From a virus (taxonomy: Duplodnaviria; Heunggongvirae; Uroviricota; Caudoviricetes): a stretch of 18,239 nt of DNA. Each line of letters starts with the position of its first letter. Within the stretch, counting starts at the first letter, position 1. Positions 1 through 18,239 of this stretch are shown one piece after another. The notes beneath the pieces are model-generated. The model was not told the DNA's origin and did not search any database. It saw only the letters and a list, made by a program, of their open reading frames with translations. The position numbers were made by a program, and so were the translations under genes. The stretch spans positions 1 through 18,239 of IMG/VR virus record IMGVR_UViG_2713896729_000006. One strand, given 5' to 3'.

Positions 1-1326
1 ATGGCGCTTTCAAGACAAAAATTTACCTTCGAAAGACTTCGCAGATTCACCTTACCGGAAGGGAAAAAACAAACTTTTCTTTGGGATGCAGATGTAACAA
101 CCCTGGCATGCCGAGCAACTAGCGGAGCAAAAGCCTTTGTATTCCAAAGCGTATATGCGGGGAAAACCCTTCGCATGACTATTGGCAATATTAACGACTG
201 GAAGATTGATGATGCGAGAGCCGAGGCAAGACGGATACAAACATTGATCGATACAGGGATAGATCCACGAGTTGCTAAGGCTGTAAAAATCGCAGAAGCA
301 GAATCCCTGCAGGCAGAATCACGTAAAACAAAAGTGACTTTCTCCGTCGCCTGGGAAGACTATCTTCAAGAATTGAGAACCGGTATCAGTGCAAAAACTA
401 AACGCCCATATTCTACTCGATACATTGCCGATCACATTAACTTGTCCAGTCGTGGAGGCGAAAGTAAAAAAAGAGGCCAAGGCCCGACTTCGGCTGGACC
501 ATTGGCTAGTTTGCTCAACCTGCCGTTATCGGAGCTAACCCCAGATTACATAGCAGCGTGGCTGAGTACAGAAAGGCAAAATAGACCTACCGTCACTGCT
601 CACGCTTATCGCCTACTACGTGCTTTCATCAAATGGAGTAATTATCAGAAAAAATATCAAGGGATCATTCCTGGCGATCTGGCACAAGATTACAACGTAA
701 GAAAAATGGTTCCCGTGTCAGCGAGTAAAGCTGATGATTGCCTGCAAAAGGAACAACTAAAAAGCTGGTTTAGTGCCGTGCGTAGCCTCAATAATCCTAT
801 TGCATCGGCCTATCTCCAAGTACTTTTGCTCACTGGTGCTCGGCGTGAAGAAATTGCGTCGCTTCGCTGGTCAGACGTAGATTTCAAATGGTCAAGCATG
901 CGAATTAAAGACAAGATCGAAGGTGAACGTATCATCCCTCTCACTCCTTATGTTTCTGAATTGTTAAATGTACTAGCGCAATCCCCAAATTCTGACGTAA
1001 ATAAGGAGGGTTGGGTTTTCAGAAGTAACAGTAAAAGTGGCAAAATTATTGAGCCGCGTTCAGCGCACAACAGAGCGTTAGTGCTGGCTGAGTTACCACA
1101 TATCAGCCTTCACGGTTTACGTCGTAGTTTTGGTACTTTGGCCGAGTGGGTTGAAGTTCCCACTGGTATTGTTGCTCAAATTATGGGACACAAACCCAGC
1201 GCTCTTGCCGAAAAACACTATCGCCGTCGTCCGTTAGATCTGTTACGAAAATGGCACGAGAAAATTGAGACATGGATCTTAAATGAAGCAGGTATTACCA
1301 TAAAAAACAACGTTGATATGCGTTGA
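1..1326 (+). CDS. Tyrosine-type site-specific integrase (genomic-island / P4-like family, IntF-like)
   Basis: 441-aa ORF starting at window position 1. C-terminal catalytic region carries tyrosine-recombinase motifs (LLLTGARREE, HGLRRSFGTLA, KHYRR). N-terminal region resembles the arm-binding domain of island integrases. Any cognate tRNA/att site would lie upstream of the window. Confidence 0.9.
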   Translation: MALSRQKFTFERLRRFTLPEGKKQTFLWDADVTTLACRATSGAKAFVFQSVYAGKTLRMTIGNINDWKIDDARAEARRIQTLIDTGIDPRVAKAVKIAEAESLQAESRKTKVTFSVAWEDYLQELRTGISAKTKRPYSTRYIADHINLSSRGGESKKRGQGPTSAGPLASLLNLPLSELTPDYIAAWLSTERQNRPTVTAHAYRLLRAFIKWSNYQKKYQGIIPGDLAQDYNVRKMVPVSASKADDCLQKEQLKSWFSAVRSLNNPIASAYLQVLLLTGARREEIASLRWSDVDFKWSSMRIKDKIEGERIIPLTPYVSELLNVLAQSPNSDVNKEGWVFRSNSKSGKIIEPRSAHNRALVLAELPHISLHGLRRSFGTLAEWVEVPTGIVAQIMGHKPSALAEKHYRRRPLDLLRKWHEKIETWILNEAGITIKNNVDMR

Positions 1327-1442
1327 TTCCATTAAAAATCAACATATTACAAAATATCATCAACTATTGATCAAGATAGATTTTCATGTATCGTAATACA
1401 CAGTTTAGTCAATGATACAGCAACTACACAGGAGATAAGCCA

Positions 1443-1883
1443 ATGGCAACCCCAGCAACTGTATCCATAGAACCCACTCTGGCAGCTATCAGAGCTCGCT
1501 GGTGTATTAATTCAAGTAAAACAACTCAATCCTTTAACGATCCTGCGTCCATGGAAGAGGTTGTCGAGTATCTCAAAGGAACATACTCAGCTCTTCGCAA
1601 GTCTGTCGCATGCGCCAAACTGAAAATTTTACATCTTAAACAAAGAATGCAAAATGCTACTAACTTTCTCGCGCGTCTGATGTCATGTAAAAATCAGGCA
1701 TCCAGATCGCATCACAGTACGGCTAAATCAGCTAAAAGTGCCTTATCATCAGATTCAGGTGATGGTAGTGACCCCGACCCCGAGCCCGAAACGTTTCCTT
1801 CTGCCTTCATTACTACCCCTACTAATTCAATAATGCTTAAAGCTTTCTTTGCCAATATCTCAATCACTGAGGTGGCAAAATGA
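1443..1883 (+). CDS. yagN: Hypothetical protein (146 aa), acidic Ser/Asp/Pro-rich C-terminal half; size and position match YagN of the CP4-6 prophage
   Basis: ORF preceded by AGGAGA about 9 nt upstream of the ATG; stop overlaps the next start (ATGA). Symbol assigned from recalled size and gene order (146/284/232/208 aa run next to an integrase), not from a search. Confidence 0.55.
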   Translation: MATPATVSIEPTLAAIRARWCINSSKTTQSFNDPASMEEVVEYLKGTYSALRKSVACAKLKILHLKQRMQNATNFLARLMSCKNQASRSHHSTAKSAKSALSSDSGDGSDPDPEPETFPSAFITTPTNSIMLKAFFANISITEVAK

Positions 1884-2104
1884 GCGCATTCAAACTCCCG
1901 GATACATCTCAATCACAGCTCATTTCAACAGCTGAGTTAGCTAAAATCATTAGCTACAAATCTCAAACCATTCGTAAATGGCTTTGTCAGGACAAATTGC
2001 CTGAGGGGCTACCTCGCCCAAAACAAATCAATGGCCGCCATTACTGGTTACGTAAAGATGTCCTCGATTTTATAGATACATTTTCTGTACGAGAAAGTCT
2101 GTAA
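1880..2104 (+). CDS. AlpA/excisionase-family helix-turn-helix DNA-binding protein (74 aa)
   Basis: Small ORF coupled to the upstream gene by an ATGA overlap. The segment LISTAELAKIISYKSQTIRKWL...GRHYWLRKDVLDFI fits the AlpA / phage excisionase HTH pattern. Position just downstream of the integrase is typical. Confidence 0.7.
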   Translation: MSAFKLPDTSQSQLISTAELAKIISYKSQTIRKWLCQDKLPEGLPRPKQINGRHYWLRKDVLDFIDTFSVRESL

Positions 2105-2140
2105 TAAATTACAGATTTAATTTTATTGATTTATAGCGAT

Positions 2141-2165
2141 GTTGCCCCGAGAAAAATGGGGCAAC
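2141..2165 (+). terminator. GC-rich hairpin downstream of the AlpA-like gene; possible weak intrinsic terminator or regulatory hairpin
   Basis: GTTGCCCC (2141-2148), 9-nt loop GAGAAAAAT, GGGGCAAC (2158-2165). The downstream U-tract is poor (ACTGAGAAATTT), so efficiency is uncertain. Confidence 0.3.
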
Positions 2166-2222
2166 ACTGAGAAATTTCAGATAGTAGTTTTATATTGAGA
2201 TAACAAAGAGGTTTCCTTAAAA

Positions 2223-3077
2223 ATGTCTAATAGTGTTACTAATTTTGAGATGAGCAGCGTTCTACCAGGAAAAAAACCTTGTCAAGGCAAAAACAATGAG
2301 TCACAGGTAGTACAGACTACTCCCATAAAAAAACACTCAGTCACGTTCAAAAATCAATCTTCATTAGGAGTAATTGATCATTATGCCAGACTAACAAATA
2401 AATCTCACTCTTCCGTAATAGCGGAAGTTGTGGATTTGGCTATCCCTATATTAGAAAAATGCAATCGTCATAACTGGTCAATAAATGAAATAAAAAATGA
2501 CCTGTTAAAGTTCTCTATAAAAGAAAGCATCAATCGAAGCCGAGGTAAAACAGAAGTAACTCTGGAAGAGTACTGTTCGTTAATCTGGAAAACGAACATC
2601 ATGAGTCCATTAAAAATCCCCATTGCAGATTACTTTCAACTGAACGCTAATGATGAATTCATGGGGAAAGATGAAAAAACAGTTATACGTGAAAGGCTAT
2701 CCTCGCTGAGGGAAAATTACGATATGGAAAAAGCCATTTACATTTACAATCAACGACATTTTAATGTAAAGCATCAAAGTGTCTCAGGATATTCAAACAT
2801 TATTCTTATTCATAGAACAACCTTTGAGGATTATTACTTTGATGTCGGGCAGACTCTACTCTTGTCAACATCCCAATTAATTATATTCGGGATAAATGAA
2901 GTTCTTAGAAGAAAGGGGATTGTTATGCCTTATCCGGTTGTTTGTTGGATTGATATTTACCATGTCAATGAGATGGTGGTTATGCTGCCAGTGATCCGTA
3001 AAACAGATGTTTCCAACCGTGTTAATGCACCGGATGACATCATTATAAACCCATACTCACAGGAGAGCAGAACCTAA
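2223..3077 (+). CDS. yagM: Hypothetical protein (284 aa) with a putative N-terminal ribbon-helix-helix-like segment; YagM-like
   Basis: AT-rich ORF with AAAGAGG upstream of the ATG. Residues ~38-75 (HSVTFKNQSSLGVIDHYARLTNKSHSSVIAEVVDLAIPILE) resemble an RHH (CopG/Arc-like) beta-strand plus two helices. Remainder has no recognisable motif. Symbol from recalled size/order only. Confidence 0.6.
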   Translation: MSNSVTNFEMSSVLPGKKPCQGKNNESQVVQTTPIKKHSVTFKNQSSLGVIDHYARLTNKSHSSVIAEVVDLAIPILEKCNRHNWSINEIKNDLLKFSIKESINRSRGKTEVTLEEYCSLIWKTNIMSPLKIPIADYFQLNANDEFMGKDEKTVIRERLSSLRENYDMEKAIYIYNQRHFNVKHQSVSGYSNIILIHRTTFEDYYFDVGQTLLLSTSQLIIFGINEVLRRKGIVMPYPVVCWIDIYHVNEMVVMLPVIRKTDVSNRVNAPDDIIINPYSQESRT

Positions 3078-3103
3078 GAGGTAACAAAGAAGGACAAACA
3101 ATT

Positions 3104-3802
3104 ATGAGAGGTAAAATACTACTTTACCACTCAAAGTATCGCTGGCAATCACGCTCTATTTTTGGTTATTTTTTATACAAAATAACATTATTCAGGTATC
3201 AAAAAATAATTTATGACACCGGAGTGCATCAGATGCGTTCATTTTTTTACACCATATGCAGTAGCGAACAGCAAGAAAGCATTACAGATCATCACTCACT
3301 TGCTGAGATATGCCAAAAATTTAATATTCTACCTGAACATGTTGTGATCGAGCAGGTAGATATTAAAGAGGTTGTTTCAGAGCAACGTTTACTCAGACAA
3401 TTGATTCATCATGAAATGAACCGGCAGGACACGCTTGTCATTCCAGATCTAAGCTGTCTTGGCAGAACTGTGGAGGACTTACAGAATATTTTATTTTTTT
3501 GCCTTCAAAAAGAAATGTTTATCTACAGCTACCATCCAGCTTCAAGGATAGAGCCTTCTGCTGAAAGTTGCTTGTCTTTTTTGATTGCTCGTCAGGATAC
3601 GATTGACATTCACAATCTGAAATCAACTAAAAGCCGATATCGACATGTTAAGAAGAAATTAGGACGAAAGGAGGGAAGCAAATACCGACGTGATATCACA
3701 ATACTTAAGAAAGGTGGATTTACTCAGGCTGAGATTGCAAAGAAATTGAGTATCAGTTTATCGACTGTGAAGCGGCACTGGAATAACGGAATCATCGGTT
3801 AA
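3104..3802 (+). CDS. yagL: Serine-recombinase (resolvase/invertase)-like protein with C-terminal HTH; catalytic arginines substituted, so probably a non-catalytic DNA-binding protein; YagL-like
   Basis: FFYTICSSEQQ aligns to the resolvase YARVSTxxQ motif (Ser retained, Arg replaced by Ile). DTLVIPDLSCLGRT aligns to DTLVVxKLDRLGRS (first Arg replaced). C-terminal GGFTQAEIAKKLSISLSTVKRHW is a resolvase-type HTH. A resolvase-length protein would start at the internal Met at 3233 (MRSFFYT...); the 232-aa ORF from 3104 has the better SD (AAGAAGGA). Confidence 0.7.
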   Translation: MRGKILLYHSKYRWQSRSIFGYFLYKITLFRYQKIIYDTGVHQMRSFFYTICSSEQQESITDHHSLAEICQKFNILPEHVVIEQVDIKEVVSEQRLLRQLIHHEMNRQDTLVIPDLSCLGRTVEDLQNILFFCLQKEMFIYSYHPASRIEPSAESCLSFLIARQDTIDIHNLKSTKSRYRHVKKKLGRKEGSKYRRDITILKKGGFTQAEIAKKLSISLSTVKRHWNNGIIG

Positions 3803-3899
3803 TTCCAGAAGCTAATTGCAGAGTAACTTTTTAACAGCCATCACAGGCTGGGGCTACCTTCGTCTCAAATTTAGATGTTGGATAGGTATTATAATGGCA

Positions 3900-4071
3900 T
3901 TGTGTACTCTTACTACCTGTATTCACCAGTAAGAGTAGTAATCAGATCAGTATATCCGTACTAAGATCTGATACCAGTATATACCGACAACAGTGACCAG
4001 GAATAGCCCTGCCTGTATGGCATCCCTGTACGGTCTGCTATAGACCGTAGGACCAAATACAGGTATATATT
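3900..4071 (+). promoter_or_regulatory. Intergenic control region upstream of the yagK-like gene with three hairpin-forming inverted repeats and reiterated CTGTA/TACAG motifs
   Basis: Inverted repeats TACTCTTACT/AGTAAGAGTA (3905-3914 / 3928-3937), ATCAGATC/GATCTGAT (3941-3948 / 3965-3972) and TACGGTCT/AGACCGTA (4029-4036 / 4042-4049). Motifs CCTGTATTC, CCTGTATGG, CCTGTACGG and ATACAGGTA recur across the region. Confidence 0.4.
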
Positions 4072-4698
4072 ATGAAAACATATCAAGGTACTCATGGAGT
4101 ACATATCCTCGAATATCAGATCAAGATTAAAAAATTATTATGTTATTTGACTAACCGTTACCCCAGGTTAACGGCGGTACGTGTCGATCTGCATTATCCG
4201 AAGATAGTCGATAACGGAGACAATATCTGCTGTTTCCCTAATCTTGAACCAGGGGTGATATCCCGAATGCGTGATTCCCTCAGAGCTAAACTGGAGGCTG
4301 ACCGTACCCGTAAGGAGCGTGAAGGTAAACGCATCTACCGTTGCCCTTTATTTATTATATGGGCGAAAGAGTATTCTGAATCAGGTAAATGCCACTATCA
4401 CATTTGCCTGTTGTTCAACAAAGACGCTTACTACCACCTCGGGGATTACGATCAGCACGATAACCTGAGAGGGATGATTACGGGAGCGTGGTACAGCGCC
4501 CTGAGACTGGAGAGAGACGATCACCCAGGTCTGGTCCATTTTCCTGATAACTGTAAGTACGTGCTGGATACCAATAATGCTGACTTCCAGCATAACTACC
4601 AAGCGCTGTTAACCCGACTGGATTACCTCACCAAAGTCGAAAGCAAAGTGTTTGGTGAAGGAGACCGTAACTTCGGCTGTAGCCAAATCGATCTGTAA
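4072..4698 (+). CDS. yagK: YagK/YfjJ-family protein (inovirus Gp2-like family), 208 aa
   Basis: 208-aa ORF with the Cys/His-rich pattern of this family (CCFPN..., GKCHYHICLLFNKDAYYHLG). Size and position after the recombinase-like gene match yagK (and paralog yfjJ) of K-12 cryptic prophages. Assignment from memory. Confidence 0.65.
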   Translation: MKTYQGTHGVHILEYQIKIKKLLCYLTNRYPRLTAVRVDLHYPKIVDNGDNICCFPNLEPGVISRMRDSLRAKLEADRTRKEREGKRIYRCPLFIIWAKEYSESGKCHYHICLLFNKDAYYHLGDYDQHDNLRGMITGAWYSALRLERDDHPGLVHFPDNCKYVLDTNNADFQHNYQALLTRLDYLTKVESKVFGEGDRNFGCSQIDL

Positions 4699-4707
4699 GT
4701 CGGCAAT

Positions 4708-4737
4708 GGCCTTCTCTTTGTGGGAAGGCCTATTTTA
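4708..4737 (+). terminator. Putative rho-independent terminator after the yagK-like gene
   Basis: GGCCTTC (4708-4714), 9-nt loop, GAAGGCC (4724-4730), followed by TATTTTA (4731-4737). Lies between convergent genes. Confidence 0.5.
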
Positions 4738-4785
4738 CGTCAGAGTTCAATAATATAACCAGCAGATAACCTGCCCCCAGGATCT

Positions 4786-5577
4786 TCAATTTGGTGTGAT
4801 TTTTCCACTTTCAGTCATGATAGCGATTGCTTCGTCGATAGTCTGTGTTGTAAAGAGCGAGTTTTCCCTACAGTCCTTGCGAATCACCTTCCTGTTTTTT
4901 TGCACAGAAATGTTCTCGCACCAAGCTAATGTTTCGGCGGCATGCTTTTCTTCCATGCTAATGTCCAAAAAAGCGAGGCGGCTATCAAGGGATTGCATAT
5001 CCTCATTGACAATTGAAGGACTGGATTCTAGGAGGTTCAAACGGTTTTCAACATCGGCAACCTTGCCTTTCACCTGTGAGACGTCTTCCACCAATTTTTC
5101 ATGTCTGTGGATAGCATCAGCAAGTGCTCGTGAGTTTTGGGCCAATATTTCAGCCATTTGCGCGAGGGCAGATCCTTTTGCTTCTGGCGGTGGTGGATAT
5201 ACTCCATGTTTAGTCAACGATGGTATGACCTCATGGAATAACCATTTTTGAAAGCGCTTACCAGCCGCGCTTCGGTCACTCGACATAACTCGATACAAAC
5301 CTGGTTGGGTGACGAAGATCTCTTTCTGACCTTCAAAAACACCATTTTCAGCATCTGTAGTAATATACTCATCGGGGTCAAGAGCCTGTAATTGCGCCCT
5401 GATTATTCCAGCCATCGATTTTACTGTGTAATCAGCGTTGATTTCTCTATTTTCTTTATTCAGCGTGATTAAAACATCTCGTAGTGAGATATATAGAATC
5501 TCACCAAGTATCAATGTTCTTAGATCACTTTCACCAGTCTCACCACGGTAACATATCTTGGTCAGGTTACTATTCAT
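4786..5577 (-). CDS. Bro-N / antirepressor-like domain protein (263 aa) with coiled-coil C-terminal half
   Basis: N-terminal region with ...FQKWLFHEVIPSLTKHGVY..., matching the Bro-N/KilA-N-type consensus (WV..eVLP.iRk.G.Y). C-terminal half is heptad-like and charged. GTGAGGA lies 3-4 nt before the ATG. Confidence 0.65.
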   Translation of the reverse strand: MNSNLTKICYRGETGESDLRTLILGEILYISLRDVLITLNKENREINADYTVKSMAGIIRAQLQALDPDEYITTDAENGVFEGQKEIFVTQPGLYRVMSSDRSAAGKRFQKWLFHEVIPSLTKHGVYPPPPEAKGSALAQMAEILAQNSRALADAIHRHEKLVEDVSQVKGKVADVENRLNLLESSPSIVNEDMQSLDSRLAFLDISMEEKHAAETLAWCENISVQKNRKVIRKDCRENSLFTTQTIDEAIAIMTESGKITPN

Positions 5578-5632
5578 TGATCCTCACATCGCAAAGTATA
5601 GGCACATTCAAATCAGTATCTTTTTTCCTGTG

Positions 5633-5665
5633 CTGTTCTGAGGTGAGTATATCACCTCAGAACAG
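5633..5665. promoter_or_regulatory. Perfect 14-bp inverted repeat with 5-nt spacer between the end of the operon and the Bro-N gene start; candidate operator and/or RNA hairpin
   Basis: CTGTTCTGAGGTGA (5633-5646), GTATA, TCACCTCAGAACAG (5652-5665). No U-tract follows on either strand, so not a canonical intrinsic terminator. Confidence 0.45.
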
Positions 5666-5691
5666 GTGGCCAAATTCGGTGTGTCACTTCA

Positions 5692-6870
5692 CTATGCCTT
5701 CACCAGTTTCGCAGACATGGGGTCATAAACATACCCAATGATGCTACCATCCTTAATACGTGCAACAGCCTCATCGATAACGAATAACGGAACGAGAAAC
5801 CATTCCTCGGGCTGTACTGGATGGCCGAAACGGTCGTTAATGGTAATGTTAAGCCTTGCGGGTGCAAACAACCTGTGAAACAGGTTTTCCATCCGGGTGC
5901 GGTTGATGCCTGCAAGCTTGTATGAAGCTACTACCTCGACCTTCGCTAACAGATAGGTGGAATCGTGTTCCGCATTGGCAATACGCGCCTCTACTTTGCC
6001 GCCAGTCACTCCAATCTTGTGAATGACATCACGATGTTCAGCTACATAAGGGTTATCAGATAGCGAACGCAACACATAAATGGTGCCACTTTCTAGATCG
6101 CTCTCTTCTAGAGCATCGCTGAATAAAGGCCCCATGTCTGGATCGGTAATTCGGCGTGCTGTTTCGTCTTTATACAAAGCACGAACCAGTGACAGCCGAA
6201 GTAGGTTGCTTTCCGTACCATTCGAGTAAATGACACGCAGTCGAGCATCTTTCTTCCCCTGTGGCGAATCGAACTCTTCACCTTCCTCAGCCACATAAGC
6301 CGTTTGACCATCCAGGATGAACCAATGGCCCACTTCAATCGTTGCATACTGTCCAAAAGGTCGGGTCACTCTTAACCCTGAACTTAGATCACTGCGCACC
6401 TGTTCAAATAGCGGTTTGAATGTATCAAAATCCTCGCACGGCTTGCGATCCGCGATCCCTTGTACAGCACGCTTTTCGGAGCTAGCACGAACATGACGCA
6501 AGACTGTGATATCGTCCTCGCTGGTAACATCCGCCAGTTCGGCAGCCAAATTATCGATATCGATAAATTCGTCCGCTGACTCCGCTCCCTCCCCCCCTCC
6601 GGCCAACAAGCCCTGATGATCCAGCGGCTCTAGCAAGGCACGGCAGTCTGGGAGACTGCGTAGCCGGTCGAGCCGCACTGCATAGAGGCGCTCGAAGATC
6701 TCACGATCTTCGCCGTGTTGCGGCGCACGTCCATGTTGGTCAGCGAAGCGCTGGATTTCCTCAAAACCTGCGATGATGCGTTCCTCGCTGGCTGGACGTC
6801 CTTTTTTCTTCTCCGGTGGTGCAAATTCGGCAAGTTCTGCCGCCAAATCGTCTAAATCAGAATTACTCAT
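5692..6870 (-). CDS. GIY-YIG-like (T5orf172-type) domain protein, about 392 aa; third gene of the methyltransferase-helicase operon (B. subtilis YeeC-like)
   Basis: C-terminal region GTIYVLRSLSDNPYVAEHRDVIHKIGVTGGKVEARIANAEHDSTYLLAKVEV fits the GIY-(x10)-YIG-like/T5orf172 pattern with a following conserved Arg. The ATG at 6870 (MSNSDLDD...) overlaps the helicase stop (ATGAGTAA), so it is preferred over the longer ORF start at 6936. N-terminus carries two copies of a D(L/I)D(D/N)LAAELA(E/D) motif. Confidence 0.65.
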   Translation of the reverse strand: MSNSDLDDLAAELAEFAPPEKKKGRPASEERIIAGFEEIQRFADQHGRAPQHGEDREIFERLYAVRLDRLRSLPDCRALLEPLDHQGLLAGGGEGAESADEFIDIDNLAAELADVTSEDDITVLRHVRASSEKRAVQGIADRKPCEDFDTFKPLFEQVRSDLSSGLRVTRPFGQYATIEVGHWFILDGQTAYVAEEGEEFDSPQGKKDARLRVIYSNGTESNLLRLSLVRALYKDETARRITDPDMGPLFSDALEESDLESGTIYVLRSLSDNPYVAEHRDVIHKIGVTGGKVEARIANAEHDSTYLLAKVEVVASYKLAGINRTRMENLFHRLFAPARLNITINDRFGHPVQPEEWFLVPLFVIDEAVARIKDGSIIGYVYDPMSAKLVKA

Positions 6871-8908
6871 AATGTCCCTCCGCCCTAAAACGCATAAACG
6901 CGGCTGCACCTTCTGCAAGGTGCTTTTCCCAGGCATCCGGCGAAGTTAACGATGGGAGGCGTCCACGTTCACGTTTGAATTCAGCAGCACGCTTGGCGAT
7001 CACTTTGGCATCTTCAGGCGTGATCGAGGTACGCTTGGCCGAGATGGCCGCCGCGACCTGCTTCAAGCTATCTTCGCTCATTGTCTTAGCAAGGATGGCG
7101 TAGGCTTCACCAAAGGGATTGATGCGGTCGATAAGATCTATGTCTAAATCGCGTACGTCCATCGCAAAGCGACGCACTCCGTCAATAAGGGCAGTATTGA
7201 GCGTCCCATCGTTCTCGCCGTTGACAATACGCTTAGCCTGCTGCGTGAGATTAAGGGCGGCAATAGCGTGCTGACGCACAGCCTCCTGATCTTCAGCGCC
7301 AAGTTCAGGGTACTTTTCTTTGATGATCTTCCCCATACGAACCTGTGTTAATTCTTCAGGAATGAGCTCTTCGTCGAACAGTCCACGTTCGATGGCGGGC
7401 TTATCTTGCACAAAAGCCGCGATCACTTCATTTAAATCTTCCTGGCAGATGCGTGCCGCCTCTTTGCTCCTGGGCTCGGCAAGTCCCTTAATCTCGATTT
7501 GATACGTCCCTGTCTGCTCATTAACACCAAAATTGCAGTTATCCGGGTCATACCCTCCTTCACCATAATCAAAACCTGGGGTCGGGCCGCTTTCTGGGTT
7601 CTTAGGCTTGAACTCGAAGCGCGGAGCCAATACTTGCTCCATCAGCAGGCTTGCCGCGATGGCTTTCAAGGTATCGTTGACTGCCTCGGTGACTGCCCCC
7701 TCTACAGCATCCGGCTCGGCGATCAGGTTAGTAAACCTTGCGCGGGTTTTACCCGGCGCGTCGCGAGTGGCGCGACCGATGATCTGCACGATCTCAGTCA
7801 GGCTGGCACGGTAACCAACGGTCAACGCATGTTCGCACCAGATCCAGTCGAAACCTTCCTTCGCCATACCAAGTGCAATAATGATGTCCACATAATCACG
7901 GTCTGTCTTCATTTCTGCAGCACGGAGACTTTCCTGAATCTTGCCTTGGCTGGTTGGGTCCACCAGGTCAGCAATACGTAACACGCGTCCATCGAGGCAT
8001 TTGACTAGCTGAAAACCAGTCACAGGATCCGCTCCTTGCCAATCGCCAAGCTCGCCGAGAATGTGCTCCACCTCTTTGATTTTATCCTTCGTGCTCTCGC
8101 GCGAATTGACGTTGGGAATATGGATAATGGTCTTCTTGTCAGGATCGAGTACATTGAGGATGTCATCGACGTAGGAGCCACTGTAGAAGAAGTAGCCGAT
8201 ATCGAGTTGCTTGAGGTATTCGTAGCCGTTAAGTTGTTCGTAGTAGGTGTAGGTGACGGTATCGAACCTGGACTCATCCTGAGGAGCCAACACGGCCTCC
8301 GCATCACCCCGGAAGTAGGATCCGGTCATGGCAACGATGTGCGTCTTGTCCCGCGCGATAAACTGCCCCAGCTGCTGACCAAGCTTATTATCCGGGTTAG
8401 CTGACACATGGTGGAATTCATCGACCGCGATCAGGCGATCGTCAAACGCTTCTATACCGTAGGCATCGACCGCGAAGCGAAAGGTTGCGTGTGTGCAAAC
8501 AAGCACCTTGTCACTACTTTCAAGAAAAGAGCCAAAAGATCTTACCTTGCCACCGTTGTCGTTACCGGGCGCGTTGCACAGGTTCCACTTAGGTTCGACA
8601 TGCCAATCAGTCCAGAATCCAAACTGCGATAGCGGTTCATCGTTGAAGCTCGCGCCGATAGATTTTTCCGGCACAACGATGATTGCCTGTTTAATCCCTT
8701 GATTTTCGAGTTTGTCGAGTGCGACGAACATCAGAGCACGACTCTTACCGGAGGCGGGCGGCGACTTGATGAGAAGATATTGTTCTCCGCGCTTCTCATA
8801 GGCCCTTTCTTGCATAGGCCGCATCCCAAGAGCATTAGCCTTGGTCGATGCTCCGCTGCGTGAGTAGGTAACGGAAACGGACGGTACTGATTTAATCTTG
8901 TTGCTCAT
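6863..8908 (-). CDS. Superfamily 2 DEAD/DEAH-box helicase/ATPase (681 aa); second gene of the operon (YeeB-like)
   Basis: Walker A (LLIKSPPASGKSRAL), DExH box (LIAVDEFHHV), motif III-like (MTGS) and motif VI (QIIGRATR) in order, then a C-terminal extension of about 300 aa. Start ATG overlaps the methyltransferase stop (ATGA at 8905-8908). Confidence 0.85.
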   Translation of the reverse strand: MSNKIKSVPSVSVTYSRSGASTKANALGMRPMQERAYEKRGEQYLLIKSPPASGKSRALMFVALDKLENQGIKQAIIVVPEKSIGASFNDEPLSQFGFWTDWHVEPKWNLCNAPGNDNGGKVRSFGSFLESSDKVLVCTHATFRFAVDAYGIEAFDDRLIAVDEFHHVSANPDNKLGQQLGQFIARDKTHIVAMTGSYFRGDAEAVLAPQDESRFDTVTYTYYEQLNGYEYLKQLDIGYFFYSGSYVDDILNVLDPDKKTIIHIPNVNSRESTKDKIKEVEHILGELGDWQGADPVTGFQLVKCLDGRVLRIADLVDPTSQGKIQESLRAAEMKTDRDYVDIIIALGMAKEGFDWIWCEHALTVGYRASLTEIVQIIGRATRDAPGKTRARFTNLIAEPDAVEGAVTEAVNDTLKAIAASLLMEQVLAPRFEFKPKNPESGPTPGFDYGEGGYDPDNCNFGVNEQTGTYQIEIKGLAEPRSKEAARICQEDLNEVIAAFVQDKPAIERGLFDEELIPEELTQVRMGKIIKEKYPELGAEDQEAVRQHAIAALNLTQQAKRIVNGENDGTLNTALIDGVRRFAMDVRDLDIDLIDRINPFGEAYAILAKTMSEDSLKQVAAAISAKRTSITPEDAKVIAKRAAEFKRERGRLPSLTSPDAWEKHLAEGAAAFMRFRAEGHYE

Positions 8909-11712
8909 GCATTAGTTCTCACTTTACGCTTCTTGCCTTTGGCCGGTGCAGCAGAAGCGGCCATCTTTATATAAAGATCAAATAGCTTTTCAAGCCGCTC
9001 TGTATCATTCTTAAAGCGACGGCCGATGTAGATGCGCTCCAGTACTTCATCATTGCGATCATGCGCAGCCCGCAGATCAGTAGGCATGTTAGCAGGATCG
9101 TATAGGTCCGCGATGGTCGCGGGAAAATGATGCTCACGCGCCAGAAGTATGTCCTCCGCGCAGCGTGTGAGGTCAGCCTTGTTTTTTTCTGTGAGTTTTG
9201 GTACTGGGAAGGTGTTCCAGCCGAGGGTGTTAGAGTAGCGGTAGCGTGTTTCCAATTTTCCGCAGATGGTGGCGATCCAAACCAGGTGTAGACGAGATGC
9301 AATGAGCGCAAGATTCCAGAGCGGAGCGTCGTAGAGAGCAAAGGCGAGGTTACTGACTACCGAATGATTATCAATCAGTCCAACAGGAAGATACTCGCGC
9401 CCTTCCGATGAAACCCCCGGTAGAATCAGCGTGTGCTTGCCACCGTGATACATTTCGCGAAACTGATGAGCCCGTGATGCTAACTCATTCGTACCAGCAT
9501 CTTTACTTTTGAGCCGCATTTCCCGAACGCCATCAATCCGACCCCGAATAGACGCAATCTCCAAAGCTTGCGGCAATTTTACATCAGGGATCCAGAGGCA
9601 CTTACGTACTACTCCGCGAATAAACTCGGCAGAACCATAGATGCGCCGAAGAAATGTCTCTTCATCCTGCTTGCTCAAACCGAGCGAAACCGCGTCATCC
9701 GCCGATAACAAAAGATTTCCCCCATCGACGGGCATGTTGCCAAAAGACATATCCGGCAGACCCGATATGCTCTTGCGCTGGCCCTCGACTACAACATCCT
9801 CACCAACACTCAGATAGGGCGTGATGTTTGTCGCCTCGCGTACAGTAGTTTGGCCATTGCGGTCCAAGTCGTAAAGTAGCCTTGTCTTACTCACATCCGT
9901 AGATAGGCCGACGATAGCGACTGTTACACCCGCGTTGTGTGCAGCAAGGTTCGTCCATTTGAAGCTGGAGTGCGCGAAGCGAATGTGGGAGCCACATTTG
10001 AAAATTGCTGGCCACAGGATAGGAACAATTCGGCCTTGACAGATAGAGTTGGTGCTAACAAAAGCCGAATCCGTTGGTGTGGCTTGCGCGTAGGCAGCAG
10101 CTTTCATGAACCAACCACCAACATAATCGATTTGTTTAGACGAAATACCATAAGGTTCAAATACCGAAGCCAAATCCGCTTTCTGCTCTTTAGTCTGCGT
10201 TTGGCTACCTTTGTAAGGTGGGTTACCACAGATGTATGTCTCCCCACCTTCGTTCTGAAAGCCAATCTCTGCTTGACCGAGAGGCGTCTCAAAGAGGTTA
10301 TCTGCCTGCAACTTCACGCCAATTCCGGACGGAGGGCAAACGCTCAACCAATCAATCCGCAATGCGTTGCCACATGTAATCCAATTATCATTACGCAGAG
10401 GAAGAAACTCGGCCAGTGCAAGTTTTAGTCCCCGGTACACCACATCGCACTGATACTCAGCAATAACTAGCGCGAGACGGGCAATCTCCGCAGGGAAATC
10501 TCGTATTTCGATCCCGCGAAAGTTGGTAAGAGGGATGTCAGAGGCATTATCCATCTCGCCACGTCGTCGATTAATCTCGGCCTCGATGGCTCGCATTTCC
10601 TTGTACGCAATCACTAAGAAGTTGCCAGATCCACATGCTGGGTCGAATACGCGGATTCGGGCCATACGCTTGCGCAGATTGAGCAGCATGCGCGGATTGT
10701 CACCGGCTTCATCCAGTTTCGCCCGCAGTTCGTCGAGGAATAGTGGGTTAAGCACCTTGAGTATATTGGGGACACTAGTGTAATGCATTCCCAACTCACC
10801 ACGCTCTTCGTCTTCGGTAATGGCCTGAATCATCGAGCCGAATATGTCTGGGTTGATTTTGGTCCAATCCAGATTGCCAACATGTAGAAGATAGGATCGC
10901 GCAATACGGCTGAAGCGCGGTACCTCCTCACTTCCCGAGAAAAGAGCGCCGTTTACATAAGGAAACTCAGCAGCCCAACGCGGGATACCGACAACACTTC
11001 GCTCATCGCGTGGGGTGTTCATTGCACGAAACAACGTGGCGATGACCTCGTGCAAATTAGAAGCGTCGCGCTCACTCATCTGCGCAATAGTGTCAGTAAA
11101 GCGCCCCTTGCCTATAAATATGTCAGTGTCTTCGGCGAAAAAGCAGAAAATTAGACGCGCCATGAACTTGTTCATGTCATGACGACGCCCCGAAGTACCC
11201 CATTCAGGATTGTCTTTTAACAGTTCGACGTACAGGCGGTTCAAACGGCTAGTAGCACGGATGTCAAAGGCGTCTTCGCTGATCTGCCGAACAGTGCTGA
11301 TACCTGCCAATGGCAAAAAGAAGCCGAAGTGATCGGGAAAGTCTTTAAAGGCACAAGCCACAGTCTGACCACTGTTGAGGTCCTCGGCTTCAAAGTATTT
11401 GCCGTCCGTGGCAAGGATGAATTTCGCCTTGGCCTTGCCTGTTGCCGGGCTGGCCTTAAGTGCAGCCAGCATCTGTGTGACTTGGCCCCCTTCACTGGCC
11501 AGAATGTGGATGTTGTTTGTCTGAAGAACACCACCCAAGTCGGACTTATTCGATGCCCCGGCGCGCAGACGTTTGATGGTCGTTTCCTTGTTACCAAAGG
11601 CTTCAAGAAAAGCATAAGGAAACTCTATAGGATCAAAGGGTTGTTCCGCAAGATCCGTGATGGCTTGCTCAATTTCTACGGCGTTCATTTGCGTACAGTT
11701 CTCCATTGGCAT
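8905..11712 (-). CDS. MmeI-family (Type IIL/IIG-like) gamma-class N6-adenine DNA methyltransferase with C-terminal target-recognition region (935 aa); first gene of the operon (YeeA/PglX-like)
   Basis: Motif X-like (LGMHYTSVPNILKVLNPLFLDEL), motif I (VFDPACGSGNFLV) and motif IV (CGNPPYKGSQTQTKEQKADL) in gamma order. Further MmeI-like blocks: RLIFCFFAEDTDIF, FPYVNGALF, LDWTKINPDIFGS, SAFVSTNSICQG, LETRYRYSNTLGWNTFP, LYDPANMPTDLRAAH. The N-terminal 100 residues show no obvious D...ExK nuclease motif by eye. The true start may be the Met at residue 9 (MNAVEIEQ). Confidence 0.88.
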   Translation of the reverse strand: MPMENCTQMNAVEIEQAITDLAEQPFDPIEFPYAFLEAFGNKETTIKRLRAGASNKSDLGGVLQTNNIHILASEGGQVTQMLAALKASPATGKAKAKFILATDGKYFEAEDLNSGQTVACAFKDFPDHFGFFLPLAGISTVRQISEDAFDIRATSRLNRLYVELLKDNPEWGTSGRRHDMNKFMARLIFCFFAEDTDIFIGKGRFTDTIAQMSERDASNLHEVIATLFRAMNTPRDERSVVGIPRWAAEFPYVNGALFSGSEEVPRFSRIARSYLLHVGNLDWTKINPDIFGSMIQAITEDEERGELGMHYTSVPNILKVLNPLFLDELRAKLDEAGDNPRMLLNLRKRMARIRVFDPACGSGNFLVIAYKEMRAIEAEINRRRGEMDNASDIPLTNFRGIEIRDFPAEIARLALVIAEYQCDVVYRGLKLALAEFLPLRNDNWITCGNALRIDWLSVCPPSGIGVKLQADNLFETPLGQAEIGFQNEGGETYICGNPPYKGSQTQTKEQKADLASVFEPYGISSKQIDYVGGWFMKAAAYAQATPTDSAFVSTNSICQGRIVPILWPAIFKCGSHIRFAHSSFKWTNLAAHNAGVTVAIVGLSTDVSKTRLLYDLDRNGQTTVREATNITPYLSVGEDVVVEGQRKSISGLPDMSFGNMPVDGGNLLLSADDAVSLGLSKQDEETFLRRIYGSAEFIRGVVRKCLWIPDVKLPQALEIASIRGRIDGVREMRLKSKDAGTNELASRAHQFREMYHGGKHTLILPGVSSEGREYLPVGLIDNHSVVSNLAFALYDAPLWNLALIASRLHLVWIATICGKLETRYRYSNTLGWNTFPVPKLTEKNKADLTRCAEDILLAREHHFPATIADLYDPANMPTDLRAAHDRNDEVLERIYIGRRFKNDTERLEKLFDLYIKMAASAAPAKGKKRKVRTNA

Positions 11713-11993
11713 GTGACCGCCCTGCTGCTACTGGTGTGCAGTGAACTCATGTCATATCCTAGGTTTTCTTGGAAATTTTTGACCGTAAGTTTAACAGAAT
11801 AGAACCCAGCGCTGTAGCTGATTCAGTCTCAGATCCACGTTTCAGAAAGCCCTATTATGTATTTATGGCGAGAATTTTAGCATTGAGATATTTTCGATAA
11901 AATATACATATTTTCAGCCAATTAAAGACTGCTAAATTCATGGTATATGAGACGCTCGCATGTGAGTAACTTCCGTTCTTATTTCTGGTTTTC
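11713..11993 (-). promoter_or_regulatory. AT-rich intergenic region upstream of the methyltransferase gene; probable promoter region for the operon (elements not mapped)
   Basis: About 280 bp of AT-rich non-coding sequence between the IS66 remnant and the operon start, with no convincing ORF on the operon strand. Confidence 0.3.
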
Positions 11994-13316
11994 TTAAAAC
12001 GTATTAAGGTTGCACCGAATATGGTTTTCCCCGCTGACCCTGACCCGATTGACTGTCCAGTCAGCTATGACGTCAAGCACATGACGAAGGTAGCTTTCTG
12101 GATCCACGCCGTTTAGTTTGCACGTCCCGATCAGACTGTACATCAGCGCTACACGCTCACCTCCGTGGTCTGAGCCGAAGAACAGCCAGTTTTTTCTCCC
12201 CAAACTGACCATCCGCAGCGCATTTTCAGCGATGTTGTTATCGGCTTCTGTCCAGCCATTGCCTGCATAGTGCGTCAGGGCCGGCCACTGGTTAAGGGCG
12301 TACGCGAACGCTTTCGCCAGCTCTGAGTGTCGTGACAGGGTGTTCATCTTTTCACGCAGCCAGCTTTCCAGGGATTTCAGCAGCGGTTTCGCTTTCTGCT
12401 GACGTTCAGCAAGACGTTGCTCCGCCGGCATTCCCCTTATTTCCGCCCCGATGGCATACAACCCGCCGATACGCTTCAGGGCATCCTCCGTCAGCGCCGA
12501 CGGCGTGCGGGCGTACACATCGTGGATTTTACGGCGGGCGTGAGCCCAGCAGGCGGCTTCCGTTATCTGGCCACCGCGGTACAACTCGTTGAATCCTGCA
12601 TACGCATCCGCCTGCAGCACTCCCCTGAAGCCGGCAAGATGGGTCTGCGGGTGGATGGCTTTTCTGTCCGGGCTGTAAGCGAACCACACCGCCGGTGCGA
12701 CTGCTGACCCGGCGTTGCGGTCATCACGAACGTACTTCCACAATCGCCCGGACTTCGTCTTCTTATTGCCCGACAGCAGCATCTGGACCGGGGTATCATC
12801 GACATGGAGTTTGCCGTCGCTCAGGACATAGCCCCGAAGCGCCTCCTCCAGCGGTGACAGCAGCCTGCAGCATGCATCCACCCAGCCCGACAGGAGGGAG
12901 CGGCTCAGTTCCACACCCTGGCGGCTATATATTTCAGACTGGCGGTACAGCGGGGTATGCTCTGCATACTTTGAGCCCAGTACCCGGGCCAGCAGCCCCG
13001 CTCCGGCGATACTCCGCTCGATGGGACGTGAAGGCGCGGGGGCCTGCACGATAGCGTCGCATTTTGTACAGGCGTGTTTTTCCCGCACGGTCCGGATAAC
13101 CCGGAAGGCGCTGCGCATCAGCTCCAGCTGTTCAGCAGTATCTTCACCCAGCCAGCGCAGTGAATCGCCACAGTCCGGGCAGCATGATGCCGCCGACAAC
13201 AGCCGTTTTTCGTCACGAGGGAGTGATTCGGGGAACGGTTTACGGGTGCGGGTCTGGCGAAGCGACCACGCTCCAGCCGTTTGGTCAGCAGACACAGCCT
13301 GTCGCCGGTAGACCAC
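11994..13316 (-). pseudogene. tnpC: IS66-family transposase TnpC, lacking the N-terminal leucine-zipper segment and with an aberrant C-terminus
   Basis: Zinc-finger region (CCPDCGDSL...ACTKCD) and the conserved IS66 core are present. The ORF is about 440 aa against roughly 510-540 aa for intact TnpC, and the last 20 residues do not resemble the family C-terminus. Confidence 0.7.
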
Positions 13317-13486
13317 AGCAATTTTACCTGACTGCCACTGCAGCCCCGGAAGATGAAGACTTGGCCGGACATCGGGTCGTCTTTCAGTGCCGTCTGCACT
13401 TTTGCCGCCAGCCCGTTGAAGCCGTTGCGCATGTCGGTGATACCGGCAACCAGCCAGATTTTAGTGCCTGCAGGAAGATTTATCAT
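13118..13486 (-). pseudogene. tnpB: IS66-family TnpB (orf2), C-terminally aberrant; likely fused to tnpC by an internal deletion
   Basis: MINLPAGTKIWLVAGITDMRNGFNGLAAKVQTALKDDPMSGQVFIFRG...LWSTGDRLCLLTKRLERGRF is canonical IS66 TnpB for about 80 residues. The rest diverges and the ORF overlaps the tnpC frame by about 200 bp. Confidence 0.6.
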
Positions 13487-13866
13487 ACAGTCCCTCGCAT
13501 CAGTTCGCGCAGGACAGTGGTGATGAGTTCAGTTGAGGGATGAGTCAGTGTTATATCTCCGCCCCGACATTTTATGTGACAGGCAGTCTGAGGTGAACAG
13601 GATGGCGGTTCGGGCGTTGGGGGAGATGGCTCTGCCCGAAATTGCACGGGTATGAGAGCAGGAAGCGACGATGCGTTTTTCCGTGGGTGGCAGACCCGCC
13701 CTTCACGTTGCCAGAGCCTTATCCATTTAAAGAGCAGGTTGTCATTGACATCATGTTGTCGGGCCAGCGCAGCAACACTTCCTTCTTTTTCAAGTGCCAG
13801 CCTGACCAGTTCCATTTTAAACTCAGGGGAATATCGTTTTCGGGGAAGTCTTTCTTTGGCGCGCAT
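13483..13866 (-). CDS. tnpA: IS66-family accessory protein TnpA (orf1), 127 aa
   Basis: MRAKERLPRKRYSPEFKMELVRLALEKEGSVAALARQHDVNDNLLFKW... matches the IS66 orf1 pattern. Stop overlaps the tnpB start (ATGA). Confidence 0.8.
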   Translation of the reverse strand: MRAKERLPRKRYSPEFKMELVRLALEKEGSVAALARQHDVNDNLLFKWIRLWQREGRVCHPRKNASSLPALIPVQFRAEPSPPTPEPPSCSPQTACHIKCRGGDITLTHPSTELITTVLRELMRGTV

Positions 13867-14145
13867 TAGGTGTCCACCTGCAAATTAAGTGGGGGCTTAA
13901 GTTACAGGATAGTGGTTTCAGAGCCAGACGTTTTTGAGACAACGCTTACTCTAAACCCAAGCGTAAATGTCTATTATTGGCAAAATACCACCAGCCAACA
14001 TGAGCTGTGATGTAAAGTTGACACTGCTACAGTTACATGAGCCTGTTTATATTCTAAATAAATTCAGATAGATATTATCTCCGTGAATCCCCCGCCTCCC
14101 TGACCGGAGCGCGGGAATTTTTGTTTTTCACGCTGAGAACCCTGT

Positions 14146-14250
14146 ATGAATAAAACTGATGGCCTTCAGGCCCTGGAAAAACCGCTGGCGTCGCTTCCCG
14201 ATACGCTTCGCCAGCTTATTCTTGAACGTATTCAGAATCTGACCCACTAC
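14146..14250 (+). CDS. 5' fragment (35 codons) of an unidentified gene, cut by an N10 run
   Basis: ATG at 14146 opens MNKTDGLQALEKPLASLPDTLRQLILERIQNLTHY, running into the N-run at 14251. Product not recognised. Confidence 0.3.
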
Positions 14251-14260
14251 NNNNNNNNNN
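14251..14260. other. Run of 10 N (gap or masked junction)
   Basis: Exactly ten ambiguous bases separating unrelated sequence blocks. Confidence 0.95.
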
Positions 14261-14335
14261 GCCGTTGCCGAACGTAGGCCGGATAAGGCGTTCACGCCGC
14301 ATCCGGCAATCGGTGCACGATGCCTGATGCGACGC
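14261..14335. repeat. REP/BIME element (E. coli repetitive extragenic palindromic sequences)
   Basis: GTAGGCCGGATAAGGCGTTCACGCCGCATCCGGCA is the reverse complement of the canonical REP unit; a second REP begins at GCCTGATGCGACGC and is cut by the next N-run. Confidence 0.85.
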
Positions 14336-14345
14336 NNNNNNNNNN
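14336..14345. other. Run of 10 N (gap or masked junction)
   Basis: Exactly ten ambiguous bases. Confidence 0.95.
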
Positions 14346-14521
14346 GCCCCTGCAGCGGGTCATAATAGCGGTGGCGGTTGTAATACAGGCCGGACTCCTC
14401 ATCATACTGCTGACCCGGCAGGCGAATGAGCTGCTGCAGATGATGCGGGTTCTCATCACTCAGCAGGTTGCCCCATTCATCATATTCTGCGCACCACGCT
14501 GTTGCCCCTTCCGTGCTGATG
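14346..14521 (-). pseudogene. Fragment of an Rhs/YD-repeat protein core, bounded by N-runs on both sides
   Basis: Minus-strand translation [58 protein letters not shown] contains the Rhs core signature ([10 protein letters not shown]). Confidence 0.8.
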
Positions 14522-14531
14522 NNNNNNNNNN
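14522..14531. other. Run of 10 N (gap or masked junction)
   Basis: Exactly ten ambiguous bases. Confidence 0.95.
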
Positions 14532-14793
14532 CGAGCTGCTGCACCATATTCCTGAACAACTGAGCAAACGAGAGAGGTATACCGACAAATGGCAGCGACG
14601 CACACACTCCCTCTGGCGTCACCGGGCATGGCGCGCATCTGCCTTTACGGGGATTTACAACGATTTGGCCGCCGCATCGACCTTCGTGTGAAAACGGGGG
14701 CTGAAGCCATTCGGGCGCTGGCCACACAGCTCCCGGCGTTTCGTCAGAAACTGAGCGACGGCTGGTATCAGGTACGGATTGCCGGGCAGGATG
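14532..14793 (+). pseudogene. Second, divergent copy of a lambdoid tail K 3' end and I 5' end, bounded by N-runs
   Basis: Encodes ...ELLHHIPEQLSKRERYTDKWQRRTHSLWRHRAWRASAFTGIYNDLAAASTFV (K C-terminus) and, overlapping, MAATHTLPLASPGMARICLYGDLQRFGRRIDLRVKTGAEAIRALATQLPAFRQKLSDGWYQVRIAGQD (I N-terminus). Near-identical to 16832-17094 with roughly a dozen substitutions counted by eye. Confidence 0.8.
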
Positions 14794-14803
14794 NNNNNNN
14801 NNN
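14794..14803. other. Run of 10 N (gap or masked junction)
   Basis: Exactly ten ambiguous bases. Confidence 0.95.
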
Positions 14804-15212
14804 ATCAGGCGGTACAGCCATTCAGGCCGCTGCGGCGAAATTCCATTTTGCAACCGGAGGATTTACGGGAACCGGCGGCAAATATGAGCCAGCGGGGATT
14901 GTTCACCGTGGTGAATTTGTCTTCACGAAGGAGGCAACCAGCCGGATTGGTGTCGGCAACCTGTACCGCCTGATGCGGGGCTATGCGGAAGGTGGTTATG
15001 TGGGCGGTGCCGGAAGTCCGGCGCAGATGCGGCGGGCTGAAGGCATTAATTTTAATCAGAACAATCACGTGGTGATTCAGAACGACGGTACGAATGGTCT
15101 GCCAGGTCCACAGATGATGAAGGCGGTGTATGACATGGCCCGCAAGGGTGCCCGTGATGAAATCCAGGCACAGATGCGCGATGGTGGTCTGTTCTCCGGA
15201 GGTGGACGATGA
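14804..15212 (+). CDS. H: Lambda-like tail tape measure protein H, C-terminal fragment (5' end missing at the N-run)
   Basis: In-frame translation ...GGFTGTGGKYEPAGIVHRGEFVFTKEATSRIGVGNLYRLMRGYAEGGYVGG...MRDGGLFSGGGR matches the C-terminal end of lambda gpH. Stop overlaps the M start (ATGA). Confidence 0.8.
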
Positions 15213-15538
15213 AAACCTTCCGCTGGAAAGTGAAACCCGGTATGGATGTGGCTTCGGCCCCTTCTGTAAGAAAGGTGCGCTTTGGTGATGGCTATTCCCA
15301 GCGAGCGCCTGCCGGGCTGAATGCCAACCTGAAAACGTACAGCGTGACGCTTTCTGTCCCCCGTGAGGAGGCCACGGTACTGGAGTCGTTTCTGGAAGAG
15401 CACGGGGGCTGGAAATCCTTTCTGTGGACGCCGCCTTATGAGTGGCGGCAGATAAAGGTGACCTGCGCAAAATGGTCGTCGCGGGTCAGTATGCTGCGTG
15501 TTGAGTTCAGCGCAGAGTTTGAACAGGTGGTGAACTGA
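15209..15538 (+). CDS. M: Lambda-like minor tail protein M (109 aa)
   Basis: MKTFRWKVKPGMDVASAPSVRKVRFGDGYSQRAPAGLNANLKTYSVTLSVP... matches lambda gpM in sequence, size and position. Confidence 0.92.
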   Translation: MKTFRWKVKPGMDVASAPSVRKVRFGDGYSQRAPAGLNANLKTYSVTLSVPREEATVLESFLEEHGGWKSFLWTPPYEWRQIKVTCAKWSSRVSMLRVEFSAEFEQVVN

Positions 15539-16236
15539 TGCAGGATATCCGGCAGGAAACACTGAATGAATGCACCCGTGCGGAGCAGTCGGCCAGCGTG
15601 GTGCTCTGGGAAATCGATCTGACAGAGGTCGGTGGAGAACGTTATTTTTTCTGTAATGAGCAGAACGAAAAAGGTGAGCCGGTCACCTGGCAGGGGCGAC
15701 AGTATCAGGCGTATCCCATTCAGGGGAGTGGTTTTGAACTGAATGGCAAAGGCACCAGTACGCGCCCCACGCTGATGGTTTCTAACCTGTACGGTATGGT
15801 CACCGGGATGGCGGAAGATCTACAGAGTCTGGTCGGCGGAACGGTGGTCCGGCGTAAGGTTTACGCCCGTTTTCTGGATGCGGTGAACTTCGTCAACGGA
15901 AACAGTGACGCCGATCCGGAGCAGGAGGTGATCAGCCGCTGGCGCATCGAGCAGTGCAGCGAACTGAGCGCGGTGAGTGCCTCTTTTGTACTGTCCACGC
16001 CGACGGAAACGGACGGCGCTGTTTTTCCGGGACGTATCATGCTGGCCAACACCTGCACCTGGACCTATCGCGGTGATGAGTGCGGTTATCACGGTCCGGC
16101 GGTCGCGGATGAATATGATCAGCCGACGTCCGATATCACGAAGGATAAATGCAGCAAATGCCTGAGTGGCTGTAAGTTTCGCAATAATGTCGGCAACTTT
16201 GGCAGCTTCCTTTCCATTAACAAACTTTCGCAGTAA
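15538..16236 (+). CDS. L: Lambda-like minor tail protein L (232 aa)
   Basis: MQDIRQETLNECTRAEQSASVVLWEIDLTEVGGERYFFCNEQNEKGEPVTWQGRQYQAYPIQGSGFELNGKG... matches lambda gpL. Start overlaps the M stop by one base (TGATG). Confidence 0.92.
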   Translation: MQDIRQETLNECTRAEQSASVVLWEIDLTEVGGERYFFCNEQNEKGEPVTWQGRQYQAYPIQGSGFELNGKGTSTRPTLMVSNLYGMVTGMAEDLQSLVGGTVVRRKVYARFLDAVNFVNGNSDADPEQEVISRWRIEQCSELSAVSASFVLSTPTETDGAVFPGRIMLANTCTWTYRGDECGYHGPAVADEYDQPTSDITKDKCSKCLSGCKFRNNVGNFGSFLSINKLSQ

Positions 16237-16284
16237 ATCCCATGACAGAGACAGAATCAGCGATTCTGGCGCACGCCCGGCGAT

Positions 16285-16986
16285 GTGCGCCAGCGGAAGT
16301 CGTGCGGCTTCGTGGTGAGAACGCCGGAGGGGGAAAGATATTTTCCCTGCGTGAATATTTCCGGTGAGCCGGAGGATTATTTCCGGATGGCTCCGGAGGA
16401 CTGGCTGCAGGCAGAAATGCAGGGTGAGATTGTGGCGCTGGTCCACAGCCACCCCGGTGGTCTGCCCTGGCTGAGTGAGGCTGACCGGCGGCTGCAGGTG
16501 CAGAGTGATTTGCCGTGGTTGCTGGTCTGCCGGGGGGCGATTCATAAGTTCCGCTGTGTGCCGCATCTCACCGGGCGGCGCTTTGAGCACGGGGTGACGG
16601 ACTGTTACACGCTGTTCCGGGATGCTTATCATCTGGCGGGGATTGAGATGCCGGATTTTCATCGCGAGGATGACTGGTGGCGTCACGGTCAGAATCTCTA
16701 TCTGGATAATCTGGAGGCCACAGGGCTGTATCAGGTGCCGTTGTCATCAGCACAACCGGGCGATGTGCTGCTGTGCTGTTTTGGTTCATCGGTGCCGAAT
16801 CATGCCGCCATTTACTGTGGTGACGGTGAGCTGCTGCACCATATTCCTGAACAACTGAGTAAACGAGAGAGGTACACCGACAAATGGCAGCGACGCACAC
16901 ACTCCCTCTGGCGTCACCGGGCATGGCACGCATCTGCCTTTACGGGGATTTACAACGATTTGGCCGCCGCATCGACCTTCGTGTGA
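16285..16986 (+). CDS. K: Lambda-like tail tip assembly protein K (MPN/JAMM plus NlpC/P60 domains); start uncertain
   Basis: JAMM motif HSHPGGLPWLSEAD and downstream NlpC/P60-like region. The ORF opens at a GTG at 16285; an internal ATG at 16387 has a GGAGGA SD and would give a 199-aa product; an ATG at 16242 is in a different frame. Confidence 0.85.
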   Translation: MRQRKSCGFVVRTPEGERYFPCVNISGEPEDYFRMAPEDWLQAEMQGEIVALVHSHPGGLPWLSEADRRLQVQSDLPWLLVCRGAIHKFRCVPHLTGRRFEHGVTDCYTLFRDAYHLAGIEMPDFHREDDWWRHGQNLYLDNLEATGLYQVPLSSAQPGDVLLCCFGSSVPNHAAIYCGDGELLHHIPEQLSKRERYTDKWQRRTHSLWRHRAWHASAFTGIYNDLAAASTFV

Positions 16987-17531
16987 AAACGGGGGCTGAA
17001 GCCATCCGGGCGCTGGCCATGCAGAACCCGGCGTTTCGTCAGAAACTGAGCGACGGCTGGTACCAGGTACGCATTGCCGGGCGTGATGCAGGTGAAACCG
17101 AATTGTCTGCCCGTCTTAATGAGCCGCTGGCAAATGGTGCCGTGATCCACATCGTGCCGCGTCTGGCGGGAGCTAAAAGTGGCGGTGTGTTTCAGGTGGT
17201 GCTGGGGGCGGCGCTGATTGCGGTGGCATGGTGGAACCCTGTGGGCTGGCTGGGTGCCGCGGCTGTATCGGGCATGTATGCGGCAGGGGCCAGTATGATC
17301 CTGGGCGGAGTGGCGCAGATGCTGGCACCGAAAGCCAGGACGCCCACGGCAGCAAGTACAGATAACGGCAAACAGAACACCTATTTCTCGTCACTGGATA
17401 ACATGGTTGCCCAGGGCAATGTTCTGCCCGTTCTGTACGGTGAAATGCGCGTGGGGTCGCGGGTGGTATCTCAGGAAATCAGCACGGCAGACGAAGGGGA
17501 CGGTGGTCAGGTTGTGGTGATTGGTCGCTGA
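16884..17531 (+). CDS. I: Lambda-like tail assembly protein I (215 aa)
   Basis: MAATHTLPLASPGMARICLYGDLQRFGRRIDLRVKTGAEAIRAL...NGKQNTYFSSLDNMVAQGNVLPVLYGEMRVGSRVVSQEISTADEGDGGQVVVIGR matches lambda gpI. The 5' end overlaps the K 3' end in another frame. Confidence 0.9.
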   Translation: MAATHTLPLASPGMARICLYGDLQRFGRRIDLRVKTGAEAIRALAMQNPAFRQKLSDGWYQVRIAGRDAGETELSARLNEPLANGAVIHIVPRLAGAKSGGVFQVVLGAALIAVAWWNPVGWLGAAAVSGMYAAGASMILGGVAQMLAPKARTPTAASTDNGKQNTYFSSLDNMVAQGNVLPVLYGEMRVGSRVVSQEISTADEGDGGQVVVIGR

Positions 17532-17549
17532 TGCAAAACATTTTATGTG

Positions 17550-17576
17550 AAACCGCCTGCGGGCGGTTTTGTCGTT
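17550..17576 (+). terminator. Terminator-like GC hairpin with T-run between I and J
   Basis: AAACCGCC, loop TGCG, GGCGGTTT, then TGTCGTTT, 19 nt after the I stop. Confidence 0.4.
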
Positions 17577-17591
17577 TATGGAGCGTGACGA

Positions 17592-17837
17592 ATGGGTAAA
17601 GGCAGCAGTAAGGGGCATACCCCGCGCGAAGCGAAGGACAACCTGAAATCATCCCAGATGCTGAGCGTGATAGACGCCATCAGTGAAGGGCCGATTGAAG
17701 GTCCGGTGGATGGATTAAAAAGCGTACTGCTGAACAGTACGCCGGTGCTGGACAGTGAGGGGAATACCAACATCGCCGGTGTCACGGTGGTGTTCCGGGC
17801 TGGTGAGCAGGAGCAGACTCCGCCGGAGGGATTTGAA
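17592..17837 (+). CDS. J: Lambda-like host specificity / central tail fibre protein J, N-terminal fragment (82 codons), interrupted at an N-run followed by IS1
   Basis: MGKGSSKGHTPREAKDNLKSSQMLSVIDAISEGPIEGPVDGLKSVLLNSTPVLDSEGNTNIAGVTVVFRAGEQEQTPPEGFE matches the gpJ N-terminus. The frame runs into the N-run at 17838. Confidence 0.88.
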
Positions 17838-17847
17838 NNNNNNNNNN
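17838..17847. other. Run of 10 N (gap or masked junction) at the J/IS1 boundary
   Basis: Exactly ten ambiguous bases immediately before the IS1 terminal sequence. Confidence 0.95.
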
Positions 17848-18239
17848 GTAATGACTCCAACTTATTGATAGTGTTTTATGTTCAGATAATGCCCGATGAC
17901 TTTGTCATGAAGCTCCACCGATTTTGAGAACGACAGCGACTTCCGTCCCAGCCGTGCCAGGTGCTGCCTCAGATTCAGGTTATGCCGCTCAATTCGCTGC
18001 GTATATCGCTTGCTGATTACGTGCAGCTTTCCCTTCAGGCGGGATTCATACAGCGGCCAGCCATCCGTCATCCATATCACCACGTCAAAGGGTGACAGCA
18101 GGCTCATAAGACGCCCCAGCGTCGCCATAGTGCGTTCACCGAATACGTGCGCAACAACCGTCTTCCGGAGCCTGTCATACGCGTAAAACAGCCAGCGCTG
18201 GCGCGATTTAGCCCCGACATAGCCCCACTGTTCGTCCAT
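17848..18239 (-). mobile_element. IS1 terminus and adjoining part of the element (continues beyond the window)
   Basis: GTAATGACTCCAACTTATTGATAGTGTTTTATGTTCAGATAATGCCCGATGAC... is the IS1 terminal inverted repeat region, followed by insB coding sequence on the minus strand. Confidence 0.9.
17862..18239 (-). CDS. insB: IS1 transposase InsB, C-terminal 125 codons (5' part outside the window)
   Basis: [125 protein letters not shown] matches IS1 InsB. The window ends at an internal Met codon. Confidence 0.9.

Follow-up and report, generated by a model that had tools for sequence, protein, structure and literature searches.

An integrase-proximal arm of a CP4-6-type island followed by different cargo in an 18,239-nt stretch of DNA

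The window (the whole stretch of 18,239 nucleotides that was analyzed) opens with six genes on the plus strand, which are followed by genes and an insertion sequence on the minus strand. The features are listed below with the evidence for each in parentheses.

1-1326, plus strand: intF, P4-type tyrosine integrase (Pfam Arm-DNA-bind_3 and Phage_integrase; 99.5% amino acid identity to K-12)
1443-1883, plus strand: yagN, 146 aa (100% identical to K-12 YagN)
1880-2104, plus strand: ykgV, 74-aa AlpA-family HTH protein (Pfam HTH_17, 3e-6; PHROG "excisionase and transcriptional regulator", 1.4e-6)
2223-3077, plus strand: yagM, 284 aa (97.9% identical to K-12; PF27701 UCP007319 in a precomputed Pfam table)
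3104-3802, plus strand: yagL, degenerate small serine recombinase with a C-terminal HTH (NCBIfam and PHROG matches)
3803-4071, plus strand: yagK leader, an intergenic region moving with yagK (promoter-like block GGATAGGTATTATAAT, then three hairpins)
4072-4698, plus strand: yagK, predicted HUH-superfamily Rep-like nuclease of the YagK/YfjJ family (motifs and predicted fold)
4708-4735, plus strand: intrinsic yagK terminator with a hairpin, closing the conserved arm (terminator scan, hairpin 4708-4730; K-12 alignment)
4786-5577, minus strand: Bro-N/anti-repressor-like gene, first in the variable slot (Pfam Bro-N; PHROG anti-repressor families)
5692-6936, minus strand: T5orf172/GIY-YIG-type nuclease, YeeC-like (Pfam MUG113 and T5orf172; RefSeq "GIY-YIG nuclease family protein")
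6863-8908, minus strand: DEAD/ResIII helicase, YeeB-like (Pfam DEAD and ResIII; PHROG DNA helicase)
8905-11712, minus strand: MmeI-family methyltransferase, 935 aa, DnmA/YeeA-like (five of five MmeI Pfam domains; PADLOC type IIG, 3e-283)
12044-14260, minus strand: internally deleted IS66 copy interrupting the slot (Pfam IS66 TnpC, TnpB and TnpA)

The original prediction had recognized plus-strand ORFs of 146, 284, 232 and 208 aa after the integrase and had proposed that they correspond to yagN-yagM-yagL-yagK next to intF in CP4-6 of Escherichia coli K-12. These ORFs were located at 1443-1883, 2223-3077, 3104-3802 and 4072-4698, and the direct comparison confirmed their identity: window 1-4700 matched intF-yagN-ykgV-yagM-yagL-yagK of K-12 MG1655 over its full length with a DNA identity of 98.5%, and the gene order, gene lengths and strand of the K-12 arm were reproduced. 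In addition to the values listed for IntF, YagN and YagM, the identities to the K-12 proteins, all at equal lengths, were 100% for YkgV, 97.4% for YagL and 94.2% for YagK; low similarity to YagN, YagM, YagL and YagK was decisively excluded, as these proteins were 94-100% identical. The window begins 75 nt inside intF, so that its 441-aa ORF is the annotated protein, 466 aa in both ECC-1470 and K-12, minus 25 N-terminal residues. At least 80% of window 1-4700 was present in 324 of 5426 complete E. coli genomes.

The AlpA-like gene at 1880-2104 had been described as an extra gene translationally coupled to yagN. The ykgV start and the yagN stop codon do overlap in ATGA, but the gene is not an addition to the K-12 set; it is ykgV (b4729), with an identical protein accession. 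As judged from its profile matches, YkgV is likely a regulator of excision or transcription. YagN had no match in Pfam, NCBIfam, PHROGs or PADLOC. Among the module proteins, PADLOC returned a weak mad1-type match for YkgV and none for YagN, YagM, YagL and YagK. The YagM family was narrow, with 15 homologue clusters that were mostly at least 68% identical to the query and carried Enterobacteriaceae names only, and the AlphaFold model of YagM failed (pLDDT 39) and was unusable. Rfam and tRNA scans across the window were empty.

YagL was matched by the NCBIfam Mpi-invertase profile (8e-11, residues 49-225) and by a PHROG DNA invertase family (3e-8), with recombinase scores under the Pfam and NCBIfam cut-offs. 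YagL was aligned with serine recombinases, namely gamma-delta resolvase, Hin and, as a control taken from a database, the L008 recombinase. Equivalents of Ser10 and R71 were retained, R8 was replaced by I and D67-R68 by S-C (gamma-delta numbering); the full catalytic set of the serine and arginines R8, R68 and R71 was thus incomplete. Residues 194-229 matched HTH_7 and sigma-70 region 4-type profiles, which places an HTH at the C-terminus, and a sequence search against solved structures gave chance-level matches only. All six amino acid differences between YagL and its K-12 counterpart lay within residues 9-27, upstream of Met44; translation of yagL probably begins at Met44, encoded by the ATG at 3233.

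In YagK, the HUH motif H108-Y-H110 was invariant among 30 homologues, which were 35-88% identical to the window protein, as were Y185 and K188 of the catalytic tyrosine motif (YxxK). The predicted model resembled HUH nucleases and displayed the HUH nuclease fold, and a sequence search against solved structures gave no match. On the basis of these directly observed motifs and the modeled fold, YagK is an HUH Rep-like nuclease with predicted nuclease activity. Its only PHROGs match was a single family without known function, phrog_25019, and YfjJ of CP4-57 was 43% identical to it. The conserved HUH motifs offer a testable handle on yagK, a y-gene without assigned function. The leader upstream of yagK contained inverted repeats forming hairpins at 3905-3937, 3941-3972 and 4029-4049, had a DNA fold z-score of -3.75, and was conserved from approximately position 3808 on, even where yfjI took the place of yagL upstream. 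A promoter scan found no more matches than in shuffled sequence. The hairpin leader was ruled out as a family-wide Rep origin, as it was missing from CP4-57 and P0062-type loci.

Pairwise alignment placed the exact end of K-12 homology directly at window position 4735, 37 nt 3' of the yagK stop codon, and all yagK matches stopped at the same point (query position 536). The identity along the arm was mosaic: 98.6-100% from intF to yagL, 92.8% in yagK and none beyond. After position 4735, K-12 continues with yagJ, IS1, argF, xylonate genes and others, whereas the window continues with Bro-N, the methyltransferase-helicase-nuclease cluster and IS66; none of the K-12 cargo (yagJ, argF, yagE-H, mmuPM and others) was found downstream of yagK in the window. 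The claim that Bro-N and the three-gene cluster stand in place of the CP4-6 cargo was upheld, and sequence comparison supports the earlier reading of a CP4-6 integrase module with different downstream cargo. The proposed boundary of the conserved module needs adjustment, since intF to yagL was 99-100% identical but yagK appears to belong to the exchanged unit, given its 92.8% identity and the tie of its allele to the cargo.

The island borders were taken from ECC-1470 because the att site and the GTPase arm fall outside the window. ECC-1470 differed from the window by two SNPs across 1-12043. Its island was directly seen to be flanked by thrW on one side and, upstream of intF, by a 54-nt repeat of the thrW 3' end, in which 51 of 54 positions were identical, and this near-identical island has the same thrW att arrangement as CP4-6 of K-12, whose excision has been measured (PMC4632033). 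The distal arm in ECC-1470 carried GTPase, DUF932, antirestriction, RadC, YeeU and CbtA genes.

The Bro-N gene was ruled out as a diverged yagJ, as it had zero similarity to K-12 YagJ, and the yagK-to-Bro-N junction was found in only 5 of 5426 complete genomes. Wherever the identical yagK allele was sampled (ten of ten places), Bro-N and the methyltransferase-helicase-nuclease cargo came next. Two other elements, one a CP4-44-like island and the other a Trb/RepA element, carried the three-gene cluster with no yagK, which rules out an obligatory link between the cluster and yagK. Alleles of the methyltransferase differed mainly in the target recognition domain, and the start chosen by RefSeq for the T5orf172 nuclease gives 392 aa. 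The edges of IS66 showed at 12044 and 14261, where the window parted from loci that matched it elsewhere, and the identity with ECC-1470 also ended at 12044.

The cargo had the composition of the DnmA/YeeA-YeeB-YeeC-type clusters, namely a methyltransferase unlike MmeI at its N-terminus, a helicase and a T5orf172 protein; this family was defined previously (PMC2731913), and the cluster type was also described elsewhere (PMC9973331). The order was the same as in Bacillus subtilis DnmA(YeeA)-YeeB-YeeC, with an MmeI-like methyltransferase, and the helicase and nuclease were likened by domains and order. The window methyltransferase aligned to solved MmeI only from residue 96 on, and this failure of the first ~100 residues to align resembles the MmeI homologues that lack a nuclease motif (PMC2731913). 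It differs from the B. subtilis DnmA type in that Pfam still scores an MmeI_N domain. By analogy, the window cluster is a candidate restriction-like anti-phage system. Phage protection has been reported for Vibrio homologues and not for B. subtilis DnmA-YeeB-YeeC (PMC9973331), and the B. subtilis result makes a defense role of the window cluster uncertain.

Upon comparison with related islands, which formed a convenience sample and not a census, we found a common plan: a conserved left arm extending to yagK/yfjJ, a variable slot and, where the right side was sampled, a YfjP/YkfA-type GTPase arm. The diversity of the slot was observed directly. Next to K-12-type yagK, it held a 395-aa gene with no function assigned, of which yagJ is an IS1-truncated form. 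Beside other yagK/yfjJ homologues, it held an 857-aa helicase, a TrlF ATPase, a NERD protein with ScaI-type (type II) restriction-modification, or type I restriction-modification. The slot of CP4-57 contained AbpAB and RnlAB. In K-12 CP4-6, it contained mostly metabolic genes and insertion sequences (IS1, IS5, IS30 and IS911), so the slot is not exclusively defensive, and part of the K-12 difference reflects decay and IS traffic and not clean swapping. The suggestion of a module that swaps defense cargo between strains held among the sampled relatives, where the exchangeable cargo was often defensive. Variable slots of this kind have been recognized in defense-island surveys (PMC10121019), and both the arm identity and the variable-cargo pattern are ordinary and already known for CP4-type islands; we found no paper devoted to this slot in the literature on CP4-6 with thrW and defense or on yagK/yfjJ.

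CP4-57 (intA-yfjH-alpA-yfjI-yfjJ, abpB abpA yfjM rnlA rnlB, yfjP and onwards) was similar in that an integrase, an AlpA-type regulator and a YagK/YfjJ protein precede an anti-phage slot (AbpAB: PMC10732053), and its right arm followed the same plan of GTPase, DUF932, antirestriction, RadC and toxin-antitoxin genes. In contrast, CP4-57 is integrated at ssrA and not at thrW, carries the DUF3987 gene yfjI in place of yagM-yagL and holds other cargo. The tmRNA-integrated islands of Pseudomonas share a core of the integrase IntY, AlpA, an inovirus Gp2-like protein and RadC, together with variable cargo that usually includes defense systems (PMC12595487). Their Gp2-like protein was likened to YagK by family name. 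These islands differ in genus and att site, and jumbo-phage transfer is known for them only (PMC12595487).

Taken as a whole, we consider it very likely that window 1-4735 represents the conserved, integrase-side arm of a thrW-type island of the CP4-6 family, which ends at the yagK terminator and is followed by a variable slot with exchangeable cargo. IntF, as a P4-type tyrosine recombinase, would integrate and excise the island at a copy of the 3' end of thrW (tRNA-Thr), and YkgV, translationally coupled to yagN, would most likely govern either excision or transcription of the island, in the manner of AlpA in CP4-57. YagL is a serine-recombinase relic, probably left with DNA binding only, and YagK would act as an HUH Rep-like nuclease expressed from its own conserved promoter region and closed by its own terminator. 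The arm stops at this terminator, and the slot would be bounded on its other side by the YfjP/YkfA-type GTPase gene, as in related islands with the right side seen. In the window, the slot contains Bro-N and the DnmA/YeeA-YeeB-YeeC-type cluster, with a putative defense function, before it is cut by IS66. The slot would most likely be exchanged when its conserved flanks recombine homologously, and yagK would move together with the cargo.

That the element is a P4-like or PICI-type phage satellite, with the arm as a replication and regulation module mobilized by a helper phage, is an unlikely reading of the same genes. The P4-type integrase, the AlpA-type regulator and the Rep-like protein in the arm agree with it, as do sister islands with a DUF3987/YfjI gene replacing yagM-yagL and the movement of the analogous Pseudomonas IntY/AlpA/Gp2-like islands by jumbo-phage transduction (PMC12595487). 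However, neither the arm nor the ECC-1470 island contains capsid-redirection, packaging or primase genes, no P4 marker gene (alpha primase-helicase, sid, psu or delta) was found in the arm or among the annotated genes of the ECC-1470 island, the PHROGs families in the arm were limited to integrase, excisionase-type, invertase and phrog_25019, and no helper phage is known. Less probable again is that the K-12 difference arose entirely because insertion sequences eroded and rearranged a single ancestral island in both strains. The IS1-truncated yagJ, the IS-filled K-12 slot and the IS66 cut in the window slot fit such decay, but intact, IS-free junctions connect the same terminator to unrelated first genes (Bro-N, the 395-aa gene, the 857-aa helicase and the NERD protein), Bro-N and YagJ share no similarity, and a yagK of 92.8% identity beside an arm of 99-100% argues for recombination.

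A more active part for yagK in the exchange is very unlikely in our estimation. The yagK unit, made up of the conserved promoter block, the hairpin-rich leader of 180 nt, the HUH gene and the terminator, might provide an active rolling-circle replication or mobilization function instead of serving passively as a stretch of homology. Once the island has excised, the unit would copy or transfer it, or else the neighboring slot, and thereby drive cargo exchange among CP4-type islands with different integrases. We regard as even less probable the variant in which YagK moves the cargo beside it as a rolling-circle (HUH) transposase, a mechanism that would account for the linkage between yagK allele and cargo. 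The strictly conserved HUH and Tyr motifs, the joint occurrence of allele and cargo in ten of ten places and the sharing of a yagK unit (leader, gene and terminator) by islands with different integrases point towards it. On the other hand, the three-gene cluster occurs without yagK in the CP4-44-like island and the Trb/RepA element, distant members of the YagK family have no hairpin leader, and a recombination crossover near the yagK 5' end explains the linkage equally well.

The main value of the comparison lies in the correct annotation of this region as the K-12 CP4-6 arm. Additionally, the yagK/yfjJ terminator and the YfjP/YkfA-type GTPase gene form sharp, searchable borders from which cargo such as the 395-aa gene can be harvested.

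The arm, the integrase-proximal part of the island at window 1-4735, was compared with CP4-6 of E. coli K-12 MG1655. The original prediction placed ORFs of 146, 284, 232 and 208 aa after an integrase, and ORF calling recovered all four at the predicted coordinates. The features of this region are as follows, with RefSeq gene names.

1-1326, + strand, integrase ORF (intF), 441 aa
1443-1883, + strand, yagN, 146 aa
1880-2104, + strand, ykgV, 74 aa
2223-3077, + strand, yagM, 284 aa
3104-3802, + strand, yagL, 232 aa
3104-3232, annotated 5' end of yagL (codons 1-43), holding all amino acid differences from K-12 YagL
3895-4060, three hairpins with 10-, 8- and 8-bp stems between a promoter-like block and yagK (DNA fold z-score -3.75)
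4072-4698, + strand, yagK, 208 aa
4708-4730, intrinsic terminator hairpin from a terminator scan, GGCCTTCTC-TTTGT-GGGAAGGCC with a T-rich tail

A megablast search of 5426 complete E. coli genomes revealed that window 1-4700 matched K-12 MG1655 and many laboratory derivatives over its full length with 98.5% identity, and the mastitis strain ECC-1470 over its full length with approximately 100% identity; at least 80% of the segment was present in 324 of the genomes. The RefSeq names intF, yagN, ykgV, yagM, yagL and yagK were found in K-12 and ECC-1470 alike, and the curated K-12 record sets the same gene names at the end of "cryptic prophage CP4-6". The encoded proteins were equal in length to those of K-12 and were 99.5% (IntF), 100% (YagN), 100% (YkgV), 97.9% (YagM), 97.4% (YagL) and 94.2% (YagK) identical, except that the 441-aa integrase ORF is the 466-aa IntF minus its first 25 residues, as the window opens 75 nt inside intF. 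The proposed match to yagN-yagM-yagL-yagK beside intF was therefore right: low similarity to these four proteins had been named beforehand as its refutation, and the comparison showed 94.2-100% identity. By sequence, this arm is that of K-12 CP4-6. The observation was confirmed and its interpretation supported, with one detail wrong, as the AlpA-like gene regarded as extra relative to CP4-6 is ykgV (b4729), which has the same protein accession in K-12. The start of ykgV overlaps the yagN stop codon as ATGA.

In the pairwise alignment with K-12, near-identity extended through window 4735 and no homology followed. When window 4200-5650 was used as the query, the yagK matches in other genomes all ended at query position 536 (window 4735), and the junction of yagK with the Bro-N gene was present in only 5 of the 5426 genomes. 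DNA identity to K-12 was 99.7% for intF, 100% for yagN and ykgV, 98.6% for yagM and 99.0% for yagL, but just 92.8% for yagK. This mosaic identity suggests a recombination crossover near the yagK 5' end, in which case yagK would travel with the downstream genes. We also observed 18 differences from K-12 clustered in approximately 480 nt (window ~2700-3190, from the yagM 3' end through the yagL 5' end), where the arm is otherwise 99.7-100% identical; this patch suggests a second, small recombination tract.

The cargo beyond the border is encoded on the minus strand, and its last three genes form a cluster in the order of DnmA(YeeA)-YeeB-YeeC.

4786-5577, - strand, Bro-N/anti-repressor-like gene
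5692-6936, - strand, T5orf172/GIY-YIG-type protein
6863-8908, - strand, DEAD/ResIII helicase
8905-11712, - strand, MmeI-family methyltransferase, 935 aa, with all five MmeI Pfam domains

The expectation that a Bro-N gene and methyltransferase-helicase-nuclease genes stand in place of CP4-6 cargo was borne out by the loss of homology after 4735, and direct comparison of K-12 YagJ with Bro-N revealed no similarity. The methyltransferase matched the PADLOC type IIG model (3e-283), and its alignment to the solved MmeI structure begins only at residue 96. Morgan et al. described MmeI homologues with ~100 N-terminal residues unlike those of MmeI, no PD-ExK motif, and YeeB-like helicase and YeeC-like genes as neighbours (PMC2731913); the window methyltransferase belongs to the same class, and the cargo helicase and nuclease are likened to YeeB and YeeC by description. 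The dnmA-yeeB-yeeC genes of B. subtilis gave no phage protection, whereas Vibrio homologues reportedly protected against some phages (PMC9973331). Given the match to this class and to these clusters, the cargo is a candidate system of a known, restriction-like type. Among methyltransferase alleles found with these same yagK, Bro-N, helicase and nuclease genes, the first ~450 residues were 84-100% identical (mostly 86-96%), and residues 600-750, inside the target recognition domain, were just 26-36% identical. This divergence, in the part at residues ~450-800, suggests different DNA specificities.

To describe the slot, the variable gene stretch 3' of yagK or its homologue yfjJ, loci with yagK homologues were sampled for convenience and not as a census. 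K-12-type yagK was followed by a 395-aa gene in ECONIH5 and ABWA45 and by a 415-aa call in G5; in K-12, truncation of this gene by IS1 has left yagJ, and in KCJ3K291 the gene is split. AH02 and CX21 carried a different integrase at a different chromosomal site, a yfjI-type gene in place of yagM-yagL, and an 857-aa DEAD/DEAH helicase after yagK. In 2015C-4498, insertion sequences and a TrlF-type ATPase preceded the GTPase arm. Islands with an 84%-identical YagK allele lay beside smpB (the ssrA site) and continued with a 1104-aa NERD protein, a ScaI-type restriction-modification pair and a GTPase, and after a 58%-identical allele came genes for a PDDEXK protein and a type I restriction-modification system. 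In K-12 CP4-57, yfjJ (43% identical) preceded abpB-abpA, yfjM, rnlA-rnlB and the GTPase gene yfjP; AbpAB has been studied experimentally as an anti-phage system (PMC10732053), and RnlAB carries a toxin-antitoxin annotation. In all 10 distinct places read with a YagK protein exactly matching that of the window, Bro-N and the three-gene cluster came next. These varied contents support the view that the arm is conserved and the slot exchangeable. The proposal that a conserved module exchanges defence cargo between strains gained support from the several slots with defence genes, although the slot of K-12 itself holds for the most part metabolic genes and insertion sequences. The 395-aa gene, intact beside K-12-type yagK at the first slot position in several strains (14589-15776, minus strand, in the database locus L005), had no match in NCBIfam or PHROGs and could be an uncharacterised cargo gene.

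YagK is a member of Pfam YagK_YfjJ_C. The residues of its HUH motif and YxxK tyrosine motif (H108, H110, Y185 and K188) did not vary across 30 homologues that were 35-88% identical to it. The region ~3808-4071 is conserved along with yagK, also at loci where another gene lies upstream, and a promoter-like block upstream of yagK was common to all family members examined. The three hairpins occurred only in the close CP4-6 clade and were missing from CP4-57 and more distant loci; as a family-wide origin they were rejected, and they were treated as a leader. The three-gene cluster was also found without yagK, in a CP4-44-like island, where it adjoins the GTPase arm, as well as in a Trb/RepA element. 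Because cargo also moves without yagK and the leader is not family-conserved, an active rolling-circle function of YagK that promotes island or cargo mobility is very improbable. Taken together, the sampled loci speak for ordinary recombination among mobile elements rather than for a dedicated mechanism driven by yagK. In a locus with an 84%-identical YagK protein, the hairpin stems were kept and one loop was variable; strain 2015C-4498 showed one possible compensatory change.

IntF contains P4-type arm-binding and catalytic Pfam domains. Excision of CP4-6 in K-12 was measured at 0.3-1.5 per 10^5 cells (PMC4632033), so the integration machinery is not dead in that strain; the intF-to-ykgV stretch of the window is 99.7-100% identical to K-12. 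YkgV matched HTH_17 and a PHROG of excisionase/transcriptional regulators and, by analogy with CP4-57 AlpA, most likely controls excision or island transcription. YagL residues 44-232 aligned along their whole length with small serine recombinases (8e-11 for the NCBIfam Mpi invertase, 3e-8 for a PHROG invertase). The equivalents of Ser10 and R71 are present, but R8 is replaced by Ile and D67-R68 by Ser-Cys, and YagL is probably a DNA-binding relic. Its six amino acid differences from K-12, several of them radical, are confined to residues 9-27, and from Met44 onwards (MRSFFYTICSSEQQ) it aligns with serine-recombinase N-termini; this suggests that translation starts at Met44 (nt 3233) and that the annotation probably begins the gene too early. 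The YagM structure model failed (pLDDT 39); its sole moderately confident part, residues ~36-72, was a strand-helix-helix resembling a ribbon-helix-helix DNA-binding motif, for which no supporting profile match was found.

The island shares its architecture with CP4-57 and with the tmRNA islands of Pseudomonas, in which IntY, AlpA, RadC and an inovirus Gp2-like protein accompany defence cargo (PMC12595487). In E. coli, it is well documented that islands with an integrase at tRNA hotspots carry defence systems (PMC10121019). With a CP4-6 arm, a CP4-57 architecture and a known cargo type, nothing here lies outside known kinds.

Both att sites lie outside the window, and the island boundaries were read in ECC-1470, which differs from window 1-12043 by two SNPs. 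There, the island is flanked on one side by thrW and on the other, ~100-155 nt upstream of intF, by a 54-nt repeat of the thrW 3' end (51/54 identical), and the distal arm encodes GTPase, WYL, DUF932, antirestriction, RadC, DUF987, YeeU and CbtA proteins. In the window, the slot is broken at 12044.

12044-14260, internally deleted IS66 with tnpA, truncated tnpB and a 440-aa tnpC ORF
14500-17930, lambdoid phage tail genes M, L, K and I, past the far end of IS66

Three otherwise identical database loci part from the window at 12399, 14189 and 14261, which makes the junction an IS66-mediated rearrangement or, alternatively, a join introduced at the repeated IS during assembly. Genomes with the same yagK allele (database loci L014, L018, L019, L012 and L020; ~300 nt upstream of intF, locus coordinates up to 5533) carried another integrase gene, oriented opposite to intF and ending ~320 nt upstream of it, at the place of the thrW 3' copy in ECC-1470. 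This second integrase heads a mini-island with Hachiman (HamA and helicase) or P4-like satellite genes, and the islands thus form tandem arrays, presumably at the thrW site.

What the first reader, a model, noticed from the sequence alone, without database searches (positions are those of the whole stretch)
5692..11712. Coupled three-gene operon: MmeI-family methyltransferase, SF2 helicase, GIY-YIG-like protein - candidate split restriction-type defence system
Three minus-strand genes are packed with overlapping stop/start codons (ATGA at 8905-8908; ATGAGTAA at 6863-6870), implying co-translation and a fixed stoichiometry. The first product has a gamma-class N6-adenine methyltransferase core plus a C-terminal target-recognition region with many MmeI-like blocks. 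The second is a complete SF2 DExH motor. The third ends in a GIY-YIG/T5orf172-like nuclease-type domain. Together these supply the three activities (specificity/methylation, ATP-driven motor, nuclease) that Type ISP and Type I restriction enzymes combine, but on separate polypeptides. Sizes and order (935/681/392 aa) resemble the uncharacterised Bacillus subtilis yeeA-yeeB-yeeC triad as I recall it. The operon sits in an integrase-bearing island next to IS remnants, a typical defence-island context. I cannot place it in a named, experimentally characterised system from memory.
Basis: partly seen in the sequence, partly recalled or inferred. Interest (0 to 1): 0.88.

Follow-up and report, generated by a model that had tools for sequence, protein, structure and literature searches.

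The report
YeeA/YeeB/YeeC-type split restriction-like operon
The three genes are real and form an E. coli copy of the known but still mechanistically unsolved YeeA(DnmA)/YeeB/YeeC cluster: an MmeI-like DNA methyltransferase that has lost its own nuclease motif, followed by a tightly coupled helicase and GIY-YIG nuclease, most likely an ATP-driven restriction-type defence.

Summary
Three intact minus-strand genes (8905-11712, 6863-8908, 5692-6870) overlap by ATGA and ATGAGTAA. They encode a five-domain MmeI-like N6-adenine methyltransferase, an SF2 DExH helicase and a T5orf172/GIY-YIG protein. They lie in an intF (CP4-6-type) island next to an IS66 remnant.

Morgan et al. 2009 described MmeI homologues without the PD-ExK motif, always flanked by a helicase and a GIY-YIG gene (B. 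subtilis YeeA/B/C). YeeA (DnmA) makes m6A at GACGAG. No restriction was found in B. subtilis, while yeeAB inactivation in Vibrio crassostreae abolished resistance to some phages.

- MmeI E80/K82 have no counterpart in this protein or its relatives.
- In 64 loci from many phyla the three genes keep the same order.
- The 8-nt helicase/nuclease overlap recurs in 61 of 77 loci.
- The target-recognition domain is the least conserved part (23-50% identity between two E. coli alleles), while helicase and nuclease stay above 96%.
- The core residues of the GIY-YIG-type domain do not vary.
- 40 of 64 loci carry other defence genes between the methyltransferase and the helicase.

Verdict: a new member of a known, poorly characterised kind. 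Moderate interest.

The parts
8905..11712 (-). YeeA/DnmA-type MmeI-like N6-adenine DNA methyltransferase gene (935-aa ORF; the likely true start is the ATG at 11688, giving 927 aa)
   Evidence: Five MmeI Pfam domains. 501 bits to MmeI 5hr4, but only from residue 96 onward. The PADLOC model REase_MTase_IIG PDLC03598 scores 940 bits over the full length. RefSeq start and family conservation both begin at M9.
11212..11688 (-). N-terminal domain (aa 9-167): a relative of the MmeI nuclease domain without the E-x-K catalytic residues. Proposed docking or signalling domain for the helicase and nuclease.
   Evidence: MmeI D70 aligns with D58. MmeI E80/K82 align with I70/A72 (MAFFT) or L71/S73 (hhalign). 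Positions 71-75 are not conserved in 53 homologues, whereas SD.GGVLQ..NIHI is. The N-terminal 169 aa alone give no MmeI hit.
10939..11181 (-). MmeI-type helical spacer (aa 178-258)
   Evidence: Pfam MmeI_hel, 3.8e-26.
9871..10716 (-). Gamma-class N6-adenine methyltransferase domain (aa 333-614) with FDPACGSGNFL (SAM-binding motif) and GNPPY (catalytic motif)
   Evidence: Pfam MmeI_Mtase, 9.5e-113. Both motifs are visible in the translation and in the alignment to MmeI.
9193..9804 (-). Target-recognition domain (aa 637-840), the hypervariable specificity module
   Evidence: Pfam MmeI_TRD, 8.9e-82. Only 23-50% identity between two E. coli alleles whose flanking parts are about 90% identical. Least conserved block in 53 homologues, 0.37-0.56.
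8962..9189 (-). MmeI-type C-terminal helical bundle (aa 842-917)
   Evidence: Pfam MmeI_C, 3e-17.
8905..8908 (-). ATGA stop/start overlap between methyltransferase and helicase
   Evidence: Read directly. The same 4-nt overlap occurs in 22 related loci; most of the other loci carry inserted cargo genes at this junction.
6863..8908 (-). YeeB-type SF2 DExH helicase/translocase gene (681 aa): RecA-like core at about aa 29-400, conserved C-terminal region aa 430-681 of unknown fold
   Evidence: Pfam DEAD and ResIII. Motifs I, II, III and VI are invariant. No solved relative by sequence. A homologue is named 'restriction/modification system component YeeB' by a source.
6863..6870 (-). ATGAGTAA overlap (8 nt) between helicase stop and nuclease start
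   Evidence: Read directly. The identical 8-nt overlap occurs in 61 of 77 related loci, and 75 of 77 overlap.
5692..6870 (-). YeeC-type protein gene (392 aa): N-terminal helical module (aa 27-83), SH3-like beta-barrel (aa ~148-245), C-terminal T5orf172/GIY-YIG-type nuclease domain (aa 260-392)
11713..12043 (-). AT-rich upstream region shared with other carriers of the operon; presumed to hold the promoter (not identified)
   Evidence: Identity to ECC-1470 and CFSAN051542 runs to 12043, and to strain 2013C-4282 beyond it. The simple sigma-70 scan found no minus-strand site here.

Best explanation
This is an E. coli member of the YeeA(DnmA)/YeeB/YeeC family, a three-protein, ATP-dependent, restriction-modification-like defence carried on a mobile island.

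Proposed mechanism:
1. The MmeI-like methyltransferase recognises a short asymmetric site through its swappable target-recognition domain (TRD). It methylates one adenine on one strand, which marks self DNA.
2. Its N-terminal domain is a relative of the MmeI nuclease domain that has lost the E-x-K catalytic residues. It no longer cuts. Instead it couples the methylation state of the bound site to the other two proteins.
3. On an unmethylated site it engages the SF2 helicase, which uses ATP to move along the DNA, either as a Type I/ISP-like translocase or a Type III-like slider.
4. The helicase brings the GIY-YIG-type nuclease, which is made in fixed ratio with it through the 8-nt overlap, to cut the DNA.
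5. Because only one strand is marked, cutting probably needs two unmodified sites in a particular relative orientation, as in Type III, Type ISP and MANTIS systems.

Shown here: gene anatomy, domain content, loss of the nuclease motif, conservation of catalytic residues, co-conservation, coupling and TRD variability.
Shown by others for homologues: m6A at an asymmetric site (B. subtilis DnmA) and phage resistance (Vibrio yeeAB).
Inferred: complex formation, the role of the N-terminal domain, translocation, cleavage, and the orientation rule.
For: Domain architecture. MmeI aligns only from residue 96 onward, and E80/K82 have no counterpart.

Literature:
- The cluster and this model were proposed by Morgan 2009.
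- DnmA makes m6A at GACGAG.
- Synteny of dnmA, helicase and T5orf172 genes.
- Single-gene inactivation in V. crassostreae showed that yeeAB mediates resistance to one phage group.
- T5orf172 belongs to the GIY-YIG superfamily, and the ICP1 T5orf172 protein Gp88 is reported there as an origin-directed nuclease (section heading).
- The orientation logic for hemimethylating systems.

- 64 loci from many phyla hold the full methyltransferase and helicase upstream of the nuclease on the same strand; only one locus (L068) is degraded.
- The 8-nt helicase/nuclease overlap is identical in 61 of 77 loci.
- The TRD is the least conserved part within E. coli and across the family, while the helicase (96%) and nuclease (98.5%) are nearly invariant.
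- Helicase motifs and the core residues of the GIY-YIG-type domain are invariant.
- The YeeC C-terminal domain matches SLX1 GIY-YIG folds.
- The locus occurs in 100 of 5426 complete E. coli genomes and its nuclease gene on 202 plasmids, but in none of 50,697 phage records.
- Known defence genes are inserted inside the operon in 40 of 64 loci.
Against: - No enzyme of this family has been shown to cut DNA. YeeA and MslORFHP expressed alone had no endonuclease activity.
- In B. subtilis the cluster gave no restriction of plasmid transformation, no protection against three phages, and no depletion of the motif in phage genomes.
- The Vibrio result is reported for yeeAB only; I saw no data on the nuclease gene.
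- The helicase has no solved relative, and my model of it was poor (pLDDT 57). Translocase versus switch therefore cannot be decided.
- The second tyrosine of the classical GIY-YIG motif is H/Y/I/V in this family.
- No promoter was identified.
- The recognition sequence of this allele is unknown.
Confidence: 0.65

Rival explanations
1. Relic system. The methyltransferase works as an orphan epigenetic enzyme that affects gene expression, and the helicase and nuclease genes are inactive passengers, as concluded for B. subtilis dnmA-yeeB-yeeC.
For: B. subtilis data: no restriction of plasmid uptake, no phage protection, no motif avoidance, and effects on gene expression.
Against: All three E. coli ORFs are intact and identical in two complete genomes. 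Catalytic residues of the helicase and nuclease are invariant across phyla. The 8-nt coupling is conserved. The helicase and nuclease are more conserved than the methyltransferase, which is not expected for decaying passengers. The TRD diversifies as in active restriction-modification systems. Vibrio knock-outs lose phage resistance. The mBio authors note that the B. subtilis YeeB and YeeC lack C-terminal stretches present in the Vibrio proteins.
Confidence: 0.15
2. A self-contained Type IIG/IIL enzyme, as defence-finder models label it. The methyltransferase protein itself cuts DNA like MmeI, and the two downstream genes are unrelated neighbours.
For: The PADLOC model REase_MTase_IIG PDLC03598 matches the whole protein at 940 bits, and all five MmeI Pfam domains are present.
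Against: MmeI E80/K82 have no counterpart, and that stretch is not conserved in the family. YeeA-group proteins showed no endonuclease activity. The helicase and nuclease genes accompany the methyltransferase in essentially every locus and are translationally coupled.
Confidence: 0.03
3. The coupled helicase-nuclease pair is the real effector and acts independently of methylation status, for example by sensing phage replication structures, causing abortive infection, or stabilising the island or plasmid. The methyltransferase would serve another role or only protect against a side activity.
For: The helicase-nuclease junction is far more rigid than the methyltransferase-helicase junction, which tolerates 0.3-3.7 kb of inserted genes. 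The cluster sits on mobile islands and 202 plasmids. No motif avoidance was seen in Bacillus phages.
Against: The methyltransferase is present upstream in 64 of 65 loci with enough DNA. Its nuclease-less N-terminal domain is strongly conserved, which suggests a retained partner-related function. TRD diversification implies that sequence specificity matters to the system. In Vibrio the phenotype was assigned to yeeAB together.
Confidence: 0.12

Closest known systems
B. subtilis DnmA(YeeA)/YeeB/YeeC cluster and its homologues (Morgan et al. 2009; Nye et al. 2020; Fernandez et al. 2023; V. crassostreae yeeAB in Piel et al. 2021)
   Same: Same three gene types in the same order and orientation: an MmeI-like methyltransferase without the PD-ExK motif, an SF2 helicase, and a T5orf172/GIY-YIG protein. 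Same island-borne context. Same proposed Type I-like mechanism with single-strand modification.
   Different: The E. coli proteins are longer than I recall the B. subtilis ones to be, and the mBio authors say the B. subtilis YeeB and YeeC lack C-terminal stretches. I could not align directly to the B. subtilis sequences. The recognition sequence of this allele is unknown, and its TRD differs even from other E. coli alleles.
MmeI, Type IIL/IIG restriction-modification enzyme (PDB 5hr4)
   Same: Helical spacer, gamma-class N6-adenine methyltransferase domain, TRD and C-terminal bundle are homologous (501 bits, residues 96-929). Modification of one strand is likely shared.
   Different: The catalytic E80/K82 are absent and the first ~95 residues do not align. 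Helicase and nuclease partner genes are obligatory, whereas no particular genes flank the true MmeI family.
Type ISP enzymes LlaGI/LlaBIII
   Same: Same set of activities: nuclease, SF2 motor, gamma-class adenine methyltransferase and TRD. Asymmetric sites modified on one strand. The orientation-dependent logic is probably shared.
   Different: Those are single polypeptides with an Mrr/PD-ExK nuclease. Here there are three polypeptides with a GIY-YIG-type nuclease. No sequence-level similarity of the helicase to any solved chain was detected. LlaBIII appeared only at rank 26 in a search with a low-confidence model.
Type I restriction-modification (HsdM/HsdS/HsdR)
   Same: Separate subunits and an ATP-dependent SF2 motor. 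Other defence genes are embedded inside the operon; that this resembles hsd loci is from my own knowledge. EcoR124I HsdR was the top Foldseek hit of the low-confidence helicase model (weak evidence).
   Different: There is no separate specificity subunit. Nuclease and motor are on different proteins. The nuclease is GIY-YIG-type rather than PD-ExK. The site is presumably asymmetric and contiguous, with one methylated strand.
MANTIS (formerly Gao_RL), MtsABCD (bioRxiv 10.64898/2026.09.23.753747)
   Same: A methylation-based defence that hemimethylates short asymmetric sites and uses a helicase-nuclease effector with site-orientation preference.
   Different: [quoted passage not shown] None of these is present here, and PADLOC models gave no hit for the helicase or nuclease.

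Membership tests
YeeA/YeeB/YeeC (DnmA) three-gene cluster | Methyltransferase similar to MmeI over most of its length but differing in the first ~100 residues and lacking the PD-ExK motif | tested here: met
   Alignment to MmeI starts at residue 96. The N-terminus alone gives no hit. E80/K82 have no counterpart.
YeeA/YeeB/YeeC (DnmA) three-gene cluster | DEAD-superfamily helicase gene immediately downstream on the same strand | tested here: met
   6863-8908 overlaps the methyltransferase stop by 4 nt. Pfam DEAD and ResIII. A homologue is named YeeB by a source.
YeeA/YeeB/YeeC (DnmA) three-gene cluster | Third gene with GIY-YIG/T5orf172 motifs directly after the helicase gene | tested here: met
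   5692-6870, with an 8-nt overlap. Pfam T5orf172 and MUG113.
YeeA/YeeB/YeeC (DnmA) three-gene cluster | The three genes are co-conserved across genomes | tested here: met
   64 loci have the full methyltransferase and helicase upstream of the nuclease gene, and one is degraded.
YeeA/YeeB/YeeC (DnmA) three-gene cluster | Direct sequence homology to the B. subtilis YeeA, YeeB and YeeC proteins themselves | not tested
   No B. subtilis sequences could be obtained with the remaining tool quotas. The closest bridges are Bacillales loci L052 (Tumebacillus) and L057 (Paenibacillus) with the same arrangement.
YeeA/YeeB/YeeC (DnmA) three-gene cluster | m6A on one strand of an asymmetric site | not testable with these tools
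   Needs SMRT or nanopore methylome data. Shown only for B. subtilis DnmA.
MmeI family (Type IIL/IIG restriction-modification enzyme) | Conserved D70, E80 and K82 of the PD-ExK nuclease in the N-terminal domain | tested here: not met
   D58 aligns with D70, but E80/K82 align with I70/A72 or L71/S73, and positions 71-75 are not conserved in 53 homologues.
MmeI family (Type IIL/IIG restriction-modification enzyme) | Gamma-class N6-adenine methyltransferase motifs, MmeI-type TRD and C-terminal bundle | tested here: met
   Pfam MmeI_Mtase, MmeI_TRD and MmeI_C. FDPACGSGNFL and GNPPY are present.
MmeI family (Type IIL/IIG restriction-modification enzyme) | Stand-alone gene without conserved partner genes | tested here: not met
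   Helicase and nuclease genes are present in essentially all related loci. The contrast with the true MmeI family is stated.
Type ISP restriction-modification | Nuclease, motor, methyltransferase and TRD in a single polypeptide, with an Mrr-type nuclease | tested here: not met
   Three separate ORFs and a GIY-YIG-type nuclease.
MANTIS / Gao_RL | AAA+ ATPase MtsA and co-regulator MtsB, plus a fused helicase-nuclease MtsD | tested here: not met
   No such genes lie between 5577 and 11994. PADLOC gave no significant hit for the nuclease and only marginal PbeA hits for the helicase.
BREX / DISARM | PglX- or DrmMI-type methyltransferase reaching the family thresholds, together with the other system genes | tested here: not met
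   NCBIfam PglX models score 21-27 bits against cut-offs of 400-900. DrmMI hits are partial. No other BREX or DISARM genes are in the window.
GIY-YIG nuclease superfamily (for the third protein) | Profile match to a GIY-YIG-clan family, and conservation of the first Tyr, the Arg and the Glu | tested here: met
   T5orf172 scores 43.9 bits (cut-off 20) and MUG113 51.2 bits (cut-off 22.3). Y265, R296, E328 and E356 are invariant in 42 homologues. T5orf172 is placed in the superfamily.
GIY-YIG nuclease superfamily (for the third protein) | GIY-YIG fold | tested here: inconclusive

The most novel reading that the evidence does not exclude
The YeeABC-type cluster is a distinct, still undefined class of ATP-dependent restriction system. 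A catalytically dead MmeI-type nuclease domain has become the switch that hands unmethylated sites to a translationally coupled helicase/GIY-YIG effector. The methyltransferase-helicase junction doubles as a slot that collects other defence genes. This intact E. coli allele is active and would allow the mechanism to be solved, including the rule that prevents self-cutting after replication.
Probability: 0.5. Interest if true: 0.6.

Novelty: new member of a known kind. Interest (0 to 1): 0.42.

Why it matters
The family is very widespread. More than 587 species genomes matched in one capped scan, along with 202 plasmids and about 2% of complete E. coli genomes. Automated tools label it a one-gene Type IIG enzyme.

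Seventeen years after it was first noticed, nobody has shown how, or even whether, it cuts DNA, and the two published functional tests disagree (B. subtilis negative, Vibrio positive). An intact copy in E. coli, together with natural alleles that differ only in the recognition domain, is a convenient system to settle this. It would also test how a system that methylates one strand avoids attacking its own newly replicated DNA.

Two further points bear on how defence islands are built and annotated: the helicase and nuclease are held in a fixed, coupled arrangement, and the methyltransferase-helicase junction collects other defence genes.

Tried and rejected
- PDB sequence searches with the helicase and the third protein, as single sequences and as profiles, gave nothing usable.
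- The AlphaFold2 model of the helicase was poor (mean pLDDT 57) because only close homologues were allowed in the alignment. Its Foldseek ranking (EcoR124I HsdR first, TM about 0.2) is only a hint.
One Pfam call and one alignment call failed on off-by-one or frameshifted coordinates.
- PADLOC and NCBIfam have no model for the helicase or the nuclease.
- The promoter/terminator scan found fewer sites than in shuffled sequence and none upstream of the operon.
- Literature searches for a newer named system matching this triad found none. MANTIS, ARMADA, BREX and DISARM were considered and rejected as memberships. The E. coli PD- systems paper mentions a GIY-YIG nuclease only in an unrelated context.
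- I did not attempt to predict the recognition sequence from the TRD.

Full report
**1. Observation**

The window holds three long minus-strand ORFs at 8905-11712 (935 aa), 6863-8908 (681 aa) and 5692-6936. The third has an internal ATG at 6870 that gives the 392-aa product, which is also what RefSeq annotates.

ATGA at 8905-8908 joins the first two genes. ATGAGTAA at 6863-6870 joins the second and third.

One correction applies. Conservation among 53 homologues and the RefSeq annotation both begin at the ATG at 11688. The first protein is therefore more likely 927 aa.

**2. What the proteins are**

*Protein 1* matches all five Pfam domains of MmeI: N-terminal domain, helical spacer, methyltransferase, target-recognition domain (TRD) and C-terminal bundle.
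- It aligns to the MmeI chain of PDB 5hr4 at 501 bits, but only from its residue 96 (MmeI 108) onward.
- Its first 169 residues alone find no MmeI match.
- I recovered the MmeI N-terminal sequence from the PDB entry and aligned it. MmeI D70 pairs with D58. The catalytic E80 and K82 pair with I70/A72 (MAFFT) or L71/S73 (hhalign).
- In 53 homologues the stretch 71-75 is not conserved, whereas the surrounding SD.GGVLQ..NIHI is.
- The SAM-binding motif (FDPACGSGNFL) and the catalytic motif (GNPPY) of the methyltransferase are intact.

*Protein 2* passes the Pfam cut-offs for DEAD and ResIII. It carries SF2 motifs I, II (DEFHH), III and VI, which are invariant in two independent alignments.

*Protein 3* matches T5orf172 and MUG113 at residues 262-372.
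- A good AlphaFold2 model (mean pLDDT 85.8) shows three domains: a helical N-terminal module, an SH3-like barrel and the C-terminal T5orf172 domain.
- In 42 diverse homologues Y265, K285, G287, R296, E328, E356 and W357 never vary.
- Foldseek did not find them, so the fold evidence is moderate.

**3. Context**

Window 1-12043 is 99.98% identical to E. coli ECC-1470. There the genes are annotated intF, yagN, ykgV, yagM, yagL, yagK, a BRO-N protein, a GIY-YIG nuclease family protein, a DEAD/DEAH box helicase and a class I SAM-dependent DNA methyltransferase. This is a CP4-6-type island.

In strain 2013C-4282 the same yagM-yagL-yagK-BRO-N-triad-IS66 module sits in a different island, next to ssrA and intA. 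The module is therefore mobile.

Distribution:
- The locus is present in 100 of 5426 complete E. coli genomes, always on the chromosome.
- Relatives of the third gene occur on 202 plasmids, 90 of them conjugative.
- None was found in 50,697 phage records.

**4. It is a known cluster**

Morgan et al. 2009 (PMC2731913) split MmeI homologues into two sets. One set has the PD-ExK motif. The other lacks it and differs in the first 100 residues. Members of the second set, such as B. subtilis YeeA, are 'invariably' flanked by a DEAD-type helicase (YeeB-like) and a protein with GIY-YIG motifs (YeeC-like).

The authors speculated that the N-terminal domain now contacts separate helicase and nuclease subunits, in a Type I-like system that modifies one strand. 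YeeA and MslORFHP expressed alone had no endonuclease activity.

Later experimental work:
- Nye et al. 2020 (PMC7261158) showed that YeeA, renamed DnmA, makes m6A at non-palindromic GACGAG. They found no restriction of plasmid transformation.
- Fernandez et al. 2023 (PMC9973331) confirmed the conserved synteny. They found no protection against three phages and no motif avoidance, and called the B. subtilis cluster a relic. They noted that the B. subtilis YeeB and YeeC lack C-terminal stretches present in Vibrio homologues.
- Piel et al. 2021 (bioRxiv 10.1101/2021.05.05.442762) found by single-gene inactivation that yeeAB mediates resistance of V. crassostreae 7F1_18 to one group of phages.

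I found no paper that defines the mechanism or gives the system a newer name. PADLOC has no model for the helicase or the nuclease. It matches the methyltransferase full-length to a 'Type IIG' model, so automated tools will mislabel the locus as a single-gene enzyme.

**5. New comparative evidence**

A profile of the third protein retrieved 587 or more species genomes; the 80 best were kept. They come from Proteobacteria, Bacillales, Bacteroidota, Acidobacteria, Nitrospira, Verrucomicrobia and others.

*Gene order.* Wherever upstream DNA exists, the helicase gene lies immediately upstream and the MmeI-like methyltransferase further upstream on the same strand. Sixty-four loci hold both in full, and only L068 is degraded.

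*Coupling.* The helicase-nuclease junction is the same 8-nt overlap in 61 of 77 loci and overlaps in 75 of 77. These two proteins behave as one coupled unit.

*Conservation.* The helicase is strikingly conserved across phyla, with a mean column identity of 83%.

*Specificity domain.* The methyltransferase TRD is the least conserved block of the family (0.37-0.56, against 0.8-0.96 elsewhere). Between two E. coli alleles it drops to 23-50% identity. The rest of that protein is about 90% identical, the helicase 96% and the nuclease 98.5%. This pattern is what one expects when sequence specificity is under diversifying selection and the effector is held constant.

**6. Mechanism**

The best-supported reading is the one in the Best explanation section. 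It has four elements:
- site recognition and one-strand methylation by the MmeI-like protein;
- a nuclease-dead N-terminal domain that reports an unmethylated site;
- an ATP-driven helicase;
- a GIY-YIG-type nuclease delivered in fixed ratio with the helicase.

The need for an orientation rule follows from hemimethylation, as set out for Type III, Type ISP and MANTIS systems.

Whether the motor translocates like HsdR or slides like a Type III Res subunit cannot be decided. The helicase has no solved relative by sequence. My model of it was poor (pLDDT 57). Its top Foldseek hits (EcoR124I HsdR first, LlaBIII at rank 26) have TM scores near 0.2 and are only a hint.

**7. Rivals**

- The relic/orphan-methylase reading rests on the B. 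subtilis data. It fits badly with the invariant catalytic residues, the conserved coupling and the TRD turnover.
- The stand-alone Type IIG reading fails on the missing E-x-K and on the obligatory partner genes.
- A methylation-independent helicase-nuclease effector is not excluded. It draws some support from the loose methyltransferase-helicase junction.

**8. Verdict**

The locus is a new member of a cluster recognised since 2009, so the novelty is limited. It remains of moderate interest because the mechanism is unsolved, the two functional studies disagree, and this intact E. coli allele, with natural TRD variants, is a practical system for resolving it.

Noticed in passing
Related loci L003-L082, between the methyltransferase and helicase genes (equivalent to window 8905-8908): In 40 of 64 loci the methyltransferase-helicase junction is not a 4-nt overlap. 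It holds 0.3-3.7 kb of extra same-strand genes: RhuM (8 loci), SLFN AlbA_2 + HATPase_c_4 (7), YhcG/DUF1016 PDDEXK (6), GmrSD, AbiEii, Shedu SduA_C, and ORFs that look like PIN-domain and zeta-toxin/AAA proteins (not scanned). Several families have no Pfam match (263, 277, 443 and 348 aa). The junction behaves as a slot that collects other defence genes.
   Followed up: partly
window 6866-6990 (helicase aa ~639-666) and 6676-6762 (third protein aa ~37-65): The helicase C-terminus and the N-terminus of the GIY-YIG protein share a short motif (F..ERGR.P......E..+A). hhalign gives E 7e-5 and probability 63%, against 0.1-0.3 for control segments. Both stretches are confidently helical in the models. 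They may be a common docking module.
   Followed up: partly
window 4786-5577 (-): A BRO-N domain gene lies directly downstream of the triad on the same strand. It travels with the triad, together with yagM/yagL/yagK, in two different E. coli islands, one at intF and one at ssrA-intA. Whether it belongs to the system is unknown.
   Followed up: no
window 5633-5665: A perfect 14-bp inverted repeat with a 5-nt loop (CTGTTCTGAGGTGA-TATAC-TCACCTCAGAACAG) lies between the third gene's stop and the BRO-N start. No T-run follows it. It overlaps a promoter-like site whose -10 hexamer lies in the loop. It could be an operator or an RNA hairpin.
   Followed up: no
window 12044-18239: Right of 12043 the window departs from ECC-1470 and CFSAN051542, which continue into a Y-family polymerase gene. 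The window instead carries an IS66 transposase remnant, as in strain 2013C-4282. Further right there are five runs of exactly 10 N (14251-14803 and 17838-17847), fragments with an Rhs-like sequence, and lambda-type tail genes L and K. The tail-protein N-terminus MAATHTLPLASPG... occurs twice (14589 and 16884). This part looks like short contigs stitched together.
   Followed up: partly
window 3104-3802 (+), yagL: RefSeq annotates this as an 'ECF-type sigma factor'. Pfam instead gives a weak Resolvase N-terminal hit plus a C-terminal HTH, and another RefSeq record calls the interrupted copy a 'recombinase family protein'. It is probably a degenerate serine recombinase rather than a sigma factor.
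   Followed up: no
PADLOC model PDLC03598 versus window 8905-11712: A defence-finder model labelled 'Type IIG restriction enzyme-methyltransferase' matches this nuclease-motif-less protein end to end at 940 bits. Automated annotation will therefore call YeeA-type loci single-gene Type IIG systems and miss the helicase and nuclease.
   Followed up: partly
L073 (Methanoregulaceae MAG contig JADZEW010000036.1): A 4-kb contig assigned to an archaeal bin encodes the helicase at 82% and the third protein at 61% identity to the E. coli proteins. This is either recent transfer into an archaeon or a binning error.
   Followed up: no

What the first reader, a model, noticed from the sequence alone, without database searches (positions are those of the whole stretch)
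6525..6870. Duplicated acidic LAAELA motif at the N-terminus of the GIY-YIG-like protein
The protein begins MSNSDLDDLAAELAEFAPP and about 95 residues later repeats …EFIDIDNLAAELADVTSEDD…, separated by a Gly/Glu-rich stretch. The repeat is visible at DNA level too (GCCAAAT(T/C)(A/G)TC near 6540-6560 and 6840-6860). Short duplicated acidic helices at the start of an effector are typical of docking or regulatory peptides. Here they could tether the protein to the helicase or methyltransferase, or mimic DNA.
Basis: seen in the sequence. Interest (0 to 1): 0.45.

Follow-up and report, generated by a model that had tools for sequence, protein, structure and literature searches.

The report
Twin acidic docking helices in YeeC
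A 12-residue acidic helix really does occur twice at the front of the nuclease subunit of a known three-gene restriction-like defence system, and selection keeps the two copies alike, which points to paired docking peptides whose binding partner is still unproven.

Summary
The 392-aa T5orf172/GIY-YIG protein (5692-6870, minus strand) carries DLDDLAAELAEF (aa 5-16) and DIDNLAAELADV (aa 104-115). They lie 99 codons apart, and the DNA shows a 32-nt repeat at 75% identity.

Both copies persist across the family down to about 35% identity. Within one protein the two copies resemble each other more than orthologous copies do between proteins (score 29.1 versus 19.7 and 22.4; 0 of 20,000 permutations). 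Codon identity shows no excess, so selection on the peptide keeps them alike, not gene conversion.

AlphaFold2 places each copy in a short, low-confidence helix inside variable linkers. The linkers flank a well-folded three-helix module resembling a helicase-associated (HA) domain, so the spacer is not just a Gly/Glu stretch.

The protein is YeeC of the known YeeA(DnmA)-YeeB-YeeC system, derived from MmeI-type enzymes. My best reading is paired docking helices that tether the nuclease to its partners.

- Copy 1 variants track residues 672 and 676 on the last helix of helicase YeeB.
- The YeeB tail is homologous to YeeC's HA-like module.

This is a moderately interesting, apparently undescribed feature of a known family.

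The parts
5692..6870 (-). yeeC: 392-aa nuclease subunit carrying a T5orf172/MUG113 domain (GIY-YIG superfamily)
   Evidence: Pfam MUG113 1.9e-13 and T5orf172 3.7e-11 at aa 262-372. Full-length BLASTP to B. subtilis YeeC (34% identity, 2e-49) and V. crassostreae YeeC (32%, 9e-48).
6823..6858 (-). Motif copy 1, aa 5-16, DLDDLAAELAEF
   Evidence: AF2 helix 6-15 at pLDDT about 61. L9 and L13 are conserved in the non-redundant family set.
6526..6561 (-). Motif copy 2, aa 104-115, DIDNLAAELADV
   Evidence: AF2 helix 105-113 at pLDDT about 50. L108, A109 and L112 are conserved. It aligns to copy 1 over exactly 12 profile columns.
6601..6792 (-). HA-like three-helix module, aa 27-90, with the signature F-x4-HGRxP...DIFERLYAVRL
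   Evidence: AF2 helices 27-46, 58-72 and 74-83 at pLDDT about 90. It is the most conserved part of the N-terminal region. Pfam gives only sub-threshold hits to HNH_repeat and PMBR. It is homologous to the YeeB tail.
6562..6600 (-). Variable Gly/Glu/Ala linker, aa 91-103
   Evidence: Lowest conservation in the region and up to 16 inserted alignment columns. pLDDT is below 50.
6487..6513 (-). Third conserved island, DITVLRHVR, aa 120-128, in a low-confidence region
   Evidence: L124 and V127 are nearly invariant. pLDDT is about 55.
6136..6450 (-). Beta-rich middle domain, aa 141-245
   Evidence: AF2 pLDDT about 90. Foldseek finds only weak KOW/SH3/Tudor-like barrel matches in the PDB (best E 5.5e-3).
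5695..6096 (-). T5orf172/GIY-YIG catalytic domain, aa 259-392
6863..8908 (-). yeeB: 681-aa DEAD/ResIII helicase, translationally coupled to yeeC
   Evidence: Pfam DEAD and ResIII. The ATGAGTAA stop/start overlap. It lies immediately upstream of yeeC in every locus long enough to show it.
6896..7036 (-). YeeB C-terminal tail, aa about 624-671: a helix-loop-helix homologous to the first two helices of the YeeC HA-like module. Residues 672 and 676, which track copy-1 variants, follow directly (DNA about 6881-6895).
   Evidence: hhalign probability 94.5%, E 8e-8. Covariation.
8905..11712 (-). yeeA (dnmA-type): 935-aa MmeI-family methyltransferase and specificity subunit
   Evidence: All five MmeI Pfam domains. 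PADLOC type IIG model at 3.4e-283. ATGA overlap with yeeB.

Best explanation
The two motifs are copies of one short peptide module. It is an acidic, moderately amphipathic helix of about 12 residues. In the closer homologues the consensus is D-hydrophobic-D-[DE]-L-x-A-E-L-x-[DEG]-hydrophobic. Across the whole family it is roughly [DE]-x-[LI]-[LA]-x-x-L.

The copies sit on flexible linkers on either side of a small folded HA-like module. Together these make up the N-terminal adaptor region of YeeC. YeeC is the GIY-YIG/T5orf172 nuclease subunit of the YeeA(DnmA)-YeeB-YeeC restriction-like system.

I infer that each helix folds on binding and docks onto the same kind of site on a partner subunit. 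The result is a two-point tether that couples the nuclease to the helicase motor and/or the MmeI-like methyltransferase.

The most likely receptor for copy 1 is the basic C-terminal helix-loop-helix tail of helicase YeeB.

Shown here: the motif is real, is confined to YeeC, is conserved, and is kept similar between the two copies by selection on the protein. Inferred: that it binds protein, and which protein it binds.
For: 1. Both copies are present across the family down to about 35% identity. This holds in every locus class examined and in the V. crassostreae and B. subtilis YeeC proteins.

2. The copies evolve in concert.
- The within-protein copy1-copy2 score averages 29.1.
- Cross-protein pairs average 19.1, orthologous copy1-copy1 pairs 19.7, copy2-copy2 pairs 22.4, and shuffled sequence 16.3.
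- None of 20,000 permutations reached the observed value.
- L9-L108 is the fifth strongest MI-APC pair in the whole protein.

3. Gene conversion is not the cause. At 499 positions where the two copies share an amino acid, across 79 genes, 198 codons are identical against 205.8 expected.

4. The anatomy matches short docking motifs.
- There are two conservation islands inside variable, indel-rich linkers, and the copy spacing ranges from 91 to 115 residues.
- AF2 predicts isolated helices at pLDDT 61 and 50, next to domains at about 90.
- The repeat unit is only 12 columns long.

5. The motif is exclusive to YeeC. A motif PSSM at 16 bits or more hits only YeeC, twice per protein, in 944,000 ORF residues from 80 loci.

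6. The genes look like a stoichiometric complex.
- yeeA-yeeB-yeeC synteny is present in 66 of 80 genome loci and in five further loci of four distant variants, where the contig is long enough to show it.
- The stop and start codons overlap.

7. Several results point to the YeeB tail.
- It is homologous to YeeC's HA-like module.
- It is the only net-positive segment tabulated.
- Of 1,041 variable columns in the three proteins, only YeeB 672, YeeB 676 and YeeA 202 predict the A/R class at copy-1 position 10 with NMI above 0.8.
- R10 goes with V672/D676, and A10 with M672 and A or K at 676, in 58 of 68 loci. This holds over at least 9 switches on the YeeB-core tree.
- An AF2 model of a frameshift-derived pseudo-fusion (YeeB C-terminal 118 aa plus YeeC) gave pLDDT 77 and 69 for the two helices.
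Against: - No complex was modelled or measured.
- The pseudo-fusion model is uncontrolled, because the sequence, motif class and alignment all differ from the monomer run. Only pLDDT is visible, not contacts.
- YeeB 672 and 676 lie only about 40-55 bases from copy 1 position 10 on the DNA. Co-transfer of a recombination block would give the same coupling without any contact.
- Copy 2 shows no clear covarying partner column.
- B. subtilis YeeB lacks the tail, yet its YeeC keeps both motifs. The tail therefore cannot be the only receptor, or that system is decaying.
- Amphipathicity is only moderate (hydrophobic moment 0.43-0.46, below the 90th percentile of 0.49).
Confidence: 0.5

Rival explanations
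1. The helices are intramolecular regulators. They fold back onto YeeC's own HA-like module, middle domain or nuclease DNA-binding surface. This keeps the nuclease off until the motor or methyltransferase signals. The reader's 'DNA mimic' idea is a special case of this.
For: - The motifs are acidic (-5 and -4) and lie in cis to a DNA-cutting domain.
- pLDDT of 61-77 is compatible with weak packing onto a neighbouring domain.
- Flexible linkers would allow fold-back.
Against: - Motif columns show no strong covariation with the HA-like, middle or nuclease domains. Their strongest long-range couplings are between the two copies.
- The monomer AF2 model does not dock them confidently.
- A 12-residue helix with conserved leucines is not an extended phosphate-mimicking surface.
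Confidence: 0.2
2. The helices are self-association elements. They pair between two YeeC molecules, or copy 1 pairs with copy 2, bringing two single-site GIY-YIG domains together to cut both strands.
For: - Similar sequences can pack homotypically.
- Inter-copy covariation at equivalent positions (L9-L108) is strong.
- From general knowledge: GIY-YIG domains have one active site and need two for a double-strand break.
Against: - Twelve residues is very short for a stable helix pair.
- The strong net negative charge on both copies would repel.
- Direct contact would predict complementary changes rather than identical ones.
Confidence: 0.1
3. The helices bind something outside the operon. This could be a host hub protein or a phage-encoded trigger or inhibitor, with the two copies adding avidity.
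For: - No third copy and no obvious receptor motif was found in YeeA or YeeB.
- According to its authors, DnmA in B. subtilis partly localises at the replisome (PMC9973331).
Against: - The motif sequence differs markedly between lineages within this one operon type, from LAAELA to LLxxLGV to SLDDILxxDDxxLLD. That fits a co-evolving cognate partner better than a conserved host hub.
- It does not match the beta-clamp or SSB-tip binding motifs that I know of.
Confidence: 0.12
4. The repeat has no specific function. It would be a chance or low-complexity similarity between two Leu/Ala/Glu/Asp-rich helices.
For: L, A, E and D are common residues, and an exact repeated 6-mer arises in 0.6% of shuffles.
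Against: - The motif is conserved to about 35% identity.
- Within-protein similarity exceeds orthologous similarity, with z = 10.9.
- Exactly two hits per YeeC occur and none elsewhere in 944,000 residues.
Confidence: 0.03

Closest known systems
YeeC of the YeeA(DnmA)-YeeB-YeeC cluster (B. subtilis; V. crassostreae 7F1_18)
   Same: - Same three genes in the same order.
- Full-length homology: 34% and 32% identity, E 2e-49 and 9e-48.
- Both published proteins carry the two motif copies, in their own sequence dialects. V. crassostreae has IDLDDIFSEEDDGLLDV and TSLD.IFDDDDLLDF. B. subtilis has SINEIMES and SIDDILKS.
- Morgan et al. 2009 already proposed that the MmeI-like subunit works with separate helicase and GIY-YIG subunits (PMC2731913).
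- yeeAB confers resistance to some vibriophages (bioRxiv 10.1101/2021.05.05.442762).
   Different: - None of these papers describes the duplicated N-terminal motif or the HA-like module, as far as the searchable library shows.
- B. subtilis YeeB lacks the C-terminal tail that is present here, and that locus gave no phage protection.
Type I HsdR and Type ISP enzymes (LlaGI, LlaBIII)
   Same: They combine an ATP-dependent SF2 motor, a nuclease and an adenine methyltransferase/specificity unit in one restriction machine. Morgan et al. see the YeeABC group as a link to type I systems.
   Different: In those enzymes nuclease and motor are one polypeptide with a PD-(D/E)xK or Mrr nuclease. Here the nuclease is a separate GIY-YIG/T5orf172 protein, so it needs a tether. 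The twin helices are a candidate for that tether.
Multi-copy short helical docking motifs, for example the LxxLL boxes of nuclear-receptor coactivators (from my own knowledge; an analogy only)
   Same: - Short amphipathic helices with conserved leucines.
- Several copies on flexible linkers.
- They fold on binding, and multiple copies allow bivalent engagement.
   Different: The domain of life, the sequence pattern and the acidic N-terminal cap all differ. No receptor is known for the YeeC motif, and binding has not been shown.
Helicase-associated (HA, PF03457) and homing-endonuclease-associated (HNH_repeat, PF18780) helical repeats
   Same: - The module between the two copies, and the YeeB tail, share the small helical F-x4-G-[RH]-x-P signature.
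- They sit at a helicase C-terminus and a nuclease N-terminus.
- Sub-threshold HNH_repeat and PMBR hits were obtained.
   Different: No hit reaches a Pfam gathering score (best 14.9 bits against a cut-off of 26), and PF03457 itself was not hit. The 12-residue motif is not part of these models.
DNA-mimic anti-restriction proteins (Ocr, ArdA; from my own knowledge)
   Same: They are acidic and associated with restriction systems.
   Different: Those are whole proteins displaying long arrays of carboxylates with B-DNA spacing. Here there is one 12-residue helix with 4-5 acidic residues and an invariant leucine face.

Membership tests
YeeC (nuclease subunit of YeeA/DnmA-YeeB-YeeC) | C-terminal T5orf172/MUG113 (GIY-YIG superfamily) domain | tested here: met
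   Pfam PF13455 at 1.9e-13 and PF10544 at 3.7e-11, aa 262-372, both above the gathering score.
YeeC (nuclease subunit of YeeA/DnmA-YeeB-YeeC) | Full-length sequence homology to the named YeeC proteins | tested here: met
   BLASTP to sequences transcribed from Fig. S5 of PMC9973331: B. subtilis 34% identity, 2e-49; V. crassostreae 32%, 9e-48, covering aa 5-391.
YeeC (nuclease subunit of YeeA/DnmA-YeeB-YeeC) | Encoded directly downstream of a DEAD-type helicase (YeeB) and an MmeI-family methyltransferase (YeeA) | tested here: met
   for the window. All three genes are present in 66 of 80 genome loci, and the order holds in five further loci of four distant variants.
YeeA-type MmeI homologue (Morgan et al. 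2009, second set) | MmeI-like throughout, but lacking the N-terminal PD-ExK catalytic motif (MmeI D70/E80/K82) | tested here: inconclusive
   All five MmeI Pfam domains hit. By phmmer only aa 96-199 align to MmeI 108-205, so the first 95 residues do not align. That fits 'differs in the first 100 residues'. The catalytic positions could not be mapped residue by residue.
Short linear docking motif / helix that folds on binding | Short conserved island inside a variable, low-confidence (probably disordered) region | tested here: met
   Conservation profile and indels. pLDDT of 50-63 against about 90 for the neighbouring domains. The repeat unit spans 12 columns.
Short linear docking motif / helix that folds on binding | Demonstrated binding to a defined partner surface | not testable with these tools
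The model output gives no contacts. Only indirect covariation with YeeB 672/676 is available.
HA (PF03457) / HNH_repeat (PF18780) helical repeat | A match above the Pfam gathering score | tested here: not met
   HNH_repeat E 0.036, 14.9 bits against a cut-off of 26, found in 5 of 55 members. PMBR was found in 3 of 55. PF03457 was not hit. I therefore call the module 'HA-like' by shape and signature only.
DNA-mimic protein (Ocr/ArdA type) | An extended surface of regularly spaced acidic residues the size of a DNA duplex segment | tested here: not met
   Each copy is 12 residues with charge -5 or -4 and an invariant leucine face.

The most novel reading that the evidence does not exclude
The yeeB/yeeC gene boundary may split a helical repeat array. 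YeeB ends after two helices of an HA-like module, and YeeC begins with the acidic helix. Copy 1 would then complete the YeeB tail in trans as its missing third helix, with copy 2 as a spare or competing copy.

The lineage-specific dialects of the motif (LAAELA / LRAELD / LLxxLGV / SLDDILxxDD..LLD), matched to YeeB 672/676, would then act as an address code. That code would keep each nuclease loyal to its own motor. It could also let one nuclease bridge two converging motors, so that it fires only on collision.
Probability: 0.15. Interest if true: 0.6.

Novelty: new member of a known kind. Interest (0 to 1): 0.4.

Why it matters
No structure, stoichiometry or assembly mechanism is known for it.

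If the twin helices are the tether between the separate GIY-YIG nuclease and the helicase or methyltransferase, they give a small, mutable handle on an open question. That question is how a restriction machine with a detachable nuclease is assembled and kept in check.

Point mutants of four leucines, or motif swaps between orthologues, would test assembly and specificity directly.

The concerted evolution of two copies without gene conversion is also a clean example of a peptide motif being held to a common ligand.

If the helices turn out to be structural trimmings, the finding is a minor annotation detail.

Tried and rejected
1. Complex prediction. I built a 14-row paired alignment of YeeB, a Gly-Ser linker and YeeC(1-140).

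2. Natural YeeB-YeeC fusions. A junction-spanning query found only frameshift or assembly artefacts: P0258, P0216, P0273-P0275, P0281, P0285 and P0287. I used P0281 as a stand-in fusion. Motif pLDDT rose by about 15 points, but without a matched control, so I count the result as inconclusive.

3. Gene conversion as the cause of copy similarity. Rejected by the codon test.

4. A third motif copy.
- None was found in YeeB.
- The motif-like FLDELRAKLDEA in YeeA (15.8 bits) is a generic MmeI-family helix, since MmeI itself has PLFLDELWVEFEKV at the same place.
- The conserved helicase segment DLDIDLIDRINPF has a different hydrophobic register by eye, and the PSSM did not score it.

5. Motif copy 1 as a homologue of helix 3 of the HA-like module. 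A relaxed hhalign can align them, but confidence is near zero and the score does not improve.

6. Solved structures. No sequence relative of YeeC or YeeB is in the PDB. Foldseek gave only weak barrel hits for the middle domain.

7. PADLOC and NCBIfam have no model for YeeC. For YeeB, NCBIfam has none and PADLOC gives only weak PbeA hits.

8. Inter-protein covariation for copy 2 gave scattered, uninterpretable top columns.

Full report
**What is in the sequence**

The finding lies in a minus-strand operon of three translationally coupled genes.
- A 935-aa MmeI-family methyltransferase (8905-11712) carries all five MmeI Pfam domains.
- A 681-aa DEAD/ResIII helicase occupies 6863-8908.
- A 392-aa protein (5692-6870) has a C-terminal T5orf172/MUG113 (GIY-YIG superfamily) domain.

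The stop and start codons overlap: ATGA at 8905-8908 and ATGAGTAA at 6863-6870, the latter with GGAGGG upstream. The mechanical ORF list starts the third gene at 6936.

- LAAELA occurs at aa 9-14 and 108-113. Extended, the copies read DLDDLAAELAEF and DIDNLAAELADV, with 8 of 12 residues identical.
- On the DNA, 6530-6561 and 6827-6858 are 75% identical and 297 nt (99 codons) apart. GCCAAATYRTC occurs only at 6545 and 6842 in the window.
- An exact repeated 6-mer appears in 0.6% of shuffles of this protein.
- The 12-mer similarity score of 41 compares with a shuffled background of 16.3 +/- 4.6.
- Profile-profile comparison aligns exactly these 12 columns and no flanking sequence.

One detail needs correcting. 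Between the copies lies a conserved three-helix module (aa 27-90, pLDDT about 90). Only aa 91-103 form the variable Gly/Glu/Ala linker.

**Conservation and concerted evolution**

Close relatives (at least 79% identity) occur in Pantoea, Alcaligenes, Pseudomonas, Stenotrophomonas and others, and all keep both copies.

A search of 1.84 billion cluster representatives with aa 1-250 gave 1,363 relatives. Nearly all of the full-length representatives shown, down to about 35% identity, have recognisable motifs at both positions, and the sequence changes in parallel in the two copies. Examples are DDALLEELGVE/DDALLEALGVE, RKDILDELD/RKEVLDELG and TLSEIFALDDEL/SLDDIFALDDEI.

The effect can be quantified.
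- The within-protein copy1-copy2 score averages 29.1.
- Cross-protein pairs average 19.1.
- Orthologous copy1-copy1 pairs average 19.7, and copy2-copy2 pairs 22.4.
- None of 20,000 permutations reached the observed mean (z = 10.9).

MI-APC on 129 sequences ranks L9-L108 fifth among all residue pairs of the protein. It shows no strong coupling of motif columns to the folded domains.

Gene conversion does not explain the similarity. At 499 positions where the copies share a residue, across 79 genes, 198 codons are identical against 205.8 expected from each gene's codon usage. Selection on the peptide therefore keeps the copies alike.

**Anatomy**

AlphaFold2 (55-sequence alignment, mean pLDDT 82) gives the following.
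- Helix 6-15, pLDDT about 61.
- A short linker.
- The three-helix module: helices 27-46, 58-72 and 74-83.
- A disordered linker.
- Helix 105-113, pLDDT about 50.
- A further conserved but low-confidence stretch that includes DITVLRHVR (aa 120-128).
- A beta-rich middle domain, aa 141-245.
- The GIY-YIG domain, aa 259-392.

In a 70%-non-redundant set the motifs are islands of conservation (L9, L13, L108, A109, L112) inside variable linkers with indels. The spacing between copies ranges from 91 to 115 residues, with a median of 99.

Each helix carries a charge of -5 or -4 and has a moderate hydrophobic moment. A motif PSSM at 16 bits or more hits only YeeC, twice per protein, in 944,000 residues of ORFs from 80 loci.

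**What the system is**

The operon is the YeeA(DnmA)-YeeB-YeeC type.
- Morgan et al. (2009) described MmeI homologues that lack the PD-ExK motif and are 'invariably' flanked by a DEAD helicase and a GIY-YIG protein. They proposed that the three work together (PMC2731913).
- In B. subtilis the locus gave no phage protection (PMC9973331).
- In V. crassostreae 7F1_18, 'only yeeAB mediated resistance' to one group of phages (bioRxiv 10.1101/2021.05.05.442762).

The window protein aligns over its full length to both named YeeC proteins. Both carry the two motif copies in their own dialects.

Synteny is conserved. All three genes are present in 66 of 80 genome loci from many phyla. The order also holds in five further loci carrying four distant variants.

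The window matches an E. coli chromosomal island beside intF-yagN-ykgV-yagM-yagL-yagK.

No structure of a YeeB or YeeC relative exists in the PDB. The papers I could search do not mention the motif.

**Mechanism**

The properties above are those of short helices that fold on binding. Two copies held to one sequence argue for one kind of binding site.

Because the nuclease is a separate polypeptide in this system, a tether is needed. I therefore favour paired docking helices (confidence 0.5).

A lead points to the helicase tail.
- YeeB aa about 624-671 is homologous to the first two helices of YeeC's HA-like module (hhalign 94.5%, E 8e-8).
- It is the only net-positive segment tabulated.
- Of 1,041 variable columns in the three proteins, only YeeB 672, YeeB 676 (same helix face) and YeeA 202 predict the Ala/Arg class at copy-1 position 10 with NMI above 0.8.
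- Arg10 goes with Val672/Asp676 in 27 loci. Ala10 goes with Met672 and Ala or Lys at 676 in 31 loci. That is 58 of 68 loci, over at least 9 switches on a YeeB-core tree.
- The pairing Arg10 with Asp676 is charge-compensating.

The caveat is serious. These YeeB codons lie about 40-55 bases from copy 1 position 10, so co-transfer of a recombination block would give the same pattern. Copy 2 shows no comparable partner column.

As a substitute I modelled P0281, a frameshift artefact that joins the last 118 residues of a YeeB to its YeeC. The two helices scored pLDDT 77 and 69, against 61 and 50 in the monomer. The sequence and alignment differ between the runs and contacts are not reported, so the result is only compatible with docking.

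**Rival readings**

- Intramolecular autoinhibition, including the DNA-mimic idea: 0.2.
- Self-association of two nuclease subunits: 0.1.
- Binding to a host or phage factor: 0.12.
- Chance: 0.03.

**Verdict**

This is an apparently undescribed, family-wide feature of a known but mechanistically uncharacterised defence system, with clear experiments available. Interest 0.4.

Noticed in passing
window 6896-7036 (minus), YeeB aa about 624-671: The helicase C-terminal tail (AKRAAEFKRERGRLPSLTSPDAWEKHLAEGAAAF) is homologous to the first two helices of YeeC's N-terminal module (hhalign 94.5%, E 8e-8). B. subtilis YeeB, whose locus gave no phage protection, ends before this tail.
   Followed up: partly
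window 6881-6895 (YeeB 672 and 676) versus 6841-6843 (YeeC position 10): YeeB residues 672 and 676 switch together with the Ala/Arg/Leu class of motif copy 1 in 64 of 68 loci. They are the top-ranked inter-protein columns out of about 1,600. Contact and DNA linkage could not be separated.
   Followed up: partly
window 6487-6513 (minus), YeeC aa 120-128: A third conserved island, DITVLRHVR, sits just after copy 2 in a low-pLDDT region. It may be another binding element.
   Followed up: no
window 6548-6569: A 22-nt near-palindrome, AAATTATCGAT|ATCGATAAATT (91% complementary, no spacer), lies inside the DNA encoding copy 2 (EFIDIDNL). Its significance is unknown and it may be chance.
   Followed up: no
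L001, L003, L007, L012 and many other loci, between yeeA and yeeB: In many genomes 1-1.8 kb of extra DNA separates yeeA from yeeB, probably a fourth gene. In the window the two genes overlap by 4 nt.
   Followed up: no
window 11994-13866: IS66-family genes (the transposase at 11994-13316, the TnpB_IS66 gene and an HTH_Tnp_1 gene) lie about 280 bp beyond the start of yeeA. E. coli ECC-1470, otherwise 100% identical over the operon, has a Y-family polymerase gene there instead.
   Followed up: partly
window 1-5577: The operon sits in an island beside a tyrosine recombinase gene (intF), yagN, ykgV, yagM, yagL, yagK (YagK/YfjJ_C, inovirus Gp2-like) and a BRO-N gene. This is a typical mobile-element setting for a defence system.
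   Followed up: partly
window 10705-10740 (minus), YeeA aa 325-336: FLDELRAKLDEA resembles the R-class motif LDELRAELDEF (15.8 bits). MmeI itself has PLFLDELWVEFEKV at the same position, so it is a generic methyltransferase helix and not a third copy.
   Followed up: yes
window 6136-6450 (minus), YeeC aa 141-245: The middle domain is confidently predicted as beta-rich. It has only weak KOW/SH3/Tudor-like barrel matches in the PDB (best E 5.5e-3), so its role is unknown.
   Followed up: partly
P0258, P0216, P0273-P0275, P0281, P0285, P0287: Database 'proteins' that span the yeeB/yeeC junction are frameshift or assembly artefacts. The yeeC reading frame stays open for about 20 codons upstream of its ATG, which eases such read-through. 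No genuine helicase-nuclease fusion was seen.
   Followed up: yes

Follow-up and report, generated by a model that had tools for sequence, protein, structure and literature searches.

A YeeA/DnmA-type methyltransferase whose N-terminal domain has lost the MmeI cleavage site, and a possible role of that domain in coupling to a helicase and a GIY-YIG protein

If a methyltransferase of the MmeI family no longer carries the DNA-cutting site of its N-terminal domain, what is that domain kept for, and which protein might cut instead? This question is raised by an MmeI homologue encoded in an 18,239-nucleotide stretch of DNA (hereafter the window), for which a preliminary description had suggested that the domain shows no convincing D...(D/E)xK arrangement and that cleavage would then have to come from a neighbouring GIY-YIG-like protein.

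Catalytic positions and conservation of the N-terminal domain

The methyltransferase gene lies on the minus strand, and its longer ORF form (8905-11712) encodes 935 aa, starting 8 codons upstream of an ATG at 11688. Because 115 of the 121 sequences in the homologue alignment have no residues upstream of the methionine that this ATG encodes (M9 of the ORF), and since the RefSeq annotation also begins at 11688, the true start is probably this ATG, giving a 927-aa YeeA/DnmA-type MmeI-homologous N6-adenine DNA methyltransferase with its own target-recognition domain (8905..11688). All five MmeI domains scored above threshold in Pfam. An N-terminal domain, MmeI_N (11212..11688; residues 1-159 from 11688, ORF 9-167; E=4.5e-33), which we read as related to the MmeI PD-(D/E)xK domain but nuclease-dead, is followed by the MmeI helical spacer, MmeI_hel (10939..11181; ORF 178-258), the gamma-class N6-adenine methyltransferase catalytic domain, MmeI_Mtase (9871..10716; ORF 333-614; E=9.5e-113), the target recognition domain (TRD), MmeI_TRD, the variable cassette of the family (9193..9804; ORF 637-840; E=8.9e-82), and the C-terminal helical domain, MmeI_C (8962..9189; ORF 842-917; E=3e-17). 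Both gamma-class motifs are present, DPACGSGNF at residue 349 and NPPY at residue 489, and the whole protein matches MmeI (PDB 5HR4) with E=5.5e-149 in phmmer. The ORF of the preliminary description and the peptides it quoted were thus found as given, at ORF residues 57-77 (SDLGGVLQTNNIHILASEGGQ) and 97-112 (KFILATDGKYFEAEDL), and its placing of some 250 residues ahead of the methyltransferase core agrees with the Pfam position of MmeI_Mtase behind MmeI_N and MmeI_hel.

The alignments confirm that the N-terminal domain lacks the MmeI cutting site, all three of D70, E80 and K82 being gone. In a profile-profile alignment made with hhalign, these residues correspond to G61, L71 and S73, a placement that is forced by the alignable flanks rather than by similarity inside the motif region, so that we claim no residue-level homology there. 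The segment where D70...E80-x-K82 would be expected lies at 11494..11541 on the minus strand (ORF D58-S73, DLGGVLQTNNIHILAS). D70 and E80 never vary in a reference set of 120 database MmeI-type N-domains, and K82 occurs in 120 of 121 aligned sequences; in 120 close homologues of the window protein, the same three columns hold G (121/121), then L, A or K, then C, A or S. MmeI Q94 and Y98 likewise have no counterpart in the N-domain of the window protein. Searches of PDB sequences with phmmer and the family profile were set aside as a means of placing the catalytic residues, since their alignments to MmeI begin only at MmeI residue ~101-108, past the motif. An intact D...ExK triad, which would have spoken against the preliminary description, was not found anywhere in the N-domain. 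Its only (D/E)xK string, D103-G-K105, was rejected as a chance match: the lysine is replaced by A, V or T in homologues and, by the AF2 secondary structure, belongs to the strand that follows the central helix rather than to the one that bears ExK in MmeI.

Beyond the catalytic positions, the first ~90 residues are, as far as these comparisons reach, remodelled past recognition, while the later half of the N-domain, the spacer, the methyltransferase core, the TRD and the C-terminal domain are still MmeI-like. Full-length hhalign gave a probability of 98%, and truncated runs traced all of this signal to residues ~90-192; residues 1-90 against residues 1-107 of the MmeI-type domains returned nothing (probability <1%), the sole local match being 14 columns at P=0.08. 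The segment is ~11 residues shorter than its MmeI counterpart, and AF2 models a helix at the place of MmeI strand 1 as predicted earlier (PMC2731913). These features, together with the lack of any nuclease match by Foldseek, would fit a non-homologous replacement of the first ~90 residues on an MmeI scaffold rather than a decayed nuclease core, an account of origin that is possible if doubtful, that speaks to nothing else, and that is compatible with a coupling role for the domain.

The AF2 model (pLDDT 87, pTM 0.51) shows two short strands in the motif segment, at residues 54-56 and 60-64 counted from 11688, and a disordered, low-confidence linker between N-domain and helical spacer (11266..11292, minus strand; residues 133-141 from 11688; pLDDT <50). 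A structural comparison of the kind suggested in the preliminary description, made here with Foldseek against the PDB, found no nuclease: its single match was to the MmeI helical spacer, superposed at 1.5 Å, and the next matches (HisRS and PolG2) were not significant.

The domain is kept under selection and strongly conserved. Among homologues picked by full-length score, identity was 0.83 for the N-domain, 0.83 for the methyltransferase core and 0.78 for the TRD. N55, S57, H69, D103 and G104 do not vary even in members only 45-73% identical, where D58, S88 and T102 still reach at least 90% conservation. D103 aligns with D115, a residue that is nearly invariant in MmeI-type domains (120/121). 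One reading of this pattern is that the N-domain, far from being a passive docking module, is still an enzyme or a ligand sensor, with a new site built from N55, S57, D58, H69, S88, T102 and D103. However, the homologue alignment and motif scan revealed no conserved lysine and no second acidic pair in any known nuclease arrangement, and YeeA reportedly has no endonuclease activity alone under MmeI assay conditions, so that we consider this very unlikely.

Partner genes and the YeeA/DnmA-YeeB-YeeC cluster

Two further genes follow on the minus strand. The first encodes a YeeB-type SF2 (DExH) helicase (6863..8908), identified by Pfam DEAD and ResIII matches, which are weak; motifs I, II, III and VI are all present (GKS at 54, DEFH at 163, TGS at 195 and GRATR at 378), and Pfam places no nuclease domain on the protein. 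The second encodes a YeeC-type GIY-YIG (T5orf172/MUG113) nuclease-like protein (5692..6870; MUG113 E=2.1e-13, T5orf172 E=4.1e-11), whose T5orf172/GIY-YIG catalytic domain (5755..6087) is defined by Pfam and residue conservation. Among 54 sequences of this protein, G262, Y265, H284, K285, G287, T289, R296, E328, E356 and W357 are invariant, and H332 is found in 53. The three genes are translationally coupled: the helicase start overlaps the methyltransferase stop (ATGA), and between the helicase stop and the start of the GIY-YIG gene the overlap is 8 nt (ATGAGTAA). Neither partner has a model of its own in PADLOC or NCBIfam, and their PbeA and dnd-restriction matches there were weak and were dismissed as chance or motif-level. 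Profile and phmmer searches of the PDB returned nothing for either protein, the window helicase having no match at E<=0.01 among PDB chain sequences, and AF2 gave a poor model for the GIY-YIG protein (pLDDT 59.8).

This arrangement has been described before. Morgan et al. 2009 reported a 'second group' of MmeI homologues that are MmeI-like throughout except in the first ~100 residues, which lack PD-ExK, and that are always followed downstream by a helicase and then a GIY-YIG protein; they also already proposed that cleavage comes from the partner (PMC2731913). The locus studied here has the same composition, with an MmeI homologue lacking PD-ExK, an immediately adjoining YeeB-like helicase and then a YeeC-like GIY-YIG/T5orf172 protein. 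The helicase shares 48% identity over 623 aligned positions with B. subtilis YeeB and 42% with V. crassostreae YeeB, and the GIY-YIG protein 34% and 33% with the respective YeeC proteins, over essentially full length in each case. On these identities and its gene order, the locus is an ordinary member of the YeeA/DnmA-YeeB-YeeC trio, its link to the B. subtilis cluster coming from the YeeB and YeeC sequences (Fig S5, PMC9973331). Unlike the B. subtilis proteins, the E. coli YeeB and YeeC have longer C-termini, as do those of the defending Vibrio. The dead N-domain has been known as a hallmark of the trio since 2009, and the observation, real as it is, repeats one made then and has little novelty as a discovery. 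Literature searches turned up no newer name or mechanism for the YeeA/YeeB/YeeC trio beyond the papers cited here.

Distribution of the cassette and a coupling role for the N-domain

The family has a very wide distribution: the N-domain was found in at least 499 species, on 165 plasmids and in 100 of 5426 complete E. coli genomes (~2%). The order methyltransferase, helicase, GIY-YIG gene is kept, with few exceptions, in the 80 species loci with enough downstream DNA, a set that does not include B. subtilis. The cassette is found on islands and plasmids, and the window locus itself lies in horizontally acquired DNA. Genetic results from the family conflict. Deletion of dnmA, yeeB or yeeC in B. 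subtilis left transformation and infection by three phages unchanged, no restriction of plasmids or phages was seen, phage genomes show no depletion of the DnmA motif, and the authors termed the cluster a relic (PMC7261158, PMC9973331), whereas yeeAB confers phage resistance in V. crassostreae.

The B. subtilis results invite the view proposed for DnmA, namely that the methyltransferase is an orphan with a gene-regulatory role, the helicase and GIY-YIG genes being a non-functional restriction remnant and the dead N-domain a leftover. A divergent YeeA-type gene without helicase or nuclease neighbours (P0223) and the S. mutans YeeA-motif enzyme, described as an orphan, point the same way. Against this, in ~50 species none of the three genes is disrupted and their catalytic motifs do not vary; the genes are translationally coupled; the dead domain is conserved as much as the methyltransferase core; and the presence of the cassette on islands and plasmids and the protection of V. 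crassostreae from phage by yeeAB also speak against a remnant. Exchange of the TRD also argues against it: in a second E. coli allele, carried for example by strain H8, the N-domain, helicase and nuclease are 95%, 97% and 96% identical to those of the window, but the TRD only 45%. Such swapping is typical of working restriction systems. We therefore judge the orphan view unlikely for the locus studied here.

TRD divergence extends beyond E. coli: over those species loci whose methyltransferase is full-length, mean TRD identity is 0.49. When 48 loci were compared, the identity of the N-domain followed that of the helicase (r=0.85) and that of the nuclease (r=0.88), whereas TRD identity did not (r=0.25-0.27). 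We discarded this correlation as a sign of physical interaction between the N-domain and the partners, because recombination that swaps only the central methyltransferase/TRD cassette explains it equally well.

Taken together, we think it somewhat more probable than the reverse that the locus encodes a split restriction system resembling Type I and Type ISP, in which the dead N-domain of the YeeA/DnmA-type methyltransferase serves as a coupling module. The YeeA/DnmA branch of the MmeI family would have an ancestral PD-(D/E)xK cleavage domain that now has no active site, and its methyltransferase would act as the recognition and modification subunit of a three-gene cassette with the YeeB SF2 helicase and the YeeC GIY-YIG nuclease. 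The methyltransferase-TRD subunit would bind an asymmetric site and methylate one strand. At an unmodified site, the flexibly tethered N-domain would provide the docking or coupling by which the helicase-nuclease pair is recruited or licensed; that pair would then use ATP and cut with its GIY-YIG site. A role of the domain in coupling to YeeB and YeeC is probable, and we infer that the proteins are physically coupled, that YeeC cleaves and that the cassette is active in defence in E. coli. As to the suggestion of the preliminary description that a partner does the cutting, the absent site, the coupled helicase and GIY-YIG genes with intact motifs, and their recurrent order support it in part, while cutting by the GIY-YIG protein, and restriction as such, belong to what we infer.

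Against the proposal also stand the lack of restriction by the B. subtilis orthologous cluster, the isolated P0223, and the helix that AF2 places at the position of the predicted MmeI strand 1.

A more specific version, in which the N-domain is a dedicated switch, would have the polar set from N55 to D103 named above form a new binding or catalytic site that senses target methylation and licenses the helicase-GIY-YIG effector; we rate this as unlikely. Were it true, YeeABC would constitute a distinct class of ATP-dependent restriction system and also a natural platform for the insertion of other defence genes. For the broader question of whether the dead nuclease domain links target recognition to the helicase and nuclease, the E. 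coli locus, whose partner genes are intact and whose TRD exists as two natural alleles, would be a convenient model.

Comparison with other restriction and defence systems

Like MmeI and other Type IIL/IIG enzymes (PDB 5HR4), the window protein has the five-domain architecture and the methyltransferase motifs, and from residue ~96 its sequence is strongly similar all the way to the C-terminus. It differs in lacking D70/E80/K82 and Q94/Y98, in its unalignable first ~90 residues, and in not acting alone: its gene is paired with overlapping helicase and GIY-YIG genes in an arrangement conserved across species, whereas two MmeI-type loci that we checked have no such pairing and none is described by Morgan 2009 (PMC2731913). 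Annotation tools treat the methyltransferase as a Type IIG restriction enzyme that is sufficient by itself, and in PADLOC the REase_MTase_IIG model covers it end to end (E=3.4e-283). This is misleading because the protein cannot be expected to cut DNA with its N-terminal domain.

The preliminary description had likened the protein to BREX PglX, and the likeness holds in so far as PglX and DISARM DrmMI, which are also large adenine methyltransferases of the gamma class, serve to mark self DNA and have no working nuclease of their own. In other respects the analogy is loose, the similarity being only motif-level: NCBIfam PglX models score 21-27 bits against cut-offs of 400-900 and cover only ~70 residues around the SAM-binding motif, DrmMI matches are partial, and the helicase and GIY-YIG protein have no Drm match, as DISARM class 1 would have. 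The weak similarity to PglX and DrmMI, and the fact that cleavage has never been demonstrated for the YeeABC family, might suggest a BREX-like phage exclusion without cutting, in which the methyltransferase marks self and the helicase and GIY-YIG protein block replication. However, pglZ, brxC, brxL and DISARM genes are all absent from the window, where the neighbouring genes are not BREX genes, and the GIY-YIG catalytic residues are invariant, so hydrolysis is favoured over non-cutting exclusion, which we regard as extremely improbable.

Type I and Type ISP systems offer closer functional analogies than BREX PglX. Compared with Type I restriction-modification (HsdR/M/S), the window has no HsdS-like gene, a single TRD, a motor without PD-ExK and a separate GIY-YIG nuclease. 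With the Type ISP enzymes LlaGI and LlaBIII the cassette shares a nuclease, an SF2 helicase, a methyltransferase of the gamma class and one TRD, which serves an asymmetric site. A Type ISP enzyme combines all of these in a single polypeptide with an Mrr-like (PD-QxK) nuclease, whereas the window has three proteins and a GIY-YIG nuclease in place of Mrr. As a guide to the possible mode of action of the system encoded here, Type ISP enzymes provide the best working analogy.

A yeeA-yeeB-yeeC operon in Escherichia coli DNA

The window is E. coli DNA, with positions 5600-11800 being 100% identical to strain ECC-1470. A single tight operon on the minus strand encodes a methyltransferase (8905-11688/11712, 927/935 aa), a helicase (6863-8908, 681 aa) and a GIY-YIG protein (5692-6870, 392 aa). 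The methyltransferase stop overlaps the helicase start as ATGA and the helicase stop overlaps the start of the GIY-YIG gene by 8 nt, in keeping with the coupling of these genes mentioned in the preliminary description. In RefSeq, as in 115 of the 121 family sequences aligned, the methyltransferase begins with the ATG at 11688, 8 codons downstream of the first ATG at 11712 used in that description. ORF residues are numbered here from 11712, such that an ORF number equals the RefSeq number plus 8, and the two peptides quoted previously were located (residues 57-77 and 97-112). The protein matches each of the five Pfam domains of MmeI, namely MmeI_N (ORF residues 9-167, E=4.5e-33), the helical spacer (178-258), the methyltransferase domain (333-614), the target recognition domain (TRD; 637-840) and the C-terminal domain (842-917).

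The helicase matches Pfam DEAD and ResIII and carries the motifs GKS (residue 54), DEFH (163), TGS (195) and GRATR (378). The third protein matches MUG113 and T5orf172, both of the GIY-YIG superfamily; across 54 sequences, residues G262, Y265, H284, K285, G287, T289, R296, E328, E356 and W357 never vary, and 53 of the sequences have H332. Compared with the sequences printed as Fig S5 in PMC9973331, the helicase shares 48% identity with YeeB of B. subtilis and 42% with that of V. crassostreae, and the GIY-YIG protein is 34% and 33% identical, respectively, to YeeC over essentially its full length. Based on these sequence identities, the cassette is a member of the dnmA(yeeA)-yeeB-yeeC family.

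The cassette occupies the end of an integrative island that resembles CP4-6 and contains intF, yagN, ykgV, yagM, yagL and yagK (1-5577); the nuclease gene is followed immediately downstream by a gene with a BRO-N domain (4786-5577). Upstream of the methyltransferase, positions 11994-18239 differ from ECC-1470. This region holds an IS66 element, with its transposase at 11994-13316, orfB at 13118-13486 and orfA at 13483-13866. Next come lambdoid tail genes, for minor tail (15209-15538), tail L (15538-16236), NlpC/JAB tail K (16285-16986) and tail I (16884-17531), and then the transposase of an IS1 element (17862-18239). At this place ECC-1470 carries a Y-family polymerase gene instead.

The N-terminal domain and the MmeI nuclease site

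The catalytic residues of MmeI are D70, E80 and K82 (PMC2731913). In a reference set of 120 MmeI-type N-domains from databases, D70 and E80 never vary, 120 of the 121 sequences aligned have K82, and E25, E51, Q94, Y98 and D115 are likewise almost invariant. Profile-profile alignment of diverse window-type N-domains with MmeI-type N-domains (98.35% probability, 168 columns) placed G61, L71 and S73 opposite D70, E80 and K82, and matched E51 to R50, Q94 to an alanine and Y98 to a gap. The three catalytic columns hold G (121/121), L/A/K and C/A/S when the window protein is aligned with 120 homologues. The MmeI sequence in the PDB could be aligned only from residue ~101-108 onwards, using phmmer and a family profile. 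The sole (D/E)xK string in the N-domain, D103-G-K105, is an implausible substitute, since the position of K105 is A/V/T in relatives and lies on a later strand of the predicted model than the ExK-bearing strand of MmeI. The catalytic columns, the limits of the MmeI alignment and the non-conservation of K105 thus confirm the earlier suspicion that the N-domain lacks a PD-(D/E)xK site.

Alignment of the N-terminal region to MmeI, as had been proposed, yielded no intact catalytic triad. Between window residues 1-90 and MmeI-type residues 1-107 no similarity is left (probability <1%), the sole local match being a helix motif of 14 columns (FPYAFLEAFG versus FLIDFFEVFG, P=0.08), and it is therefore the alignable flanks that force the mapping to G61, L71 and S73. 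At the level of sequence, the segment of the catalytic core can no longer be recognised and holds no substitute triad, rather than carrying three point substitutions.

An AlphaFold2 model covering residues 1-270 (in RefSeq numbering, as are the positions that follow; mean pLDDT 87) predicts three helices, short strands at 54-56 and 60-64, helices within 70-85, three strands (90-113) and a helix at 114-128, followed by a linker (133-141, pLDDT <50) and the helical spacer, which was the only Foldseek match of the model. This predicted fold modestly favours retention of a nuclease-like scaffold. Replacement of the first 90 residues, as opposed to decay of the core, would fit their lack of similarity but appears the unlikelier origin, a question separate from that of mechanism.

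The N-domain is dead as a nuclease yet not decaying. Among homologues picked by whole-length score, identity to the query is 0.83 for the N-domain, 0.83 for the methyltransferase core and 0.78 for the TRD. In members only 45-73% identical, N55, S57, H69, D103 and G104 are invariant and D58, S88 and T102 are at least 90% conserved. The polar set N55-S57-D58, H69 and T102-D103-G104 (ORF numbering; window 11494-11547 and 11401-11409) could point to a new active or sensor site; it matches no known motif, and we regard this reading as quite improbable.

Distribution, alleles and neighbouring genes

The N-domain is encoded in at least 499 species genomes, the best 80 loci spanning Proteobacteria, Acidobacteria, Nitrospira, Verrucomicrobia, Bacteroidetes and Firmicutes, and nearly all of these 80 with sufficient downstream DNA keep the order methyltransferase, helicase, GIY-YIG gene. 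It also occurs on 165 plasmids, including Klebsiella megaplasmids at 96.6% identity; of the phage records, just one matches at all, and weakly. The cassette is present in 100 of 5426 complete E. coli genomes. Neither a helicase nor a GIY-YIG gene neighbours two MmeI-type loci whose nuclease residues are intact.

A second E. coli allele, in strain H8 (NZ_CP010172.1, locus L083, 6094-12093, versus window 5692-11688), shares 95% identity with the window over the N-domain, 97% over the helicase and 96% over the nuclease, but only 45% over the TRD and 73% over the methyltransferase core. In a comparison of 48 loci, identity of the N-domain follows that of the helicase (r=0.85) and nuclease (r=0.88), whereas TRD identity does not (r=0.25-0.27). 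These identities indicate specificity-cassette exchange, as expected of a working restriction system, although exchange alone is no proof that the N-domain contacts its partners. E. coli has at least two alleles of the cassette; their chromosomal contexts differ, with remnants of transposases on the flanks.

Many related loci carry variable cargo of 0.5-3.4 kb between methyltransferase and helicase, at the equivalent of the ATGA junction (window 8905-8908). Examples, in each locus's own coordinates, are L002 11784-13112, L004 11772-12833, L018 11723-13555, L052 13007-14197, L073 12721-14244, L081 9901-11190 and L012 11772-12551. Among the products of this cargo are a YhcG/DUF1016 PDDEXK nuclease, an AAA_21/AAA_15 ATPase, an HTH plus Peptidase_M78 protein, a Schlafen AlbA_2 plus HATPase_c_4 protein, a PDDEXK_4 protein and recurrent proteins without a Pfam match. 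The arrangement is reminiscent of Type I hsd operons with defence genes embedded in them.

Many genes of the MmeI type that retain the nuclease residues are split between two called ORFs, even on long contigs (L084 7001-9225, L085 4647-6871, L086 7001-8951), the first comprising N-domain and spacer, the second methyltransferase, TRD and C-terminal domain. The split points to frameshifts or pseudogenes, with phase variation as a further possibility. Several homologues that databases list for the window methyltransferase (8905-11688) are misnamed 'lactate dehydrogenase' by their sources.

Proposed mechanism and relation to known systems

Morgan et al. (2009, PMC2731913) had described a group of MmeI homologues that lack the nuclease motif and are followed by genes for a helicase and a GIY-YIG protein, and had put forward the same interpretation as the preliminary description. 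YeeA/DnmA methylates GACGAG and was reported to lack endonuclease activity, and the cluster did not restrict transformation (Nye et al. 2020). In B. subtilis, Fernandez et al. (2023) saw no defence against phages, and they corroborated the conservation of gene order; in V. crassostreae, yeeAB protected against some phages (Piel et al.). The literature searched on the cassette yielded no mechanism, structure or newer name. The absent nuclease site is thus a published defining feature of a known family, and this locus, to all appearances intact, is one of its ordinary members. The original observation was real and its interpretation sensible.

The window methyltransferase is very probably a nuclease-dead YeeA-type subunit. 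It would recognise an asymmetric site and methylate one strand, as established for DnmA and expected here from the intact motifs. The flexibly tethered N-domain may serve as an adaptor for the motor YeeB and the GIY-YIG nuclease YeeC, a role we propose tentatively, and YeeB and YeeC would then attack unmodified DNA. As a whole, we consider this picture reasonably probable. That the protein is an orphan methyltransferase with relic partners seems improbable: the reports from B. subtilis would suit it, as would a natural orphan in the family, a divergent YeeA-type methyltransferase (GCA_003280135.1, locus L082, 8001-10751; N-domain 46% identical) near which no helicase or GIY-YIG gene was found, and on the other side stand the invariant GIY-YIG residues and the protection seen in V. 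crassostreae. BREX-like exclusion without cleavage we consider very improbable.

The finding sets right the labelling of the methyltransferase as a 'Type IIG restriction enzyme' by PADLOC-type models (E=3.4e-283), and the locus, with two natural TRD alleles, offers a tractable E. coli model of a widespread system. When compared with established classes, the cassette fell outside BREX, DISARM, Type ISP and Type I. A Type ISP or Type I enzyme nevertheless serves as the working analogy, here split into three proteins and with a different nuclease fold.

Follow-up and report, generated by a model that had tools for sequence, protein, structure and literature searches.

A probable scaffolding artefact: short repeat-family fragments joined by ten-N runs beside an integrase-bearing island in a draft assembly of Escherichia coli RU1 MA1

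Repeat-contig scaffold mis-joins in short-read bacterial drafts are marked by N-runs of fixed length, by REP, Rhs, insertion sequence (IS) and paralogous prophage pieces set between them, by contig ends that fall at repeat boundaries, and by joins that are not reproduced between replicate assemblies. Velvet and SPAdes both behave as scaffolders with a minimum gap of ten Ns. In N-linker pseudo-molecules, N-runs of near-uniform length separate sequences that are unrelated on either side. True prophage-remnant or IS-scrambled regions, such as CP4-type islands and defective lambdoid prophages, are built from families that can look much the same (YeeP-type GTPases, IS66, IS1, lambdoid H-M-L-K-I-J tail genes), but they have real bases at their joins and recur in related genomes.

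Here we consider a window, by which we mean the whole stretch of DNA analysed (18,239 nucleotides), that begins in an integrase-bearing island and passes, through a series of N-runs, into lambdoid tail genes and an IS1 end. From the deposited record, from assemblies of sibling lines and from finished genomes of E. coli, we conclude, with a probability that we put at about 0.95, that the stretch 14128-14803 is a scaffolding artefact of a deposited draft assembly and not a biological locus.

A deposited scaffold of six blocks

All 50 Ns in the window lie in five runs of exactly ten: join 1 at 14251-14260, join 2 at 14336-14345, join 3 at 14522-14531 and join 4 at 14794-14803, the four that an earlier note, made from the sequence alone, had located between 14.1 and 14.8 kb, and join 5 at 17838-17847, just beyond the 14128-14803 range. 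From 5538 to 18239 the window, with each of these five runs, is identical to GenBank scaffold JRRJ01000088.1 (2,393,174 bp) of assembly GCA_001413355.1, the one public assembly that has the exact gpL protein encoded in the tail genes described below. Since the same runs stand at the same offsets in the GenBank record, they are joins in the submitter's scaffold and not masks applied later; of the earlier description of the stretch as "scaffolded or masked repeat-derived contigs", the first word therefore holds and the second falls. The patchwork begins 16.2 kb before the end of JRRJ01000088.1, which past the window has more N10-delimited blocks, of 2,336 and 5,448 bp, and then at least 585 bp.

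The assembly GCA_001413355.1 appears in a strain table as E. coli RU1 MA1, a mutation-accumulation clone, and nearby accessions are assigned to RU1, RU1 MA3-MA12, RU1 LB1-LB12 and RU1 BHI2-BHI12 (PMC9638481). Saxer et al. (2014) worked from one human-stool isolate, RU1, and derived twelve mutation-accumulation clones and replicate LB and BHI populations, all evolved lines being sequenced as HiSeq 100-bp paired reads (PMC4263409). Judging from the matching names, the deposits would be those of the RU1 lines of Saxer et al. (2014). That paper gives neither accession numbers nor a de novo assembly of the evolved lines (PMC4263409). The RU1 assemblies contain scaffolds of 2-4.4 Mb, yet up to at least 246 separate records per assembly.

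The N-runs separate six blocks, namely A (1-14250), B (14261-14335), C (14346-14521), D (14532-14793), E (14804-17837) and F (17848 to the window end). Sequences on either side of each run are unrelated and cut in the middle of a feature: a GTPase gene at codon 35, an Rhs core internally, a K/I piece, the C-terminus of H, and J at nucleotide 246. No suffix/prefix overlap longer than 2 nt was found between neighbouring blocks in any of the pairs that lie side by side, and G+C content, 0.48 in block A, jumps to 0.53-0.65 in the later blocks. The earlier note had read the blocks, from left to right, as an unknown gene start, a REP/BIME pair, an Rhs core fragment on the opposite strand, a second lambdoid K/I junction and the lambdoid H tail, and each of these identifications is borne out below, with the gene start now given a name.

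Most of block A (1-14145) is the integrase-bearing island itself, with a Type IIG MmeI-like restriction-methylase, a DEAD helicase, a T5orf172 protein and a truncated IS66 copy (Pfam, PADLOC). This part is genuine contiguous sequence: it is base-for-base the same in eight sibling assemblies, each to its own break, and collinear with the finished genome BE2-5 at 93-94% identity. The remaining 105 nt (14146-14250, plus strand), which start at an ATG and comprise 35 codons before the end of contig A cuts them short, are the formerly unknown gene start; they correspond to the 5' end of a gene of YeeP/YkfA/YfjP type that is labelled "GTPase family protein" in finished genomes, where it lies directly downstream of the truncated IS66 copy. 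The IS66-GTPase junction is carried by BE2-5 at 99.8% identity.

Block B is a contig of 75 nt holding one REP palindrome and the first ~15 nt of a second, that is, a BIME fragment. Its imperfect palindrome (GCCGGAT..ATCCGGC), of the ~35-nt kind expected of a REP element, is readable directly in the sequence. It finds matches in all 5,426 complete E. coli genomes (5,426/5,426), at 9-54 places per genome among the matches listed, and among these it never falls under an annotated feature; the aceA-aceK spacer of BE2-5 contains it letter for letter. Block C, a contig of 176 nt read on the minus strand, is an internal piece of an Rhs core near the C-terminal end, its translation including the motif YDEWGNLL of the YD-repeat core. 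In 3,883 genomes it matches genes annotated as "RHS repeat-associated core domain-containing protein", the median number of places per genome being 5, with an exact copy in rhs orphan fragments near yibA/yibG.

Block D, 262 nt long, carries on the plus strand the 3' end of lambdoid K and the 5' end of I, whose ATG is at 14589. It is annotated as C40 peptidase and tail assembly protein, and the median genome has it at 2 places, the maximum being 12. Compared with the window's own K/I junction at 16828-17088 it is 95.4% identical (12 mismatches) and is, by its sequence, a second allele of that junction. Its counterpart in finished prophages lies downstream of L, ~2 kb past the point at which block E begins, and not upstream of H as in the window.

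Block E, a contig of 3,034 nt, is a lambda-type tail module on the plus strand, with the last 135 codons of H (14804-15212), M (15209-15538), L (15538-16236), K (16285-16986), I (16884-17531) and the first 246 nt, or 82 codons, of J (17592-17837). Its Pfam hits follow in the order Phage_min_tail, Phage_tail_L, NLPC_P60 and Lambda_tail_I, and T-H-M-L-K-I-J-lom is the usual gene order, seen in ten other genomes. The gpM protein is so common that a look-up with it, aimed at the surroundings of block E in the siblings, brought up unrelated strains only. Block F (17848-18239, minus strand), the start of a contig of 2,336 nt, begins one base inside an IS1 terminal repeat and is annotated as IS1 family transposase, with Pfam hits to InsA and DDE_Tnp_IS1.

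Matches in complete genomes thus place blocks B, C, D and F in repeat families. The earlier statement that every block belongs to a multi-copy class needs tempering for the end of block A: the GTPase family does have several copies, at 2 places in the median genome and 7 at most, yet its paralogues are only ~70% identical in DNA.

Neighbours of the island in sibling assemblies and finished genomes

The RU1 lines descend from one clonal ancestor, from which they are only hundreds to a few thousand generations away, and their assemblies therefore amount to near-replicates of a single genome. With the 935-aa MmeI-like protein of the island as query, eight siblings were retrieved, all base-for-base identical to the window from position 1 to their own break. 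That break falls within a nine-nucleotide interval (14246-14254) in six of the eight, at 14188 in one and at 12398 in one; seven siblings have an N10 run there, while LB12 has none and reads through. BHI3 and LB7 are identical to 14250, continue with GA and pass through an N10 run to prophage lysis/terminase genes and to the cysH side, respectively. MA10 and BHI7, also identical to 14250, continue with GAGC and then, past an N10 run, enter the pptA/narZ region in the former and the cyaA/cyaY region in the latter. The remaining three break earlier, LB9 at 14246, with a umuC-like gene and the dgo operon beyond its N10 run, LB10 at 14188, with the yafV/fadE region, and LB5 at 12398, inside IS66, with the nagB region. 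Among the first 1.5 kb of these seven far sides, the B-E stretch of the window and the continuation in LB12, no similarity was detectable. As the neighbours differ in every replicate, the joins in the window do not represent genomic adjacency.

What lies to the right of contig A can be read in LB12, which crosses the position directly, and in BE2-5. Past 14250 the GTPase reading goes on as GAGCCGGTG... in both; in BE2-5, GAGCCGGTGATTGG... follows the 35 codons and leads into a gene of 876 nt, after which come antirestriction, RadC, DUF987, YeeU/CbtA and DUF4942 genes, a CP4-type island module. The full GTPase product in LB12 has 291 aa, with MMR_HSR1/RsgA_GTPase Pfam hits, and the intact gene is followed by a CP4-like module at least 7.5 kb long, the whole running collinear with BE2-5 (89-91% identity). 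Contig A would thus in truth continue into the rest of the GTPase gene and the CP4-like module. The caution that adjacency of everything right of about 14.1 kb was unproven can accordingly be put more strongly, the sibling assemblies and the read-through in LB12 and BE2-5 contradicting it outright.

Two long-contig strains, GCA_030187025.2 and GCA_014903125.1, bear on the same question. Their flanks are 99.97-99.99% identical to RU1, they are without the IS66-GTPase segment, and in them window position 12043/12036 is followed by an 80-nt IS5-end remnant and then by the umuC-like gene and dgo operon. The far side of the join in LB9 begins exactly after that 80-nt remnant. Because it coincides with the flank in these strains, the LB9 join is order-correct, and the whole island complex probably has the umuC-like/dgo region as its chromosomal flank. 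How LB9 came to join across a module of at least 7.5 kb would be explained either by a true gap that is short, LB12 then following a paralogous path, or by some other source of ordering information. The evidence from BE2-5 and LB12 can be reconciled with that from the long-contig strains, but neither can be reconciled with the order in the window. Some N10 joins therefore hold real order information, and those of MA1 agree with none of it.

Complete genomes offer no counterpart for the window's arrangement: none of the 5,426 from E. coli covers at least 80% of 13000-16000 in one place. The best place found covers 49% of that query, with blocks D and E joined out of order, because D maps ~2 kb downstream of the start of E. 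The fifth join fares no better, the arrangement of J start, IS1 and CPBP being found in 0 of the 5,426.

Possible origins of the joins

In the sequence of events that we consider most probable, the short-read draft of RU1 MA1 would have run out of unique sequence, contig A stopping 105 nt into the GTPase gene, and the pipeline would then have chained small contigs to it (the 75-nt REP piece, the 176-nt Rhs piece, the 262-nt K/I piece, the 3-kb lambdoid tail and the IS1-led contig), putting a fixed placeholder of ten Ns between each pair. Copy-specific fragments of repeat families may be leftovers of a k-mer assembler, retained as separate nodes, which a scaffolder could have mis-linked through multi-mapping read pairs and spaced with its minimal placeholder gap. 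Contig ends are found at repeat boundaries, at an IS1 terminus (block F), at the end of the IS5 remnant (LB9 far side) and in IS66 (LB5). Across ~250 kb of RU1 sibling sequence, 14 of 15 N-runs are exactly 10 long and the other, in LB5, has 378 Ns, as would suit a scaffolder that estimates gaps and sets 10 as their minimum, and the joins would accordingly come from a read-pair scaffolder with a ten-N minimum gap.

Four points count against this account. The paper on the lines names no assembler or scaffolder (PMC4263409), so that the mechanism of the joins is one that we infer; the order-correct join in LB9 means that the joins are not all random; and a plain read-pair scaffolder would seldom yield megabase scaffolds from 100-bp paired reads. 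The fourth is the recurrence of the break at 14246-14254, of which the likeliest cause would be an exact repeat within the RU1 genome. A high-identity multi-copy GTPase gene was considered as that cause and rejected, since the few complete genomes with the rest of the gene have it once and its paralogues are too divergent (~70%); nor did the loci examined contain a second GTPase copy that would explain the break. The distances between the mismatches that set block D apart from its paralogue gave no value for an assembler k, the margins of 33 nt on the left and 4 nt on the right forming no clean k-1.

Because scaffolds of 2-4.4 Mb are larger than read-pair scaffolding usually gives, a variant of the artefact stays live in which contigs were concatenated with N10 linkers, in arbitrary or reference-guided order and independently of read-pair evidence, into pseudo-scaffolds for submission. 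The size of scaffolds built from 100-bp paired reads, the different neighbours in replicate assemblies and the near-constancy of the N-runs all suit this variant, but the many records left separate in each assembly indicate that not everything was joined, the 378-N gap that some gaps were sized, and the LB9 join would have had a chance of less than about 1% under an arbitrary order. We regard it as a tentative alternative, clearly short of an even chance.

The joins might instead be scaffold links that are correct in order, the blocks being true neighbours in MA1 split by unassembled repeats and wrong only in the size of their gaps. The resumption of LB9 exactly after the 80-nt IS5-end remnant, as in the two long-contig strains, shows that such links exist among the siblings, the sized gap in LB5 points to the involvement of a gap-estimating scaffolder, and block F starts at an IS1 terminus as expected of a true IS1 insertion in J. 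In MA1, however, this reading would place a REP element, an internal Rhs core and a K/I piece upstream of H within a few hundred bases, as in no complete genome; seven siblings of the same ancestor show seven other neighbours, the K/I allele lies downstream of L in every lambdoid prophage examined, and the J/IS1/CPBP arrangement is absent from the 5,426 genomes. We therefore regard it as very improbable. As little weight attaches to the idea that at least one join records a real event in MA1, such as an IS1 insertion in J (17837/17848) or an IS- or repeat-mediated rearrangement between island and prophage, of which the patchwork would be a garbled trace.

A further reading, in which a downstream database or pipeline put in the N10 runs as masks or excisions that hide real bases of a contiguous contig, was suggested by a viral-contig copy (L002) that has "GA" at the window's first two Ns. 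L002 is the one viral contig hit by a 39-mer from 14.05 kb, which, like a pattern spanning an N-run, had no match among species-representative genomes. L002, however, ends in GA just as the siblings BHI3 and LB7 do, which makes it the contig of a sibling, so that it does not show the window unmasked; no interrupted gene resumes after any N-run, and the presence of identical Ns in JRRJ01000088.1, all five at the same offsets, refutes masking, to which we assign a negligible probability. Equally close to nil is the chance that the stretch is a true mosaic, contiguous but for tiny sequencing gaps, for instance a recombination junkyard of repeat fragments beside the island, for which nothing speaks apart from the record itself and against which stand the read-through and divergent neighbours in siblings, the occurrence of the arrangement in 0 of 5,426 complete E. 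coli genomes and the truncation of every block in mid-gene on both sides.

Consequences and comparison with known systems

Reading the window as contiguous produces artefactual open reading frames. The two that the earlier note had called artefacts are both in the list of open reading frames, both cross N-runs and both have chimeric translations. One (14589-15212, plus strand) joins residues 1-68 of gpI, through XXXX, to the last 135 residues of gpH and exists as a gene call of 207 aa (L147 9052-9675); the other (14128-14853, minus strand) crosses all of the first four N-runs, with four XXXX blocks, and has been called in a 138-aa version at 14128-14544 (L147 8591-9007). A third (17592-17927, plus strand) fuses the N-terminus of J across the N10 run to the IS1 end and is a gene call of 111 aa (L147 12055-12390). 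These three N-crossing chimeras (207, 138 and 111 aa) are thus already gene calls on the GenBank record in a public gene index.

At both ends of the window stands an ATG, on the left one within the integrase gene and on the right that of an IS1 open reading frame, and a predicted provirus of 33,280 bp from a sibling, present in IMG/VR, starts at the same base as the window. Very probably, then, the window is itself a predicted provirus, in which only N10 joins connect the integrase with the tail genes. In an intact provirus, integrase and structural genes would lie on one contiguous DNA; here they do not. As only four N10 joins, which the replicates contradict, connect the integrase island (1-14250) with the tail genes (14804-17837), the provirus is a chimera. 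The N10 chain makes a restriction island look linked to lambdoid tail genes, which probably explains the placement of the stretch among predicted proviruses.

The patchwork itself is without biological significance, and its bearing is on data hygiene. Inferences on synteny, prophage completeness, island cargo or novel fusion proteins are invalid where they cross 14251-14803 or 17838-17847. The RU1 sibling assemblies, for their part, make a handy replicate set for detecting joins of this type.

Of the systems set out at the start, repeat-contig scaffold mis-joins resemble the RU1 case in all the marks given there, from the fixed N-runs and the REP, Rhs, IS and paralogous prophage pieces to the ends at repeat boundaries and the joins that replicates do not reproduce, and differ from it in that RU1 has scaffolds of 2-4.4 Mb and one order-correct sibling join, that of LB9. 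N-linker pseudo-molecules are alike in their near-uniform N-runs (14 of 15 being 10 N in RU1) and in the unrelated sequence on either side, whereas the RU1 assemblies retain many separate records and include one gap of 378 N. With true prophage remnants and IS-scrambled regions the window has its gene families in common, but where those have real bases at their joins and recur from one related genome to the next, its own junctions consist of Ns and are different in every replicate.

Assembly joins around the truncated GTPase gene

Six of the eight draft sibling assemblies, made from lines of the same RU1 ancestor, break within the same 9 nt (window 14246-14254) of the YeeP/YfjP-type GTPase gene, which points to an exact repeat in the RU1 genome that has so far gone undetected; between paralogues of this GTPase gene elsewhere, identity reaches only about 70%. 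The IS66-GTPase segment is itself absent from two near-identical strains with long contigs (GCA_030187025.2 and GCA_014903125.1), both of which pass from window position ~12043 into an 80-nt IS5-end remnant, then a umuC-like gene and the dgo operon. In the sibling LB9, the sequence following the run of ten Ns (L139 7457-7466; compare L141/L143 around 9629-9709 and window 12036-12043) restarts exactly past this remnant, so the LB9 join, unlike those of MA1, preserves the correct order.

Probable chimeric proviruses and the lambdoid tail contig

An IMG/VR record of 33,280 bp, IMGVR_UViG_2700989274_000006 (L002), listed there as a predicted provirus, carries at its positions 1-14252 the window from 1 to 14250 plus 'GA'; it therefore derives from a sibling assembly of the BHI3 or LB7 break type, its remaining ~19 kb sitting past an N10 join. 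Predicted proviruses from these RU1 assemblies are likely to be scaffolding chimeras. Within block E, the lambdoid tail contig, the exact 232-aa gpL (window 15538-16236) is recorded in the RU1 MA1 assembly alone, although more than 30 siblings descended from that ancestor have been assembled. Two lambdoid prophages may have been collapsed into block E, or merged there into a chimeric consensus; alternatively, the siblings may be fragmented at this point. The fifth N10 run (17838-17847) has on its left the opening 246 nt of the lambdoid J gene and on its right an IS1-led contig that starts one base inside the IS1 terminal repeat. An ORF crossing this run (17592-17927) has already been called as a 111-aa gene, and the J-IS1-CPBP arrangement was found in none of 5,426 complete E. 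coli genomes.

Integrase end and restriction island

The window starts at an internal ATG, 75 nt into a gene for a 466-aa integrase (window 1-1326 and upstream; 20387-22808 in loci L137-L145). In the sibling scaffolds a second integrase gene lies directly beyond this one, which suggests that a single attachment site holds two tandem islands. Further in, a near-perfect 33-nt palindrome (5633-5665), probably a terminator, separates the region of a convergent Bro-N-like ORF (4786-5577, minus strand) from the end of the T5orf172/GIY-YIG gene. The latter belongs to a minus-strand trio of the island (5692-11712) headed by a 935-aa MmeI-like Type IIG restriction-methylase, which PADLOC assigns to REase_MTase_IIG (E = 3e-283). 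Downstream of it the genes for a 681-aa DEAD/ResIII helicase and the T5orf172/GIY-YIG protein, neither matched by PADLOC, follow with overlapping ends. The finished E. coli genome BE2-5 also carries the trio. Identity there is 93-94% outside 9272-10346, a segment that yields no alignment at megablast level; it lies within the methylase gene and may represent a swapped target-recognition region.
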